Positions 1 through 64,000 of a stretch of DNA of 64,000 nt are shown here, piece after piece. Both the position numbers and the translations under genes were made by a program. A model generated the notes under the pieces. The model was not told the DNA's origin and searched no databases. It was given only the letters and a program-made list of their open reading frames with translations. The DNA comes from Trypanosoma brucei (lineage: Eukaryota), in assembly GCA_000002445.1 (NCBI GenBank), contig CP000068.1, forward strand, positions 1,088,001 to 1,152,000. Direction: 5' to 3'. Positions within the stretch are counted from its first letter, which is position 1. Each line of letters opens with the position of its first letter.

Positions 1-704
1 CTTGTTTCTTCTCGGAGAACAAAGCGAGCAGAAGGCTGTTGTCCTTCCGGAGGATGAGTGGGAGCAATGGTACACCCACCAACGAAGTATCGGACACATT
101 CGACTCCATCAAGTATGAAAAAGGTTAATGAAGCAGCAATGACAATCTTGCTCGTTCTGATCCCTCTGTCACCTCTCAGTGCGGCGCCCGGTCGAGGTAC
201 CCCCCCCCCCTAATCAGAACTCTGCGCGCTAAAGCTTTGGTTCTGTCGCTCTCTCCTGTGCAACAGTCGTGGTGGACCTGTACTATACCGCGCTGCTGCC
301 TACCTTCTGCCTAATTGTAGACTTACACTCTTAATTGACCTAGACTGGATAGCTCCCTTGCCAAAAAATATGTTTGCTCAAAAAAACAAAAAGACAACTA
401 AAGAAAAAAAATAATACTAACATCTCAAAACTACGGCACCTGCTACAACAATAAAAACATACGAACGGAAACGAACCAAAACCAGTCGAAGAATCACAAC
501 CACATCGGGCAATCCAAGTCCCAAACAAATTGTCCTTCACGGAACTCTCTCTATCGGTTCTTTAAAGGACATCACAATCGCATATCCACAAATCTATTTA
601 AAAGTGTATATTCATATATTGGTTCCTGCCGAATTTATCTCTGGAATCGGCATTCAGTTATCTCTAAACCCGTCGAAGAACTGCTAAAGGTGTTTAACAG
701 TCCT

Positions 705-2318
705 TCACAAAACCTGCTCCACTGGCATCGGCAACACTATAGGAAGATTTGGTGGCAAGGGATCATCCACTCCGTAACGACTCAGGTGTGGGTTCCATTC
801 TATAATGCGACCTACCGCTATGTTTCGTTCTGCAGCTATGGAATGGAGTGTTTCAAGCTCACATCCGCTAACAGAGTGATCGCGGCTACTTGTAATATAG
901 TCACTCTTTTCCGCGGTAAAGCTGGGTGTTTTTTCTGCGGCAAAACTGGGCGTCCTTTCGGCATCTGGCCCGTCACGCTCACCTGCTTCTTCAACAGTGG
1001 CTGCTCCGGTAGGGCCACGAGGCTGCCCCAATTTGTTGTTACTGACGCTTTCACATTGTTGTGCTGGTTCCAGAGCCCCACCGGAGGCGGAAGTATCAAC
1101 CTTTGGCTCACACTGAGGAACAGTATCATCAATTAGGTTTGGTGCATCCGAAGATGATGAACGGTCGTTGCTCTGTACATCATTAATGATACCGGTCTCG
1201 TCTACAGTCGGTGCGGGAGGGAAATTTGCAAGTGGAGGCATGCTCGCCTTGACTTGAGAGAGAAGCGACGGTGGAACAACGACGGAGGACAATCCGGTTA
1301 CAGCAATCGCGTTTTCAAGCCAGCACGTCTTGCCCTGTCCGTGTATTTCACCGGCTTCTCCAAGGGATCCACGCGCCGCAAGCATCGGCGATGCAGGTGA
1401 GTAACCTGCATGCGAATACGAGCCGCTGCGGCGAAACGCGTCTGTTGCAGCACCCACTCCTGTGGCGACAGGCATTAACCCTCTAGATTCTGGGGGCTCA
1501 ACTTGCCGTCCCTCCCATTCATCGCAATCTGTTCCAATGCTCTGCTCTCTGAAAGGGGCGCTGTAGCGAACAGGCGATGGCGAAGGCAGCATCATCATTG
1601 ACCCTCGTGTGTTGCTACCACCTCTCGCCCCCACAACACTTCGCGGGTTGCTTTCATCTCGCGGTTCGGATAAGCCAGCCACTCCCACACTGCGAGAACT
1701 CTCCCCCTGAGTGCTTGGCAGCGGGGCAAGCGGTAACGGACACTCTGTAACACCAACGTCGTCTATCCCGAGGAAAACCTCCTCACCGCGCTGATACATT
1801 GCTGCCACCTCTTCGTCCTCTACCGCACGTTGCGTACTTGGGCTTTTTTTAATTCTAATATATGTATTTGCCGGCAAAATCTCATCATCGGCATAAACAG
1901 ATAGTTTTGGGTTGTAACTGCGGAGTTCCTCCACGGGCACATCGCTGCATTTGGCAATGCTGCTGATCGTCTCCCGCTTCCAATCAGCAATGGGGTCCCC
2001 CATCACATGTTCCGTCGCTGGCGATGCCGGTGCCCTCGTAACCAAATCGGCTCCTCCCCTCAACTGCTGTTCCCCCTTTCTATGATCTAACGGAGTACTC
2101 TGGTTCTCTTTATCTTCTGCGTCGTCTGCTCCCAGGGGACGGAGACATTCATTTGCTTGCCCGCGCTTCTGCCATTCTACTGCCCTGCGGACAATGGCTG
2201 TCGTATTGGCCAGCGACAGCAGCAGTTGGTGAGCCTCATCATGAGGCAGCGTGTGTTGAAGGTCCAACCTGCTGAGTACCTGCAAAAGCCTGTCGATCTG
2301 GCACGATACGCTATTCAT
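705..2318 (-). CDS. LysM-domain protein with two LysM-like motifs; the remainder is low-complexity and Ser/Pro/Gly-rich.
   Basis: This is a 537-aa ORF. Its start codon is a true ATG (the reverse complement of 2316-2318 is cat). Motif 1 is 'ETISSIAKCSDVPVEELRSYNPKLSVYADDEILPANTYIRI'. Motif 2 is 'ETLHSIAAERNIAVGRIIEWNPHLSRYGVDDPLPPNLPIVLP'. Both fit the LysM consensus (D-T-L-x-x-I-A-x-x-x-x-V-x-x-x-x-L-x-x-x-N-x-x-L...L-x-x-G-x-x-L-x-I-P). Confidence 0.55.
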   Translation of the reverse strand: MNSVSCQIDRLLQVLSRLDLQHTLPHDEAHQLLLSLANTTAIVRRAVEWQKRGQANECLRPLGADDAEDKENQSTPLDHRKGEQQLRGGADLVTRAPASPATEHVMGDPIADWKRETISSIAKCSDVPVEELRSYNPKLSVYADDEILPANTYIRIKKSPSTQRAVEDEEVAAMYQRGEEVFLGIDDVGVTECPLPLAPLPSTQGESSRSVGVAGLSEPRDESNPRSVVGARGGSNTRGSMMMLPSPSPVRYSAPFREQSIGTDCDEWEGRQVEPPESRGLMPVATGVGAATDAFRRSGSYSHAGYSPASPMLAARGSLGEAGEIHGQGKTCWLENAIAVTGLSSVVVPPSLLSQVKASMPPLANFPPAPTVDETGIINDVQSNDRSSSSDAPNLIDDTVPQCEPKVDTSASGGALEPAQQCESVSNNKLGQPRGPTGAATVEEAGERDGPDAERTPSFAAEKTPSFTAEKSDYITSSRDHSVSGCELETLHSIAAERNIAVGRIIEWNPHLSRYGVDDPLPPNLPIVLPMPVEQVL

Positions 2319-2764
2319 CGCGTTCAGTCTGTAGTAACTGGGATGCTCCTGGTAACTTTATGTCAGCAACTGTTCTTGGGAAAAGGTGCGAACGCACTTG
2401 CGATAAATGGAAAAAAAAAGTGGTGGCAGAAAGAGGACGTAAGAAAAAACCCTTATGTGTCGTCTGAGGGGAGCCAAAACATGCACTGCCCACAATCATA
2501 ACACATCAACCCCTCGCTCCTCACCGACACGGTAGGGCGACAGTTTTTGTCAAAACAAAACCGTATGCACGCATATGTGTTTTAAAAGTATAACGTGTAT
2601 CAAAAAGGAAAACGGAGAGCAAACTGTGAAGTAAAAAATAATGAGGTAGTTGGGAAAAAAATGTGAAAAAAAAAGACAGTTCACAAGAAAAAATTACTCA
2701 TAACAGATGAGACATCACCACATATAATCTGTTGAAAATAACGGCACTATCCCGCACTATTGTG

Positions 2765-4033
2765 TTACTGGTCTTCCGAAAGGGACCTCATTAGGGGAAG
2801 AACAAGCGGTAGAGTGAGAACAACGGGCGTATTGGCATACTGGGGGCTCAGGGTCGACGACAAACTGGTGTGAGCTCCGAACATTTGCATGGCGTGTGTT
2901 AGTCGGAGTTGTAACTCCGATATAGTCGTAAGTGCACATTCATGAAGCTCTTCCCCACGACGCAGCCAGTGCGAAACTTGAGCACTAAACATCGCGTCTG
3001 AAGTCCCCTTAGGGTCAGGATCCCCCTGCAGAGCACCGGCCATGGGAGCGCTGCCGATATTAGTTGCATGTGATGAAGTTGACGCTGCTTGTTCTGTAAT
3101 CTCCCTGTTAAGAATACACTGAGCGCGGAGCAGTAACTCTTCGACTCCTTCTCGGGACACCCGTGACGCCGCCGTGTTTGTGCCGCTTGCACCTGGCCCA
3201 GATTTCGCTTTTGATCCAAGTGGAAACGGTGTCTGGTCGCCCCTCGTGTCAAGTCTGAGATCCGTAGGATCCATGCAGCCCGATGAGTTTCTGGAGATAC
3301 AAAAATCATCATTGCGGCTATTGCCACCATTGTCAAGAAACTGGGTGGAGCACTGTGGCGCCACTGCGGGTGCAGGATCGCACTCCTCTGATGGACTTGG
3401 ATCAATTACCTCTAGGTCCACCGCTGTCGCACTTTCCCCCTGAGCATGTGGAGGCTCAGCCGCTAGTAGTGTCGATGTCTCTGTCGGAATAGCAACACAA
3501 GACGCTTTGAGTTCGTCTGAAGTAGAATCAAAGGTGAAATCCACGCATAGGCTTTCAGCACGTAAAGCTGCGGTGTCGCTGGGTGAGAGAAAGCGAAAGG
3601 GGTTCACCCCGTCTACCTCTTCGGCCGCTTCCACGCTCCGCGCTGGTCCATCGCTTGGTGCCACGCCTCCTGTAGGCCACGCATCATCGCTACTACAAAG
3701 ATAATCGAAGCAAAACCCATCAAACAACGCGGGCTGAGCGACATCCCCCTCGCCACCGCTCGTGTTACTTCCGGAAGGTTGGACGATACCACTGCTTTGC
3801 ATACTGTCAAAGAGGAAGTTACCAAAGGGTAAACCATCGTCTGCGGTAGTGGTTTCTTGCGCAGCTGCTGCCGTTCGATGTAGGACGTCGACCCCGGTGT
3901 GCTGAGCGGTAAAAAAAGAATCGTTAGCGGTTGTTGTGACGTCATTACGGCTGCTCGATGTTGCACTGTCCGCAACAGCACTTTTGTGAAAGCTGGTCCG
4001 TTGATTATGTGGAGACTCTACTCTCATTTGCAT
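2765..4033 (-). CDS. Hypothetical protein, Ser/Thr/Ala/Asp-rich and predicted to be disordered.
   Basis: The track lists a 425-aa ORF ending at 4042 with a TTG start. I trimmed it to the first ATG (the reverse complement of 4031-4033 is cat), giving MQMRVESPH... Alternative-frame ORFs overlap it on the same strand. No domain is recognised. Confidence 0.4.
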   Translation of the reverse strand: MQMRVESPHNQRTSFHKSAVADSATSSSRNDVTTTANDSFFTAQHTGVDVLHRTAAAAQETTTADDGLPFGNFLFDSMQSSGIVQPSGSNTSGGEGDVAQPALFDGFCFDYLCSSDDAWPTGGVAPSDGPARSVEAAEEVDGVNPFRFLSPSDTAALRAESLCVDFTFDSTSDELKASCVAIPTETSTLLAAEPPHAQGESATAVDLEVIDPSPSEECDPAPAVAPQCSTQFLDNGGNSRNDDFCISRNSSGCMDPTDLRLDTRGDQTPFPLGSKAKSGPGASGTNTAASRVSREGVEELLLRAQCILNREITEQAASTSSHATNIGSAPMAGALQGDPDPKGTSDAMFSAQVSHWLRRGEELHECALTTISELQLRLTHAMQMFGAHTSLSSTLSPQYANTPVVLTLPLVLPLMRSLSEDQ

Positions 4034-4663
4034 CGTGGACAATGTCCTTTTTGCAATGTTAGACTCCCCTTCGCGCGTAAATGGTGAAGAACGAAGAAAA
4101 AAAATGCAGCGTCAAAGCGGAATCGTAGCATAAATCACATGAAGTTTTGCATGAAACTGCAAACGCTTCGGAATATGTGCCTTCTCCAGCTATGTCAAGC
4201 CAGCCCACCAGATTATCCAATAATCACACAAATAAACAATGTAAGCTGTTGACAAGTTGTCAAAAGGGAGGAAACCCCCTTTCTACCACGCCGGGGGCAG
4301 ATGAACTTCTGTTCTTGTTTCCCATTAAACAGATCCCCCAAAGTCATCAGTTAATCGCAGAGGGAGGTAGGCAGCGTTTACCGTAACAACACAGCGGCAG
4401 CCAGTCAAAACGGGGTACACAAAAGCTTGTGACTTTCTCTATCTATAAACAAAGGGAAGAGAACAAGAAGGCTGAGCCTTGAGGCACCAGCCGCCCAGGA
4501 GCGAAAACAGGCGGGCCCTAACCCTTCCTTGACATCCTTGTCAGCATCCCAAAATTTCGTCGAGGAGCGCTTATGGGGGGAACGAAGATAGGCAACTTCT
4601 TGCAGATGGGCATACGACTGCACATTTTGCACATGTGCGAAACTGGAAGCCGCTTTATGAGCG

Positions 4664-6334
4664 CTAAGGTTTCTTAACCGCAAGTTGTACCTGTTGCTGA
4701 AGCTTAGCGACGGCTTGCACTAATTGACCATGCCGAGCTATGTTTTCCTCCAAACACTTTCGGTACGAATGAGCGTCATCGCTTGCACAATTGTCCTCTT
4801 CAACGGAAATAGGTACGGTAGGCAACTGTCTGCTGGTCATCGGGAGAGCGACCGACTGATCGGGAGCAGGTGAAGAATTGCCCTTACTTCGAATATGACA
4901 CATTGGCAAGCAGCATGTGCGGCCAACAGGGTTAGCACCTGCTTCAACGGGTACGGCAGGCGGAACCCGTGAGTTGTGGGGTATATGATGTGTGGAAGTC
5001 AGCAAAGGCACAGTCCCGGTCGGGGTAAATGTTGGAGTGACGACACCAGAAGGGTCAGTGGCCCATAAATCAAGTCGCGAACATGCTGCCTCGCAATTCG
5101 TGCGCAGACTGTCGCCACACAATCTCCTTAAAGGGACAGCAGACGGGGAACCTGGTTCGGTTTGGGTTTCGGCCGTCGCCATTCCACAGCTCACTTGTAC
5201 GCCTACAGAACGTTGGCTACCGTGCATCCTAAGACACAACTCGTGACCACCAACTGTTTCGGTGTGTGCACCTATTTTCCCTTCAAAAGAGTAAGGCGGT
5301 TGCTGAATGAAGTGATGCTCCCCTTGATCTATCGAGTCGCCCCCCACATTCAAAAGAGTGGCACTGACACACCCGCGATGCTGCGCAATGGGGTAGCGAC
5401 GAGGCATCGTGCAGACATCCACTGCAGGAACGGCAATGCTATCGTGTGACTTGGAGGTGTAATTTGTCTCATTTAAACCGTCTACTACTTGTTGTTGCTT
5501 CTCGTTCCCTAGCGCACACCCATACTTGGCGGAGACTCGGACGTCCCCTGCTACCGTTCGAAACCAATGCACCGCCGGTTCTTCGACAAAATTTAGGTAA
5601 CGCTCCTTCCATTTAGCAGCCTCCTCTTTGAGAGATTTCATATTAGTTTCAAGGAGAAGCCTGTGACTGCGTTCATGCTCTAATTTTTGCTGAAGAATAC
5701 GAATTTCGTGGCGATGATATAAAGCTTCCTGCTCCTCACTTATCCGAAACACAAGCTGTTGCACCTCCCGAAGCTGTGCATCACTTTCAGTCATTGTTTT
5801 GTCGTGAAAGTGCTTCAGTCGGGCATATTTCTTCTTCCAGTGGTTAGTCGAAGCGTCGCTACAGGTGGCATTGACCCCCTCCCGTGCAACTGTCAATTTC
5901 TCATCGGCGCCGACAGCTGGACGACATGTGGACGGTGGCTTGGTACTGCAGCACTCCGGTGGGCATGACTGGTGCTCACCACAGGCGAAAATCGACCCCG
6001 ACATATCTTTCGTTACATTTGCTCCCTCCGAACACTCATTCTGGTGTCGTGTAGTATAATTAATACTGACGGTGTCGCCCATCCCATTAGAAGTATACAA
6101 ATGCTCGTTTTCCACGGCAAGACTGCCAGTGCTTCCTCCATCGTGCTGATTAATCGTGCCGTGTTGGAAAAAGTCGCTTTCGCGATGGTGCGACTCAATC
6201 CGATGCCTCAACACCTTTGACTCGTACTGCGCCTCCGCCAGTTGCCGAACTAATTCCGCCACTTTGATGGGTGTGAGTACTACATTGAGACCAGTGCTAC
6301 TAGAAATTTGAGATCCATCCTTTGTAGAACTCAT
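4664..6334 (-). CDS. Hypothetical protein with coiled-coil segments.
   Basis: The track ORF ends at 6403 with a GTG start. The first ATG is at 6334, giving MSSTKDGSQ... Heptad-like regions include 'VAELVRQLAEAQYESKVLRHRIESHHRE' and 'LREVQQLVFRISEEQEALYHRHEIRILQQKLEHE'. There is no recognisable catalytic domain. Confidence 0.45.
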   Translation of the reverse strand: MSSTKDGSQISSSTGLNVVLTPIKVAELVRQLAEAQYESKVLRHRIESHHRESDFFQHGTINQHDGGSTGSLAVENEHLYTSNGMGDTVSINYTTRHQNECSEGANVTKDMSGSIFACGEHQSCPPECCSTKPPSTCRPAVGADEKLTVAREGVNATCSDASTNHWKKKYARLKHFHDKTMTESDAQLREVQQLVFRISEEQEALYHRHEIRILQQKLEHERSHRLLLETNMKSLKEEAAKWKERYLNFVEEPAVHWFRTVAGDVRVSAKYGCALGNEKQQQVVDGLNETNYTSKSHDSIAVPAVDVCTMPRRYPIAQHRGCVSATLLNVGGDSIDQGEHHFIQQPPYSFEGKIGAHTETVGGHELCLRMHGSQRSVGVQVSCGMATAETQTEPGSPSAVPLRRLCGDSLRTNCEAACSRLDLWATDPSGVVTPTFTPTGTVPLLTSTHHIPHNSRVPPAVPVEAGANPVGRTCCLPMCHIRSKGNSSPAPDQSVALPMTSRQLPTVPISVEEDNCASDDAHSYRKCLEENIARHGQLVQAVAKLQQQVQLAVKKP

Positions 6335-6628
6335 CCTCTTATTTGAGGAAAGGAATAAAAAGGAACTGATCTCTGAGAGTTGACTGCCACCGCACAACAC
6401 CACAGAAGTAAGCGCTGAAAACTTTCACTACATGGAACGCGTAACGGAGGACTAAATGCGTGAAGGGAGAGGTAGGGAATGGGAACGATTTGAAGCGTGT
6501 CTCGTTGCGTTTACCACCACAACCTTTTTATTAATATACAAGGTAAGGCATAGTGCAAACCCCCAATAAAAATAGTATTGTAAATTCACATGTCACCACG
6601 TTCTCCAAAGCTCATTTCTTATCACGCA

Positions 6629-7543
6629 TCATCTATCTATATGATTGGTGTAGTACTCCTGTAGAGCCTTCTTTGTCCGCTTGTTAACAGCGAGTTTCGC
6701 TTCTATAGCATCCAATACGCCGGGAGGAAAACCATTGTTGCCTACCTCAAGTACTTCTATAGAGTTGTTGAGTAACAGTGCGTCCACAAGCGGGTAAAAA
6801 CCGTAAAGCGTACACTGCACTTCTTTTCCATCAACCACAGTATTGTAAAGTCCTCTCCGGTATAACCCTAGGGTATTGAAACGCAAATCAACGTGCTGAA
6901 GCATGCAAGCCCGACTTGCCTTCACGAGCCATTCCGCTATGGCGCCCACACACGACTCACAACAGCCACTTACCATGTTGTCAGCGATGTGAACCTCCCG
7001 AAGAGCCGGGTGATATCCCATAGCAGCGCACAGAAGTGCAAACCCTGGGGGGCGAGTACCAAAGCGGTTGCTTGATACATCAAGTAACTGAAGAGAACGC
7101 AGCGCCGTTACCAGCAACGCAACCGAAGACCCGTCACTGGCACTGATTCCGCGGAGTTCAAGCACGCGTAGACCACCAGTGGAGTGGGAACTTGCACTCA
7201 GTGTCTCCGCAAGCACACGCAACCCTGCGTCACCAAGGTAACATTCACTAAGATTAAGAACCTTAAGTGGGAGAGAAGCAAGGGCAGGTGCGAGTGCACG
7301 TGTGCCACCTATTCCAAGTGCTGCAGCAGAGACAACGTATGATAACAAGTCCGGTGCATGGGAGTTGCTCTGCATAACCGTGGCGGCTTGCAATACGCGG
7401 GAGTTCGCCTCTACTTCAGCAACGTCACAGTATTCCTCATAAAGCCGAAGGAAAAGGTCAAGATATCGCACTGCGCTCGTTCTATCGCCCTCTGAGATGA
7501 ACGCATTCGCATAGGATTGGTGTCCCTCTGCCACATCAGTCAT
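6629..7543 (-). CDS. Leucine-rich-repeat protein of the RNI / ribonuclease-inhibitor type.
   Basis: The track gives a TTG start at 7549; the first ATG is at 7543, giving MTDVAEGHQ... The repeats are ~28 aa long: 'LKVLNLSECYLGDAGLRVLAETL', 'GLRVLELRGISASDGSSVALLVTALRSLQLLDVSSNRFG', 'LQHVDLRFNTLG' and 'IEVLEVGNNGF'. Confidence 0.55.
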   Translation of the reverse strand: MTDVAEGHQSYANAFISEGDRTSAVRYLDLFLRLYEEYCDVAEVEANSRVLQAATVMQSNSHAPDLLSYVVSAAALGIGGTRALAPALASLPLKVLNLSECYLGDAGLRVLAETLSASSHSTGGLRVLELRGISASDGSSVALLVTALRSLQLLDVSSNRFGTRPPGFALLCAAMGYHPALREVHIADNMVSGCCESCVGAIAEWLVKASRACMLQHVDLRFNTLGLYRRGLYNTVVDGKEVQCTLYGFYPLVDALLLNNSIEVLEVGNNGFPPGVLDAIEAKLAVNKRTKKALQEYYTNHIDR

Positions 7544-8815
7544 TAACAAATTGCACGATACTACACACGTATATAAAAGTGTGCGTCTTGTCGGTACCGA
7601 AACTGATGGAAATTAGTGAAAACAGTATACAAGCCTGGCCTCGTTCGGGAATGTTTGAGACACTATTTACATCACCATCATCAATATAAAAGGAAATGAA
7701 AATGGAGAAACTGCTACAGAAGTAGGACATATACATAAGCACAGATACAGTAGTGGCAAAACCAATACCTCTATACATCAGAAGAGCAAATCACAATAAT
7801 ATTTTTAATTATGCTCAACACCACAATCACACATAGTTATCTTGCATGTTGGCGTTAAAACGATAGGCGGGTGTAAAAGGTATTTACGAACACCCTATGC
7901 CTAGTGTTCTTTAAGGAAAGAAATGGAAAGTTTTATCGACAAAGGGAAAGAAAACATGCGTGTAGAAGTTAACGGGAAACCCCCCAAAAAGTTCTGTACA
8001 TTTTCAGTCACACGCGTACACGTGCATTTTTATGTAGCATGCGCTGACCCAGGTGTACCAGTGGTGATGCAGACCTCAGGTTCAGCCAACTCAACCAACA
8101 GCTGGACAGTGGTTATTTTGACACCAATGTGACGCATCATCAAGTACACAATCATTTTCGACCGCTACTACTGCCTAAATCTTGCGCCCCGTTTCAGCGA
8201 CGAAATGTTCACAGGAATTGAAATTTACCTCAATTATCAACCGGACGCATTTTAAGTCTGAATTCCATTTGGCCTCCGCAATCACGAGAGCGCTATACAC
8301 GCACCAAAGACAAGGGTCGCAATTTTCTCCGCTACGTCCACTTACAAATCTCAATACGCATCAGACACGTCGCATCGTTAGACCATCTTCACAGAAATCT
8401 TCAACGTAGGCGACAATACGCCTCACATTGGAATTTATGTCCTAAAAAATCCAACGTCTGAAAATTTGTGGTAGGATACATTCATTTTCCTTTTTAATAG
8501 GGCAAAGGTAGCCTTTGTTGGTCTGACAACTCACCAAATGCGTATCATGCCATCGTCGCCTCTGCAACTGGTACAGAGCGCGGGTCACAGCGAATCCAGC
8601 GGGATCACTCCACTAATTGATCAATTTTTACCCGACAGTAATGCAACGTGACCTCACAACGTCCCCCTACTGCTCATTTCGTTTCATTCCGTCGCATGAG
8701 CATTGAAGCGAAACAATGCAACCAAAGTTTATGAAGAGGTTCACAATGTCGATGGGAGAAAATACATGCACACACTGCTGGCTAGGTTAAGTCAAGCAGT
8801 TCAAATGGATTAGCG

Positions 8816-10576
8816 CTAAACGCAGTCATGTAGGAAATAAACACGCAACTCATCTTCGGTTGCTTCCACCGCCAGAAAGTACAACAGATAGGCCGCATCC
8901 ACAGAAACTTGTCGGGCCATGTTGCCTACGTGCCCTTCAGAGAGGGGTACCATTTCATTCTTCGGTCCGAAAGGGCATAGTAACGCATCCACTGGACAGT
9001 CAAATTCGCCTACGATGCCGTTACAAACAAGCTCTGCCCAACAAATAGCCCTCAACACAGCGGTAGGAACAAGACAAGTGTCTGGGCTAAACTTCCGACA
9101 TACTCGACTTACATATTTCAGTAACGACAGCATTGAGTTGGACGGGGCCCAAACACCAACAGTGCATCCGGGTTCGGTTAGGCGCCGGTGGTCCCAAACT
9201 ACGGTTCCTCGGGTAAGGACCCTACATAATTCATCGGCCGCCTTCACTGCCGTATGTACGTTGCCAGATACATCAAAAGCTTTGTGCCCCGCAACCGCAT
9301 CCTTATACGAGGTAAACAAGGACTCAAGCCACGACGCGCCTTTCTTTGAAGGTGGATAAGAGCCATCCGCTTTAGCCCAAGGTGAAAAACAATGACCGAG
9401 TGCAGTATTCAGACTCGACAGCCATGCGTCGCGTTCAGAGCCCAAATTTCCCACCTCCTCGTGTCGTAGATGCTCCAAAAGAACCTTTCGGAGCAAGCTC
9501 ATGCGACTTCGTATATCATCATTACTCGAAAATTTTGGTAAAAGTGAAGGAGTCGTGATGAAACCGTACCACAGAACAAGCTCCGCATCTGTGTACGAAC
9601 CATATTGCAGAAATACCTGATCTCCCTTCGATACAGGAGCTGTCGTCACAAATATGTACGCGCCCATACATCTGTCAAATCTCATAGTGGCATTATTTGT
9701 TAGTGAATGATTGAAATAATCGACCCATGGAATGACAGCCCAAACCTCAGGATCGTAAGAAAACCCACGGCTCATGAGGGTGTTATAAGCCCAAATAAAC
9801 TGTTGCATTGTAAACGGTGTTGCACACGACATCGTGCAGCCACCAGAAGGTTGCACCAAGGGAAGATGCAGCGAAAGAATTGACATCACGATATTGAACT
9901 CTTTTTCTAGCTGCATCCGTTCTTCCAGCACCTTTCTTCTGTGCCTCTCAAAACACAGAAAGTTACGAAGACACGCACCACCCCCTTCACAGTCATGTGA
10001 CCTTGCGACGCCCACACAAGTACTGTCCAGGTGCGTGTGTTCCAACAACTCAAGGAGGTTATCGTACTTGGTTGGTAGGGACAATAGCCACGTTCTCATC
10101 CAACGGTGTATGAAAAATGGCCCTAAATCTGCATTTCCGCCTCCAGTGGACACGGTAAACATAACTTCAGAGGCACTACCAGCTTTTTTATGGAAAGCAT
10201 TGTTACTAAACCGACCACATTGCCCTGCGGCAACGAGCAAAGAGAAGATAATCATGGAGCCTGGTGATAACATTTGGTCTAAATCCCCTAGGATATCCAC
10301 AGATGTCTCCCTTCTCGACCTCCCATCGAAGGGGGTCCAACCGAGACGCTCTTGCTTCTGCTGAGAAATCCAAAAATTAAGATGATTTCGAGCCTTCTGG
10401 GCGGTAATCATAGATGACTCTGGAATCTTTACTATCACTGTGTTCGACGGCAAATTTTCCGTGGCAATAACGCCGTGTCCACCACCCATTTGGTGGATTG
10501 GCAGTACGCCGATGGAAGGGTGGAAGAAAGCGCCTTCTTCCTGCAACATAAGTTGGATAAGCGACACGCTCTCCAT
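8816..10576 (-). CDS. SET-domain protein-lysine methyltransferase, SETD3/SETD6/Rubisco-LSMT-like.
   Basis: The track ORF extends to 10756 with a TTG start. The extra 60 codons are hydrophobic junk (MLPDLHFIVWFIRLPQ...). The first ATG is at 10576 (the reverse complement of ctccat is atggag), giving 'MESVSLIQLMLQEEGAFFHPSIGVLPIHQMGGGHGVIATENLP', which is a typical LSMT-type SET N-terminus. SET C-terminal motifs are present: 'VDYFNHSLTNNATMRF' (NHS...) and 'GDQVFLQYGSYTDAELVLWYGF'. Confidence 0.65.
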   Translation of the reverse strand: MESVSLIQLMLQEEGAFFHPSIGVLPIHQMGGGHGVIATENLPSNTVIVKIPESSMITAQKARNHLNFWISQQKQERLGWTPFDGRSRRETSVDILGDLDQMLSPGSMIIFSLLVAAGQCGRFSNNAFHKKAGSASEVMFTVSTGGGNADLGPFFIHRWMRTWLLSLPTKYDNLLELLEHTHLDSTCVGVARSHDCEGGGACLRNFLCFERHRRKVLEERMQLEKEFNIVMSILSLHLPLVQPSGGCTMSCATPFTMQQFIWAYNTLMSRGFSYDPEVWAVIPWVDYFNHSLTNNATMRFDRCMGAYIFVTTAPVSKGDQVFLQYGSYTDAELVLWYGFITTPSLLPKFSSNDDIRSRMSLLRKVLLEHLRHEEVGNLGSERDAWLSSLNTALGHCFSPWAKADGSYPPSKKGASWLESLFTSYKDAVAGHKAFDVSGNVHTAVKAADELCRVLTRGTVVWDHRRLTEPGCTVGVWAPSNSMLSLLKYVSRVCRKFSPDTCLVPTAVLRAICWAELVCNGIVGEFDCPVDALLCPFGPKNEMVPLSEGHVGNMARQVSVDAAYLLYFLAVEATEDELRVYFLHDCV

Positions 10577-11802
10577 GTTAACAGGACAAAAAGCTTCTAC
10601 CAATTTTACTACTGATACCAATTTCAGAACATAAAGCACACAATTGAAACTAATGGGGAAATAGAGATAGCTTATTACTCGCACATGGCACGAAACTAGA
10701 ACCAACAGCTGAGGAAGTCTAATGAACCAAACAATAAAATGAAGGTCCGGCAACAAAAAGGAACTTGGAGACCGAATATCGACAACAGATCATGGGGATG
10801 GAGAGGTTTAGCATACGCATGGAGAAAGCAAATACAGTTATCGGTGAGACGACACACAAAAACAAAGAAGCTAATATTACGTGGACGCAGGGCTGAAACA
10901 CCATTCAGAGCTGGTCTATACTGTCACCAACCCGCCAAAGCAGCAGCAAAGCAGTAAATATATACCTACGTACGTATATACTTGAAGATACCTATCTCCA
11001 GAATGGCAAAGACGATCCTCATACCCACATCGCCCCTCTACCGGACACACACACGCACACCCTGGGGTGGCATAAGCACATCTAAAAAGCATACCCAATA
11101 TGACATTTGGTGTTACAATTTTTGGCATGTCACGCGAGTGCACACATGTGCGAAGGTGAAAGCTTGCTTTACCCCCAAGTAAACAGAAGATGGTTGCCCA
11201 CCAAGTAAGCCTGCATACAACCCAGTGAGAGCGCGCAGTGCGCACCTTTGTAACAAAGTTTATTTGCACGATATGCGCAAGTAACAGGAAATTCCTAAAA
11301 ATATGTGGCGTATTTTTTGTAGTCGTATATGTAGGTTGTATCCCATAAAGCTGTCGTCCACCATGTTAATATACAATAGTCAAAAAACAAGAGGTTTCTG
11401 AATAGATGACATGGGATATGGTGTAAGCAAAGTAGTAAAGACGTTGGTACGCACCTAAACTCGCTGATCACGTGGGTAAGGTGAAGCACAAAGGTAAAAA
11501 AAATAACTCTGATCTCCACTTTAGCGACCTTCAGTATTCCCGACAGACCACCAATTACAATGCAGTTGCACTAGAATATCCCATATACACACTATTAAAT
11601 ATACCATCAACGTTTATTCATAATTTACAGTGTGCTGTGCCAAAAAAAAAATTTTGCTTACACTTTGTCGCAAACACATCTCGGTGGCATCACGTGTGCT
11701 AACACGGGGCAAGCAGTACGGTAGTGCAGCAATTTCTTCACCAATCTCTGTACTCGGTAAACTGGTCGAGGTACACCCCAGTCTCTTTTTTTTTACATAA
11801 TA

Positions 11803-11814
11803 GGGGGGGGGGGG
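11803..11814 (+). repeat. Homopolymeric G12 tract inside the strand-switch region.
   Basis: The tract is read directly from the sequence: 'ataataGGGGGGGGGGGGtaaagg'. Confidence 0.9.
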
Positions 11815-12670
11815 TAAAGGCTGCCTCAGTGGCGGTGCCACGCGAAAGAGATTGCCGAAGGATATTACCGATGGAATCTCTCCACCAGCGGGAGAATTAC
11901 CTTACAGTTTTCAACTAGAAAGGTGACAATAAAAAAAACGCACCTCGTTCACGATCCAATGAGCTTGTAAGTGTCACCGTAGTGTACATGTAGCGCCACC
12001 GCAACTACCAGCAGATAGACATATACGTGCATAAGTTACCCAACAATGCTACGTCTTCTCACAAGGCGCAGGCTGACCTCCCCCCGTCTATTTACCCAAT
12101 GCGCCAGACTTTTGCAACGCACAATCCCTCCTAGCACACCAGACAGCCCTTAATTCAGTATCAGCAAATTTGGACACGATAGTTCACAACCCCTCTGTCC
12201 TCTCAACCACACTTGTCCGGCTACCGGCACGTGCGCGTCCCATTTTCGTGTACAGCCCCACTTTCCTTCAGCGTAACTGCACGCGCACGTGCCGCTCCCA
12301 CAACTAGGCAGATTAAAAGGCGGCTGAAAGACTCCTGGCAGTGAACCCCTACACACGTTGCGCCGCACCTGCTTGTTGGGCTCCCGCTCCTCGGCCCCTG
12401 TAGGACGGTGTGGCCACTGAAGCGTCCTCTGACTTCATTTACCCGGCGGAAGCGTCCTATCGATCATATTCTTTTACCTGTTAGCTCTCTTTCTCGGGCG
12501 CTTCCTCTTGAAATTTAGCCCTCCCCCTCCCCTTAGGGCTCGAGCGTATAGTTCACCGCCCAGAACGCATTGCCACCACGCCCTCCCAGCCTCTCGGCCA
12601 GTTCTTTTTTTTTTTTTTGCGTTGCCCTCTCCGACTCCTCGAAAGGCTTAATGTTTTCGCAGTCTCCATT

Positions 12671-12682
12671 CCCCCCCCCCCC
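12671..12682 (-). repeat. Homopolymeric C12 tract, which is G12 on the minus strand, inside the strand-switch region.
   Basis: The tract is read directly from the sequence: 'ccattCCCCCCCCCCCCgctttcag'. A T14 run lies ~55 bp upstream at 12605-12618. Confidence 0.9.
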
Positions 12683-14068
12683 GCTTTCAGGCCAGTGCTC
12701 CCCTAGCTAATTAAAGACGCTGCTTCTCCATACGTGGTGGTATCTTTCAAAGCGGATCTCCCCCACAACAGCCTGTGCACTTGGTATACAAACCCTTTCA
12801 TTGCCACAGTTGGCCCCAACATATTTCCCTTTTTGACGAGTGTAACAGCGCCTCGTAGGAAGGGTATTACCCCTCAAGGTTTTGTAACCACTCTCATTCT
12901 TCATATATCTTGTTTTCCCCCTGCGCAGCCATCTCCTGTAGGGCGTCTCCTCTCCTCGGTTCCCTCTCGTGAGCCGTGTGTGCGTGCGTGCATGTGTAAT
13001 AATGCGTTTTTGCAGCTCTTTAGAGGGGCTGAGAGTTTTAACATGCATCCGAAACGGCCCTCAACACACGCTCTGCGGTAGCACACCCGTTTAGATTTGC
13101 TCCTGCAAGGCAATACCCATCGACGACATTAGAAGTGGAGTCTGTTACCATCCGTGGTGCTGCTGGACTTGAGTTCGACATAATGACGTTTGCGGGTGGC
13201 CCTCCATTTCGGACTCCGTGTCATTGCGACACATCCCTCGCACATTTTCGCACCGTCCTTTGGTGGCCTCCACCGTGCCGAAGACCCTCTTGTGACTCCC
13301 TCCGTTTTAAATATTCTCGAGCTTTCTAGCGAGCACTGCTGTGTGGTACGATCAGCTCTGCAACCGGGCGGTGTGGGTGTATCCGGTTTTCATCTGCACG
13401 AGGAATCTTACACAACTATTTTCATTGTGGCTCCTTTCGATGACGGTATGTTCGACGCCCCCTTTTTTTTAAAATGTTGTGTTACGGATTCATGTCGGTG
13501 CAAATGTGATGTGGATCCTGCACTTAGGGGCGACGATGGTCGGTGGTGTTTGTGGAGCTCCCGTCTATCTGGGTCCCTTCACGGAATCTGTACCGTGTCG
13601 TGTTGAGATGGCCTCGCCGCCCCCTTTTAAGATCGGATAGAGGTAACAAGTGAATTGTCGGGTATTAGGGTTACTCTCTTCTTTTGCGTGGAAGTATATT
13701 CCCCACCCGATGCAGAAGTGACGGTTCTGTTTGCGGAACTGGTTGAATCAAAACATATCTTTGCCGGTCTTGATGGGTGCGGCAGCCTCTTGATATTTTA
13801 TTGTAGCCCGAGTAGAAGTGGAGCCGAGGTCCGCGGTAAGTTGTTGGCCGGTCATTGTTGTAGCGTATGGTGCGCCACGTGATCTATCGTTTTTTATTTC
13901 CCCCTCATTTTCTTCGTAGCCGTCATTTTTCCTTTTTTTAGTATTGTAGAAAAGATGTGTATGGATGGTAAATGACGGATCATTCCCCTCGTTAGAGGAA
14001 GCTACTTTACTAATGCTTTTGTTGCCTTAGTCAAACTGCTTGTCTAATGAAACCGTGCTAAACTGTGG

Positions 14069-14091
14069 TGTGTGTGTGTGGGGGGGGGGGG
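14069..14091 (+). repeat. (GT)6 followed by G12, ~345 bp upstream of the SMC3 ATG.
   Basis: The element is read directly from the sequence: 'ctgtggtgtgtgtgtgGGGGGGGGGGGGaagg'. Confidence 0.9.
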
Positions 14092-14384
14092 AAGGCCGTG
14101 TGCCGCGCCTGCTAGCACACCACAGCAGGTAACCATGCGCGGACGTTGCTTACACCTTGGTAGCTTCACTATCATTTTGCTGCTTAATGGTACCGTTTGT
14201 TAATTACCTTCAAGCAATGAGATAACCTTCTTATTACTGTTTTGTTTAATGTTGTCTTTTGTTCCACATCCTAAGCTTCTACATCAGGAGAGTGGTGTAT
14301 GTTGTTGCGCTGACTTTGTACTTTCCCCCTTAGACTGCACGGTTGCCAACATGAAATAACCTGAACTGATTGTTTAACATTACC

Positions 14385-14417
14385 GTTTGTTTTGTTTTTT
14401 GACTACCCTCTTTCTTA
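14385..14417 (+). promoter_or_regulatory. Polypyrimidine tract with an AG dinucleotide; candidate trans-splice acceptor region for SMC3.
   Basis: The tract is 'tttgttttgttttttgactaccctctttcttAG', 19 nt upstream of the ATG at 14436. This matches the usual trypanosomatid architecture, where an AG dinucleotide follows a polypyrimidine tract. Confidence 0.45.
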
Positions 14418-14435
14418 GACCACTTACAGGATACT

Positions 14436-17400
14436 ATGTATATCAAAAATATTCTTATTTCCGGATTCCGCTCGTACCGAGAACAAGCGTTTGAGCAGGA
14501 GCTCTCGCCGAAAAACAACGTGATCGTTGGGAAAAACGGAGCAGGCAAGTCGAATTTCTTCGCTGCGATCCAGTTTGTTCTTTGTGAGAAATTTATGAAC
14601 CTTTCTTCTGTAGAGAGAAAGGATCTGTTCCACGTTGGATCCGGGAGGCCTGCGTTGCCCATCTTTGTGGAAATTATTTTTGATAATTCTGATGGTCGTC
14701 TTGTAATACCGGGAAAATCTGCTGTGAATGAAGTGCGTATACGGCGTACACTGGGCCTTAAGCAAGACGAATTTCGTGTAAATGACAAACGGTTCACGGC
14801 CACTGATATCCGGCAACTGCTGGAAAGCGCTGGGTTCTCGTCAACCAACCCTTACTATATTGTTGAGCAAGGCCAAATTTCAAGTTTGGCAAACATGAGT
14901 GATGAAGAACGGTTCCAACTTATAAAAGATGTGGCAGGTACGAGAGTTTATGAAGTAAGGCGAAAGGAGAGCGAGAAGATTTTGGAAGAAACGGAGGTGC
15001 AGCACGAGAAAATCGGGGAGTCTATTGCTCAACTCGAGGAGCGTCTTGAAGAGCTTCGGTCTGAGTCTGATGAACTCATGTCGTTCCAAGAGATTGACAA
15101 AAAAAGAAAGTGTGTTCAGTACTGTATCCTTAACTCAGACCTGAACGCTGCAAGAGAAGAACTTCGGAGGCTGGATGATGAGAGGAACTCTTACATGTCC
15201 CGCAGCGGAAGGGATCATTACGATATTGATGAAGCGAAAGCCATCATCAGTGAAGCTGAATCGGAGATACGTAATTGCGATCAGCGTATCTTGAGGTTGG
15301 AGGGGGAGCTACAGGACCTGGATACGAAAAGGGGCACATTGATGCGTGAAAAAGAGATTGTGCAATTAAATTGTATGTCATCTCTCAACACGATGAAAAG
15401 AACAGAGAGTGTGAAAACGAACGTTCTGAAGAGGGTTGGAGAACTGAACAAACAGATAGCAGAGACGAATGCTGGCTTGAAGAAGAAGCTTGCTATCATA
15501 CAACAGGAGCAGCTTACTGTTGATCAGAAAAGTGAGGAACTGTCCGCCATAGAAGGAAAACTTAAGGCACTTGAAGCGAGACGGGCTCGTCAATTGCTTT
15601 TCAAGAACAAGCAAGAGCGGGACAACTGGCTTGCTGAAGAGTCTAATAGAAACAGAAAAACCATAGAGAATTATAAACATGAATTAAAGTTTACGTGTAG
15701 TGAGATACAGAAAGTTGAAAAGCAAATTGAGGATGAGGAAACTGAACAGAAAAATTGGGAGGAATCATTAAAGAAATCAGATTCAGTTATAACGGAGCTT
15801 AAATCAAAGTACGAAGAGACGATGGCCTTCAGGAATTCACTGAGCGTTAAAAAGGGTGACCTCTGGAGAGAACAGTCTGCCCTTGTACAGACGGTTCGGA
15901 CACTACGCGAGAATCACAACAAAGCCCGCAGTCAACTCGAAAAAGTAATTCGCTCAGATGTTCGTCAAGGGTTGCAGTCTCTTAAAGAGGTTCTGGACGA
16001 GCTGGCCGACCCATCGCTAACAAATGCTGTACATGGCCAATTAATTGAGCTCATCGGCGTCTCGAACGGCTACGAGACAGCTGTTGAAGTGACAGCTGGT
16101 AATTCACTCTTTAACGTTGTTGTTGATTCATTCGAAGTTAGTGCGATTTTGCTGGAGAATATGAACAGCAGGAAGAAACCTGGACGTATATCATTTTTCC
16201 CAATGGATACGTGTAGGGGCACGGTGACACGGTTCGGTGAAGGTGTCGAGTGTAGCAGCTTGGCAGACCATATAATTTGTGATCCGAAGTTTGCTGGCAT
16301 TGTTGCCGAACTATTTGGAAATACTGCTGTTGTGACCTCCATTGCAGATGGTGAAAATGTTTCAAAAAAGTACGCATGTGACGCGGTAACGTTGGATGGG
16401 GATCAAGTCAGCCGGAGAGGTGGTATAACAGGTGGTTATATCGAATCTCGGAGTTTGAAACTCTCTGCTTTCAAGTATGAAAAGGTTGCTGCTGCAGATT
16501 TTTTAAGAGGAGATGAGGCCCTGAAGAAGATTACTCAGGAGTTGGACAACGTTAACCAGGCCTTAACAGGTGTTGTGACCACCCTTAGCTCGCTCAAGAC
16601 GGAGATGTCCTCCATAACGAAATCTAAAGACGGCTCACAAGTTGTCGAACAACATGCACAAAGAAAAGCAGCACTGGATAGGCAGAAGGATAAGTTATAC
16701 GCATCAAAGAAGCAGTTGGAGGACATGATAAATACTGCCCAAGTAAACATAGCCACCTACCAGCATGAGGGAAAAGAAGCGTTCAAATCGGCATGGAGCG
16801 AAGGTGAACAACGAGAGTTGGAGGCGCTGGTGAAAGATGTCGACGACCGCCGCATGAAACTCTCAAAACTTCAGCGGCGGAGTGCACAGTTGGCTGCGGA
16901 AGTGAGGGCCTTGGAGGATATGCGGCTTAACTTAAACGTCCAACTCACGGCTACTAAAAAGTTCTTTCACGATTCCGCTCAACTCAGTGCAAGTAATACC
17001 GCTATTACTAATGAAAAAGAAAATCTTGACGATGATATTTCTTTTAACTCGCAGCAAGCCAACGAAGTCTACAGGTTATTGGATGAGACCAGGAAAGAGA
17101 AACTTCGCAGGGAGGAAGAAGTCGAGAAGCTTAGGAGTGGCTACCTTGAGGCTCTGAATTCTATTCAGGAAAGAAGAGATTTCGACGGAAGGACTCTAAT
17201 GCAGCAGGCACATTGCATTAGACGTCGTGATGGCGCGGCGGAGAAGATAAGGCAACTGGGCGTAATACCCAAGGAAGCTGAGACATATTCTGGGTTGTCC
17301 AGAGAAAAACTAATACAAACACTCAAAGAGTGCAATAAAGCTGCTGAGAAATATGCACATATAAACCGAAAGGCAGTTGATCAGTACAATACATTAATGG

Positions 17401-18035
17401 AAACGAAAAACGGTCTTGTCGCCCAGAAAGAGGATCTTCAGAATGAACTGAAGAGTATTCGTGACTTAATGGACCACCTCGACTGCAAAAAGGATGAAGC
17501 AGTTGAGCGGACATACAAGCAAATTCAGTTGCACTTTGAGCAAGTTTTCAAAGAGTTAGTTACGACCGATGACTGTTACGGTAAACTTCAACTCATCATG
17601 TCAAACACCAGAAAAGAGGCAGGTGAGGATCCGTATGTTGCTGTTCAGATAAAAGTTTCTTTCGGACTAGGAGCTGCCGTCACTGACCTGAAACAACTGA
17701 GTGGTGGACAAAAATCACTTGTGGCGCTGGCGTTGATTTTTGCTATTCAGCGCTGTGATCCTGCACCATTTTATCTTTTCGATGAAATCGATGCTGCCCT
17801 CGATACTGAGTATCGGGCGTCTGTAGCGAAGCTTCTTTCTAAAGAATCAGGGTCGTGCCAATTTATTACAGCAACATTCAAAAACGAAATGCTTGACGTG
17901 GCCGATCACGTGCTCGGTGTTTTCTTTCACAACAAAATAAGTCGTATTCAAGCAATTACGGTTGAAGAAGGTAACAAGCTTTTGAAACAAGCAGTTGTTG
18001 AGGAAAGAAAAAGAGTCCGTGAGCATGTTGAATGA
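14436..18035 (+). CDS. SMC3: Structural maintenance of chromosomes protein 3 (cohesin SMC3).
   Basis: The 1199-aa ORF has a true ATG. Its N-terminus 'MYIKNILISGFRSYREQ...NNVIVGKNGAGKSNFFAAIQFVL' closely parallels the canonical SMC3 N-terminus, with Walker A in GKNGAGKS. The hinge is 'LIELIGVSNGYETAVEVTAGNSLFNVVVDS'. The C-terminus carries the ABC signature 'LSGGQKSLVALALIFAIQ' and Walker B 'FYLFDEIDAALD'. Long coiled-coil arms lie between these elements. Confidence 0.9.
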   Translation: MYIKNILISGFRSYREQAFEQELSPKNNVIVGKNGAGKSNFFAAIQFVLCEKFMNLSSVERKDLFHVGSGRPALPIFVEIIFDNSDGRLVIPGKSAVNEVRIRRTLGLKQDEFRVNDKRFTATDIRQLLESAGFSSTNPYYIVEQGQISSLANMSDEERFQLIKDVAGTRVYEVRRKESEKILEETEVQHEKIGESIAQLEERLEELRSESDELMSFQEIDKKRKCVQYCILNSDLNAAREELRRLDDERNSYMSRSGRDHYDIDEAKAIISEAESEIRNCDQRILRLEGELQDLDTKRGTLMREKEIVQLNCMSSLNTMKRTESVKTNVLKRVGELNKQIAETNAGLKKKLAIIQQEQLTVDQKSEELSAIEGKLKALEARRARQLLFKNKQERDNWLAEESNRNRKTIENYKHELKFTCSEIQKVEKQIEDEETEQKNWEESLKKSDSVITELKSKYEETMAFRNSLSVKKGDLWREQSALVQTVRTLRENHNKARSQLEKVIRSDVRQGLQSLKEVLDELADPSLTNAVHGQLIELIGVSNGYETAVEVTAGNSLFNVVVDSFEVSAILLENMNSRKKPGRISFFPMDTCRGTVTRFGEGVECSSLADHIICDPKFAGIVAELFGNTAVVTSIADGENVSKKYACDAVTLDGDQVSRRGGITGGYIESRSLKLSAFKYEKVAAADFLRGDEALKKITQELDNVNQALTGVVTTLSSLKTEMSSITKSKDGSQVVEQHAQRKAALDRQKDKLYASKKQLEDMINTAQVNIATYQHEGKEAFKSAWSEGEQRELEALVKDVDDRRMKLSKLQRRSAQLAAEVRALEDMRLNLNVQLTATKKFFHDSAQLSASNTAITNEKENLDDDISFNSQQANEVYRLLDETRKEKLRREEEVEKLRSGYLEALNSIQERRDFDGRTLMQQAHCIRRRDGAAEKIRQLGVIPKEAETYSGLSREKLIQTLKECNKAAEKYAHINRKAVDQYNTLMETKNGLVAQKEDLQNELKSIRDLMDHLDCKKDEAVERTYKQIQLHFEQVFKELVTTDDCYGKLQLIMSNTRKEAGEDPYVAVQIKVSFGLGAAVTDLKQLSGGQKSLVALALIFAIQRCDPAPFYLFDEIDAALDTEYRASVAKLLSKESGSCQFITATFKNEMLDVADHVLGVFFHNKISRIQAITVEEGNKLLKQAVVEERKRVREHVE

Positions 18036-20060
18036 TGTCGATAATTTTTTTTATTATTTAGGTGCTAGGGCATGTGGGGAGGAAAGGTTACTTATTATTT
18101 TCATTTTCTATCTACGCCATTTGGATGACAGAGGGTTCGCTGTTCCGTTACACTGAGCAAAAATGTAACGCAACGTTTTACATACGAGTATGGCTTGATG
18201 TATAGAACATTTTTTTCTTAACGGCATTTCTTTACATATGGTAACAGTAGTTTTACTTGGGTAACATATTTCCACTTCCTCTACCTGACCAATTTACTTA
18301 GCATCCTATATACTAGAAAGGCATATAATATGTAGTGTCGGTTCTTGTGCATTGGAAAAAGAGGGCGGCTACACGGTCTTTGCTTTGTGCAAAACTTGTT
18401 GTTACCCTACGGGAGTTTTTCCTTTGAAAACCGTTTGTATACCCTCAATTTGAAGTTTTTCAGCGTCTTTATGCCTGTACGAGCGGGGTAACTTCGTGAA
18501 GCTGCGACCCCTTGAATACGTCTCTGACTCGCTGAAACACACTAGCGTGTGGCAAAGGGCATATTCTTTGTTTCGGGAGGTTTCTGGCTTGTTACTGTGT
18601 GGTCGACTTATGTGTGTTGCTCACGTGGCTGACAAGACAGAATCGATAGACGACAAGTAAGCGCCACCACTACAGAAGACTGTCACAGAATTTGGTGCAG
18701 GAAATGACTGTTACAGTTGTTTGAATTCCCCTCATGCTTTGCAGCAGCGCCTAATCTACCGCTGATTTAACGTGCAGTGCTACACCACGCCTCCCACAAT
18801 GTACGACCTACAAAGTGAACGGGTACAACTCCCTGCCAGGAACGGGCGGCGTTAAGGCGGCAATACAGAAAAGACCACTGTTATCACGTAGGCAAATATT
18901 TTTTTTTTTATGTTCATCGACATGTAGTCGTACATAAAACGAAATGACTTATTGTGACATTAACCACTCCACTTACATGTTAATATAATATTCGTTTTTA
19001 ATATTTTCTCTGCACGTCAGCCCGACCTGTGAGCTGACGCCAGCGGATAATCGTGTTCAAATTTAGCGTCACCGTATTATATATTAATATGTATATATTT
19101 GTGCAGAGCATAAAGCGACCCTGCACGTATATCGGCTTTCTAATGTTAAAATAAGTATTCGAGAAGGCGGGACAGTTACTACACTACGATCATGTGACTG
19201 CAAGGTCGCTTCACCGCCATTGTAAAAATGACCGTATACTGGAGAGTAAAAATCCAGATGAAATGTTGTCGCTCCGAGTGCGGGTCAAACAATTTCTTCA
19301 GGTTTTGTATAAGTGGCGACATTCGAGTAGAAGTTGATGAGCATACTTAAACCCAAGATTCATAATTGGCATTTCACTTGCAGACAGTGAAGTAGTTATT
19401 TTTTTCGGCAACAACTGATTGTCCTCGGCGTTTCATTGTCATCTCAGCTATTATTTTCAACCATCTTTTTAGCCAGCGGTTTGAATACATTTTCGGCAGT
19501 GCTCGTTCGTATCGCTGTACACTCATCCTCTCTCTTTCCCTCTAGATATATGTCCAAACTGTTAGGAGGGAGCAGTCTATCAAGGGATGGAGGAGTGAAG
19601 GAGGTTTTGATGTGGTGCAAAAGGTGGAGAGAAATGAGAAACTATTCCAACTATCCTCTTTCCTTTTTTCTTTTCTTTCTTTTTTTTTTTGTCTTCTCTG
19701 AGTGGAGGTATGAATCGTTTACTTTGGTTGCTTTGAACTTTTCTCCATTTGAAGGAGTATGTTACTCAAAGTGTCGCATCTCTACACTTTCACAAATTGT
19801 ATACATATCCTCTCTCTTTTCTTGAAAACTTCTGTCCATGAATTAACTGTGATTCCTCTTATAGCGTTTTTACGCGTAAAGGAACCATTGTTCCCTTCAG
19901 GTGCACCACAGATAATAGCACAGCGGCGCCAACAACCAGCTGCACGTGAAGTATCGTTTAGTTGCATATTTTATTGGTTAGGTTTCTTGCATATTTCACG
20001 TGTTACTCATTTTTAAAATGTTTTGTATGTTTCTTTAGTGTTGGGAACGAACGTGCCAAC

Positions 20061-20110
20061 TTTTTTTTTTTTTACCTGACAACTTTTTTATTTAATTTTG
20101 CTTTTTCTTA
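20061..20110 (+). promoter_or_regulatory. Polypyrimidine tract with an AG dinucleotide upstream of the QTRT2-like gene.
   Basis: A T13 run is followed by '...acctgacaacttttttatttaattttgctttttcttAG'. Confidence 0.4.
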
Positions 20111-20131
20111 GAGGTGGCAGCAAATAGTGGA

Positions 20132-21139
20132 ATGCACGGAGTGTATCCTATTTTAGTTGTTCCATGCAGACGTGGTGGTATACCGTACCTAACACCCGAA
20201 CAGGCGCGTGATATTCTTGGAGAAGAAGAGAGGATTTTAAGCCTGTCTATATTTGATGCATACGAATATAAGGATGCGTGCAAAAAAGCGGGAAAAAGTT
20301 TTGCTGAATTTTGCGGACTTGGAGAGTTCAGAGTAATATTGACGGTACGGAGCCCGTATGTAGGAGCTCATGCCAGTGTTTCTGCATCTGAGACGGCGGT
20401 GTTTGGGGTCCACGAGAAAGGCAGGATATCTTTTAGCAATGAAAGCTGGGCGGAAATCGTAAAGTCCGTCATGCCCAACATGGCCATTACTCTTTACGAC
20501 AGTGTTCCCTTGCATGAACAACATTCAAAACGGAGGAAGACAGCATCAACAAGATCGCTGAAGTGGGCTAAATCCGCCGAGTGTGCCCCGGACATTGGTT
20601 GTGAGTTGATAAAGGCCTCGTCTGTTGCTGATAGGGAAAATGTGTTTGTATGCGCAGACGAACTGGGACAAAATGAGACGATTGTACAATATGCATCGCG
20701 GTTGTGCGAAATAACGAAGAATCACTACGTCATGAGTCCTACGCCTTCCCTCGGTGCTGTTCTGATGGCGCTGAAGGTTGGTGCTAGTTTCATTGAGTGT
20801 GCCTTACCGTGGACGTTGGCGGAAAGAGGTATAGCGCTTGTGTTTGACATGAATCCTGTCCACGGTTGCTCACCACAACGGTATGAGTCGCAGATAGATC
20901 TGAATGATCATTGTTTTGCAGTAGATATCAACCCTTTGTCACAAGCCTGTGTGTGTTCCACCTGTAGGAGACATACTCGGGCATATGTGCACCATCTCCT
21001 AACAGTCCAGGAGATGAACAGTTGTATTTTGCTTGTTGTTCATAATTTAGCCTTCCTGGTGCAGCTAATAGGGCTTTACAGAAGGTCAACTGCGGAGGCT
21101 CGAGAAAGTCTGCTAACTTGGGTGCTGGCACAGTTGTGA
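20132..21139 (+). CDS. QTRT2: Queuine tRNA-ribosyltransferase family protein, most like the accessory subunit QTRT2/QTRTD1.
   Basis: The track starts at 20114 on GTG; the first ATG is at 20132, giving MHGVYPILVVPCRRGG... The C-terminal zinc motif 'CVCSTCRRHTRAYVHHLLTVQEMNSCILLVVHNLAFLVQLI' matches the TGT-family CxCxxC...HTRAYxHHLL...HN motif and resembles QTRT2 more than the catalytic QTRT1. The central 'VGASFIECALPWTLAERGIALVFD' resembles the 'DLFDCV.PTR...G.AL' barrel strand. Confidence 0.65.
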   Translation: MHGVYPILVVPCRRGGIPYLTPEQARDILGEEERILSLSIFDAYEYKDACKKAGKSFAEFCGLGEFRVILTVRSPYVGAHASVSASETAVFGVHEKGRISFSNESWAEIVKSVMPNMAITLYDSVPLHEQHSKRRKTASTRSLKWAKSAECAPDIGCELIKASSVADRENVFVCADELGQNETIVQYASRLCEITKNHYVMSPTPSLGAVLMALKVGASFIECALPWTLAERGIALVFDMNPVHGCSPQRYESQIDLNDHCFAVDINPLSQACVCSTCRRHTRAYVHHLLTVQEMNSCILLVVHNLAFLVQLIGLYRRSTAEARESLLTWVLAQL

Positions 21140-21308
21140 GAACATTCAACTTAATGAACGAATAATGATAATGATGATCGCATAATTTTTTTTCTTTCAC
21201 GTTCTCCTTTCTATGGAAACTCCTGCTCTGTCTTGACGCCTGTAAGAAAGCGCCTCTGCGTTGGTATGTCGGTCTCCTCCATTTTTCTATCTGTTGTACC
21301 CTTGTTAG

Positions 21309-22103
21309 ATGGCCGCTGTCCCTTCAGCACATGTGGTAGTAAAGCGAGGGAGAGAAGAGGGTACGGAACAGTGTGGGCAATACAGCGCGTACTTTCGCTG
21401 TGGTGAATGGAGCTCGCTTGTTACGCTATACAGGCCAATAACGACGGAGATGATCGAGGAAAAGCTGTTCCGTGGCGTCGATTTCTTTTTTTCGCCGCAC
21501 GTATCCGATGTGGTGGGAAGCAGGCTGGTCCTCACTATCTGTGAGTCAGGAACTCCATGTGATAAACTGTTCAAGGATCGACCTTGGAAACCATGCAGTG
21601 TGCATGGTCCCTTTCGTTGTTCGTGTCACGCTCTAGAACATGTGGCACGTCAGGTAATTCAGTTGCAACGCGAGTTGTTGTGGTTTCAAGGGAAGTTGGA
21701 GGTATTCGACAGAGAGGAAGCACAGCATCCCGATACTCCTTTCTTCCAGGTGGACGTAGCGGGAGGAAGTGTGTCTCTCGTTCTCTGTGGGCTTCCATTC
21801 CCTGAGCGCCGCTTCGGCCCCTTTCCGCTCTTTTCCGTCGACAGCCGTTATTCCATAGGCAAGGCTATCGCAGCCGCGTCAATCACCGCGGAAACAACGG
21901 AGCCCGCTGTTCATAAGTGTGTCCTCTGTTCTATTAGTGCGGAGAGCAGGTGTTGTATTTGTAGGTGTATAGTTTGTGCTGAATGTGGAAGTGTTTGTGA
22001 CTGCTGCATGAGAGGGGCGTGCCGAGCCTGCGTTGTCACGGATATTGGCCCACAACAGTGTGAGTGTGCGCTCTGCATAGCGTGCCATAATTGGGCCGGA
22101 TAA
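21309..22103 (+). CDS. Hypothetical protein with an extremely Cys-dense C-terminal tail.
   Basis: The 264-aa ORF has a true ATG. The last ~60 aa are 'CVLCSISAESRCCICRCIVCAECGSVCDCCMRGACRACVVTDIGPQQCECALCIACHNW', with about 18 Cys. No known domain is recognised. Confidence 0.4.
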   Translation: MAAVPSAHVVVKRGREEGTEQCGQYSAYFRCGEWSSLVTLYRPITTEMIEEKLFRGVDFFFSPHVSDVVGSRLVLTICESGTPCDKLFKDRPWKPCSVHGPFRCSCHALEHVARQVIQLQRELLWFQGKLEVFDREEAQHPDTPFFQVDVAGGSVSLVLCGLPFPERRFGPFPLFSVDSRYSIGKAIAAASITAETTEPAVHKCVLCSISAESRCCICRCIVCAECGSVCDCCMRGACRACVVTDIGPQQCECALCIACHNWAG

Positions 22104-23042
22104 TGAGCTTTAGAAGGCAACCCCACTACGTTCTCGTCGACTAAATAAGTGCTGTAGGGCAAATTCGTTTCCGAAGCGTACTGCACTCCTCGCGGTTGAG
22201 TTTCTTTTCTGCCCAGAATGAATGTGATCACGGATAGATGATCCTTTCCGCTTCATTTTCTAGCGGTGATCCCGCCGCAGTTAAAAAAAAATGCTTTATA
22301 GCGGTTGATTGACGAGCAGCTAACAGTACCTGATCGGCGCAGATGTGAACCTTGTGTATTTGTGCCAGCACAGCGGAATGCAAATGTACTCGCATGATGT
22401 GCTGAGTGTATGCGGAGTGCACTGCATCCGTGTTTGACGTTCGTAAAAGTATTGTCACCACTGAAGTTTTCCTGCGTTCGATCCTCTGGCTACCTCTCTT
22501 TTCCTTTGCAGCATTATTACTTTCGTGCGCTTGCGAACGTTACACCCGTTACTGGACCGTCTTTTCCCTCTCTGGCTTTAGAGAGTGAACGGTCGAAGGT
22601 GATGCCATCCAAGTCAACGTGAAGTTGCGAGTATCGTGTGTGGAACCGACGTGCTTTATTTGTGAGAGGATACATCACTTTTGCGCCGCTAGCTTCACCC
22701 TGTTGTGGGCATCGGTAGCGTAGCCACTCTCGTCGTGTAGCTTCGGGAATATTAGTTGCGTCGTCGTGCTGTTTATATGTCTTGGATGTAAACATGTGCC
22801 ACCAATATTGACAATCGATGTCTTTCTAGCCGTGAGGAGCGTTTCATTGAGGGAGTCGGTTCCCACAGCGTAAAAGACCATTAAGCATTATACAGGACGA
22901 TGGAAGCTGCTCCCTAGCAGTAACAATATCAGTTTACTGTGTTTCCGCACATATATAGCTTGTTTTTGCAGTGTCAAAGGGCATGGAGTTGTTTAAGCTC
23001 TCTTATTACGTTCTACACCTCTTAAACTTTCTTCGTGCTGCA

Positions 23043-23045
<3 letters not shown>

Positions 23046-23083
<38 letters not shown>
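23046..23083. repeat. (AT)19 dinucleotide microsatellite followed by a GT-rich stretch.
   Basis: The repeat is read directly from the sequence. Confidence 0.9.
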
Positions 23084-23086
<3 letters not shown>

Positions 23087-24026
23087 TCTGTGTGTCTGTG
23101 TAACAGTTGAGCTGAAGTGGTGGCTTGACTTTTTTTTTTTTGCTAACACATTGTTACCACTTTGACGCTTTGCCGTGATTTTTTTTTTTTTACCTAGAAG
23201 GGATGCGAGTAGACTCTCTGTCATTCCCTTTACTTAACGGGTTGTTTGCATTGCGCATTGGTGAAAGATCGACGGGGGGAAGCACGCTGCATATTATTGC
23301 GCTCTGTTTGCGGTCGCGTCTTTGGTGCCTACCTGCAAAAACATGTTGTAGTTGGCGCAACTTTTACGTACAAGAGGGGGAGGAGAAAGGGGCTGATATG
23401 TTGTCTACGGCCAACTGGAACTTTTGGCATATTTTCTTTTTACCACTACACAACCGAGAACAAGCGTCGACGCAATGCGTTGCTTCCCTTGACAAATGGG
23501 TGGGTTTTCTAGCTTTTCATTAATATATGTTCGTATCACCGCTTGTGGCGATCGCATTACTCCAATCGGTGGTTGTTTACTTTTCCTTGGTGAGTATATT
23601 TTATACATAAATGGGCACGCCGCGTTGGAAATGCCAGCCCCTGAAGAATATGGTGAGGTGTTGCGATAGATCTTTTAATCACCTGTATCTTTTGAATAGA
23701 TCCATCTTTGTTTTGTGTGTGTGTGCTAGTTTATCTATTACCAAGTAACCGTCTTTCGGTATTTTATTCGGTTCCTGTTCGAGATTACAGAGCGAGATCA
23801 ACCACATGGGGCGGCCGTGGATTTCAACACCTCTTTTTGTATATCTTCCCAAAGGGTTTGTCGCATCTGTTTACGTATTGTACGGTGTGGCTGTCAACGT
23901 TGTAATGTGTTACTACCTGCCTATTTATTGTCTTCCCCGTCATCGCTATTGTAGTTACTCTCATCGGCACTTGTTTCCACGGTTACAAACGTGGAGCAAG
24001 CAAAATTGAACCGATCAGCGGGTGGG

Positions 24027-27000
24027 ATGAATGCCATCCCACTCGTCCTCGTGTATGTGTTTATTGTCAGCAGCAGTTTGCCCGCACCGTTTCTTCCCGG
24101 CATTCGGACATTAACTGGAGTTGACGCCGTACGTAGTGGTTCGGTAGGTGGGAAATACTCTGCGATGCGGCTAGATAAAACCGTGTCAGTTATAGAGCGC
24201 GCGCTGATAGGGTTCCGAAAGGGACATGACATGTGCCCGTACGGGTTCGCAATGGTGGAGCGTGTTGACACCGGTGCGTTGCTCTGTGTGAATTGTTCGC
24301 AAACGCAAGCTGTTGTTGGACTTGTGCCGCACAGTAACCAGTCGCAACGGTGTGTACAATGTGGCGGTGACAACCGTATTGCTGGGTTGAGGGATGCTAC
24401 CTACGTGAAGGATACCGGGACATGCGCCTGCCCCCAAGGGTATCAAGTGGTTGAGTTCATTGGTACTGTGGTGCTTGTCGCGCAGATGTGTGCACCTTGT
24501 GCAGATGGAGATTGTAACACATGTACTTCCCCGTTAGTCAAAGATAGGAAAGGTCGCTGTGTCTGTGCTGGCGTTTATGTCCAACTCGATGACGGTTCTT
24601 GTGTTCTGCCATCGGTGCAGGTCGAGGCACGTAAGCCGGTGGAGGCTACCACGGCAACACTGTTGCCAGTGGATACAGAGGGTGGAGGAATATGGGGGCC
24701 GCCTCTGACTTGTGAAAATATTGAAGAATATTCCGCTGATGCGGCCGTGAGGTGTGAGGGTTTGGACAAAAGCGCATGCAACATGTTGGCTAACTTGTGT
24801 GTGTTTATGAATTTCGACGAGGCATCAACACCGTGCCGTTTATACGATACTCTTTTTTCGCAAAGCCCCACTAAACCCTATATGCCACCGCTTTACTACG
24901 GTAGAGATGACACTGTCGGGTCGGTCGTCTTGAACTCCTCTTCGCTTACCGGAGCACCGGCTACTCTGACATTTGTGGTTGCACGTTACGATTTGAATGG
25001 TATCTTGGTTGGAAAGAGCCTATTGTCGCGTGATTTTAAGTTATGCAACACTCCAGGCTCGATTTTCACGAACTTCTTTGTAGTTGCGTCCAACAGGGAA
25101 CTTCGATGCTCTGTTAAGTGGGAAGAATTGGAATCCGACTACTCGACTACACAGTTCTTTGAACTGTTTCTTGTTAATCCGTTTAATGTTTCTGATGATA
25201 TTCCCATTCCCCTCGTTGTGGACGACACAGACGGCGGTATATCTCCCAGTAACGCTCGAGAAGTTCACGTCTTAAGCATGATCACAGGGGGTTACAAACG
25301 CCGGTTTTACATGTATGGCAGGGGTTGTACTCGAAAAGGCAATTCGACCGAGCAGGTGCTAACCGATTATCACGTTACAACCGTGCGGCGGGTGGTTTTT
25401 GTATTCAACGTGGAGGGCCCCTCGATTCAGCGGCGGCTGAAGGCTCCTGCTGCCATTTTGCAACTAGCTTCAACAAAGTTGTATGATGATGCACCCTCCT
25501 TTTCGGCACCTTCAAATGATACCTACTTGACCAGGAGTGTTGCAGTGCTATTCACATTGGTAGACGATCCCATGGACGTAGTCGCTATGAGAGCGATGGT
25601 AACGGCTTGTGTCTTGTGTTTTTGCACAGCGTGGATGAGAACATTTGGCTGGATGCGCAGAAGACAAAACATGATACTGAATGGCGGTGCAGCCATTCGC
25701 TTCTTGGTGTATTTTTGTGACCACTCCGGGAACATGTTTGCGCTCATCACGTTGCTAGCATCATGGTACTTGTTTTTTGTGTATAAGTTTCAGGACGTTT
25801 CCGCAGTTGTTGTGATTAAGGATAAGTATGTGTGTTTTGAGGCTATGATGTACGTGTCCGCGGCGGCTAAGGGGATTGCTGTTCTTTTTGCCGTTATAGA
25901 ACAATGCAACGCCGATTACTTCGTGATAGACTGGGAAAGAAGCAAAGGCCAGCTACTGCGTGAGAACCGCGTGTTGCCCGTAAGCATGTGGCGATCTACC
26001 TTTGTCGCCAATGAATTGAATGGCCTGCAGGTGCTGCGCCAGTGGCATCCTCTTTTTACCATGGTAATGATGCTGTTCTTCCTTTCAGGCTTGAACTATG
26101 TAAGATATGCGGAAAGTGTGCCTATCGACTCTGCACCCGGTGGTGTGGGTGTGTACCAAGTTACCACGCTGCGCTTCGCGCTTGTCACATTAGTGTGTAT
26201 TATCGTATTTGTTGTGGTGCATGTTCTTGAGTTTCAGTTCTATTACCGCTTTGTTTGTGTTCACCCACTGCAGAGTTTTGTGGACCTTTGCTCTGTGTCC
26301 AATATTTCCGTATTGATATTGCCTGAAGAACAGTGGGGTTACTATATCCACGGTGAGTCTATCCACGCTCACTCGGATGTGAGCATGGAGGAATTCCAGC
26401 AAAACTTGTGCTTGGAAGCTCAAGGTGATTTGCCGGTGCGTGGTCTCGGAGGACAAAGCGAGTGCCAAACATTTGAGGTATTTATGGGTGTGCACACGCG
26501 GCAATACCTTTACGTTTGCTCGGCCAGTATTGAGGAGGAGCAACAACGGGCACTCGGTAAACCACCGAGCCCGGTGTACACTGGTAAGAAGTGGCATTTT
26601 TTGAAGTGCCTTTTCGGTGTGTCACGTAAGCCCCGCGCTTATGATTCAGGCACGCTTGCACTAAAGAAACTCATCAATGATACGCTCCGGAAGAGCATTA
26701 GACGTGCGGAGGGAACGCTGCTGTCGAAGTCTGTAATGCATGGTTCACTCGACATAGCACCAAATGTACTTTATATGAATGGTCCACAGTCGGGAGATAA
26801 GGCAGGCAAGGATGTGTTTTTTGTGGATGATGTAACGGCATACGGCAAAGCGTTTCTTTACGGTATGGACATTGATTTGTTCATATTTTACATGATGCTG
26901 TACGCATCGGTAGATGTGGCCACACACAACTTATTTTATGCATTTGCCATCACTTTTGCCGTCGAGTTTCTCCTTCGATGGTACAGAATGACTGAAGGCG

Positions 27001-27050
27001 TCGTAAATATTAGCTCTAAAACTCTTATAGACGATCGGTTCTTTATTTAA
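24027..27050 (+). CDS. Meckelin (TMEM67/MKS3)-like protein: signal peptide, Cys-rich extracellular domain and a multi-pass (~7 TM) membrane region.
   Basis: The track starts at 23991 on GTG; the first ATG is at 24027, giving 'MNAIPLVLVYVFIVSSSLPAPF', a classical signal peptide. Residues ~90-260 are Cys-rich (e.g. 'CVNCSQTQ...RCVQCGG...GTCACPQGY...CAPCADGDCNTC'). The C-terminal half holds the hydrophobic TM helices 'AMVTACVLCFCTAWM', 'FALITLLASWYLFFVY', 'AMMYVSAAAKGIAVLFAVI', 'FTMVMMLFFLSGL', 'FALVTLVCIIVFVVVHVL' and 'LFIFYMMLYASVDVATHNLFYAFAITFAVEFLL'. The length and topology fit meckelin. I could not verify family-specific motifs. Confidence 0.5.
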   Translation: MNAIPLVLVYVFIVSSSLPAPFLPGIRTLTGVDAVRSGSVGGKYSAMRLDKTVSVIERALIGFRKGHDMCPYGFAMVERVDTGALLCVNCSQTQAVVGLVPHSNQSQRCVQCGGDNRIAGLRDATYVKDTGTCACPQGYQVVEFIGTVVLVAQMCAPCADGDCNTCTSPLVKDRKGRCVCAGVYVQLDDGSCVLPSVQVEARKPVEATTATLLPVDTEGGGIWGPPLTCENIEEYSADAAVRCEGLDKSACNMLANLCVFMNFDEASTPCRLYDTLFSQSPTKPYMPPLYYGRDDTVGSVVLNSSSLTGAPATLTFVVARYDLNGILVGKSLLSRDFKLCNTPGSIFTNFFVVASNRELRCSVKWEELESDYSTTQFFELFLVNPFNVSDDIPIPLVVDDTDGGISPSNAREVHVLSMITGGYKRRFYMYGRGCTRKGNSTEQVLTDYHVTTVRRVVFVFNVEGPSIQRRLKAPAAILQLASTKLYDDAPSFSAPSNDTYLTRSVAVLFTLVDDPMDVVAMRAMVTACVLCFCTAWMRTFGWMRRRQNMILNGGAAIRFLVYFCDHSGNMFALITLLASWYLFFVYKFQDVSAVVVIKDKYVCFEAMMYVSAAAKGIAVLFAVIEQCNADYFVIDWERSKGQLLRENRVLPVSMWRSTFVANELNGLQVLRQWHPLFTMVMMLFFLSGLNYVRYAESVPIDSAPGGVGVYQVTTLRFALVTLVCIIVFVVVHVLEFQFYYRFVCVHPLQSFVDLCSVSNISVLILPEEQWGYYIHGESIHAHSDVSMEEFQQNLCLEAQGDLPVRGLGGQSECQTFEVFMGVHTRQYLYVCSASIEEEQQRALGKPPSPVYTGKKWHFLKCLFGVSRKPRAYDSGTLALKKLINDTLRKSIRRAEGTLLSKSVMHGSLDIAPNVLYMNGPQSGDKAGKDVFFVDDVTAYGKAFLYGMDIDLFIFYMMLYASVDVATHNLFYAFAITFAVEFLLRWYRMTEGVVNISSKTLIDDRFFI

Positions 27051-27571
27051 TGCTTAACCGTTTTCTTGCGTTGCCATCTCCATTGTTATTTTTTATTAGT
27101 TATTTTTTTTTTAATTTTCCTACCTCGGAGCAGCAGGATGAACAGGCCCCGTGTCTTCTCACGTCGCCACACATAAGTAAGGAAACTTATTTGTCTCTTG
27201 TTTTCAGGGATGTCCAGGTGGCAGAGTTGGAGTGTATGTCTGTTTACGCGTGGTTCTTTTTTAGTTGGAGTGCAAAATGGCTAAGGAGAGGGACAGTGAG
27301 TAATGAGATGTACAGCATTTTCAGCCGTTTCTTTACGCGGCGAGCAGTGACAGATGTTGTTCGTGCATGGTCACTCACTTTTTTCTTCTCTCTTTCGTAT
27401 TTCTGTGGTTCTGTTTTTAAGCCCACGCTGATTCCCTTCGCCGTTGAACGTGGTTAGGAAAGTGAAGGGAAGGAAGGAAAGGTGTAGTGTGGGAGGATAA
27501 TATTCACATAAGCCTCTTAAAACCGCGAAAAAAAAAAGAAACAACTTCCGAATACGACGGATATCTTATTA

Positions 27572-28845
27572 TGTCCAGGAGGTGGTCTTGCTTTATTGTA
27601 TCCATTGGTGGCCCGTTAGCGCCGTTTCGCAGCTGTTCTCACAGTTCTCAGTTCCACACGCAGAAGAAAGAGCGACTCGGCGTAGTCGACATTTCCTCGC
27701 GCAACATAAACGAAGAAATGGCGTCGAAGGTTCCACTTTTCCTTTATTTTCATGTCACAAACAATGCGGACGTCGCCTCCTACACGGAGCGGTTAGCGGG
27801 GCAGGTGGACGCCACAAACCGAAGATTGCAGAACAACAATATGGCAGAAGTGTACCAAGAGTTTGGAAAGGACCGTGGGTTGGCAATCAAGCTTGGACTC
27901 GTGGACTGCGTTAGGAATGGGTCGCTAACTCAGCAGTTCAACGTGGATCCGCACATGTTTCCCATAGTGTATTTCGTGCGGAATAAGATTTACGCGGATA
28001 AAATGGTGGGTATTGTGCCAGAATCACAAGTGAAAGAAGCAATTGATGCTTTCATCGAGTATTCGGCTCAGGAGAGCAAGAATGAAATGGAGGGAACTTC
28101 AGTCTTTCAGAAAGTTAAACGTAGTGATGAATACGACGAAAATGCCATGACGCTACTGAACGCAGCCCATACAAGGTTGAAAAATAAAGATATACCTAAA
28201 GCAAGGGAACTCTTTCAGAAGGCATACGACGTAGCAGTTACCGAGACAGATGCCGTTTGTAAACGTCTTGGTATCTCAAAGGAAAAGAAAGTGACCCCAG
28301 AGATGTGGGAGGCCCTGAAGCGTGAGGGATCTTATAATGCTAGCCCACAGGCACTTTGTGGGTTGGCCATGTGTGCTATGGCAAGTAAAGATTCAAAGGA
28401 GGCCCAACGCATTGTACTGAGAATACGGGAAGAATTCCCATTTGCTACACGTGACCTTCGTGACGTTGCGGAAGCTGTTGTCCGCATCGAGTTGCTTGTC
28501 ATCAGTGACTTTGACGTTGAGAAGGATACGTATGCCACACTCTTGACGTATGATGATCTTACTAAGGACCCCGCAGCGCTGTATCGTCAGCGTCTCAAGT
28601 TAGCCGTCGCGCACTTTGTGGAAAAACGCCACCATAAGGGCATTGAGGAGTGCCTTCGTCTCATTCGTGCCGAACCAAAGTTGCTTTCTGCGTTGAAAGA
28701 AGCTGAAATTGTACCGAAAGACACTATCCTCGGCCCAACTACAAAAACCCCGGCGCGGCAGGTTATTGTGGGGATATTTGAAGCTCTTGGAAATAGCAAC
28801 GAGCACACTATTAAGGGTCGCGAGTTGCTGCAAGCATACCTTTAG
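27572..28845 (+). CDS. Thioredoxin-fold domain protein with C-terminal TPR-like helical repeats, possibly carrying an N-terminal targeting presequence.
   Basis: The track starts at 27487 on GTG. The in-frame ATGs are at 27572 (MSRRWSCFIVSIGGPLAPFRSC..., Arg/Ser-rich) and 27718 (MASKVPLFLYFHV...). The N-terminal half has a thioredoxin-like layout: 'PLFLYFHV...VDCVRNGSLTQQFNVDPHMFPIVYFVRNKIYADKMVGIVPESQVKEAIDAF'. The C-terminal half is helical and repeat-like. There is no CxxC active site, so it is probably a non-catalytic Trx-like protein. Confidence 0.4.
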
Positions 28846-29161
28846 CTTCACCCTGTGCCGGATTTGACGAACTTTGTGCGCACGTTTTTTCCCCCGCCAA
28901 CCCTTGCTCTCTTTCTCCCTCGGACGTGTTCTGTTTCATTCGTCTTTATAGAACGATGTGAATTGAGTGTATCATTCATGTTCGCTTGTTTCCCCTTTCT
29001 TCCTACTGTTTCTCGCTTTTCTTTACCTTTCCCCACCTCATACGCACCGAAACACCCATTGTATAGGAGGTGTGTCGTCAACTATAGGAATTATAGGGTA
29101 TCCAACAACTAGGAGAGAGAAACATAACCGTGTTTGTGTTGCAAATCGCAGACCAGATCAG

Positions 29162-29812
29162 ATGCCCATTAAATATAGTTGTGTCAATGAAGGGACAACC
29201 ATCCTAGCCGAGCACCCACAGGGTGAACTCCCTAAACTTGCGGAGTTGACGCAAAAGGTTATAGCCACAGTGCCCGGAAACGAGTATCGAAGGAAGACGG
29301 TTGAAGATAAGGATGGTGGAGTCAACTATCACTATATCAGCAACGGTGAGGGCCGCACTGTGGCGTGCGTAACAACGAATGATATGAGGATGCGAACGGT
29401 TTTTGCATTTCTTGAGGCTGTCGAGTCCGTTGTTCGGTCGAGTGCCGGTCAGTCGGGGGGCGAATTGCGCAACGGCAAGAAACTTCTTCAGCAGAAAATG
29501 GAGTTTTACAACAACCCGCAAAACGACCGTATTACGGCCTTAAACGACGACATCAATCAGGTTGTGGATGTAATGATGGACAATATGGACAAGGTACTGG
29601 CCCGTGGGGATCGTATTGACACATTACATGAAAGGTCTGCAACTCTCTCGGAGCAAGCGCAGCAGTTTCAGCGGCGTTCCACGCAGCTCAAGCGTAATAT
29701 GTGTCTGAAAAACCTTAAACTCACAATTATGATTGTCCTTACGGTAGTTGTGATCATATTCATTATCATTATCTTTATCTGCAAACCGAACTTTTCCAAC
29801 TGCAAGTCATAA
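29162..29812 (+). CDS. Longin-type R-SNARE (VAMP7/Sec22-like) with a C-terminal transmembrane anchor.
   Basis: The track starts at 28967 on GTG; the first ATG is at 29162, giving 'MPIKYSCVNEGTTILAEHPQG', a typical longin-domain start. The SNARE motif is 'ITALNDDINQVVDVMMDNMDKVLARGDRIDTLHERSATLSEQAQQFQRRSTQLKR', with the zero-layer Arg in 'LARGDRI'. It is followed by the TM helix 'LKLTIMIVLTVVVIIFIIIIFI'. Confidence 0.7.
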   Translation: MPIKYSCVNEGTTILAEHPQGELPKLAELTQKVIATVPGNEYRRKTVEDKDGGVNYHYISNGEGRTVACVTTNDMRMRTVFAFLEAVESVVRSSAGQSGGELRNGKKLLQQKMEFYNNPQNDRITALNDDINQVVDVMMDNMDKVLARGDRIDTLHERSATLSEQAQQFQRRSTQLKRNMCLKNLKLTIMIVLTVVVIIFIIIIFICKPNFSNCKS

Positions 29813-31549
29813 GTCGTAGTAGGAAAGGAAATGCAGTTGAGCAACATGGGGAGAGAAAGGGTAAAAAATTCCAGATTGAAAATAGAAAATTTCAGCGCGT
29901 GTTTTTTTTTTGTGTAGTGATTGACTTTTTTTTTTTTTTCTTTCCTTTCCTTTCTTGTTTGGTTTGCATGTTTCTTCCCTTCAGTTTCCCTTCCTCCTTT
30001 CGGTTTGGGGGGAGAGAGAAGGAGCAGGGAAGAGTGATAAAGTCAAAGGAAGAGGCGGTGCTGGTACATGTGTTCCTGGGGCGAACACCAGCATGATTTT
30101 TTTTTTTGAGTAAATAAAATGTTTTTGTTGAATTTGGAGGGTCTCCTACCTCCACTGCAGTTGTCGTTGTTTGTATATCTCCTGCCTCCATGCTGTCGCC
30201 TCCACCATTTCATTTTGGTTTGCCTTGCCTTGACTGATACCACCAGATGAAGAGCGGAGGGGCAAACTCAAGGACTGGGACAGTGGCTACCGCAACCGAG
30301 CGTTTTTTTTTTTGCTACTTTCGCCTTCTACTCTCTCTCTCCTCCATTTTTTCTTTCTTTTCATTTAGGACCATTTCTACGCGATGGTTCACGGGCCCTA
30401 CGAAATTTATGCTACCCCTGTGTGACGAACCAACGACTGCGTACTGTGGCCCTCGTTGTTGTTGTCCTTGTCTCGTCATAATAATCATCATTTTCCGTTT
30501 ACTTCCTCGCATTCGTCACCGGCATCAGTATCATTAGGGGGTTTCGATTTCCCTTTTGCTTTGATGTTTTTCTTATCTTAACTGCTATTAAACGTTAAAA
30601 AAAAAATGAAAGATAATCTAATGATATTGTGACACAAGATAAGCCACAAGCAGACGAGAAAAGAGTGGAATGTTTGTCATCATTGGGAAAGCTTCATCCG
30701 TTCATTTCTTTTGGTTGCTTGAGGAAAAGAATGAAGCTGATGAAACCACCTAGATGCAGAAGGTATATATATATCTTAGGTAAGAATGAGAGGAAGACGG
30801 AATGCTCTTTCTGAGGGAAGAAAAAAAAATGAGGAAAATGTTTCTAAAAAGTTTCTTTTTACCAATTGTTGCTTTGTAGATCACCTCCTCCCCTTCGCAT
30901 GATCATACATCAAATATATGTGTATGCGTGCATGTGCGCGTGCGCCCGCAATGGAAATGCTGGCATCTTGTGTGAAATATATATTTGGCAAGCTTCCACT
31001 CTTCATGGTGGTGGGAAGGTATGTTTGAAAAATGAAGTGTAACCATTTGGTGTCCTTGCTTGCACTTGTATTTGTCGCTTTTCGTGGAGAAAAGTAAAAC
31101 GAAACAAACTGGAAAAGAACGAGGGAAGAGAGAGAAACCAAGCGATTGTGCGGTCTCGTACCGGCACCTGTACCCGTCTGCATATGTATGTTTGTGTTTG
31201 TAACCTTGCTAGCTACTGTCCGAACAACGATTATTCCTACTTGTACCTCTTTACTTTTACTTGTCGGGTCCAGTAGAGGATTATTATTATTAATTTTTTT
31301 TTTTTTTGGTGGGACGAGAGTCACGGCATACACAACAGTCACAAAGGTTCAGCAACGAGAAAGATTGAGCAGAAAGAAAGGCGACAATCCGCTGAGAACA
31401 AACTGAATTCTTTCCACCGATTTATTTGTAACTATCAGTGTTGGTGAGACGAGTTCGCATACGAAGAGGAGGAAGTGGGGAACAATTTAGCTGTATTGTG
31501 GAGGGAGAGAGGAAATATTTAGTGAAAATTTTCTTCAACCAAACGAAAG

Positions 31550-32371
31550 ATGAATTCGTGTGATAACGTCGGCTGGCGCTTCATTGAGGAGGCTGTTATT
31601 CGCGATAAAGGCTATGACGAGGAGGCTATCCTCACAGCCGTTTTGCAGTCGCACTTCATTCGTCACGGTTTTGTCAATTCACTCAAGGCGTTTACCAAAG
31701 AGTTGCGTGACCTGGAACAGAGGGGAAAGCAACACCATAGCGTATTGGGAGCCAGCGGTGTCTGCGGTAAAGCAGATGCGAATGGCGGCGAGAAAGACGG
31801 GCAGTTGCAACAAGGAGTTTTGGAGTGTGAAGGAAATAATAGTGGGGAATGGGACACGCGAAATGGTAATGACGGTTGTGCCACTGGTGCTGAATGTGTT
31901 GGGTCGGTATTGGAGGGGATGCAGGTACGCAAGTGTGTTCAGGTTCTCTGCCACAACGAGGAATATGAAAAGGCAGCCGCGCTTTTACCAAGCAGTAATG
32001 AAATGAAAGTGAGACTGCTTGCTTTGGAGGCCGTAAAACGCGCCAAGAGAAATCAGTCTGCCGCTATATCTTTCCTATGCAAGCAAGTTGGTCCCTTAAT
32101 TTACAAACTCCCTGATGCTGTAACGGCCCACCACATCTTTGTCGAATCTTTAGGTGCTGTAACTGGCGTTAATGGTTCTTGTTGGGAAGTTCCTTCACCC
32201 TGCGCAATAGCGCGGGAGGTGAATGAGTCGCTGTTGGACAGCAGCGAACCGAGTGCACTTGACGTATTGCTGTCGTGGTCTGAGTTACAGCAAGCGGCGA
32301 GGAGTGTGGAAAAAGAATTACATCATAAGTCAACTTTTCCCTTTCCGGTTATGGTGTCTGACAGAAGTTGA
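31550..32371 (+). CDS. Hypothetical protein with an N-terminal LisH-like motif and possibly a CTLH motif.
   Basis: The ORF has a true ATG. 'EEAILTAVLQSHFIRHGFVNSLKAFTKE' fits the LisH consensus (L-x2-L-I-x2-Y/H-L-x3-G-F/Y-x3-A-F-x2-E). The rest is not recognisable. Confidence 0.4.
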   Translation: MNSCDNVGWRFIEEAVIRDKGYDEEAILTAVLQSHFIRHGFVNSLKAFTKELRDLEQRGKQHHSVLGASGVCGKADANGGEKDGQLQQGVLECEGNNSGEWDTRNGNDGCATGAECVGSVLEGMQVRKCVQVLCHNEEYEKAAALLPSSNEMKVRLLALEAVKRAKRNQSAAISFLCKQVGPLIYKLPDAVTAHHIFVESLGAVTGVNGSCWEVPSPCAIAREVNESLLDSSEPSALDVLLSWSELQQAARSVEKELHHKSTFPFPVMVSDRS

Positions 32372-33624
32372 CACGGGTACCGTCAACTTTTATGAGACTT
32401 GGGAGGAATACCTGGGGTGGGAAACGAGAAGTAGCCTCCTCTTCCCCAAATTCTTTTTGTTTCATCTTAAACGTTTGCCAACGTGAGGAAATTTCTGTCA
32501 CTCAAGCTAGCTTGGCGAGGCGGTTCTTGATTACTGTTGTTTGTGCCAGTACCGCGAGGTGTAGTTAGGTTAACGTGCAGGTAAGGGCCCCTGCATGTTA
32601 TTCCTAGCTTTTATTTTTGTGCTTATTTCATGGAGGTAGCGCGTGTCTTCATACATTGGTTTATGTGAATGTTCTTTGTAAATTCATTTCCCTTTACCGC
32701 CCTATTTATTCCTTTACCAATTTTGAGGATTAACCTACGACACGCGTGTTTGTTGATCATTCACTCTTTTTATTTGGCCTTTTCTTCTATCAGTTTTACT
32801 GTTAGGTACTGCGTACACTCGATGTTTTTGTGTATGTGTGTGTGAAGCGAGTAGGCGTCATGACGGGTTGAGCGGGAAGATCAAATTTGAAACTTTCCGT
32901 TGCTTTCCCATTTTGTCCAATTTCTTCGTGTTATTGCTCAACACACCAACTTGCTATTTCTTTGACTTGTCTTTTATCGCTTCGTGTTGCTTCTCGTGTA
33001 GTCTTAGATTGGGTTTAAGGCGGCAGAGTAGGTCCGAAGTTATGATTGCCGGCGGTGGTGAGTTTGTAGTGAGTGCATCTCCATGGTCCCCTCGCTAAAG
33101 AGCTGCATTTCGCCGAGAGTGAACAAAAAAAAACCAGTGTTTTCGCTCGTATAGAGCAGCTCCAGATTAAGTGAAGTGCGCGCCGTTATGGGTTCATTTG
33201 GGTAGGTTTTTCTGTTTTGAAGTTGATTCACCGACGCTGAATGAAAAGAATGCGCTTTCGCGTACCAAAGTGTTTCACGTTGACTTAAGCCCGGTGAACG
33301 TACGAAACTCGTCCTCCTTGGCTCGTTGACTTACTCTTCCTTTTTGTTTAAGCTGTAGTTTGACTGTTTTTTTTGTTTGCATTATATTTAACGTCAAAAA
33401 TTTTGTTTGTGCAATTGCTTGTTATTTGCTTTTTGTCCCTTTGTGAGTTGCATTGTTTTTTTTTTTTTGGTTTGAGTCGCGTTTTTCTCATTATTTCCAC
33501 AACACGAACTATTATCATTTGTTGCACTGGCTGTCAAAAGTGACCTACAGAGTAATAGTAGGAGACTAAATCAGAAGCACCCGTAGAGGAAGATAGCGTG
33601 TGTTGAAAAGTGAGCGCGGATCGT

Positions 33625-34182
33625 ATGGCAGAGGTGCATGTATGTAGGCATGGCCAGGACGAAGATAACCGCGATGGTTTATTAAATGGACGCCGTGACC
33701 GGCCTCTAACTGCTTTAGGCCGTGAGCAGGCCAGTGAAGTGGCTTTGAGACTCAAAAATGGTGGCGTCTCATATGACGTAATTTTGGCATCCCCCCTCCA
33801 ACGGGCTTACGAGACCGCGTGCGCCATTGGTAGAGCCCTCGATTTGGTTGTGGAGACGGACGAGGAACTTACTGAGCGAGACTTTGGTATTTTGGCCGGC
33901 AAACCGGTGGCTGATATCCGAAAGTACGCCGGAGAGAACGTTCTCCAAGGTGACAAAGTGTTGTATTTTCTTGAGGTGGAGGGTGCGGAGACATTTGATG
34001 AGTGCTTTAACCGGGCTGCACGCTTGTTGAAACGCGTGGATGAACGGTTCAGCGGGAAACGCGTCCTTTTGGTGTGCCACGGTGACATCGGGAAAATGGT
34101 GCAGGCGGTGCGGAAGAACATAACATGGCGAGATGCTCTTCTGCTTCCATACATGTCAAACACTGACATTGTGGAACTGTGA
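33625..34182 (+). CDS. Histidine phosphatase of the phosphoglycerate-mutase family.
   Basis: The track starts at 33610 on GTG; the first ATG is at 33625. The N-terminal 'VHVCRHGQDEDN' carries the RHG catalytic motif. 'LTALGREQA', 'ILASPLQRAYETA', 'ERDFG' and 'LLVCHGDI' (the second catalytic His) match the PGAM/His-phosphatase branch 1 signature. Confidence 0.6.
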   Translation: MAEVHVCRHGQDEDNRDGLLNGRRDRPLTALGREQASEVALRLKNGGVSYDVILASPLQRAYETACAIGRALDLVVETDEELTERDFGILAGKPVADIRKYAGENVLQGDKVLYFLEVEGAETFDECFNRAARLLKRVDERFSGKRVLLVCHGDIGKMVQAVRKNITWRDALLLPYMSNTDIVEL

Positions 34183-34743
34183 TGAGGGCCGCAGGCATCA
34201 GGAATACGAGTTGTGGGAAAGCGTTGCGGATTGGGGAAGAGTCAAGGGTAGCCCGTATTCTGATGTTCGTAAGTATACGGGTAGTCGCTGTATGACTACA
34301 CAATGACGTTAGTTGAAAGCTACTTGAGGTGAACGGTACGCCTGGAGTATTTTTGCTCATCCGGGTTCGTTTATATCCCAATGAAAAACTATACAACACT
34401 CAACGATGGGCCAAACAACGGCTGATATGGGAGGGCGACGTACCATTATCATTGTCGTCATTTTCCCCCCTCCTGACTGCTTCCGTTATATTTACACTGT
34501 GGCGATGCAGTGTTTTTTTTCCCTCGTTTGTTGTGTCACCGTTGGAAAAAGAAGCCCAGTTTATCGTTCTCAACATAATTTCAGCACGCGTATCAGGGCT
34601 TCACTAGGAAGCTGGGGTTGGATGGGAGTGGAGATGCGTGACAGTGTGTTGCCTCAATATTTCTTGATGCTCGGAATCTACGTCAAAACTTACTATCTCT
34701 CAGCCTTGTTACTGCCGCAAAATAAATAAATAAAGTGGTAGCT

Positions 34744-36570
34744 ATGCCACCGAACCGTTGGGGTCGGCCACCGTCCCTCAGCCCCACTGAGGCTCACAAG
34801 GGGGAACTCATCCGCTACATAAAAAATGAAATTCACGACAATAACCATCTCGGCCTCCTTGGTGAAGAGTTGGACAATATGGCGAACATGTTGGCAACGT
34901 GTGGTTCGAAGCGTGAAGTATATGAGTGGTGCCAGACCCTCATGGTCGGAGAGGCGATGGCTGCCGAGGTCATAAAAAGGCGTACCAACCATGGGCCACG
35001 ATTCGAAGGTGAACCCACAGAGCAGAAAAACGCACCTGCATCTGCACCTGCCGTGAGCCGTATGCTAAATTTATCAAGAAATAAGGGTACGAAGAAAAAA
35101 GGTACTCCTGCTGCTAAAGGAGGCAACAGCAAAGCCACAGCTGCTTCCACGCTCAAGCCAGGGTTTTCCGAATGTGGTTGCTTTGCCACGGAACACAACT
35201 TACGTGGAAACTGTGCGAACTGTGGGCGCATCATATGTGAGCAAGAATCAGACGAAGCATGTTATAATTGTGGGTTATCACCATCAACGTGTGTTGCGTA
35301 TGAGATTAAAGTCCAAGAGGGCCGTTTAACCGAGGCGGCACAGGAAAGGGACCGGGCAACGTATGAGGCAGCTGTGTCCAGGCGTGATGAACTACTGAAG
35401 TATGCGGAAACTCGTGCCAAGCGCACTAAGGTTATTGACGATCAAACAGCTGTATTCTTTGCGCCAAAGAATGCGTGGATGACCGTCAAGGAGCGGGAAA
35501 AGGCCGAAAAGGATGAAGCACTCGCGGAGCGACAACGGAAGGTAGCAGCGATGCACCGCCACACCGGGGCGTATTCTGTGCACTTGGATATCATGAATCA
35601 GAACGTGTCGCTTGGGTGCCCGGCGCCGCCCGGGCCCGGTCAGTGTCTGAAATCGTCTTCTTCATCTACTTGTAGCTCGCAACTTTCCGACCCAAATTTT
35701 GACGAGTGTAACATTGAGGAAGTGGAAGAGGCACGTGCATTGCCTCTTCCAACGCTTATGCAAAAGATATGGTACAGTTTAGACGGCTCGACGGGGACTA
35801 CTTGCTTTGCTAATGCTAACGGTGCCACTGGTGTGCAAGATAGTAAACCGGAGGTTCATACCACTCATGAAGTTTCACGTCGTGTGCAACAGGACTACTA
35901 TGAGGACGACGCACAATTCTACCGTGATCTGCATCGTTTCCAACAAGAAGAATATGCCAGAACCCAGTCTGTTTGTGTGGTAGAAACTGATGACATTATC
36001 TGTGACGATACTGATGAAGCGGGGCAACAGTCTAAAGATAATTTTGTGTCGGGCGTCACGGAACCTACCGAAGCAACTTCGGAAGGTATTGTTCTTTCTG
36101 CATTAGTTCCAACACCTGTCATGCGCATGAATGACAATGGCACTTGTCTCTCCCTACACCAACCGTGGGCCGGGCTCCTTGTCGCTGGCATAAAGGTGCA
36201 TGAGGGCCGTGTGTGGAGCACAGACTATCGCGGCCGACTTTGGATTCACGCAGCCTCCTCACAGCCACACGACATCAGAGAAGTGGAGGAGAAATATGCT
36301 AAATTTATGGAACCCAATCAAAAGTTTCCCGAACATTACCCGACACGTGTATTACTGGGTTACGTGTTTCTCATGGACTGCATGGATCGGGAAAGGTATG
36401 AGGAGAATTATACGCCTGAACAACGACAAGAGGAGTCCCCCTTTTCATTTATATGTGCTGTCGGTAAAACACTTCCTTTCCCACTTCCGATGAGTGGTAA
36501 TCACAAGTTGTTTCGTTTAGACCGTAAATTGCATATAGCTGCCAGGAAGCAACTTATGGAGGTGAACTAA
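34744..36570 (+). CDS. Activating signal cointegrator 1 (ASC-1/TRIP4)-like protein: zf-C2HC5 zinc finger plus a C-terminal ASCH domain.
   Basis: The track starts at 34735 on GTG; the first ATG is at 34744. The zinc finger 'SECGCFATEHNLRGNCANCGRIICEQESDEACYNCGLSPSTC' matches the C2HC5 pattern. The C-terminal 'LSLHQPWAGLLVAGIKVHEGRVWSTDYRGRLWIHAAS...RVLLGYVFLMDC' matches the ASCH beta-barrel. Confidence 0.65.
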   Translation: MPPNRWGRPPSLSPTEAHKGELIRYIKNEIHDNNHLGLLGEELDNMANMLATCGSKREVYEWCQTLMVGEAMAAEVIKRRTNHGPRFEGEPTEQKNAPASAPAVSRMLNLSRNKGTKKKGTPAAKGGNSKATAASTLKPGFSECGCFATEHNLRGNCANCGRIICEQESDEACYNCGLSPSTCVAYEIKVQEGRLTEAAQERDRATYEAAVSRRDELLKYAETRAKRTKVIDDQTAVFFAPKNAWMTVKEREKAEKDEALAERQRKVAAMHRHTGAYSVHLDIMNQNVSLGCPAPPGPGQCLKSSSSSTCSSQLSDPNFDECNIEEVEEARALPLPTLMQKIWYSLDGSTGTTCFANANGATGVQDSKPEVHTTHEVSRRVQQDYYEDDAQFYRDLHRFQQEEYARTQSVCVVETDDIICDDTDEAGQQSKDNFVSGVTEPTEATSEGIVLSALVPTPVMRMNDNGTCLSLHQPWAGLLVAGIKVHEGRVWSTDYRGRLWIHAASSQPHDIREVEEKYAKFMEPNQKFPEHYPTRVLLGYVFLMDCMDRERYEENYTPEQRQEESPFSFICAVGKTLPFPLPMSGNHKLFRLDRKLHIAARKQLMEVN

Positions 36571-37192
36571 ACATCTGCATTTTCTGGTCTAGGAACGAAC
36601 GAAAAGCTCTCTTTCGGTAACCGCTGTTGTGTTGGAGGAAGTACGAGGAAGATGACTGAGTGGATTCCCCTTGAGATTTGCCCCTCCTCGCTTACCTATT
36701 TCACATCCTTATTGGTTCGCTTATTCCTGGTTGTGGGCTTCAGCACTGAGGATTAGCGAGGGAGGGTTTTGTTTGGCTACTTTTCAAATTTTGGTCCGCG
36801 TACCCCTAACCCGCCATACTTGTTAATTCTGTGCTTACACTCACATCTGGTGTCTTCCATCTGTCGTACCCCTCAGTTTCTTCTTTACCCTGTGTCCTCT
36901 TTCTGCGTGTTCACGTTTACGTTCATACACGCACACGCCTGGTTTGTGAAAGGTTTCTCTCCGCTACGGCTTGTGCGCTCACTTGTGTTTTCTGCCTCAT
37001 TAACCATTTGTGCTGTCACTGTCGTGACGTGGAGCGAGTGACGACAATTGCTGTGGTACTTTGAATTATTATTATTATTATCACTCGCTTGAGTCGGTCA
37101 GAAGTGAGGAAGTAGGAAAGAAGAGGTCAAGTTGAGGGGTTACTTACCCAAAGGCTGTGTAAGGAAACCGAGCGGCTTTTGTATCTCTCAAC

Positions 37193-40039
37193 ATGCCTAA
37201 ACGTGAAAGGGAAGACAGTAAGGACAGCTGCAGCGGTGATACTAGTTGCTCAACCGATAGCAGCACGAGTGACTCGAGCTCTTCATGTTCGATTTTCTCT
37301 TCTTCTAGCGGCAGTGCGAAAAGAAGAAGCAAAAAGGCGTCTTTTGAAGTCCATAAGATCGACAACGGCAACAGCGGCGACACCACTAGTAAAAGCAACA
37401 CATCTCCTAGACCAAATGATGGTGCGGTCAAGTTGGATGTTAGTGCAGTGCTGCGTGCGGAGCTGCAACCCAAACTTACTGAAACGCTGGGGGATCATGC
37501 GTTAGAGCCCGTATATGGTATCAAAGATGAAAATAATGGTAACAGTGGCCGTGCTGTATACGAGGACGGTGGTGGCATGCAACATGAAGGATACGGTAAT
37601 ATATCAAGCGATAATGACTCTCTTGATGACAGGTTCGGAACATCCGCATCCACTTCGAGTACCGACGCTGATGACGAAGCCGTTGAAGACTTCCGGGAGA
37701 GACTTTTGGCGCACGCGCAGGTGACCAGTGCGGCCAAAAAAGAGCACAGCACATCAATTGAAAGTGAAGGTCTGCTAGGTAGCGGACTAAATCCCGCCCG
37801 AGCACTGGAGCACTTGCGAAAGGCATTGCTCAAGCCAGTTTCTTCCACGGCACTCGCAGTTGTAAGCGCCACTGATGAATCCCATGACCTCATGGATGCC
37901 GTGGTTTCAGCGAAACTCCCACCTCCACCTGCCGATGACGTAAAACGGTTGAGGAAACTTCATTATGTGGACCATAGCACTATTGAATATCCACCAATAC
38001 AGAAAGAGTTTTACGTTTCTCCACCTGATGTCAGGGGCCTCGACGCAGGGGAGCTAAAAGAGTTGCTGAAAGAACTTGACGGTGCCAAGGTACGTGGTCG
38101 TGATCCACCACGACCGATGCGTAGTTGGACGGGATCCGGTCTTGCGGACTCTGTACTTGAGGCGCTCGCGGAAGGGGGATTTCAGCAACCATTTGCCGTG
38201 CAATCGTTAGGTGCTCCTGTTCTTATGAGTGGCCGTGACCTGCTTGTTGTCGCCAAAACGGGATCCGGAAAAACGCTGTCGTATCTGCTCCCACTCATCC
38301 GGCATTGCATGGGTCAGAGAGCATGTAAAAAGGGAGAGGGCCCAATCACCCTTGTTTTGGTTCCTACGCACGAACTTGGTTGCCAGATTGTGAGGGTTGC
38401 GGAGAAGCTCTGCTCTGCAGCTCACCTACGACTCGTTGCTTCGTACGGATTGGTTCCCCTTTCTGATAACATAAAGCAGTGTCGTGCGGGTTGCGAGGTG
38501 ATGGTCTCAACACCGGGTCGTCTACTCGATCTTCTTACAGTTGGTGGCGGGGGTGTGCTTTCCCTCAGGTTTGTTTCTTTCGTTGTTGTGGATGAGGCTG
38601 ATCGCATGTTTGATAGTGGTTTTGCAGAGCATGTGGAAGCTTTTTTGAAGAATATCCGTCCGGACCGTCAACTGGCGATGTTTAGCGCCACCATGCCGAA
38701 AGAACTGAAAAAGGTAATTTGTCGCCATTTGCATGACCCAATAGAAATTACGGTGGGTGGAAAACCAACGCCGGCTTCTAATGTGGAGCAGCGTTTCTTT
38801 TTCTTCGACGAAGAGCTTTACGATGTGGACGTGGAAAGCCGCAGTGAAGACAAAAAGTTTTTGAAGCTTTTGCAAATTCTTGGTGAGGAGGGTGGAAACG
38901 GAGAACATCTTATTCTTATATTTACACAGCAGAAAAAGGAATGTGATGAACTATTCGCGCGACTCTCCGCCTGTGGTTACAACAAGCGCATTGCCGTATT
39001 ATACAGTGGCATGGATCCCATCGATCGTGAGTTTGCTCTCGAGTACTTTTCTCCTGGTAATCAGTTCATTCTGATAGCAACGGGTGTAGCTGAGCGTGGA
39101 CTGGACATACCTTACCTTGAACTAGTCATTAACTACACCCTTCCAGACCATTATGAGGCTTATGTTCACCGGATCGGTCGCACAGGTAGAGCAGGGAGGA
39201 AAGGTAAGGCTGTCAGTTTCTTCACACGAGGAAAAGATGATGAACTGGCGGCTGACCTCTGTGAAGGTCTTGAGCGGGCAGAACAACAGGTATCGGAAGA
39301 ACTCTACGAGCGGGCTACAAAGGTGCGTGAGTTACGCAAGGGTGGAACTGCACGACACAATGCTCTCTTTCACCGTGGTTATATGCGGGCGAAAAAGCAG
39401 CGGTTCACCAACCGTGACCAAAAGGAGCAGTTCAAAACGGCACTGCGTGCGGCAGGATTGGAGGACGATATGCCAACGGGGTCGGATTCGGACTCCGGTT
39501 TCAGTAGTGGTGATGATAGCGATGTGGGTGTTAAGATTAAGGCTGTCGAAGAGGACAACGCTGACGACAGTTGCGACGCCGAACTTTCCAGTGCACTGAC
39601 CATCCATAAAGGTGATGGTGCGCTCACCGTCAGCTCCGCTCAACTGCAAAAGCAGAAAGAGTCGTTGGAGGCGGCGTTGGCGTACGCCAGAAAGACAACG
39701 GAGATGGCCGTTAATCCAGCATCGAGGAACGTGCGCTTTGAGGCAGAATATCCTATCAATGACCTGCCAAATGTTGTGCGTTTGCGACTGCAGAACTCGG
39801 CAGTGCTGCGGTCGGTGGCGGAAGAAAGCAATTCAACAATAGTCCGTAAAGGTGTGTTCTATGATAAAAGTTTAAAGCACTCGCATCGCCTACGCGACGG
39901 TGTTCGGCCACTTTATCTTTTGATTATAGGCAAAACTGCTGAATCTGTGCGGGACACAGTGAAGAAGCTTAATAGCGTCAAGGAAGAGGCTCAAAGTCGT
40001 CTTCAGCAAAAAGTGTCGTCGGTTGGGGCACAGCTTTAG
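37193..40039 (+). CDS. ATP-dependent DEAD-box RNA helicase, DDX46/Prp5-like.
   Basis: The ORF has a true ATG. Motifs present are Q ('PMRSWTGSGL...GFQQPFAVQ'), I ('AKTGSGKT'), Ia ('LVPTHEL'), II ('VVDEADRM'), III ('SAT'), V ('ATGVAERGLDIP') and VI ('HRIGRTGRAGRKG'). 'DKKFLKLLQILG' and 'DHYEAYVHRIGRTGRAGRKGKAVSF' parallel DDX46. It has an acidic/Ser-rich N-terminal extension and a ~300-aa C-terminal extension. Confidence 0.8.
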   Translation: MPKREREDSKDSCSGDTSCSTDSSTSDSSSSCSIFSSSSGSAKRRSKKASFEVHKIDNGNSGDTTSKSNTSPRPNDGAVKLDVSAVLRAELQPKLTETLGDHALEPVYGIKDENNGNSGRAVYEDGGGMQHEGYGNISSDNDSLDDRFGTSASTSSTDADDEAVEDFRERLLAHAQVTSAAKKEHSTSIESEGLLGSGLNPARALEHLRKALLKPVSSTALAVVSATDESHDLMDAVVSAKLPPPPADDVKRLRKLHYVDHSTIEYPPIQKEFYVSPPDVRGLDAGELKELLKELDGAKVRGRDPPRPMRSWTGSGLADSVLEALAEGGFQQPFAVQSLGAPVLMSGRDLLVVAKTGSGKTLSYLLPLIRHCMGQRACKKGEGPITLVLVPTHELGCQIVRVAEKLCSAAHLRLVASYGLVPLSDNIKQCRAGCEVMVSTPGRLLDLLTVGGGGVLSLRFVSFVVVDEADRMFDSGFAEHVEAFLKNIRPDRQLAMFSATMPKELKKVICRHLHDPIEITVGGKPTPASNVEQRFFFFDEELYDVDVESRSEDKKFLKLLQILGEEGGNGEHLILIFTQQKKECDELFARLSACGYNKRIAVLYSGMDPIDREFALEYFSPGNQFILIATGVAERGLDIPYLELVINYTLPDHYEAYVHRIGRTGRAGRKGKAVSFFTRGKDDELAADLCEGLERAEQQVSEELYERATKVRELRKGGTARHNALFHRGYMRAKKQRFTNRDQKEQFKTALRAAGLEDDMPTGSDSDSGFSSGDDSDVGVKIKAVEEDNADDSCDAELSSALTIHKGDGALTVSSAQLQKQKESLEAALAYARKTTEMAVNPASRNVRFEAEYPINDLPNVVRLRLQNSAVLRSVAEESNSTIVRKGVFYDKSLKHSHRLRDGVRPLYLLIIGKTAESVRDTVKKLNSVKEEAQSRLQQKVSSVGAQL

Positions 40040-40665
40040 TTGTGACACTGCTACTGCACAACTGAAGGGATCACCATGGGTGGAGGGGGGGAAAGGGGAA
40101 ACGCTACAGGAGAAGATAATGTGGAACACTACGGCATGCTGTGCAACATGTTGTGGGGGAACACGCAACTTTTGGTGCAGTCTGTGCGGAATCGTCCATG
40201 AGTGTGCATTGGATTGAATCTCAATGAGCTTCGATCACACTCGGTTCTTATTCATTTACGAGCAGGCATGTGAAGACTGCCTCCGGCTGTTTTGGCACCT
40301 GCAGCATGTCTAACGGGAAACCAAATGATGACAATGGAGAACGGCTTGTGCATTTTTTTTTTTTTTGCTATTCATGCATGTGTGTCATCCTTATTGTTTG
40401 TCAGTGTAAGTGGTCTCCACCTTTCCCCTTTCTGACGCATGTCTTTTTTTTTTCTGTTTTCTTCCGTTGTGGCTTCGCGCGAAGCATACCTCCTCAACCA
40501 TAGTTGTTTGCAGCTCTCATAAAAGTCTCTCTGTGCATTTATATTAAGTGGTGCAACATAACTCGAAGCAAGTTTGTAAAGGTGTGGGGCAGGCATACGC
40601 AGGTTCACCATAATCGGGAATATAAAAGGCCCTGTATTCAATAATAAAAAGGGTTACGTGCCTAA

Positions 40666-43600
40666 ATGACGGATGCAACTAAGATGGCTGGCCAACTTCT
40701 GTTCCAGAACACGTTGGCAGAGGTAGTGCGTAAGTTGCGCTCCAGTAACGAGAGCGAAGCGGAGGTGATTGAGCAATGTATTGCCGACATCAAGAGTGAG
40801 GTCACTTCCACTGTTCAGAGCGTTAAGGTCACCGCAGTGTTGAAAGCCGTCTACTTTTCCATGCTCGGCTACAGTGCAACATATGCTGCTTTCAACATCA
40901 TTGAGGTTATGGCGGACAAGATGTTCGGATACAAACGTATCGGATATATGGCGGCATGTTTAACATTCACTCCGAAAACAGAGGTTCTCCCGTTGCTTAC
41001 AGCTCTGTTGAAACGCGATCTTTCCAGCACTAACCAGTACGAGGTGGGTTTTGCGCTTTACTGCATTTCCACTGTTTCCTCTCCGGACCTCGCTAGGGAC
41101 CTTGTAGTGGATGTGGTGAACTTATTGAGCCATCCGCGTAATTACGTTCGCAAAAAGGCGGTTCTTAGCCTCTACCGCATTTTTTTTGAGTACCCCGAAT
41201 CACTGAGACCAACCTACCCTCGGCTAAAGGAAAAGCTCGACAGTAGCAGTGAGCGGTGTGACAATGACCCGGCTGTGAGAGGTGCTCTGGTGTGCGTTTT
41301 GTGTGAACTGGCCAGACGTAATCCGGCCAGCTTCTTAGGTCTAGCGGTTCCTTTCTTTTCCATGTTGTCAACGATACAGAGCAATTGGACATTGATCAAG
41401 ATAATAAAGGTTTTTGGTTACTTCGCTCCTCTTGAGCCTCGGCTGGGGAAGAAGCTTGTGGATCCGATTATTCGTATTGTTCAGACAACAGGTGCAAAGT
41501 CTGTACGTTACGAGTGCATTCTTGCTGTGGCCAACGGAATGAGCAAAACACCCTCACTAACGAAGATAGTCGCAGAGGAGCTTAGAGTTTTTGTAGAGGA
41601 TAGCGATCAAAATTTGAAGTATTTGGGCCTTGACGCCATGTCTCGCATGGTTCGTGACAATGCAAAGCTGTTGGGCGGTCATCGTGATGTAGTTCTAGCA
41701 TGCCTTGATGACATTGACACAACTATCCGTCGTAAGGCCCTTGAGGTTCTGAGTGGCCTTGTGACAAAAAGAAACTTCGTGTCAACCATCAATAACATGA
41801 TGCATCGGTGTGTGCGGCTGCCTCCTGATGAGGAATGGTCTAACCGCGTATTAGCGACAGTAATCGAAGTTGCTCAAACTGACGATTATAGTTACGTGCA
41901 GGACTTTGAGTGGTACGTAAAGATCCTACTAGACATCAGCCTGGTGAACCTCTCCACCTACCAACACGGTGCCCTGGTACAGAAGGAACTTGTGACTGTA
42001 CTGACAAGAGTGAACGCGGTACGGCAGTTTGGTGTTAACGAGCTCTCTCAGCTACTGTCGAACACTAACTTACTTAAAAGTGATCCATCCCGTTCCTCGC
42101 AGTGGGAAGTGTTGAAGGCGGCGGCCTTTCTCTGTGGAGAGTATCCTTATTGGCTTCAAGACAAACGGCGCACATGCGAACTATTGTTGAGCGAGCGGAT
42201 TTCTTTACTAAAACCAGAAGTGCAAGTTGTTTGCGTCACTGCGGTGGGGAAGATTGTAGCATACATGCACAAGCCATGCCAGCGACACCTCGTTTTGGTG
42301 AATGGCGAGGAGGAGATACCATTACCAGAGGATTCCCTAACATTCGAGGAGTTGCGCGCTTCCATTCTCCAAACAGAAGCCATCACTGACAGCAACGGGA
42401 CGGCGAAGGTGGTTGGAGCCACCGGCTCCATCTCTAATCGGCACGATGTGGAAAGAAAAAATCTATTAGGCCTCCAGTTATTCCGTCACAGCGTCCATCC
42501 AGACGTTCAGGAGCGGGCAAGCATGATTTTGTATCAGCTCAATGTCGACCCCGATATTGGCCCTCTACTATATGAACAGGAACTCCTTCCGGTTGCCATC
42601 GGTGCACAGGAGGCCGTGGAGCCACCGGAAGGATTGAATCTTGATGAACCATTTTGCAGTCACTTACCAGCGGGGTTGTCTCCATCTGACAGCGAAGAAG
42701 ATGGAGCGGAAAATGATGAAGACCTTTACTATGTGGACGGCTATGATGCTATTGTTGCCCGCGAGCAGCGGCGGCGGGAAGAGGCCCGACGTGGCGAGGT
42801 TGCTCCGTTTTATATTAAAAATGATGCCTTATCACGGGATCAACTTTCAGAAGAGTTGCATTCCGCTGTCAGTGCTGCCCCGGCTCCAAAGACGTCAACG
42901 TCGTTTTACGTACCACAGAAATCTCAGGTAATCAATCGGTATCTGTCACGTCCCAAGAATTATGATGCTGCGGCTCATGGGCAGCGACGAATTCAGGATG
43001 AGGACGTGGATGAGGCAACGAAGAAGTTTCGAAACGTAGATGTCACACGGTCACTAGCACCAGATGAAAGATTGCCGGAGCCTATCCCGTATGGGAGGCT
43101 TCAACAAAGTGCTACCACCGAGGGTACTGCGGCGGCAGCGGCTGCTGCAGCTGCTTTGGATTTCATGGTTGACGAATCGTTTGATCCCCTCGTACTTTTG
43201 GAGGAAAAATACCTGCGCGTGACCGCATTTGTTCTTTCCTGTCGCGTGCGGAAGGCGGGCACCCAAATTACGATGGCCGTAGAGATATCAAACCTTGCAA
43301 GCAGCAGCAGCATGCGCAACGTTTCGCTGCGTTTCCAACCTAATAATGACAACTATACGACGGAGCGAGTGCGGCTGGAAGCAGACAAATCTCAAGAGGC
43401 CATCACAGGTGCTAATCGTCCAAAAACTGGTAGGGGTGACAATAAGAACGCTGTTGGTGAAGGTGGTGACGGTGACAAGGAAGTGGAGGAAAGTGACAGA
43501 AGCATATTCGTTTCAAAATGCATGAAGGGGACTACGACATTGCGGACGAAGATGCTTCTGACGTTCTCTGGATCACTTCCGCCTTCACTTACCGAACCCC

Positions 43601-44049
43601 TACTGTTTAGTTTGCTGTACACGCGAGAGAAGAAACCAACTGAGTCATTACTACCAATGCCCTTGAGTTATCGATACTTTGCCAAGTCCCATGTGGACAC
43701 GACTTCAGTAGAGTTTATGCAGACAATAATGGCAAGACATCTCTCTGAATCCCCTGTGCTTACGTGTTTTGTGGCTGTGGCCGCAAGTTGTGTTCCACTT
43801 GTACTTCCCGCTATACAACAACAACTGCGGTTGAGGCCAGTTGATATCTTTAAAGATGCGGCTTCCTTCTATAGTGTACTGCAATCCCGAAAATCCGCAG
43901 CTAACCACGCACATGTCGCCGTGGTGCTGCTAGAAGATGAGTTAGAGGGAGAAAAGGGCATCAGTATTGCTGTGAAGTCGGAACACACTTCTTTAGCGGA
44001 GCTTCTGGCCCAAGAAATCGCAAAACTCTTGATGACGGCCACGTCGTAG
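40666..44049 (+). CDS. AP-3 adaptor complex delta subunit (delta-adaptin).
   Basis: The ORF has a true ATG. Its N-terminal 500 aa are collinear with metazoan AP3D1: 'MLGYSATYAAFNIIEVMADKMFGYKRIGYMAAC', 'NYVRKKAVLSLYRIFFEYPESLRPTYPRLKEKL', 'LARRNPASFLGLAVPFF', 'NWTLIKIIKVFGYFAPLEPRLGKKL', 'FVEDSDQNLKYLGLDAMSRMV' and 'FEWYVKIL'. The central acidic segment and the divergent C-terminal ear are also present. Confidence 0.92.
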   Translation: MTDATKMAGQLLFQNTLAEVVRKLRSSNESEAEVIEQCIADIKSEVTSTVQSVKVTAVLKAVYFSMLGYSATYAAFNIIEVMADKMFGYKRIGYMAACLTFTPKTEVLPLLTALLKRDLSSTNQYEVGFALYCISTVSSPDLARDLVVDVVNLLSHPRNYVRKKAVLSLYRIFFEYPESLRPTYPRLKEKLDSSSERCDNDPAVRGALVCVLCELARRNPASFLGLAVPFFSMLSTIQSNWTLIKIIKVFGYFAPLEPRLGKKLVDPIIRIVQTTGAKSVRYECILAVANGMSKTPSLTKIVAEELRVFVEDSDQNLKYLGLDAMSRMVRDNAKLLGGHRDVVLACLDDIDTTIRRKALEVLSGLVTKRNFVSTINNMMHRCVRLPPDEEWSNRVLATVIEVAQTDDYSYVQDFEWYVKILLDISLVNLSTYQHGALVQKELVTVLTRVNAVRQFGVNELSQLLSNTNLLKSDPSRSSQWEVLKAAAFLCGEYPYWLQDKRRTCELLLSERISLLKPEVQVVCVTAVGKIVAYMHKPCQRHLVLVNGEEEIPLPEDSLTFEELRASILQTEAITDSNGTAKVVGATGSISNRHDVERKNLLGLQLFRHSVHPDVQERASMILYQLNVDPDIGPLLYEQELLPVAIGAQEAVEPPEGLNLDEPFCSHLPAGLSPSDSEEDGAENDEDLYYVDGYDAIVAREQRRREEARRGEVAPFYIKNDALSRDQLSEELHSAVSAAPAPKTSTSFYVPQKSQVINRYLSRPKNYDAAAHGQRRIQDEDVDEATKKFRNVDVTRSLAPDERLPEPIPYGRLQQSATTEGTAAAAAAAAALDFMVDESFDPLVLLEEKYLRVTAFVLSCRVRKAGTQITMAVEISNLASSSSMRNVSLRFQPNNDNYTTERVRLEADKSQEAITGANRPKTGRGDNKNAVGEGGDGDKEVEESDRSIFVSKCMKGTTTLRTKMLLTFSGSLPPSLTEPLLFSLLYTREKKPTESLLPMPLSYRYFAKSHVDTTSVEFMQTIMARHLSESPVLTCFVAVAASCVPLVLPAIQQQLRLRPVDIFKDAASFYSVLQSRKSAANHAHVAVVLLEDELEGEKGISIAVKSEHTSLAELLAQEIAKLLMTATS

Positions 44050-45397
44050 TGGGTATTCCCACTCAAGCAAGACTTTGGTTGTTCCCTCTGATGGTGGCGG
44101 TGCTTATCTTTCTTGTTATTGGTGAAGTTGAAAAGAAAAATGGATGGAGGCATGTTGGCATGATTTTTTTTGTTTCTTGATATTACCCCGCTTGTGATAC
44201 TCGAGGTATTTGGTTTCAACTCCTCGTTCGCACACACCCTTTATTTTGCGATGGGAGTAACTGCTGTGTTTCTATCTTGGCTCATTCTTTTGTGTGTTTC
44301 TCCTTTTTCTGACGGATGGCCGCTGTAGTCATCTCATTACATCTTTTAACAAGTTTTTCATTATGTGTGGTGCTTGATTTGCTGATGCGTAAATTGTGAG
44401 TATTTTTTCTCGCATCGTTCCTTTTGGGTCTCACAAATAACGGCAAAAATCGATTGCACACGCAACAACAGCCGGTGTCTGATCCATTATTTGAGTTTCG
44501 AACCTCATCCGGCACCGGGCGTAACACTTAACGCTTTTTTGGTTGGTTGTTTGGTTGGTTCTGAGCGTGTCTGCGGAAGCGGAGGCGGGATGGTGAAATA
44601 TAAACCTCAAGTTCCCATGTGTGATACTGCTTCTTCCACTTACTCCCCGTTTATATTTGTTTTAATTTACCTTACTTTACCTTATGAATTCATTTCTTTT
44701 TTCTTTTTTTCCTTTGTTTCTTTTTTTTTTTAAAGCTTCATAGTGCTCTGAGGTGTGTACAGGAAGAAGACCCGTGAGGTTCTTCACACAATACGCCGAA
44801 AGTAATCCTTATTAATTTTTTTGTTTTGCCATTGCACTGTAGTTGCAACGGTGCTGAAAAGGCAGTAGGAGAGGAGCTATTCGGTGGTTTAGCCACTTTG
44901 ATTCTTCTACCATTTCCTTATACGGATTTTGCCCAGTGAAGAGGCGCGAAAACAAAGGGGGAAAAAAAGACAACAAGTAAAACGATTAGGAACGAAACGG
45001 TCCGTCAGGACGAAAGGAGAAAAGGAAATAAAAGTGAGAAAGAAATAGGGAAACAATTCAAGGAGAGTGTACGAAAGGAAACTCGCGGAAGAGTTTGTCA
45101 CCATTATATCTATTTTTATACAAAACAAACGAAGAAAGGGTGAAAATTCACCTGAAACGAAGGAAAACTGCAATTACAGGACAAGAAGAACTGTCCAGAA
45201 GTAGAGAGAAAGGAAAGGAAAAGGGGAAGTATCATATATATATCATTTCACAGCTTCTCTTCTTTTCCGTGAACCAACGGAAGTGAACGTTTGGGGAAAG
45301 CAAAAAAAAAAAAGAAGGGAGTGTAAGGGATCCCCCTTCAAAGAAAAAAAAAGGAAAAAAGAAAAGGGATCCAAAGTGTAGTGTTCACACATTTGTA

Positions 45398-46735
45398 ATG
45401 CAGTCGTCAAGTTTTGCTGGAACGGGGGTGTTTCCGCCCCCGCCAGCTTTCTTGCGAGGCAACAACTCCATTAGGACAGGAAAGCGAGTGGGGCGCCGTC
45501 ATCATCATTTCACTGATGAAAACGTTGTGGACCTTCGTAGTATTGAAACTGGAGTGGAATGCAGCACTCGTATGGGACACAGTCGCAGTAACACAGCAGC
45601 TGAAGATCCTCCATTGCGTGCGCGCCGTCGTATCCCACATGGCAGTAACCCACCAACAAAGATATTAGACTTTCTTTTCTTGGGTGGCGTTAGTGATGCA
45701 ACAAATCCTGAGTTCCTCCGACGTGAAAATATCGTGACCATTCTGAACGTCTCACGAGAAGAATATTGGTCTGTGGACAAGGGAATTACGATACATCCTT
45801 TTCCTCTAGAGGACAACGCGGAGGAAAACATCCGGAAGTTCTTCTCACACACCTACAGGCTGCTGGAGGCTGCGCGCAGTGCGTATTACAGCTCAAAAAG
45901 GCAATGCGAGCGGTCAACCTCAACAAATGACGCCGCCACCAATTCAAATCTCGATTACCACAACGGTAACGAGAACGGTAGCGGCTGTAGTGCAGGGACT
46001 AATGTTGTTAATGGTTACTGTGAGGGCAGTAACGGTGGTACTAGTAGTAATATTAACAACTCCATGAATGAAGCAACTGACAATTGTGCGATTAGTGCTT
46101 CTCCTGCCCGGCCGCCTTGTGTGCTCGTGCATTGCCGGTACGGCATCAGCCGCTCCGTAACGATTGTGCTTGCTTATCTCATGCGTCGTAACGGATGGTC
46201 CCTTAACGATGCTCTGCAATACGTCATGTGCCGACGACCGCATGTGGAACCCAACGTTGGTTTCATGAATGTTTTGCTTTCGTTTCAGCGGGATATGGAT
46301 CCACAGAAACGAGACATCCAACGAAACTTGCTTCCTATTGTAGTTCGGAACCTTCCCCCTAATACATCGTCGTCTGCCGTGCATAAATTCTTTGAAGACC
46401 GCGTTGGTTGTGTCCATAAAGTGGCCACTTTTCCATCTCGTGTTGCCGCAGGAAATTCGACTCGAGAAAATACTGATGGTAACAGCAAGGATATTAGTGA
46501 TGAGAGCAGCACCAGTGATTGTAATGATGAAATCAGTTCAGGTGCGATGTGGCTTGTGGTGTTTGCAACGCCGGACTCCGTACATTTGGCCCATCGTTTA
46601 TATCATAAGCAACCGGATTTCTTTGCGCCACTCGGTGTTAGTGAAGGGCGCCGCGTGAAATTAACAGCTCTGAGCAAACTTCATCGATCCCCACGTCCCA
46701 TCACTGGAGGGGAGTCGTTGGCTAATGAATCCTGA
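45398..46735 (+). CDS. Dual-specificity protein phosphatase with N- and C-terminal extensions and an Asn/Ser/Gly-rich insertion.
   Basis: The ORF has a true ATG. The catalytic P-loop is 'VHCRYGISRSVTIVLAYLMRRNGWSLNDALQYVMCRRPHVEPNVGFMNVLLSF' (HCxxGxxRS). The upstream 'ILDFLFLGGVSDATNPEFLRRENIVTILNVS' is the DUSP start, with the D-loop Asp in 'PLED'. Confidence 0.8.
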   Translation: MQSSSFAGTGVFPPPPAFLRGNNSIRTGKRVGRRHHHFTDENVVDLRSIETGVECSTRMGHSRSNTAAEDPPLRARRRIPHGSNPPTKILDFLFLGGVSDATNPEFLRRENIVTILNVSREEYWSVDKGITIHPFPLEDNAEENIRKFFSHTYRLLEAARSAYYSSKRQCERSTSTNDAATNSNLDYHNGNENGSGCSAGTNVVNGYCEGSNGGTSSNINNSMNEATDNCAISASPARPPCVLVHCRYGISRSVTIVLAYLMRRNGWSLNDALQYVMCRRPHVEPNVGFMNVLLSFQRDMDPQKRDIQRNLLPIVVRNLPPNTSSSAVHKFFEDRVGCVHKVATFPSRVAAGNSTRENTDGNSKDISDESSTSDCNDEISSGAMWLVVFATPDSVHLAHRLYHKQPDFFAPLGVSEGRRVKLTALSKLHRSPRPITGGESLANES

Positions 46736-46739
46736 ATTG

Positions 46740-49700
46740 GAAAAAAAAGAAAAAACTCGATACGAAACGAAAAGAGAAAGGAGGGAGGGGAAAAAAAAAA
46801 GAATATCACAAGGAAAGCGCTAACGGTGGAGTGGACGGTGATCACTGAATTTATAACATGATGCAAGCGGTGTATCACCCGCAAGCGGCAAAATTGACTG
46901 TGCGCTGAGAAAATCTTTCCTTTTCTTTTTCTTTTTCTTTTTTCGTATTTATTTCTGTTGTACTTCAACTCTAAGGGATATGGGGGTTATGTGTGTGTAT
47001 GTGTCTATGCGTGTGCGCGCGAAAATAGGGAAAAACTATAAAGGAGCAAATAGCATATGATCCACAGAAAAGAGGAAACGCGGGTTCAAAAGCGAGGAGA
47101 AGCGTGTGGGCAAGCAACCATTTGAAAGAAACAAAGTACGACAAGAAAAAATAAAAATAGAAACAAAATAAAATGGCCAAATAAGGGGGAGGAGGGAAAT
47201 CAGGGGAAATTAAATTTTATTTATCCCATGAAAAATTTGCGTGTCTATGAGACCGAAGTACATGCAAGTTGTTGTTGCTGTTGCTCTTTTTTTTTCTTTT
47301 TTTTGAAAACATGAGTGAATTATGAATGGAGAAAAGTAGGCGCAAGATGCGTGTGGCTGATTCGTGCCGACGTTTGTATTTTGTGTATCTTTACACCCGT
47401 TTCATATTTTAATGTTTGAAAATTAATTCTGTTTTCAGTTGATGAGGTGTCGTCTGTGTGGGCGTATATACCTTTCTCTTATCTGTTTTTCTTTTTTTTT
47501 TTTGAGAACAAAATGAAATGGAAAGATGAAACGAAAAAAAAAGAATTTTACAAACGGACGACAAAACAAACAACAGAACAACAATGGCAGCTGTTCACAA
47601 ACGCAAAAAAACACGATAAATAAACGGATGTTTAAGTGTGTGTGTGTGTGTGAGAGAGAGAGGTGGGGAAATGGAGAAAGTTAACGTGAGACGTAAAAAT
47701 GTAAATGGGGTGATGTCGAAGGGGATTATGAACGCCTCCATGCGTGGCTTTATTATTATTATTATTTATTTACTTATTTATTTTAGTTGTAATGACTGAG
47801 GGAATGGAGATAAATTTCACACCAGAGGATGATGGGAATATGAAGGAAAATAAATAAATAAATGAAAATATAAAGGGGGAAATGTGCAGCGGAATGGTTA
47901 ATTTGGATGGAAGAAATCGTAAAATGATAAAGAGAAAGAGAGAGAGAGAAAAGAAAACTTGATTAAAATAAATAAATGGAGCGAAACAAATAAATGATGT
48001 GCAATTCGAAATCCTCTACCTTCTCATTGTGTGAATTCCTTTTTCTCAACCATCTTCTTATTCACGTTTCTACCCCCTTTTTTTTTCATTGTTTTGTTTT
48101 TTCGTTTGTTCCTGTTCCTTTTTTGCCTTTTTTTTGTTTTCTGCTTTCTTGTATAAATGTCCGAAAGGCGGACAGGTGAGGGATGAGTAATGAAAACAAA
48201 AGGTAAACAAAACAACTTTATCATCATTACAATGTCATAAACACCAAAAATAAAATAAAATAAAAAAACACGCACAAACACAAATATTCAAGCGGGCAAT
48301 TAACCACGTGGAGTGATAAGGGCACATATAAAGATAGAAATATATATATATATATTTCTTTATTTATGTCTCTTTGTATTTGCGTGTGTGTGTTTTTTTT
48401 TGTTTTACTCGTGAGGTTTATATGCCCTTTCTTTTTTTTCTTTTCCGTCAGGTGATGGAAAACTCCTCCTGTGTTTATTATTGCTTCAATGTTGTGGTGT
48501 AAACATATTCGATATGTAAAAGCAAATACGTTCAGGTGTTTTCTTTTTCCCTCCTTCTTCTTTTTTCTTTCTGTCCATTTTCTTTTTTCTTCTTCTTCTT
48601 CTTTATATTTTTCTCATTTTTTTCATAGCAATGAAAATGATATGCGTGATGAAGAACATACAGTGCGAGAAGATGAAATAAGAAAAGAAAGGAAATGAAA
48701 AGAAAAGAAATGAGAGAAAATGTTCGGAAGTAAAAAAAAAACAACAAAAAATATTTTGTTTGTTTGTTTATTCCCCCACTCACAAACTGACGTTTGTCGG
48801 ACTTTCAATTTCCCCCATTTTTTCTTATTTTACGTGTGTTGCTGAACTCATATTTGTGATTTTTTATTATTACCATCACCATTACCATTTTTCTTTTATG
48901 TATGTTCGTTCCCGTATTTTATCCCCCATCTCCTTTCTTCTTTTTTCTTTTTTTCACTCCGTTGCGTTTTCTAATTTCTTTTTCTTTTTTAGGTCCGCTG
49001 CCGTCGGTGTTGTTTACTCGATGCTGCACCTCCGTTTCACAACACTTTTCTTCTTTCTGGGATGTCTCACCTTTTCCCTTTTTTTTTTATTTTAATAAAA
49101 AAAAAATAAAAATATCCCGCACTCCTTCCAATGGTTCCATTGATGTCTCGTTTATTTTTAAAGCGGGGCGTTTATTATTATTGTTATTATTATTATTATC
49201 TTTGATTTAAAAATTTTACTCATCTTTTTTGACAGCTTGGACTCCTCATTTACTCACACGTGCGTGTCCTTTTTGTTTTTTTTCTCCCTTCTTATTGTTC
49301 AATTTGATTTTTTCAATCTCTCTACGTTTTTGCTTTATTTTCCTTTTATTTTTATTTTACTGATCTTTGTTTTTCGGATTGTGTTGGTGGGAAGTGGTTT
49401 TTGTTTCTTTTTTTTTTTTTGTACGTCTGTTCTTGTAGTATTTCCCTCTCTTCTTCTTTTTTTTTCTTATTTGGTTTTACCATCAATTAATTATTTACTT
49501 CGGTCATTAATTCACTCCAACAATTATCCTTTCCTTCCTTCCTTCCTTCTTTGGTACCTTTTCTTTTTACCGTATTTTCATTTAATTGTGTTTTTTTTTT
49601 TGGAAAGGCCGAAGATTTTTTTTTTTTCCGCTCCCTCTTTTTTTTTTTTAGTTGGGTTTGTTCCGTGACAGAAATCTTTTTTTTTCTTTTTCTTCCCCTC

Positions 49701-52700
49701 CCCTTCTTTTGACCTAACAATAAAGAAAAGGAAAAAATAAAAATTATATATATATTTATATATTTATATATTTATATATTTATATGGTAAAGATGAATAA
49801 AATAAAATGAAATGAAAACAAAAAAAAGCAGAATGAAAAGTGATTCCACCTTTTACTTTCTTTCCTCTACAACATTTTTTTTAAAAAAATGGTAAAATAG
49901 CATTGTAAAAACGATAACATTTGATATTATTAATGTTGTTATCACTTTTAACATTATTATTATTATTATTATTTTCATTAGTGATATGAAATGATAAAGT
50001 AATGATTAATGCCATTACAAATTATCAGTTGTTATTGTTTTTCAAAAAAAAAGTCTTTTTTTTTCCTTTCCCTCCTTTTTTTTAAAAAATAATTATTTCC
50101 ATACAAATAATATTGTTTTGTTGTTTATTTATTTATGTGCATGTGCGTGTTTGTGTGTATTAATATCATTTAATTTATGATGCACCAGGGGAGGGGAAAT
50201 AACGTTTTTTTTTTTTAGTTGGATTTGTGCTGCGCCTCTCTCGAATTCACGCCGCCGCTATCATTTAATGTACGGCAGAAAAAATATATAAATAAATATA
50301 TATGAATATATAATTATATACCAGAAAAGAGGGGGAAAATTTTAAAAAAATGTTTATGGGTGAATGAATCGTTAATCAAAAGCACACAAAAAACAAGGCA
50401 TGATTAAGAGAGATTATATATATAATATATATATAATCATCAGTACTTGGTCACTTTTCTTTTTTTCTTTTTTATTCATTATGATTAATATTGTTTAATA
50501 TCTGTTTGTTTTGTTGTTGTTTTTTTTTTTCTTGCGTGCGCGTATGTGCGGCAAATGAAGAAATTAAAATAACCATCGTGAGAGATGAGAATTAAAGAAG
50601 GACAAAAAGACGAAAGAAAGTAAAGGAAAAATACATTTGTTTTTTTTTTATTAACAAAGGAAAAAAAAATCCTCGCGTTCATTTATTATTTAGTACGTGA
50701 ATAAACTCAAAGGTACCAATTCTTCGTGATGTATTTCTATATTTATTTCCTCCTTTTTTTTTCTATGCCTTTTTGTTTTTTCCAAAACTTCACGTGACCT
50801 TCTTTTTGTTTTTTTTGCTCTCTTTTCTGTCTTTTTTTTTTTTTTTGAAAAAAAAAACTCCCTTTTATTTATTTCTTTGGAAATGAAATGAAGAAATAAA
50901 ATAAATACATCAACAAATAAATAAATTAAATTGTGGATTAAATTGCTCAAGAGTGTAAAAGCGTCGGGAGCGCAATTATGTGTGCAGCTGAACGCAAGCA
51001 GGTTTGAAATGGAAAAAAAAAGACAGAAAAGAGTAGTAAATAAAATAAATAATGAAACTGAAGTAAAAGTGAACTGAAGTGAAAATGAAATGAAATGATT
51101 AGCCATTGGAACTTATAAAGAGGAGAAAAAAGAAAAAAAGGAGGGAAAGAAGGAAAAGAAAAAAAAGAAGTTTCCATTATATTGAATTATGCGAGAATAA
51201 ACTTGCAATTTTTATTTATGTATTTAAGTGCGTGTGTTGGTGGATTTTAAAATGTACGGCTGCGAAGCGGGTGGAAAACGAGCGGAAAGCAATAAATATT
51301 AAAGAAAAGAAAAGAGAGAGAAAAAAGAAGAGAGCACCGATTTCTCAAATAAATAAATAAATAAATAAATATATATATGTTTACCAAAATATGCACGAGA
51401 GAAAAGACATTTATAAGCGATTCCCCCAATTTAAATAAAAAAGGAAAATAGAAGGAGAAACTATCAACACACACACACGCACAGAGAGAGAGAGAGAAAG
51501 AGAGAGCAACAAACAAAGAAAGAAAATGTATATAATATTATTACTGTCGTTAGGAATGGAAGGATACAATTTTTTTAAAAATTTTTTTGTAAGTCTTTAT
51601 GTGTTTTAATGTTCCATTACGTGTTCTTGTTTGTCATATTTCCCCCCCCTCTTCCTCTTCTTACTTTTGGATTATTCTTTTTTGTATGATGAAAGGAGTA
51701 AAATACAAGTAGGAAGAGAAAAAAAATAAAAAAAACAAATAGAAGAAGAGAGGAAGTGAAATAATGGAAGCAGTAAAAAAAGAAAAGAAAAGAAAAGAAA
51801 AAAATTAAAATTCTTTTTCTGTTACTGTTTTTCCCTTTTCCGTTTTTTTTTTAATATGGACTCTCTCATCATTATCGCCTTCCCTCCTTTCCTTCTATAT
51901 TGATTTTTTTTGTACAATTCTATTGTTCTTCGTCTTCCTAAATATATTCTTACTTTTCTTTACTTTTTTACTTTTATGTTGTTCCATGCTCTTTTTTTTC
52001 CCCCTTTTTTCGTTTCATTCCACTGTTTCATTGTGCCGTGTCATATCACTTTTGCAATTTATATAAATATATATGAAATGATGGTTGCACGAGGGGATCT
52101 GCAATGGTAGTAACAATAAGTGTTTTTTTGTTTTTTTTTAAATAAATAAATAAATAAATAAATATATATATATATATATATGAAAGAATAAACTTGATGA
52201 AGGAAAAACTAGTTTTTTTTTGTGTGTGTGTGAGTGTGCGTGTTATGGTCAAATGAGTGTGAAAGGGAGGGGGAGGAGGAAATATTTTTAAATTACACTC
52301 GAGTGGATTTATAAATCAACAAATAAGTGGAGTTATTTGAAGAAGTGAACACTAAAAGAAAACGCGAGGATGTGGTGTGTATTGCGTCTTAACATAAATA
52401 TATGTGATTGCATGTTTTGTGTTTTTGTGTTTTTGTGTGTACATGTGTGTTTATATGCTTATCTCCTGTAAGCACAGAAAACAACGAATTGCAGAATGAT
52501 AAGTTTGTTCATTTATCTACTCGTTCATAACTGGGGGTCATGGCTACAAATATAAACATTTTATATTTTTGTTTGTTTGTATTTATACACATGTATGCAT
52601 TTTAGCGTAAATGTGTTTTGGCGCGTGCGCGTATCCATGAGGGGAAAATGTACACCAAAACATTTATAGTTAGAGCGAGTGAAAAGAAAAATTAGTAGAA

Positions 52701-53450
52701 AATTACAAAAATAAGGGAACATATATAAAAAAATAAAGATATATGTAGTAATAATAATTATTATTATTATATTGCTTTATCATTATATTATTTAATATTA
52801 TATTGTTATGAAGAGTAAAATCTTTTCAAATTATTTTTCTGAAGTGAAGAAGGGTCAAAAAGCAAACGATGCAACCCATTAAACACCATCGGGGAATTAA
52901 CCATTCCTTGTTTCTCTTTTTTTTGTTTTGTCTAGTAGGGAGTTGTTGGTGGTGAACGTTTCGAAACAAACCATATCTTTTTTTTTCTTTTTTTACTTTA
53001 TGTCCCACTTTACCTTTTTTTTTTGTTTTCTTCTCTCTGGTTTGTTACTCACCTGGCAATATGTGATGCACAGCTCAGCCGTGTTTTCACGCACAACTCC
53101 TTTTTTTTAAAAAAAAAAATGCATTCATTTGTATGAAGATCGCTGCTGATTTGTTGCTTCACTTTACGGGGGCATCAGCCTCATTTTATGTTACTCCTTT
53201 TTATTTTTTTTTTTATTATTCCAAATATGTCACATTGCTCTTCTTCCCTTTTTTTTTTTCTTCGTGTGTGTGTATGTTTGTTTCGAATTAAAATTTACCT
53301 TTTGTTACGTGTGACATTTCTCGTATTCTTCCAACTCTGGCGGAAGGAAGAGGAAACTGACGAAAAAAAAAAAAAGTGAAACCTCCCTCCCGTAGGTGCC
53401 TTATAGCGCTTGGGTGTGGAAATAGAAATACCGATAATTAGATTTTTAGA
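46740..53450. repeat. ORF-free low-complexity spacer of ~6.7 kb made of alternating purine-rich and pyrimidine-rich blocks with embedded microsatellites.
   Basis: Plus-strand A/G-rich blocks lie at about 46740-47700 and 50880-51540. Plus-strand T/C-rich blocks lie at about 47990-49700, 50400-50880, 51590-52060 and 52900-53390. Microsatellites include (TTATT)n at 47755-47785, (TTA)n at 49165-49200, (CCTT)4 at 49538-49553, (TTTATATA)4 at 49750-49790, (AAAT)6(TA)9 at 52139-52181 and (AT)n at 48343-48358. Homopolymer runs are frequent. The only ORFs translate to poly-F/L/K junk. Confidence 0.85.
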
Positions 53451-54686
53451 ATGGAAAAAGTAACGCCAACTTCCCTCGCCAACGCATTCCTCGCTACCGC
53501 TGGCATCAGTGCGCCGATGTCATCTTCTGGGATTCGTGGCTTGTCATTGAGGTCAGTTCGCGAAACTGTTCACTGCGCAACGACACAAACCACTTCAGCT
53601 CCACCTCCGCCTGCCAACTGCCAGCAACATCAGCTCCTTAACACAACGGAAGATAAATGCAACGCGATATTTGCAGAAGTGGAGCTCCTCAGCAAGTGGT
53701 TGCAACACGCCGTGGAGAGTCGAGCACATGTGGAACGTGAGGCCTACGCACTGCTGCAGCAGGCAGATGTAAAAATACAGCATTTGGAGGATACGGTACG
53801 TCAGAAAGAAATGGAATTGCTTTATATGAGGGGGGCAATGGAAAGTTTGAGGACGCGTGTGGAGTTTTATGAGTGCAGGGAAAGGAGAATTGAAGGTGAC
53901 GATGATGATGCTAATTTTCCTCTTCGACGTGAAGCAGATTTCAAGGGTGCTGCGGTGAGAAAGGTGGTTATAATGGGGGAGAATAACACAAACGATAGCT
54001 ATTGCAGCAACCGTATGGGTAGAGGAAATGGTGTAATGTCCCCTGCTGATTTTACCGTGGACTCGACGGAACAATTAAATGCAGGCAAATGCGTCGACTT
54101 GGGTACCACCGCCACAACTTGCAACAGTAACGGAGTTGATAATGCCAGTGTATCTTCTCCCGCAGAAACTGGAGTTGGAGGCCGGTCTCGTGTAGGTCAT
54201 AGCGCACTAAGTTGGGTGAGATATCTTTTAGAGCGCTGCGTTTCCAATAGCGGCAAAGACGGTGCGAGTGAAGGTGCGGCGTCGATGAAGAAGAAAGGAG
54301 AAGGAAATGACCAACTGGCCGATGCGCTAACGATGCTGACAACTTTACAGTGTCAGTATGCTGACCCTAACGGTGATCTTGTGATGATGAACTCCCTTTG
54401 CACAAAGTTCTCGAATTCCATCGTAGCCGTGGCAGAGGAGCTAAACACAGCGCTTCAGATACCGTTGAAGCGGGCCTCAAACACAACTGATTCTCTGCAA
54501 ATATCGCAAGCTGCTAAAGTTGTTGAACACCCCGAGTCCGCGGCAGAGGCGTTACCATCGTCGAATCAGGAGCCGATAATGCAATGTAGAAAATCAGTTG
54601 TGGAGGAAAATCTTCAGCTCCTGCAAAGTTTGATGGCAGTGGAATCATCATCACGGGAGGCGTGGAGTACCCTCCAGAAATATTGA
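53451..54686 (+). CDS. Hypothetical protein with an N-terminal coiled coil.
   Basis: The 411-aa ORF has a true ATG. 'KWLQHAVESRAHVEREAYALLQQADVKIQHLEDTVRQKEMELLYMRGAMESLRTRVEFYE' is heptad-like. The rest is Ser/Ala/Gly-rich. Confidence 0.45.
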   Translation: MEKVTPTSLANAFLATAGISAPMSSSGIRGLSLRSVRETVHCATTQTTSAPPPPANCQQHQLLNTTEDKCNAIFAEVELLSKWLQHAVESRAHVEREAYALLQQADVKIQHLEDTVRQKEMELLYMRGAMESLRTRVEFYECRERRIEGDDDDANFPLRREADFKGAAVRKVVIMGENNTNDSYCSNRMGRGNGVMSPADFTVDSTEQLNAGKCVDLGTTATTCNSNGVDNASVSSPAETGVGGRSRVGHSALSWVRYLLERCVSNSGKDGASEGAASMKKKGEGNDQLADALTMLTTLQCQYADPNGDLVMMNSLCTKFSNSIVAVAEELNTALQIPLKRASNTTDSLQISQAAKVVEHPESAAEALPSSNQEPIMQCRKSVVEENLQLLQSLMAVESSSREAWSTLQKY

Positions 54687-55004
54687 AGCAAATGTGGAGA
54701 TGTGTTTGTCTCTAGTCGCTGGATTCATGGAGAAAGTTTCATGTGCCGCTTGTCGTCATTGCTTTTAGCAGTGATAATAAGGGGCAGGTGTTTGTTTGGG
54801 CATAGAGCTTGGGCACATGGCGTTTTCTGGGGTTTAACACCGTGAGAAAATGGCAAATGCGGCGGGTAATTTTGCTTTATTCTATTTTGCTTCACTTTTC
54901 GATACGTCGCGTGGAGGGCCCCCCCCCCTAACCGGTAGCCGTGTAAAACCAACAAGTAGCGATCCGCATCACCCAATACGCATTCACGCATATATGTATT
55001 TTTC

Positions 55005-55028
55005 ATATATATATATATATATATATAT
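55005..55028. repeat. (AT)12 microsatellite.
   Basis: The repeat is read directly from the sequence. Confidence 0.9.
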
Positions 55029-55860
55029 GCAAAATGTGCGTGAGGAAAGAACTCGGAAGGTTTTGTCGATTTCATGTTTCCCTAGTAGCGCTCGCATTTT
55101 ACTTCTGCTACTAACATTTGAGAATATTTAAACAATATTTATCGCCCCTCACACTGTCCACCCGCTTGCTTCCCGTTAGTTTTGAAAGGTTTTGTCCGTT
55201 TGTGTAAGCAGGGGAATAGGGGTGGAGAGGGTTTTGCTCGAAAATTATCTATAGAGAACTGAGCGGACGTTACTGGTACTGACTTGCTATGTCCGGCAAA
55301 CTGCAATGCTGAGCTGTCGCCCGCAACATTGTTTGTGCATTCGTGTTTTCCTGCACCATCTTTCTTTCCCTTTTGTTTTAACACTTTTATTATTATTATT
55401 ACTATTGTTATTGTTTGTCACGTGGTTTCGGGGCTACCTTATACAGTACAAATCCTCGGTGTACATTTGCTTCGCTGCTTGATTGAAATGGACTTACTTG
55501 TGGGTCCTTTGTTTTGTTATAAGTGTTTTGCGCTTAATATTTGTTATTATTTCCTTCTGTTCGGCGGTGTTTTTTTTTTTATTCGTCACTGAGTTCAGAG
55601 AGTTTGGCAGACGACATATCTTGTTCAGCTGCCCCTCTCTCATTACGGTGGTTACTATCACATACAGCACTCCCCTCTGTTCTAAGCTTTGCTGCTTTTT
55701 GTGCTACTTTGTTGCGATTTATATTTACCCTTATCCTCTGTCATCATTTTTGTCGCAACGTCTCCGCATTTACTGCCTCACCATATAAAAGGTACGCTGC
55801 AGCAAAAAAAAAAAGACGTGGATCAGGAGGGGAAAACGAAGTGCGGTCTGAAGGCACTTC

Positions 55861-56673
55861 ATGTTTAGCGAATCTCTCTGTATTCTCTCAAGGCGTTTCC
55901 GCTACAACACCAAGTTTCCTGCCCTAGTTTCTTACAACAAACTTCCATGGGAGGTTGTTAATCATGAAACTCCGCAATTTCACATGCACGTAGCGCCACA
56001 TTACGAGCAATTGCTAACACTGGCAGCTTCATCGCCAGTCCCCCACATCATAAGTAGCAAACACATCGATGTGCCACGAGAACACCGGCTTCGACTTCTT
56101 CCTGGCATGCTTTATTTACTGGATGGTGACACCCTACCGGAGGAATTCACTATAAACCGCGTGCTGGATCCAACAGCTTTGCAATACTATGGGAGGTTAA
56201 GTAGCCAAATAGTCACCGTAGAGGCTGTCCGTATGCTGGTGTCAGATGATCTTCGCCTTCTTTGTAACTGCATAACATTTAAGGGTCCTCTTCACCTGCC
56301 CGTTGCCCCCTATGCCTCTCTCGCTTCCCTTAGAGGAGCGTCTCAAGGTGGGACCACTGGCAGTGAGACAGGTTCCAACTGCTTTACCTTGTATCACTTT
56401 GTTAGACCCAACCGCCCGCCAAAGGAGTTACAGCTTGAGAAATATTACATTCACGCCCCGTGTGTAGCACCGCTTTCAGAATTTGCTTCGAACAGTGATG
56501 AACGGGGAAACTGGAGGCCGCGGTTGCAAGCACCGAAGCGCACACAACGTGCCACACCACTTCCTGCTTATAGGCCCCCACAAAGTTATTTGATGGGACT
56601 TGCTGAGCGCCTTGCAGTAGTTCCAGGAGGTTGCTTTGGTCGAAGGTCCCTCATGTGGGGTCACTGGTTCTAA
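55861..56673 (+). CDS. Hypothetical protein.
   Basis: The 270-aa ORF has a true ATG and lies on the same strand as the surrounding cluster. No domain is recognised. Confidence 0.4.
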   Translation: MFSESLCILSRRFRYNTKFPALVSYNKLPWEVVNHETPQFHMHVAPHYEQLLTLAASSPVPHIISSKHIDVPREHRLRLLPGMLYLLDGDTLPEEFTINRVLDPTALQYYGRLSSQIVTVEAVRMLVSDDLRLLCNCITFKGPLHLPVAPYASLASLRGASQGGTTGSETGSNCFTLYHFVRPNRPPKELQLEKYYIHAPCVAPLSEFASNSDERGNWRPRLQAPKRTQRATPLPAYRPPQSYLMGLAERLAVVPGGCFGRRSLMWGHWF

Positions 56674-57232
56674 AGCACAATAGAGGCAATGAAAATAGTG
56701 GCGCGGGATGTGCACAAGTTGGCGAAGCATAAAGTGGTGAAACCATTGGGGAGGGAGGGAGGGAGAGGTTGGAGGAGAGAAAGAAAAGGGTTCAATGATT
56801 TCAGTGGTGCCGATACACGAAATCTGCTTTCGGGGTGGAATGATTTTTTTTCCCTCTGTGGCGGTGGGAGGCCGAAAGTTTTTGCCTCCTACAGGTTGGG
56901 TTCTTATGAAACGAGCGTACAAGGAAGGTGAGTAGCCACATCTCTTTCGGTGCTTTTCTACGCAACCGAAAGTTCATCGGGGACATTATCGCTTTTATAA
57001 AAGTTCCACTTTTTATGGATGGCGTACAGCACACATGCGCACACAAAAAAGTAACAGTAATAATATGCGGTGCACGCCTGTTTGTGAGTTCTGCCGGAAG
57101 AGTACCGTTCTCGTTAGCGAAGAGCCGATCTAAGCATTCTATTCTACCACTCTCATCTCTTTCCCTTTTATTGCATTTATACATTTCCATACTCTCCTTC
57201 GCAACTGCAGAAGTACTTTGCGTACTTCTAAT

Positions 57233-59647
57233 ATGCCGAGCGACCACCAGCTTAGTAAGTCCACCATGGCAGGTGCGAAACATATGGGACAACACCGCAG
57301 GGTATCGATTAAGGTTTGCCGGCAACCAAATACTCGCTTAGGATCTTCGAAGGGAATCGGCACCCCCCATGAGCGGCCAAGACCTTCGCGGGGGCAATCG
57401 CAGCGGTTGCGGTGCAGTTGCTGCTTGCAGGATTTACCTTCGCAAGTGGATGGAAACCTGTCTGATAATACATGCTGGCGTTGCGGTTATATGACTTGTA
57501 CTTCTTGCCGTAGTAATTTATCACCATCTGCCCATAGGTGGGTTTGCACTACATGCTCAAAGAAGATCAGTTTTACATGGTTGTTTCAAAAGACGGTCCA
57601 CGGCGCCGACCTGTTGCTTCGGGTCCTGGAGTTCTGTGAACCGCGTGTGCAGCCTCTTTTGAAGTGTGTATTTGCAACTGAGGACACTCAAAAAACGTCG
57701 CAATGCGAGAAAACACCAACAAATGGTAGGGGTGCGGTTTCCCAAGTGACGAGTTGTCAAAAGCCGAAGCACGTCGCAGTTACATCAAAGGGAGAGGAAA
57801 CAGAAGAAGATGCTAAATTGTTAGTGAAGGGTGCAACCCAGCGGCGTTCTGCCGCAAAGGCTACCCCGCGGAAGGGGAAAATATCATCAAAGTACGTGAC
57901 GAAGGCCCAATCTCCGGAGATGCAAGTGCGTTCACCACCTCCTTCGCCGTCTCGAACCCCTTTCAAGTTCCTGTCAAACTCTCCGTCTGGGAATAAGACT
58001 CCTTTAAAGCGCATCGAAAAGAATACAAATCTTTCCAGTAATGGTGCGAGCCCCACCGCAAAACCGGGAATAGCTCATACAACGATACCAAGTGACGGTG
58101 GTACCAGCACAATCGGAAAGAATGTGGGTGCTGGTACGATGGTGGGCGTCTCAGGTTCACGTGGTGGTGGGCATCGGCAGGATGAATTGGGAACGGAGGT
58201 AAAAAATGGCAATCAGTTTCTTCGTTGCGATGGGATGCATCCCGACCCCAAGTGTCTCGTTTTCTCGTACAGTAACGACACGCATGCCTCTTCGCAACTA
58301 AGTTTTGCAATATCAGGAGCTGATAGTCCACCTCCTCGCTTCCCTAATTTTTCAAAGTTTCTGGACGATCAAGAAGGTTTGCGTCGCGAGTTTGACGAGC
58401 CGCAGAATCGGAGGTTGCAGCACCTGTTTGCAGAAAAGGATGAACCTCAGAAGAACTATAGTGATTTGGTTACGGTGGAGACGTCAGAAGGTGTTAGTCC
58501 GCTTAAGGTGGTTGAGTGCGCGGAAGCCGATAACAATTTCCCCATTCCTCCAAAACTGGCGCTTAATTTTTGCAAATTGGGGTTGGTTTCAAACCATGTG
58601 ACTGATGCGGAACAAGAACCTTCAGCCGTCCACTCCTCTAATAACAAACTCATATGCAAGCCCACAGCACGTGTGAGCATCAATGCTGAAAGTGCCACAC
58701 AACGAGGTCCGAAGAAAAACAGTTGTGGATCAGGTGGACCCCACGGCTCCGAGCACGCTTGCACGAGTCGCCTGGTCCGCAGCAACACCATCAATGGTGA
58801 TTGTATCGATGCAGTTTTCAAGCGAATACAACCATGTTTGACGACAGTTGTGCATGACTCCAACGGTGCTTACACCGGTGGGCCGCAGAATGGCAATACG
58901 GCTGATGCTGGTACTGGTACTGGTACGAAACTCGGAGCGTCGAATAAAACTCATTCGCGTGCTCCCACCATTAAACCACCTAGCAAAACTCGAACAACGT
59001 CCAGCTCCCGTACCTTCAAAACACCGAGGGCTCTATTTAGCGACAGCCGGCTTTGTGGGAAGGATGCGGATTCCAATAGTCCGCACACTCGGAGGGGCTC
59101 CGCACGTTACCTGCTGGCAATAGAAAAAGATGGCGTGCATTCCCCTCGTCCAGCTCCAGTTCTTGCGGGTGTTAAGCCGAGGGGGCGAACTCCTTTAACC
59201 GCTCGTCCCCCTTCGTCAAGGTGTTCAGGGGAGTGTGGTGCACTTGCAAGGGGGAGTTCAATACTAACACGACAAGGGGTATCGGTACCACGTCAGCGCA
59301 CATGCGAGGGACAAGGAAGTAGGCATGCTCGCGTTAATACGCCTCTCCAGCGTATCCATTCTAGTCGTCTTGTTCCTGCAGAGGATAGCCAAGGCCGTTA
59401 CTTGCCATCACACGGTAATGCCGACGCAGTTAAGCCTCGGCTATCGATAAATTCTGGGCAAAGCGTTCAACTGGTTCCGCCTGCCCCCTTAACTGTTAAT
59501 CCTTCGCGGGGACGTGCCGTGGGCACCCTGAATGGGAAAGGTGCAACATCGACAGGAGGTAATTCACAAACGAATCTCAGCAGGGGAGGCGCGAATGGTG
59601 CTTCCACTTCTCGCTTCATAGCTCAGCGAACGTGGAATTTGTTGTGA
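57233..59647 (+). CDS. Hypothetical protein with an N-terminal Cys4-type zinc-finger cluster and a ~700-aa Ser/Pro/Thr/Gly/Arg-rich disordered region.
   Basis: The track starts at 57218 on TTG; the first ATG is at 57233, giving MPSDHQL... The N-terminal 'CSCCLQDL...CWRCGYMTCTSCRSNL...HRWVCTTCSKK' contains several CxxC pairs and looks like a treble-clef/RING/FYVE-type module. The remainder is low-complexity. Confidence 0.5.
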   Translation: MPSDHQLSKSTMAGAKHMGQHRRVSIKVCRQPNTRLGSSKGIGTPHERPRPSRGQSQRLRCSCCLQDLPSQVDGNLSDNTCWRCGYMTCTSCRSNLSPSAHRWVCTTCSKKISFTWLFQKTVHGADLLLRVLEFCEPRVQPLLKCVFATEDTQKTSQCEKTPTNGRGAVSQVTSCQKPKHVAVTSKGEETEEDAKLLVKGATQRRSAAKATPRKGKISSKYVTKAQSPEMQVRSPPPSPSRTPFKFLSNSPSGNKTPLKRIEKNTNLSSNGASPTAKPGIAHTTIPSDGGTSTIGKNVGAGTMVGVSGSRGGGHRQDELGTEVKNGNQFLRCDGMHPDPKCLVFSYSNDTHASSQLSFAISGADSPPPRFPNFSKFLDDQEGLRREFDEPQNRRLQHLFAEKDEPQKNYSDLVTVETSEGVSPLKVVECAEADNNFPIPPKLALNFCKLGLVSNHVTDAEQEPSAVHSSNNKLICKPTARVSINAESATQRGPKKNSCGSGGPHGSEHACTSRLVRSNTINGDCIDAVFKRIQPCLTTVVHDSNGAYTGGPQNGNTADAGTGTGTKLGASNKTHSRAPTIKPPSKTRTTSSSRTFKTPRALFSDSRLCGKDADSNSPHTRRGSARYLLAIEKDGVHSPRPAPVLAGVKPRGRTPLTARPPSSRCSGECGALARGSSILTRQGVSVPRQRTCEGQGSRHARVNTPLQRIHSSRLVPAEDSQGRYLPSHGNADAVKPRLSINSGQSVQLVPPAPLTVNPSRGRAVGTLNGKGATSTGGNSQTNLSRGGANGASTSRFIAQRTWNLL

Positions 59648-60268
59648 CGGATGTAAATGTTGTATAATCCACTGAAAAGAATGAGTGTGTTGCCGTCTGC
59701 GTTTGTAACACTAGTGTGTGACGGCGGAGGTAATAGAGCGGTTTGAGGGAGAGAAGATAAGATCGATAAAATATTGAGTTAAGTTACACTGATTATTTTT
59801 CCATATTCCCGTCACATGCGCAGGAATTTGCGTAGGTGCTCGCGTACTTTAAGGGGTTGCTTGCTGCTTTAAGCTGCCACCATCTGTTTTAAAGACTGTT
59901 GTCGCCCTACCCTCGTCGTTGTTGCTGCAGGTGTTGTTGCGAACGGTGTTCTGCCCCGCTTCTTCCACTGTGCTTCATGCATCAGTTCGTTATTTCACTT
60001 TTGTTACCCTTTCGTTACTTATATTGATTTCCATGAACATGCGGGTGTTGAATTGCATGCATGCTTTTTTGACAGTGTCGTTTTGCCAATGGAAAGGAGA
60101 TGAAAGTTTAAGCGCTGCAGATTTTTCGCCCTCCATAACCCTTCTGTGTCCACGCACTTTAATCAGCAAAACCTACACGGTCACCTTCTGTTCTCCTCCT
60201 TTCGTTCCTGTGTAGGGTCCAGTTTTGGGGGTAGGGGGTTCCTGTCGTTTAGTTGAGCAAACATCTGG

Positions 60269-61759
60269 ATGAACGCAGCAGTTGTGACAAATGTTGGACT
60301 TATTGTCGACGTTGTCATCGTCGCTCGTTGTTTAGATGACGCGGAACTTGCGGGTGTAGAAGGGAGAGGAAGCTCCCTCGAGAGCACTACAGATGTCATC
60401 AAAGGGGCGTCCACTTCCTTCTCTGTTTTTAGTTCACGAAAGTCGTCTTCCCGGGGGGTTTATTTCATCACCGATGGGAATGCTTCGGTTACACACACCA
60501 ATATAGGGGATGGAACAGGAATGACATCATGTGACAGCAGCGACCTGTTGTCGATCCCGGTTGCGAGTTCCATCCTTAACGATGACGTGCATTACGAATG
60601 CCGCGCCGTGAAACGACCGCTGCCTCAGCGCATCTTTCATCATTTTGATGTTTTACCGTTTGGTGTCATAAGTCCATCTGCTGTGTTTGCTGTTCTTGGA
60701 CGACACACCAATAGGGGACTTGTTACAGCCATTACCACGGAAGGCTTATTTGTAGTTCGACGTTATGCCAGCGGTGCACCTCTCAAAATTACCCCACGCG
60801 GTTTGGACAGAAAGAGAGTAACAGAAGAGGATGTGGAGATTATATCTACATTTAGTAAATCAGATGCCGTGGATATGGATATCAAAACCTTTATGTCTAT
60901 TGCTAGACAATACAAGGAGCGGTACGATGAAAGCAATAGCGGGAACGCGGATAACTACAACCAGGACACGGGTAGAACTCTAGACAGCTCTAATGGCAGC
61001 GAGTGCCTGTTCAGCGATGAGAGTGAAAACGGTAAATGGCGCACACCTGAGGATATTGAGTACTGTGCTCTGAGGGAACTGCAGTTAGCGCCTTCACTTG
61101 CACTGCACGATCCTGTGCCACCTTTACGTGTTGGTTCGAGGGTAATTGCTAGACGAAGCTGCAGTGGCATTTCTCTGCACATTGCCCGTGTATGCAGAGT
61201 GAATTATGATGTGACGTACACGCTTGTCTACGAGTCGGACGGCGCCACAGAAACGGGTGTGTTGCACAATGATGTGCATCTGCTTGACGAGTCTGAGGCG
61301 GAACAGTGCAGCGTAAGAGACAACGTAACCGTAATTCTGCACAAGCAGAGGCCAGCCGTTATCATCGAGTGTTGTGGTGATGAAAACTACCGCGTCATTA
61401 TTGATCAGAACCGCAACCAAGCTGTATCCATAAAGGGTAGTAATATTGTGTTCGTTGCGCCACTTTTGAAGGAAGCGTTATACGCTGACCCGGTTATATT
61501 ACGGTGGTTCCGAGAACTTGATCGTACGCGGGCGGGTGTTGTCGAATGGAAGGATGTCAGACACCTCATACTTAGTTGGGAAGGTTACGATACGGAACGA
61601 ACATTTAGAAAAATAGGGGAAGCACAGAGAGATCTGTGTCTACGGCTTGGATGTATGGAACCACAATTGATGAAGAGAGTCCCCGTTCAGATGGATGAGA
61701 TGCAGTTGCGTTTCCCTGAGTTCGAGTACGTCATCCTTCGACTGAAAAATTTGTTTTGA
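60269..61759 (+). CDS. Hypothetical protein with two Tudor/Agenet-like beta-barrel motifs.
   Basis: The 496-aa ORF has a true ATG. 'RVGSRVIARRSCSGISLHIARVCRVNYDVTYTLVYESDGATETGVLHNDVHLL' and 'VRDNVTVILHKQRPAVIIECCGDENYRVIIDQNRNQAVSIKGSNIVFV' both resemble the Tudor/Agenet pattern (vGd.c.A....g.wyrA.I......Y.V.f.d.g....v....i). This assignment is tentative. Confidence 0.45.
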   Translation: MNAAVVTNVGLIVDVVIVARCLDDAELAGVEGRGSSLESTTDVIKGASTSFSVFSSRKSSSRGVYFITDGNASVTHTNIGDGTGMTSCDSSDLLSIPVASSILNDDVHYECRAVKRPLPQRIFHHFDVLPFGVISPSAVFAVLGRHTNRGLVTAITTEGLFVVRRYASGAPLKITPRGLDRKRVTEEDVEIISTFSKSDAVDMDIKTFMSIARQYKERYDESNSGNADNYNQDTGRTLDSSNGSECLFSDESENGKWRTPEDIEYCALRELQLAPSLALHDPVPPLRVGSRVIARRSCSGISLHIARVCRVNYDVTYTLVYESDGATETGVLHNDVHLLDESEAEQCSVRDNVTVILHKQRPAVIIECCGDENYRVIIDQNRNQAVSIKGSNIVFVAPLLKEALYADPVILRWFRELDRTRAGVVEWKDVRHLILSWEGYDTERTFRKIGEAQRDLCLRLGCMEPQLMKRVPVQMDEMQLRFPEFEYVILRLKNLF

Positions 61760-62751
61760 AATGCGGTTGTGTTTTATTTCCCTTCTTTATCCTTTGAATT
61801 GTGCTTTTTCTTCTTTTTGGTAAGAGCGCGCAACGAAACGACGTGCCTTTCATTGGTTCCTCTTTTTTTTTCTGTTATACCCCGGTGTGTTGTTTACTTT
61901 TGTTTTTAAAGAAGTAGGCTGATTTAATTTGCTCCTTGTGTGGAAACGGAGTTGGGGAGGAAGTGTTGTTGTACCCTTGAGGTATTTCATTCATCAGTGT
62001 GGTCGTAACACGTGTTCCATCTTCATGTCAGTGTATACGTGTTATTTCCCTAATTTATATGTATATCTATTTAAATTCGTTAAATTCCGTGGTAGGGACA
62101 GATGAGAAATTATAGGTACAATAAAGCACGTCACTCCTTGATGTGCTCCCATGTTCATGTGTAATGCGATCATTTAATCTTTTCTTTTCTTTTTTCCTTT
62201 TTTCCTCTCTTGATCCTCGTGTGTACTCTTATTTCCCCAAATACTGAAAAAAGTACGTGTATATGTTGCCATGTGGTATATACTCGTAACCGCCCTCTCT
62301 TTTTTTTTGCTTTTGTATGGTTTCCCATTCCTTTCCCCTTCATGGAGGAGGGGCCGCAGTTGAGGTATGGTTGTGGGTGTATTTCTCGTATGGATGTGGG
62401 TGGTGAGGGGCCTTTAAAACAAAAAAAAACCAAAAAGTTATATGACAAACGGGAGCAAGGGGGAATGGCACTCACATCACCACATATCCCCAAGGAGAAA
62501 TAAACAAATGTTTTTGTGGGTGGGTGGAAAATGATAATAGCGGTGATGGCCAATAAATGAAGGGGACCAATATAATCCATTACTTGACTCAATATTTTAA
62601 TTCTCTTTGTATGGATTGGTTTGTCTGGTGGCGCACTTTTCTTGTTTTCGTTTTTGTTGCTTTCTTTTAAAATGGATCTTCACGTACTGTGAGTAGTCTC
62701 ATTACTACCACACTTTCTCCCCATTCCTTACTTTAACTCTTACATAGCGCA

Positions 62752-64000
62752 ATGCCACAGACTGTTAGCAGCCGGATTGCAGAATGTTGCACTGCTGCCG
62801 ATAGCGATGGCGGGAGCGCGCAGTTATGCGTTGTGAGTATTGGCTTCGATATTGAGTGCATAACAGCCAATATTGTGCGCCGTGTGGTGGAAGCTTGCAA
62901 CCTACCGTCACCCAATGCATGTGTTTCATGTGTTGTTCTTCCTGACGGTACGGGGGATAGCGTCCTTCTACGAGTGGCAAGCACACTCACTCGCATTCTT
63001 TCTAATAATGATAGTACTGTTCGTAATGATAACTCGGTGGCAGTGGTGAATGTACACGCCGTGTTAGAGGGAACCATGCCGCGGCAACGTTGCACTTACT
63101 ACCAGAGTGGAGGTATTGTGGTGTTATGCAGCCGAGTATTGTGCGCTGATTTGCTGCATCGCCGCGTTGCGCGTGAGTTGATTGGGTGCGTTGTGGTGCT
63201 GTTGCGGAGGCAGCGGGTGGATGGCATCGCTCATACAGTGGGTTTTTGTGCCGAAATCCTTCTTCGAGGTGGAGGACCCCTCCTCCTTCCGACACACCGA
63301 AAGCATCCACCCTTCGTCCTTCTTTCTGATGATCCCTTTTTTGTGCGCTACGCCATTCAGCATCCGCGGGTTCGGCAGGAGCCCTTTCTAGTTCAGGTAC
63401 GCGTAGATAATGTGCTGCTGTTTCCACGCTTTCGCCTGGACATCATGCGACACTTTGAAAATGTGGCGTCTCAGCGACCACTAATAGTGGACCGCTTCAC
63501 CGTTAATATGGCTAGGACGACTTACATTCTTGATGACTTGCTCTGTAAGGTTATCATGGAGATTGTGACAGAACTTCATGAGGTGTGTAAACGTATGGGT
63601 CCTTCAGGCTGTTGCCGAAACCACAGCTGCTTTCCTAATTCTAATGACCAAGCACCCAGAAACGCGCATAAGAGAGGCGCGTCTAATACCCGTAGTGGTA
63701 TCGCTGACGGTGATGAACCGCACTCCCGACTGGACCCCTTATCGCAGCGTCAGAGGTTGGACCACTGTTCCGGAGGTCAACCCAACGGATCACCCCCCGG
63801 CTACAGCAGAAAACCGTGGGTGGTGTCTGCGAAGCGGGCTGTCATTAACTTTGCCGGTATTTTGTACGAGAACGCGATAAACATCAATGATCGAAGTTTG
63901 GATGATGATCTTCACTATGCATTAAGAACACATGACACAGGCTGGCCATACGGGAAACTGTGTGAAAGTCTTATCGACCTGAGAAAACTTCGGCGCATAG
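62752..64000 (+). CDS. ERCC4: DNA repair endonuclease XPF/ERCC4 (Rad1) N-terminal helicase-like domain; partial, with the 3' end beyond the window.
   Basis: This gene is absent from the ORF track because there is no in-window stop. I translated it by hand from the ATG at 62752, and the frame stays open to 64000 (416 aa). It is collinear with human XPF: 'YYQSGGIVVLCSRVLCADLL' ~ 'YTQGGVIFATSRILVVDFL'; 'GCVVVLLRRQRVDGIAHTVGFCAEIL' ~ '[23 protein letters not shown]'; 'LFPRFRLDIMRHFE' ~ 'LWPRFHVAVNSFLE'; 'RPLIVDRFTVNMARTTYILDDLLCKVIMEIVTEL' ~ '[33 protein letters not shown]'. Confidence 0.8.
   Translation, partial: MPQTVSSRIAECCTAADSDGGSAQLCVVSIGFDIECITANIVRRVVEACNLPSPNACVSCVVLPDGTGDSVLLRVASTLTRILSNNDSTVRNDNSVAVVNVHAVLEGTMPRQRCTYYQSGGIVVLCSRVLCADLLHRRVARELIGCVVVLLRRQRVDGIAHTVGFCAEILLRGGGPLLLPTHRKHPPFVLLSDDPFFVRYAIQHPRVRQEPFLVQVRVDNVLLFPRFRLDIMRHFENVASQRPLIVDRFTVNMARTTYILDDLLCKVIMEIVTELHEVCKRMGPSGCCRNHSCFPNSNDQAPRNAHKRGASNTRSGIADGDEPHSRLDPLSQRQRLDHCSGGQPNGSPPGYSRKPWVVSAKRAVINFAGILYENAININDRSLDDDLHYALRTHDTGWPYGKLCESLIDLRKLRRI

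What the first reader, a model, noticed from the sequence alone, without database searches (positions are those of the whole stretch)
10577..14435. Divergent strand-switch region with oriented 12-nt G tracts and a (GT)6G12 element upstream of the first plus-strand gene
The only unidirectional-to-unidirectional switch in the window has three perfect 12-nt homopolymer tracts. Two are G on the plus strand (11803-11814 and 14080-14091). One is C on the plus strand, which is G on the minus strand (12671-12682). A T14 run lies at 12605-12618. Each G tract is G on the sense strand of the polycistron it faces. This matches the only sequence feature reported at trypanosome divergent strand-switch transcription start zones, namely sense-strand G runs. 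The 14069-14091 element, 345 bp upstream of SMC3, adds a GT repeat, consistent with reported GT-rich Pol II promoter elements in T. brucei. The C12 lies to the right of the first G12, so the two divergent initiation zones appear interleaved rather than cleanly back-to-back.
Basis: partly seen in the sequence, partly recalled or inferred. Interest (0 to 1): 0.5.

Follow-up and report, generated by a model that had tools for sequence, protein, structure and literature searches.

The report
Known trypanosome transcription start region
The G-tracts are real. They lie in the already published divergent RNA polymerase II start region between the SET16 and SMC3 genes on Trypanosoma brucei chromosome 5, and they match the known oligo-G / GT-rich promoter signature, so the finding is correct but ordinary.

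Summary
Shuffles give about 0.03 G10 matches per window, against 12 observed.

The window is T. brucei TREU927 chromosome 5 (window position = Tb927_05_v4 coordinate minus 1,088,000). The region is the strand switch between Tb927.5.3500 (SET16) and Tb927.5.3510 (SMC3). Kolev 2010 already lists both units as divergent Pol II transcription units.

Wedel 2017 reports the same sequence words as the top coding-strand-enriched 10-mers at start-region 5' ends: G10 (132 coding vs 17 non-coding), GTGTGTGTGG (18 vs 1) and GGTGTGTGTG (15 vs 0). The kind of feature is therefore already known.

Two parts of the interpretation need correcting.
- SMC3 is not the first plus-strand transcript. The published spliced transcript Tb5.NT.79 (12929-14315, +) contains the (GT)6G12 element.
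- The "interleaved" reading is not established. All composition switches fall at 12.0-13.3 kb, so G12 at 11803 sits on the non-coding strand of the minus unit.

The tracts vary in length among T. brucei subspecies and are absent from the orthologous T. cruzi and T. melophagium regions.

The parts
8816..10576 (-). SET16 (Tb927.5.3500) coding sequence, with its ATG at 10576. It is the first annotated gene of the minus-strand unit. Its major splice-acceptor site is at 10649 (5'UTR 73 nt).
   Evidence: ORF. SET Pfam domain on the orthologues. Kolev Table S12 gives SAS 1098649 and UTR 73.
10767..11397 (-). Tb5.NT.76, a published trans-spliced, polyadenylated novel transcript of 630 nt. Its most-used (primary) splice-acceptor site is at 11350. 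Minus-strand transcription must therefore start to the right of 11397.
   Evidence: Kolev 2010 Tables S7 and S12. CT at 11351-11352 is AG on the minus strand.
11803..11814 (+). G12 tract, preceded by T9 at 11786-11794. It is G on the plus strand but lies in minus-unit territory, so it is on the non-coding strand of the minus unit's leader. It is length-polymorphic (G13 in DAL972).
12605..12682 (.). Central homopolymer node: T14 (12605-12618, reading TTTTTTTTGC on the plus strand), 52 bp, then C12 (12671-12682, which is G12 on the minus coding strand). It sits at the switch of coding-strand 10-mers and 140 bp left of the cumulative keto-skew minimum (12821). It lies between the first minus acceptor site (11397) and the first plus acceptor site (12929).
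   Evidence: Wedel Dataset EV1.
12929..14315 (+). Tb5.NT.79, a published trans-spliced, polyadenylated novel transcript of 1386 nt (0.69 RNAs per cell). It is the true first plus-strand transcript. An AG at 12927-12928 and a polypyrimidine tract lie directly upstream.
   Evidence: Kolev 2010 Tables S7 and S12; sequence.
13883..14002 (-). Possible decayed relic of a 170-199 aa gene. In T. cruzi, T. melophagium and T. conorhini that gene lies between SET16 and SMC3; where the locus was read (T. cruzi, T. melophagium) it is the first gene of the minus unit.
   Evidence: Family HMM hit of 13.0 bits, the best of the whole window in six frames (E = 0.01). None of 200 shuffles reached that score.
14066..14091 (+). 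TG(GT)6G12 composite on the plus coding strand. It contains 7 distinct Wedel 10-mers, including ranks 1, 2 and 4. It lies inside Tb5.NT.79, 328 nt upstream of the SMC3 splice-acceptor site, and is length-polymorphic.
14419..18035 (+). SMC3 (Tb927.5.3510) mRNA from its splice-acceptor site at 14419 (5'UTR 17 nt). The coding sequence is 14436-18035.
   Evidence: 100% identity to XP_845021; Kolev Table S12.

Best explanation
This is the already mapped divergent RNA polymerase II transcription start region of T. brucei chromosome 5, between SET16 (Tb927.5.3500) and SMC3 (Tb927.5.3510).

The oligo-G, oligo-T and (GT)nG(n) tracts are the known 'GT-rich' coding-strand signature of such regions. Rigid homopolymer DNA excludes nucleosomes. 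GT-rich sequence on the coding strand favours directional, dispersed Pol II initiation and H2A.Z deposition.

At this locus the strand switch lies at about 12.0-12.8 kb. The T14/C12 node (12605-12682) sits at that switch and most likely forms the central nucleosome-poor start node. From it the minus unit runs left (first acceptor site 11397) and weak plus-strand transcription runs right (first acceptor site 12929, Tb5.NT.79).

The (GT)6G12 element lies 1.4 kb inside the plus side, in the most GT-rich stretch (13.4-14.4 kb). It is at most a second, SMC3-proximal start or H2A.Z element. G12 at 11803 is a minority-orientation tract inside the minus unit's leader.

What is shown: the identity of the locus, the published transcripts, and the match to the published 10-mers. 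What is inferred: the nucleosome and promoter roles at this particular locus, and which tract fires in which direction.
For: - Locus identity: SMC3 is 100% identical to the T. brucei TREU927 protein. The coordinate offset of 1,088,000 is read from two genes' published splice sites and UTR lengths (SET16: 1098649 - 73 = 1098576; SMC3: 1102419 + 17 = 1102436); the same offset places the Tb927.5.3520 and Tb927.5.3490 starts inside the ORFs.
- Published start region: Kolev 2010 Table S14 lists both units as 'Divergent', and the text reports 5'-triphosphate read enrichment at divergent units.
- Signature match: Wedel 2017 Dataset EV1 gives G10 132 vs 17, GTGTGTGTGG 18 vs 1, GGTGTGTGTG 15 vs 0 and TTTTTTTTGC 13 vs 2, coding vs non-coding strand, in the 5' fifth of 199 start regions.
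- Local distribution: mapped on the window, these 10-mers fall on the minus strand from 10479 to 11928 and on the plus strand from 12523 to 14390. The 14001-15000 bin has the densest plus-strand signal outside the AT-rich block.
- Function elsewhere: synthetic GT-rich promoters drive orientation-dependent transcription and H2A.Z deposition and are nucleosome-depleted.
- Nucleosome exclusion: oligo-d(G.C) runs longer than 7 bp are absent from T. brucei nucleosomes.
- Skew switches: pyrimidine at about 12.0 kb, T-A at 12,355, keto at 12,821 and G-C at 13,318.
- Bracketing: the published first acceptor sites place the starts between 11397 and 12929.
Against: - No nucleotide-resolution start-site or H2A.Z data for this locus could be read with these tools, so the role of each individual tract is inferred.
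- G12 at 11803 is in the minority orientation for its side, and the model does not explain it.
- Tract lengths differ among three near-identical T. brucei-group genomes.
- No G/C run of 8 or more lies in the orthologous T. cruzi or T. melophagium switch regions, apart from a C9 next to SET16 in T. cruzi. Exact length and sequence conservation are therefore not required.
- Endogenous start regions drive far more transcription than GT-rich elements alone (11.6-fold). Sequence-specific core promoters have also been reported that I could not compare.
Confidence: 0.8

Rival explanations
1. Interleaved (overlapping) divergent start zones. The plus unit would start at G12 (11803) and the minus unit at the G12 on the minus strand (12671-12682). 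About 870 bp would then be transcribed from both strands.
For: - Both central tracts would then be G on their unit's coding strand, the majority orientation genome-wide (132 vs 17).
- Each would lie a similar distance upstream of its unit's first splice-acceptor site: 1,115 nt to 12929 and 1,274 nt to 11397.
- Plus-strand transcription must begin left of 12929.
- Kolev 2010 reports sense and antisense 5'-triphosphate reads at all start regions.
Against: - G12 at 11803 lies left of every compositional switch.
- It is surrounded by minus-strand coding-type 10-mers at 11496, 11640 and 11928.
- Wedel 2017 describes divergent start regions as separate H2A.Z domains with a non-transcribed gap between them, and a 4:1 sense bias.
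- C12 paired with (GT)6G12 already forms a canonical back-to-back pair, without needing the tract at 11803.
Confidence: 0.25
2. The tracts are passive by-products. They would be slippage-prone homopolymers accumulated under strand-asymmetric, transcription-associated mutation in non-coding DNA. In this case they mark the start region but do not cause initiation.
For: - All three G/C tracts, and 8 of 9 indel events among the three T. brucei-group sequences, are in homopolymer or simple runs.
- Similar runs occur outside the switch region: C11 at 200-210, C10 at 54919 and C8 at 51642.
- No long G/C runs occur in the orthologous T. cruzi and T. melophagium switch regions.
Against: - The runs cluster in the switch region (P = 0.002 to 0.019).
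- The genome-wide strand bias is concentrated in the 5' fifth of start regions.
- Synthetic elements built from these 10-mers drive orientation-dependent transcription and H2A.Z deposition.
Confidence: 0.2
3. T14 and C12 are simply part of the polypyrimidine signal for trans-splicing of the first plus-strand transcript, and G12 at 11803 (C12 on the minus strand) plays the same role for the minus unit. On this view they are RNA-processing elements rather than promoter elements.
For: - The plus strand is 56-66% pyrimidine from 12001 to 13000, and the minus strand is pyrimidine-rich left of 12000.
- Each central tract is therefore C on the locally pyrimidine-rich coding strand, 247 nt upstream of acceptor site 12929 and 406 nt upstream of acceptor site 11397.
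Against: - Acceptor site 12929 has its own polypyrimidine tract directly upstream, at about 12890-12925.
- Functional tracts are typically 10-40 nt upstream of the acceptor site (Maree 2017).
- C-run 10-mers on the coding strand are not among the enriched words, whereas G10 is.
Confidence: 0.1

Closest known systems
T. brucei divergent Pol II transcription start regions (Siegel 2009; Kolev 2010; Wedel 2017)
   Same: It shows head-to-head polycistronic units and a several-kb gene-poor interval. Low-abundance transcripts lie near the starts. Oligo-G runs and G/T skew are on the coding strand. This exact locus is listed in Kolev 2010 Table S14.
   Different: Nothing categorical. Locus-specific detail: one of the three G12 tracts is on the non-coding strand for its side. 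The most striking element, (GT)6G12, lies inside a transcribed unit rather than at the outer 5' edge.
GT-rich dispersed promoter elements of T. brucei (Wedel et al. 2017, EMBO J)
   Same: The 14066-14091 element is made of 7 of the published enriched 10-mers, including ranks 1, 2 and 4. T14-GC matches TTTTTTTTGC.
   Different: The tested promoters were synthetic 210 bp and 416 bp concatenations. No activity has been shown for a single 26 bp natural element or for this locus. 'GT-rich' there means mostly long G or T stretches, not (GT)n dinucleotide repeats. The junction words (GT)nG(n) are nevertheless in the list.
Leishmania major chromosome 1 strand-switch region (Martinez-Calvillo et al. 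[quoted passage not shown]
   Same: A short central zone with poly(dG:dC) tracts, from which both units initiate.
   Different: It is a different genus and the sequences are unrelated. In L. major, SMC3 lies 4 kb from the start of its chromosome record, with no gene called upstream, rather than at a strand switch. A G10 on the coding strand does lie 2.8 kb upstream of it there.
Sequence-specific Pol II core promoters in T. brucei (Cordon-Obras et al. 2022, Cell Rep)
   Same: Two oppositely oriented directional promoters are reported within divergent strand-switch regions (summarised).
   Different: The paper is not held in the library, so its motifs could not be compared with this locus.

Membership tests
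T. brucei divergent Pol II transcription start region | Lies between two head-to-head polycistronic units | tested here: met
   All large ORFs left of 10576 are on the minus strand and all right of 14436 are on the plus strand. The same synteny is found in T. b. gambiense, T. equiperdum, T. cruzi and T. melophagium.
T. brucei divergent Pol II transcription start region | Experimental start signal (5'-triphosphate RNA enrichment) | tested here: met
   Met by literature look-up only. Kolev 2010 Table S14 lists Tb927.5.3500 (-) and Tb927.5.3510 (+) as the first genes of 'Divergent' units, and the text is. Nucleotide-level positions could not be accessed.
T. brucei divergent Pol II transcription start region | H2A.Z / H2B.V / H4K10ac / BDF3 enrichment | not testable with these tools
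   No ChIP-seq tracks or start-region coordinate tables were available (searches found none).
T. brucei divergent Pol II transcription start region | Oligo-G runs on the coding strand near the 5' end of each start region | tested here: inconclusive
   C12 (12671-12682) and (GT)6G12 conform. G12 at 11803 is on the non-coding strand for its side of the switch. It conforms only if the two start regions overlap.
GT-rich promoter element (Wedel 2017) | [quoted passage not shown] | tested here: met
   There are 9 hits from 7 distinct listed 10-mers in 14066-14091. The plus/minus partition of hits runs across the switch region.
GT-rich promoter element (Wedel 2017) | Orientation-dependent promoter activity and H2A.Z recruitment | not testable with these tools
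   This needs reporter assays and ChIP.
Canonical intramolecular G-quadruplex motif (G3+N1-7 repeated four times) | Four G3 runs separated by loops, at least 15 nt | tested here: not met
   Each tract is an uninterrupted G12 with no flanking G3 runs, too short for a three-tetrad fold. G4 ChIP enrichment at T. brucei start sites is reported in general.
Structured RNA gene or tRNA gene in the switch region | Match to an Rfam family or a tRNA model | tested here: not met
   There are 0 tRNAs and 0 Rfam matches at gathering score.

The most novel reading that the evidence does not exclude
Two linked readings are not excluded.

(1) The crossed G12(+)/G12(-) pair, 857 bp apart, marks truly overlapping divergent start zones. 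The central 0.9 kb would then be transcribed on both strands, an arrangement not described as typical for T. brucei.

(2) The strand-switch point moved about 1.3 kb leftwards in the T. brucei lineage. This would have followed decay of an ancestral first gene of the minus unit, whose relic lies at 13883-14002 (-). The (GT)6G12 element would then be left in the old switch region, and the T14/C12 node would be the new one. That would be a rare traceable case of promoter-region relocation in a polycistronic genome.
Probability: 0.15. Interest if true: 0.35.

Novelty: already known. Interest (0 to 1): 0.12.

Why it matters
This result adds little. Oligo-G and GT-rich coding-strand tracts at T. brucei Pol II start regions were reported in 2009-2017, and this locus is in the published list of divergent units. 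It mainly shows that the first-stage reader can recognise a trypanosome start region from raw sequence.

Two small points could be useful to specialists.
- The composite (GT)nG(n) is a recurrent word family at start-region 5' ends. It is visible in the published 10-mer table but not singled out in the main-text passages I read.
- This locus offers a compact natural test bed for dissecting what oligo-G tracts do. It has three G12 tracts in both orientations, published flanking splice sites, and a possible gene relic.

Tried and rejected
- Exact-protein look-ups of the TREU927 SMC3 returned nothing. The gambiense and equiperdum copies worked instead.
- Siegel 2009 and Cordon-Obras 2022 are not held. 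The original G-run description and the sequence-specific promoter motifs therefore could not be read. What I say of Siegel 2009 beyond Wedel's citation is from memory.
- A 'polyG' text search hit only 'polygenic'.
- The supplements of Maree 2017 and Staneva 2021 hold no start-region coordinates for this locus.
- Siegel 2010 mentions SMC3 only as an expression example.
- No tRNA or Rfam family is present.
- The 113-aa minus-strand ORF at 12707-13048 is called as a gene in the T. b. gambiense record. A weak tblastn hit there (E = 0.045) was rejected. It is out of order relative to the better profile hit, the ORF is highly basic, and it overlaps the published plus-strand transcript.
- The T. vivax contig has only 821 bp upstream of SMC3, and L. 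major SMC3 lies 4 kb from the start of its chromosome record with no gene called upstream. Neither gives a comparable switch region.
- A genome-wide survey of G-run order at other T. brucei switch regions could not be done, because no tool gives access to the rest of the genome.
Full report
**1. Observation**

- G12 at 11803-11814
- T14 at 12605-12618
- C12 at 12671-12682
- (GT)6 at 14068-14079, running straight into G12 at 14080-14091
- SMC3 ATG at 14436, 345 bp further on

Large ORFs are on the minus strand up to 10576 and on the plus strand from 14436. This is therefore the window's only strand switch.

G10 occurs 12 times on the two strands, against 0.03 expected from dinucleotide-preserving shuffles. 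The whole 64 kb has only six G/C runs of 8 or more. All three runs of 12 lie in the 3.86-kb switch region. For 3 of the 5 runs of 10 or more, P = 0.002 under a uniform null and 0.019 with a non-coding-only null. No tRNA or Rfam family lies in the window.

**2. Identity of the locus**

The 1199-aa ORF is 100% identical to SMC3 of Trypanosoma brucei brucei TREU927, which lies on a 1,608,198-bp record.

Kolev et al. 2010 (PMC2936537) Table S12 gives:
- Tb927.5.3510: splice-acceptor site 1102419, 5'UTR 17 nt
- Tb927.5.3500: splice-acceptor site 1098649, 5'UTR 73 nt

So window position = Tb927_05_v4 coordinate minus 1,088,000. The same offset places the starts of Tb927.5.3520 and Tb927.5.3490 inside the matching ORFs. 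Tb927.5.3500 is SET16.

Table S14 of the same paper lists Tb927.5.3500->3100 (-) and Tb927.5.3510->3990 (+) as 'Divergent' putative Pol II units. [quoted passage not shown] The region is thus a published start region.

**3. The tracts match the published sequence signature**

Wedel et al. 2017 (PMC5579346) divided 199 H2A.Z-defined start regions into fifths. They listed 10-mers at least 6-fold enriched on the coding strand. In the 5' fifth the top entries are:

| 10-mer | coding | non-coding |
|---|---|---|
| GGGGGGGGGG | 132 | 17 |
| GTGTGTGTGG | 18 | 1 |
| GGTGTGTGTG | 15 | 0 |
| TGTGTGTGGG | 12 | 1 |
| GTGTGTGGGG | 11 | 1 |
| TGTGTGGGGG | 6 | 1 |
| TTTTTTTTGC | 13 | 2 |

The element at 14066-14091 is built from seven of these words, and T14-GC matches the last one. 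The junction words show that (GT)n running into G(n) recurs at many start regions.

Synthetic promoters made from such 10-mers drive orientation-dependent transcription and H2A.Z deposition and are nucleosome-depleted. Maree 2017 found oligo-d(G.C) runs longer than 7 bp absent from T. brucei nucleosomes. The kind of feature, and its likely mode of action, are already in the literature.

**4.

Kolev's Tables S7 and S12 place two trans-spliced, polyadenylated novel transcripts inside the 'gene-free' interval:
- Tb5.NT.76: window 11397->10767, minus strand
- Tb5.NT.79: window 12929->14315, plus strand, 0.69 RNAs per cell

The sequence agrees. There is an AG at 12927-12928 with a polypyrimidine tract upstream, and a CT at 11351-11352.

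Two things follow. Minus-strand initiation lies right of 11397 and plus-strand initiation lies left of 12929. Also, the (GT)6G12 element lies inside a plus-strand transcript. It is not upstream of the first plus-strand transcript, as the title of the finding says.

Mapping the Wedel 10-mers shows minus-strand hits from 10479 to 11928 and plus-strand hits from 12523 to 14390. The only central exceptions are G10 on the plus strand at 11803 and G10 on the minus strand at 12671.

The composition switches are:
- pyrimidine skew at about 12.0 kb
- cumulative T-A minimum at 12,355
- cumulative keto (G+T) minimum at 12,821
- cumulative G-C minimum at 13,318

The plus strand is 58-61% G+T from 13.4 to 14.4 kb. 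The minus strand is 56-62% G+T in 10.6-11.2 kb and 12.0-12.4 kb.

By the criterion that has experimental support (GT-richness of the coding strand), the locus reads as follows:
- C12 (G12 on the minus strand) sits at the very 5' edge of the minus-side zone.
- (GT)6G12 sits in the plus-side zone.
- Together they form a canonical back-to-back pair.
- G12 at 11803 is the odd one out, on the non-coding strand of the minus unit's leader. About 11% of G10 words in Wedel's 5' fifth have that orientation.

**5. Mechanism I consider most likely**

The T14-N52-C12 node (12605-12682) lies between the two first splice-acceptor sites and at the 10-mer/keto switch. Two rigid homopolymers 52 bp apart should hold a nucleosome-poor patch.

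From that patch, Pol II would initiate leftwards into the minus unit and, more weakly, rightwards. Rightward initiation would yield Tb5.NT.79 through the acceptor site 247 nt downstream. This fits Kolev's observation of sense and antisense 5'-triphosphate reads at all start regions.

The GT-rich stretch at 13.4-14.4 kb, with (GT)6G12, would add plus-strand initiation or H2A.Z deposition close to SMC3.

These steps are inferred. The locus identity, the transcripts and the signature match are shown.

The interleaved model remains possible, and I give it about 0.25. It puts both central tracts in the majority orientation and at similar distances from their first acceptor sites (1,115 and 1,274 nt). 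Against it, Wedel describes divergent start regions as separated by a non-transcribed gap, and the local composition does not fit.

**6. Comparative evidence**

The orthologous regions of T. b. gambiense DAL972 and T. equiperdum OVI are 99.3-99.5% identical to the window. All three tracts are present but differ in length:

| Tract | TREU927 | DAL972 | OVI |
|---|---|---|---|
| 11803 | G12 | G13 | G12 |
| 12671 | C12 | C11 | C13 or more, then N gap |
| 14080 | G12 | G14 | G10-C-G7 |

Eight of nine indel events among these sequences are in homopolymer or simple runs. At this divergence, conservation says nothing about selection.

The SET16/SMC3 divergent arrangement is conserved in T. cruzi and T. 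melophagium. Their switch regions have no G/C run of 8 or more, apart from a C9 next to SET16 in T. cruzi. Long oligo-G tracts are therefore a T. brucei-lineage trait at this locus, not a conserved element.

**7. Side observation**

In T. cruzi, T. melophagium and T. conorhini a conserved 170-199-aa hypothetical gene lies between SET16 and SMC3; where the locus was read (T. cruzi, T. melophagium) it is the first gene of the minus unit. T. rangeli and T. grayi also encode homologues. No salivarian or Leishmania homologue was found.

I built a profile from eight members and scanned the whole window in six frames. The best hit is a minus-strand fragment in the switch region: 13883-14002, 13.0 bits, E = 0.01 over 2,535 fragments. 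None of 200 shuffles reached 13 bits.

This may be a decayed relic. If so, the switch point has moved left in the T. brucei lineage, and (GT)6G12 sits in the ancestral switch region.

**8. Verdict**

The feature is an already known kind at an already listed locus. Interest is low. The only open points are which tract fires in which direction and whether the relic is real.

Noticed in passing
window 13883-14002 (-), within fragment 13751-14026; compare L004 5309-5908 (-) and L005 4611-5165 (-): Probable decayed relic of a 170-199 aa hypothetical gene. In T. cruzi, T. melophagium and T. conorhini that gene lies between SET16 and SMC3; T. rangeli and T. grayi also have homologues. It is the best six-frame hit of the whole window to the family profile (13.0 bits, E = 0.01, 0 of 200 shuffles as good). 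No salivarian homologue was found.
   Followed up: partly
window 47000-53400: A roughly 6-kb gene-free block of very low G+C (27-35%) lies inside the plus-strand unit, between the ORFs 45398-46735 and 53451-54686. It is dense in A/T homopolymers and short simple repeats but has no long tandem array. It also gives many hits to the T-rich Wedel 10-mers on both strands.
   Followed up: partly
window 12707-13048 (-) = L001 4272-4613 (-): A 113-aa, highly basic ORF is called as a gene in the T. b. gambiense DAL972 record. It overlaps the published plus-strand transcript Tb5.NT.79 in antisense and is probably a spurious call.
   Followed up: partly
window 11397-12929: Kolev 2010 numbers novel transcripts Tb5.NT.76 and Tb5.NT.79 on either side of this interval, but NT.77 and NT.78 are missing from the tables. 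They may be the SL-lacking polyadenylated start-site transcripts that the authors say they excluded. If so, they would mark the primary transcript leaders.
   Followed up: no
window 18302-20014 (+): Published novel transcript Tb5.NT.80 (1,712 nt, 1.67 RNAs per cell) fills the gap between SMC3 and Tb927.5.3520. No long ORF is listed there.
   Followed up: no
L006 1203-1212 and 1922-1929: In L. major Friedlin, SMC3 lies 4 kb from the start of its chromosome record and no gene is called upstream of it. A G10 on its coding strand lies 2.8 kb upstream, and a C8 lies 2.1 kb upstream. This is an oligo-G tract at a non-divergent start in another genus.
   Followed up: no
L002 about 4230-4250 (T. equiperdum), aligned to window 12186: T. 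equiperdum carries a 19-bp insertion (CAACCGAACTAGCCATCAG) in the central switch region that is absent from both T. brucei subspecies. An N-gap directly follows its C-tract, so the homopolymer broke that assembly.
   Followed up: no

What the first reader, a model, noticed from the sequence alone, without database searches (positions are those of the whole stretch)
46740..53450. A 6.7-kb ORF-free, strand-asymmetric low-complexity spacer inside a unidirectional polycistron
Other intergenic gaps in this window are 0.5-2 kb. Here 6.7 kb separates the DUSP stop at 46735 from the next ATG at 53451. No credible ORF exists on either strand. The region is built from alternating blocks that are strongly purine-rich or strongly pyrimidine-rich on the plus strand, each 0.5-1.7 kb, joined by AT microsatellites. 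Such homopurine/homopyrimidine asymmetry favours R-loops and triplex/H-DNA. The pyrimidine blocks could act as oversized trans-splicing polypyrimidine tracts. The purine blocks on the sense strand are atypical for trypanosome UTRs.

Three plausible explanations are (i) an exceptionally long regulatory 3'UTR or 5'UTR, (ii) an internal Pol II termination/re-initiation site within a same-strand cluster, which in T. brucei carries H3.V/base J and H2A.Z, and (iii) an expanded simple-sequence region that is structurally variable between isolates.
Basis: seen in the sequence. Interest (0 to 1): 0.55.

Follow-up and report, generated by a model that had tools for sequence, protein, structure and literature searches.

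The report
Very long trypanosome phosphatase 3′ UTR
The 6.7-kb gene-free stretch is real, but it is best read as the unusually long, low-complexity 3′ untranslated region behind a Trypanosoma brucei phosphatase gene, which is a known kind of trypanosome feature and not a new genetic element.

Summary
The window is T. brucei TREU927 chromosome 5 (window coordinate + 1,088,000). The gap 46736-53450 lies between Tb927.5.3620, a kinetoplastid-specific dual-specificity phosphatase (DUSP), and Tb927.5.3630.

- The gap is 6,715 nt. Other same-strand gaps are 0.12-2.1 kb.
- GC is 30.5%, against 40-48% in the other gaps.
- 18.5% is simple repeats.
- Purine-rich and pyrimidine-rich blocks alternate far beyond shuffles.
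- There is no ORF beyond chance, no conserved ORF, no tRNA, no Rfam family and no dispersed repeat.

Published maps place the Tb927.5.3630 splice acceptor at 53347, giving a 104-nt 5′UTR. They list no novel transcript in the gap and show one Pol II unit from Tb927.5.3510 to Tb927.5.3990. A published mRNA length of 5,308 nt implies a 3′UTR of at least about 3.3 kb.

The gap length is stable in three T. brucei-group genomes (6,672-6,715 nt). The orthologous gap is the longest local gap in five other Trypanosoma species (1.7-3.2 kb), but not in Leishmania.

Best reading: 3′-UTR territory of the DUSP mRNA, possibly with an internal processing site near 50.0-50.2 kb. An internal transcription start and large length polymorphism are not supported. 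Interest is low.

The parts
44736..45397 (+). 5'UTR of Tb927.5.3620 (662 nt, purine-rich, completely AUG-free)
   Evidence: Published splice acceptor chr5:1132736 equals window 44736 and is preceded by AG. It has 0 ATG, against 13.4 +/- 3.4 in shuffles.
45398..46735 (+). [quoted passage not shown]
   Evidence: Pfam DSPc, E = 7e-27. Identical to XP_845032 of TREU927. Gene ID from PMC2443814.
46736..50043 (+). Proximal 3'UTR (about 3.3 kb). Contains a purine-rich block at 46.7-47.9 kb and a pyrimidine-rich block at 48.7-49.6 kb.
   Evidence: Published 'filtered mRNA length' is 5,308 nt. Subtracting the 662-nt 5'UTR and the 1,338-nt CDS leaves 3,308 nt. The end point is my arithmetic, with an uncertainty of about 100 nt. 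Composition.
50045..50188 (+). Candidate internal processing module: A9 run (50045-50053), 30-nt polypyrimidine tract (50054-50083) and the first downstream AG (50187-50188), so a candidate acceptor exon would start at 50189
   Evidence: Sequence. The inferred poly(A) site to acceptor distance is 146 nt, against a published median of 142 nt with IQR 123-178. Conserved in three T. brucei-group genomes. Use of the acceptor is inferred, not shown.
50189..53205 (+). Distal segment (about 3.0 kb). Either the extension of a long 3'UTR isoform (about 6.47 kb in total) or a trans-spliced non-coding by-product RNA. Contains a purine-rich block at 50.85-51.55 kb.
   Evidence: No ORF, ncRNA family or conserved block. 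No novel transcript listed in procyclic forms. The distal end is predicted from acceptor 53347 minus the 142-nt median spacing.
53238..53263 (+). Polypyrimidine tract serving the Tb927.5.3630 splice acceptor
   Evidence: 26-nt pyrimidine run. The first AG after it gives exactly the published acceptor at 53347.
53347..53450 (+). 5'UTR of Tb927.5.3630 (104 nt)
   Evidence: Kolev 2010 Table S12: acceptor at chr5:1141347, 5'UTR 104 nt. AG immediately upstream.
53451..54686 (+). CDS of Tb927.5.3630 (hypothetical conserved protein, 411 aa)
   Evidence: Identical to XP_845033. Syntenic, weakly similar orthologues in five other Trypanosoma species.

Best explanation
The gap is transcribed, non-coding 3'-untranslated territory of the Tb927.5.3620 (DUSP) mRNA. 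It lies inside one Pol II polycistron.

Pol II reads through it. The distal boundary is set by trans-splicing of Tb927.5.3630 at 53347. By the known coupling of splicing and polyadenylation, this places a poly(A) site near 53.2 kb and allows a 3'UTR of about 6.5 kb. A second, internal processing site near 50.0-50.2 kb probably yields the 5.3-kb mRNA recorded in published tables.

Inferred, not shown: the AU-rich, low-complexity sequence, with its (AU)n runs, purine tracts and about 30 polypyrimidine tracts, serves as a binding platform for RNA-binding proteins. These would set the stability and translation of the DUSP mRNA. The internal polypyrimidine tracts would be kept from acting as splice signals by masking proteins, as described for DRBD18 on other long trypanosome 3'UTRs.
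For: Shown here or in published data:
- The window is TREU927 chr5. All eight published splice-acceptor coordinates tested fall immediately after an AG once 1,088,000 is subtracted.
- The Tb927.5.3630 acceptor is at 53347, so only 104 nt of the gap belongs to the downstream gene.
- The gap has 145 sense ATGs, while the real DUSP 5'UTR has none.
- Kolev 2010 lists no novel transcript on chr5 between 1,121,395 and 1,167,126, no alternative UTR processing for this gene, and one transcription unit from Tb927.5.3510 to Tb927.5.3990.
- Antwi 2016 lists a 5,308-nt mRNA, which implies a 3'UTR of about 3.3 kb. It also gives about 4-5 mRNAs per cell and half-lives of 29 min in bloodstream forms and 58 min in procyclic forms.
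- There is no ORF beyond chance, no Pfam, Rfam or tRNA hit, and no dispersed repeat.
- The gap evolves like the neighbouring intergenic DNA. Between TREU927 and gambiense it shows 1.9 substitutions per 100 bp, against 1.8-2.3 in other gaps and 0.6-1.2 in CDS. Between T. theileri and T. melophagium identity is 0.60, against 0.47-0.59 in other gaps and 0.69-0.85 in CDS.
- The orthologous gap is the longest local gap in all six Trypanosoma species examined: 6.7, 3.2, 2.9, 2.7, 2.6 and 1.7 kb, against neighbours of 0.4-1.3 kb.
- Its purine/pyrimidine profile correlates between clades. Mean r is 0.55, against 0.25 for the gap compared with non-orthologous gaps.

From the literature:
- T. brucei 3'UTRs reach 5 kb or more. 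RBP10 has 7.3 kb and the DRBD12 mRNA is 8.4 kb.
- These UTRs are low-complexity, carry (AU)n runs and many internal polypyrimidine tracts, and are typical of regulatory proteins (PMC8982893, PMC9380746).
Against: - No RNA-seq coverage, Northern blot or poly(A)-site record could be retrieved for the distal 3.3 kb.
- The only length on record (5,308 nt) covers just the proximal half, and the poly(A) position near 50,043 is my arithmetic, not a listed coordinate.
- Kolev's poly(A)-dispersion table has no row for this gene.
- No regulatory activity has been shown. The mRNA is similarly abundant in both life-cycle stages studied, so there is no evidence of developmental control.
- The RBP10 motif UAUUUUUU occurs once on the sense strand, against 3.8 expected.
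- GC of 30.5% is well below the other gaps in the window. I could not show this to be typical of other long T. brucei UTRs.
Confidence: 0.68

Rival explanations
1. The gap holds two RNAs. One is a DUSP mRNA with a 3'UTR of about 3.3 kb. The other is a separate, trans-spliced and polyadenylated long non-coding RNA of about 3 kb (about 50189-53205) with a function of its own, such as a grumpy-like regulator or a cis-regulator of its neighbours.
For: - The published mRNA length of 5,308 nt ends near 50,043.
- That point is followed by an A9 run, a 30-nt polypyrimidine tract and an AG. The resulting poly(A)-to-acceptor spacing is 146 nt, matching the genome-wide median of 142 nt.
- Polyadenylation is coupled to downstream trans-splicing in trypanosomes, so a poly(A) site here implies a spliced downstream product.
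- UTR-internal and 3'UTR-derived spliced RNAs are documented (Kolev 2010; PMC9380746).
- More than 1,400 lncRNAs have been reported in T. brucei (PMC9200285, abstract).
Against: - No novel transcript is listed in the gap, and this gene is not in the table of alternative UTR processing, in procyclic forms.
- The distal half has no conserved block, no structure signal beyond (AU)n palindromes and no Rfam family.
- It diverges at the same rate as the proximal half.
- Existence of a by-product RNA would not by itself show function.
Confidence: 0.2
2. The gap is a neutral spacer. Replication slippage expanded simple sequence in the T. brucei lineage. The RNA is transcribed and discarded or carried passively, and its length and composition have no regulatory role.
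For: - 18.5% of the gap is simple repeats, against 1-10% elsewhere.
- It has 8.2 indel events per kb between subspecies, against 4.3-5.2 in other gaps, all in homopolymers or microsatellites.
- Its substitution rate equals that of other intergenic DNA.
- No sequence is alignable between species.
- The T. brucei gap is 2.1-4 times longer than its orthologues, and its purine profile looks like a stretched copy of theirs.
Against: - The position is the longest local gap in all six Trypanosoma species, which span three clades.
- The order of purine and pyrimidine blocks is retained.
- Length is stable to within 0.6% across three T. brucei-group genomes.
- The same gene also carries a strongly constrained, AUG-free 662-nt 5'UTR, which suggests tight post-transcriptional control.
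Confidence: 0.1
3. The gap is an internal Pol II termination and re-initiation site within the same-strand cluster, marked by H3.V/base J and H2A.Z.
For: - The size and low GC stand out from the other gaps.
- GT-rich tracts are present.
- Internal starts do exist elsewhere in the genome (Kolev 2010 Table S14).
Against: - Table S14 lists Tb927.5.3510 to Tb927.5.3990 as a single unit starting at the divergent strand-switch region. It lists no 'Internal' entry here, although it does list internal sites elsewhere on chr5.
- There is no tRNA or snRNA gene, which often accompany such sites.
- The downstream gene has an ordinary acceptor and a 104-nt 5'UTR.
Confidence: 0.04
4. The gap hides an unannotated protein-coding gene, a decayed gene or retroelement, or a small structured RNA gene.
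For: - The T. b. gambiense annotation calls two ORFs, of 116 and 103 aa, in the gap.
- A 230-nt stretch (52476-52705) is invariant among three genomes, longer than the 142-nt 95th percentile of simulations.
Against: - Both gambiense ORFs are frame-broken in TREU927 and/or T. equiperdum and are low-complexity.
- No ORF exceeds chance, none is conserved and none has a Pfam hit above cut-off.
- There is no Rfam hit near a gathering score and no tRNA.
- There is no tandem or dispersed repeat of retroelement type.
- The invariant stretch is simply the part of the gap that lacks microsatellites.
Confidence: 0.02

Closest known systems
Very long regulatory 3'UTRs of T. brucei mRNAs, e.g. RBP10 (about 7.3 kb) and DRBD12 (mRNA about 8.4 kb) (PMC8982893, PMC9380746)
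   Same: - Multi-kilobase, ORF-free stretch directly downstream of a CDS inside a polycistron.
- AU-rich and low-complexity, with (AU)n runs and many internal polypyrimidine tracts that are not used as splice signals.
- Belongs to a signalling or regulatory protein.
- Bounded by the next gene's splice acceptor.
   Different: - For this gene only a 5.3-kb mRNA length is on record. Continuity over the full 6.5 kb has not been shown.
- No reporter, RNA-binding-protein or developmental-regulation data exist, and the mRNA is similarly abundant in bloodstream and procyclic forms.
- The RBP10-binding motif is not enriched.
UTR-internal or 3'UTR-derived trans-spliced non-coding RNAs (Kolev 2010 Table S3; products seen after DRBD18 depletion, PMC9380746)
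   Same: There is a plausible internal poly(A) site, polypyrimidine tract and AG module at 50.04-50.19 kb with canonical 146-nt spacing. This would split the region into an mRNA and a downstream non-coding RNA.
   Different: This gene is not in Kolev's list of alternatively processed UTRs, and no novel transcript is listed in the gap. The internal acceptor is inferred from sequence and arithmetic only.
Internal Pol II transcription start regions in T. brucei polycistrons (H2A.Z/H2B.V/H4K10ac sites; 'Internal' entries of Kolev 2010 Table S14)
   Same: It is a large non-coding interval between same-strand genes and contains GT-rich tracts.
   Different: It is not listed as a unit boundary, has no tRNA nearby and has no evidence of bidirectional 5'-triphosphate RNA.
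R-loop-prone inter-CDS regions of T. brucei (PMC6294496)
   Same: It is rich in polypyrimidine and poly(A) tracts, the motifs found under DRIP-seq peaks at UTR and intergenic sequence.
   Different: Nothing is specific to this locus. The property is genome-wide, and in T. brucei it is inversely related to GC and AT skew around genes rather than driven by them.

Membership tests
Long trypanosome 3'UTR (RBP10/DRBD12 type) | Lies on the sense strand directly after a CDS, within one Pol II unit, and ends at the poly(A) site coupled to the next gene's splice acceptor | tested here: met
   Acceptor of Tb927.5.3630 at 53347. Single unit Tb927.5.3510 to Tb927.5.3990.
Long trypanosome 3'UTR (RBP10/DRBD12 type) | The mature mRNA physically contains the region (RNA-seq continuity, mapped poly(A) site, Northern size) | tested here: inconclusive
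   The published mRNA length of 5,308 nt covers about 3.3 kb of the 6.6 kb. There is no record for the distal half.
Long trypanosome 3'UTR (RBP10/DRBD12 type) | No independent gene (ORF, tRNA, snoRNA or other ncRNA) inside | tested here: met
   No novel transcript in Kolev Table S7.
Long trypanosome 3'UTR (RBP10/DRBD12 type) | AU-rich, low-complexity sequence with (AU)n runs and many unused internal polypyrimidine tracts | tested here: met
   - GC is 30.5% and 18.5% is simple repeats.
- There are 13 overlapping (AU)>=5 matches, against 0 in shuffles.
- There are 30 pyrimidine runs of at least 14 nt, of which only the last serves a mapped acceptor.
Long trypanosome 3'UTR (RBP10/DRBD12 type) | Demonstrated effect on mRNA stability or translation (reporter assays, RNA-binding-protein binding) | not testable with these tools
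   No experimental data were found for Tb927.5.3620. Only one paper in the library names the gene in its main text.
Internal Pol II start/termination region | Listed or detectable as a transcription-unit boundary (5'-triphosphate RNA, bidirectional initiation) | tested here: not met
   Kolev 2010 Table S14 has no boundary between Tb927.5.3510 and Tb927.5.3990. The data are from procyclic forms only.
Internal Pol II start/termination region | Chromatin marks (H2A.Z/H2B.V/H4K10ac for starts; H3.V/base J for stops) | not testable with these tools
   No ChIP data are accessible.
Internal Pol II start/termination region | Frequent association with tRNA, snRNA or rRNA genes | tested here: not met
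   No tRNA in the whole window. No Rfam hit near threshold in 44-56 kb.
Independent trans-spliced lncRNA | Own mapped spliced-leader acceptor and poly(A) site defining a discrete RNA | tested here: inconclusive
   A sequence module with canonical geometry lies at 50045-50188. No novel transcript is listed in procyclic forms. The nanopore lncRNA table could not be read as far as this coordinate.
Hypervariable expanded simple-sequence region | Large length differences between isolates | tested here: not met
   Lengths are 6,715, 6,672 and 6,687 nt in TREU927, gambiense DAL972 and T. equiperdum OVI. The largest indel is 44 nt. Only three assemblies were compared.
Hypervariable expanded simple-sequence region | Excess of microsatellite or homopolymer indels relative to other non-coding DNA | tested here: met
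   8.2 indel events per kb, against 4.3-5.2 in neighbouring gaps.

The most novel reading that the evidence does not exclude
The purine-pyrimidine-purine-pyrimidine layout has been kept across three Trypanosoma clades without any alignable sequence. It could mark a conserved internal processing switch near 50.0-50.2 kb in T. brucei. The switch would toggle the DUSP mRNA between a short-UTR and a long-UTR isoform and release a trans-spliced non-coding RNA of about 3 kb. The strand composition itself, through purine tracts and masked polypyrimidine tracts, would be the selected feature.
Probability: 0.2. Interest if true: 0.45.

Novelty: new member of a known kind. Interest (0 to 1): 0.2.

Why it matters
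Trypanosomes control almost all gene expression after transcription, so very long 3'UTRs are where regulation is thought to reside. A UTR of up to 6.5 kb on a kinetoplastid-specific phosphatase, paired with a 662-nt AUG-free 5'UTR, marks Tb927.5.3620 as a probable tightly controlled signalling gene. It would be a reasonable test case for how internal polypyrimidine tracts are ignored by the splicing machinery.

The locus does not point to a new kind of element. It does not open a new question beyond those already studied on RBP10 and DRBD12. Showing that it is not an internal transcription start and not a hypervariable region removes the more exciting readings.

Tried and rejected
- Hidden genes. 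Six-frame ORFs were compared with shuffles, scanned against Pfam and searched by tblastn against four orthologous gaps. Nothing was found. The two gambiense-annotated ORFs are rejected as frame-broken.
- Structured or known RNAs. An Rfam E-value scan gave only sub-threshold miRNA-like or bacterial sRNA noise. ARAGORN found nothing. A sliding RNAfold scan gave a minimum z of -4.2, at an (AT)n palindrome.
- Repeats or mobile elements. Only low-complexity families were found, with no tandem array and no dispersed repeat.
- Purine blocks masking the polypyrimidine tracts by base-pairing. Best duplex energies are no better than with internally shuffled purine tracts (z = -1.4). Rejected as unsupported.
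- Cross-species sequence conservation. blastn with 7-nt words gave only low-complexity matches. The T. theileri versus T. melophagium profile shows no CDS-like block.
- The T. brucei gap as an ancestral 3 kb plus a 3-kb insertion. Neither half alone matches the orthologous purine profiles (r between -0.36 and 0.09), whereas the whole gap does (r = 0.40-0.76 for four of five species). Proportional expansion is therefore more likely.
- Direct poly(A) and coverage evidence. The supplements of Siegel 2010, the DRBD18 paper and Guegan 2022 are not held. Nilsson 2010 has no entry for these genes. The Kolev poly(A) tables are cut or have no row.
- T. congolense and T. vivax loci, the closest outgroups, could not be retrieved.


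Full report
**Identity of the locus.**
- The 445-aa ORF at 45398-46735 carries a DSPc domain. It is identical to the TREU927 protein XP_845032.
- The 411-aa ORF at 53451-54686 is identical to XP_845033.
- The window is therefore T. brucei brucei TREU927 chromosome 5.
- Gene IDs follow from the literature. The adaptin at 40666-44049 is AP-3 delta, Tb927.5.3610. The phosphatase is Tb927.5.3620, and the next gene is Tb927.5.3630.
- Published splice-acceptor coordinates (Kolev 2010, PMC2936537) convert to window coordinates by subtracting 1,088,000. All eight that I checked then fall immediately after an AG, which validates the mapping.

**Observation check.**
- The gap 46736-53450 is 6,715 nt. 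The other same-strand gaps are 121-2,078 nt, and the divergent strand-switch region is 3,679 nt.
- GC is 30.5%, against 40-48% in every other gap.
- 18.5% of the gap lies in simple repeats, against 1-10% elsewhere.
- The purine fraction in 200-nt windows swings between 0.21 and 0.72. Its sd is 0.139, against 0.041 in dinucleotide shuffles and 0.036-0.079 in seven of eight other gaps. The exception is the gap upstream of the same gene.
- Purine-rich blocks lie at about 46.7-47.9 and 50.85-51.55 kb. Pyrimidine-rich blocks lie at about 48.7-49.6, 51.85-52.05 and 52.85-53.3 kb.
- Microsatellites of AT, TAAA and ATT type are frequent.

**What is not there.**
- The longest stop-to-stop frame is 168 codons, within the range of composition-preserving shuffles (123 +/- 26).
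- The eight longest frames have no Pfam hit above cut-off.
- No frame is conserved in the orthologous gaps of T. cruzi, T. theileri, T. rangeli or L. mexicana.
- The two ORFs annotated only in T. b. gambiense are frame-broken in TREU927 and/or T. equiperdum.
- There is no tRNA and no Rfam match anywhere near a gathering score.
- There is no tandem array or dispersed repeat beyond low-complexity families.
- Local RNA folding is unremarkable apart from an (AT)n palindrome.

**Published transcript maps (Kolev 2010, procyclic forms).**
- The Tb927.5.3630 acceptor is at window 53347, giving a 104-nt 5'UTR. The Tb927.5.3620 acceptor is at 44736, giving a 662-nt 5'UTR.
- The complete list of novel transcripts has none on chr5 between 1,121,395 and 1,167,126, so none in the gap.
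- Tb927.5.3620 is not in the table of genes with alternative UTR processing.
- The table of putative Pol II units gives a single unit from Tb927.5.3510 to Tb927.5.3990, starting at the divergent strand switch, although it lists internal starts elsewhere on chr5.
- Antwi 2016 (PMC4845500) lists a 'filtered mRNA length' of 5,308 nt for Tb927.5.3620. It also gives about 4-5 mRNAs per cell and half-lives of about 29 min (bloodstream) and 58 min (procyclic).
- Subtracting the 662-nt 5'UTR and the 1,338-nt CDS leaves a 3'UTR of about 3,308 nt. That places a poly(A) site near window 50,043. This is my arithmetic, not a listed coordinate.

**Sequence logic of processing.**
- Kolev 2010 reports a median distance of 142 nt (IQR 123-178) from a poly(A) site to the downstream acceptor, and a median polypyrimidine tract of 18 nt.
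- Position 50,043 is followed by an A9 run and a 30-nt polypyrimidine tract (50054-50083). The first AG gives a candidate acceptor at 50189, which is 146 nt downstream. These elements are intact in three T. brucei-group genomes.
- The mapped acceptor at 53347 lies 83 nt after a 26-nt polypyrimidine tract. It predicts a coupled poly(A) site near 53,205, which would give a long-isoform 3'UTR of about 6.47 kb.
- The gap contains 30 pyrimidine runs of at least 14 nt. Only the last one serves a mapped acceptor.
- The gap carries 145 sense ATGs (21.9 per kb). The genuine 662-nt 5'UTR of the DUSP gene has none, against 13.4 +/- 3.4 expected. The gap is therefore not a 5'UTR.

**Comparative evidence within T. 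brucei.**
- TREU927, T. b. gambiense DAL972 and T. equiperdum OVI have gaps of 6,715, 6,672 and 6,687 nt. They are 98.2-99.5% identical.
- They show 26-57 indel events per pair, all in homopolymers or microsatellites, the largest 44 nt.
- The substitution rate is 1.9 per 100 bp, the same as in neighbouring gaps (1.8-2.3) and above that of CDS (0.6-1.2).

**Comparative evidence across species.**
- The gene order ASCH, DEAD-box helicase, AP-3 delta, DUSP, [gap], Tb927.5.3630 orthologue, then genes of about 270 aa and about 800 aa is conserved.
- The DUSP-downstream gap is the longest local gap in every Trypanosoma examined. It is 3,169 nt in T. cruzi, 2,905 in T. theileri, 2,697 in T. melophagium, 2,648 in T. 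rangeli and 1,680 in T. conorhini, against neighbours of 0.37-1.2 kb.
- It is not exceptional in L. mexicana (1,400 nt among gaps of 1.4-2.0 kb) or in an unidentified trypanosomatid (835 nt).
- No sequence is alignable between clades.
- T. theileri versus T. melophagium shows no CDS-like conserved block.
- The length-normalised purine profile (purine, pyrimidine, purine, terminal pyrimidine) nevertheless correlates between clades. Mean r is 0.55, against 0.25 for the gap compared with non-orthologous gaps.
- The whole T. brucei gap matches the orthologous profiles, but neither half does. This suggests a proportional, roughly two-fold expansion.
- Two other orthologous gaps show similar profile conservation. 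This looks like a general property of trypanosome inter-CDS regions, and the pairwise tests are not independent.

**Mechanism.**
- Shown: the interval is inside one transcription unit and is non-coding. It belongs upstream of the 53347 acceptor, and published data assign at least about 3.3 kb of it to the DUSP mRNA.
- Inferred from the established coupling of polyadenylation to downstream trans-splicing: a distal poly(A) site near 53.2 kb must exist for whatever RNA precedes Tb927.5.3630. If the site near 50.04 kb is real, a spliced RNA should start near 50.19 kb.
- Inferred by analogy with RBP10 and DRBD12 (PMC8982893, PMC9380746): the low-complexity sequence is a platform for RNA-binding proteins, and internal polypyrimidine tracts are masked by proteins such as DRBD18.
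- I put 0.68 on '3'UTR territory of Tb927.5.3620' and 0.2 on the distal half being an lncRNA with a function of its own.
- I put 0.1 on a neutral slippage-expanded spacer, 0.04 on an internal Pol II start or stop, and 0.02 on a hidden gene.

**Comparison with what is known, and novelty.**
- T. brucei 3'UTRs have a median of about 390-400 nt and range up to about 6 kb in the first maps. They reach 7.3 kb for RBP10.
- The longest ones are said to belong to RNA-binding proteins and kinases. A signalling phosphatase fits that pattern.
- This locus is an extreme but typical member of a known class.
- The R-loop idea is not specific to it. DRIP-seq peaks in T. brucei sit at inter-CDS regions genome-wide, with polypyrimidine and poly(A) motifs (PMC6294496).
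- The internal-start idea is not supported by the published unit map.
- The length-polymorphism idea holds only at the scale of single repeats.

**Limits.**
- I could not view RNA-seq, spliced-leader, poly(A) or ChIP tracks.
- The poly(A) position near 50.04 kb is derived, not read from a table.
- The transcription-unit and novel-transcript maps are from procyclic forms only.
- Only three T. brucei-group assemblies were compared.
- T. congolense and T. vivax loci were not retrievable.
- Several relevant supplementary tables are not held or were cut.

Noticed in passing
window 44736-45397 (+): The 662-nt 5'UTR of Tb927.5.3620 contains no AUG at all, where shuffles give 13.4 +/- 3.4. It is purine-rich (R = 0.63). 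This is about five times the median 5'UTR length and indicates strong selection against upstream start codons.
   Followed up: partly
window 46736-53450 versus L002:11516-14684, L003:11735-14639, L004:2110-4757, L007:5649-7328, L008:11729-14425: Length-normalised purine/pyrimidine profiles of the orthologous gaps correlate between Trypanosoma clades (mean r = 0.55) without alignable sequence. Two other orthologous intergenic regions behave similarly (mean r 0.41-0.43). Strand-composition layout of inter-CDS regions may therefore be conserved in general.
   Followed up: partly
window 10757-14435: This is the divergent strand-switch region and start of the + strand unit Tb927.5.3510 to Tb927.5.3990. 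Kolev 2010 places novel transcripts Tb5.NT.76 (10767-11397, -) and Tb5.NT.79 (12929-14315, +) in it.
   Followed up: no
window 33002-33395 (+) and 18302-20014 (+): Published novel transcripts Tb5.NT.81 (393 nt, listed as putatively non-coding) and Tb5.NT.80 (1,712 nt) fall in two other 'intergenic' gaps of the window. Those gaps are therefore not empty.
   Followed up: no
L001:12054-12404 and L001:13464-13775 (T. b. gambiense DAL972): Two 'hypothetical protein' genes annotated only in gambiense lie inside the gap. Both are low-complexity, and both are frame-shifted or stopped in TREU927 and/or T. equiperdum. They are almost certainly spurious gene calls.
   Followed up: yes
window 52476-52705: This 230-nt stretch is invariant among three T. 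brucei-group genomes, where the simulated 95th percentile is 142 nt. It is the least repetitive part of the gap, so the lack of indel-prone tracts probably explains it. No ncRNA signal was found.
   Followed up: partly
window 53451-54686: Tb927.5.3630 ('hypothetical, conserved') is very divergent. The word-seeded homology search returned only T. brucei-group proteins. The syntenic orthologues in other Trypanosoma match at only 36-41% identity over about 75 residues, plus a weaker C-terminal stretch.
   Followed up: partly
window 54982-55048: Sub-threshold Rfam matches to repeat-derived miRNA families (mir-297, mir-466, mir-3688) occur on both strands in the Tb927.5.3630 to Tb927.5.3640 gap. 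This is most likely a simple-repeat hairpin.
   Followed up: no
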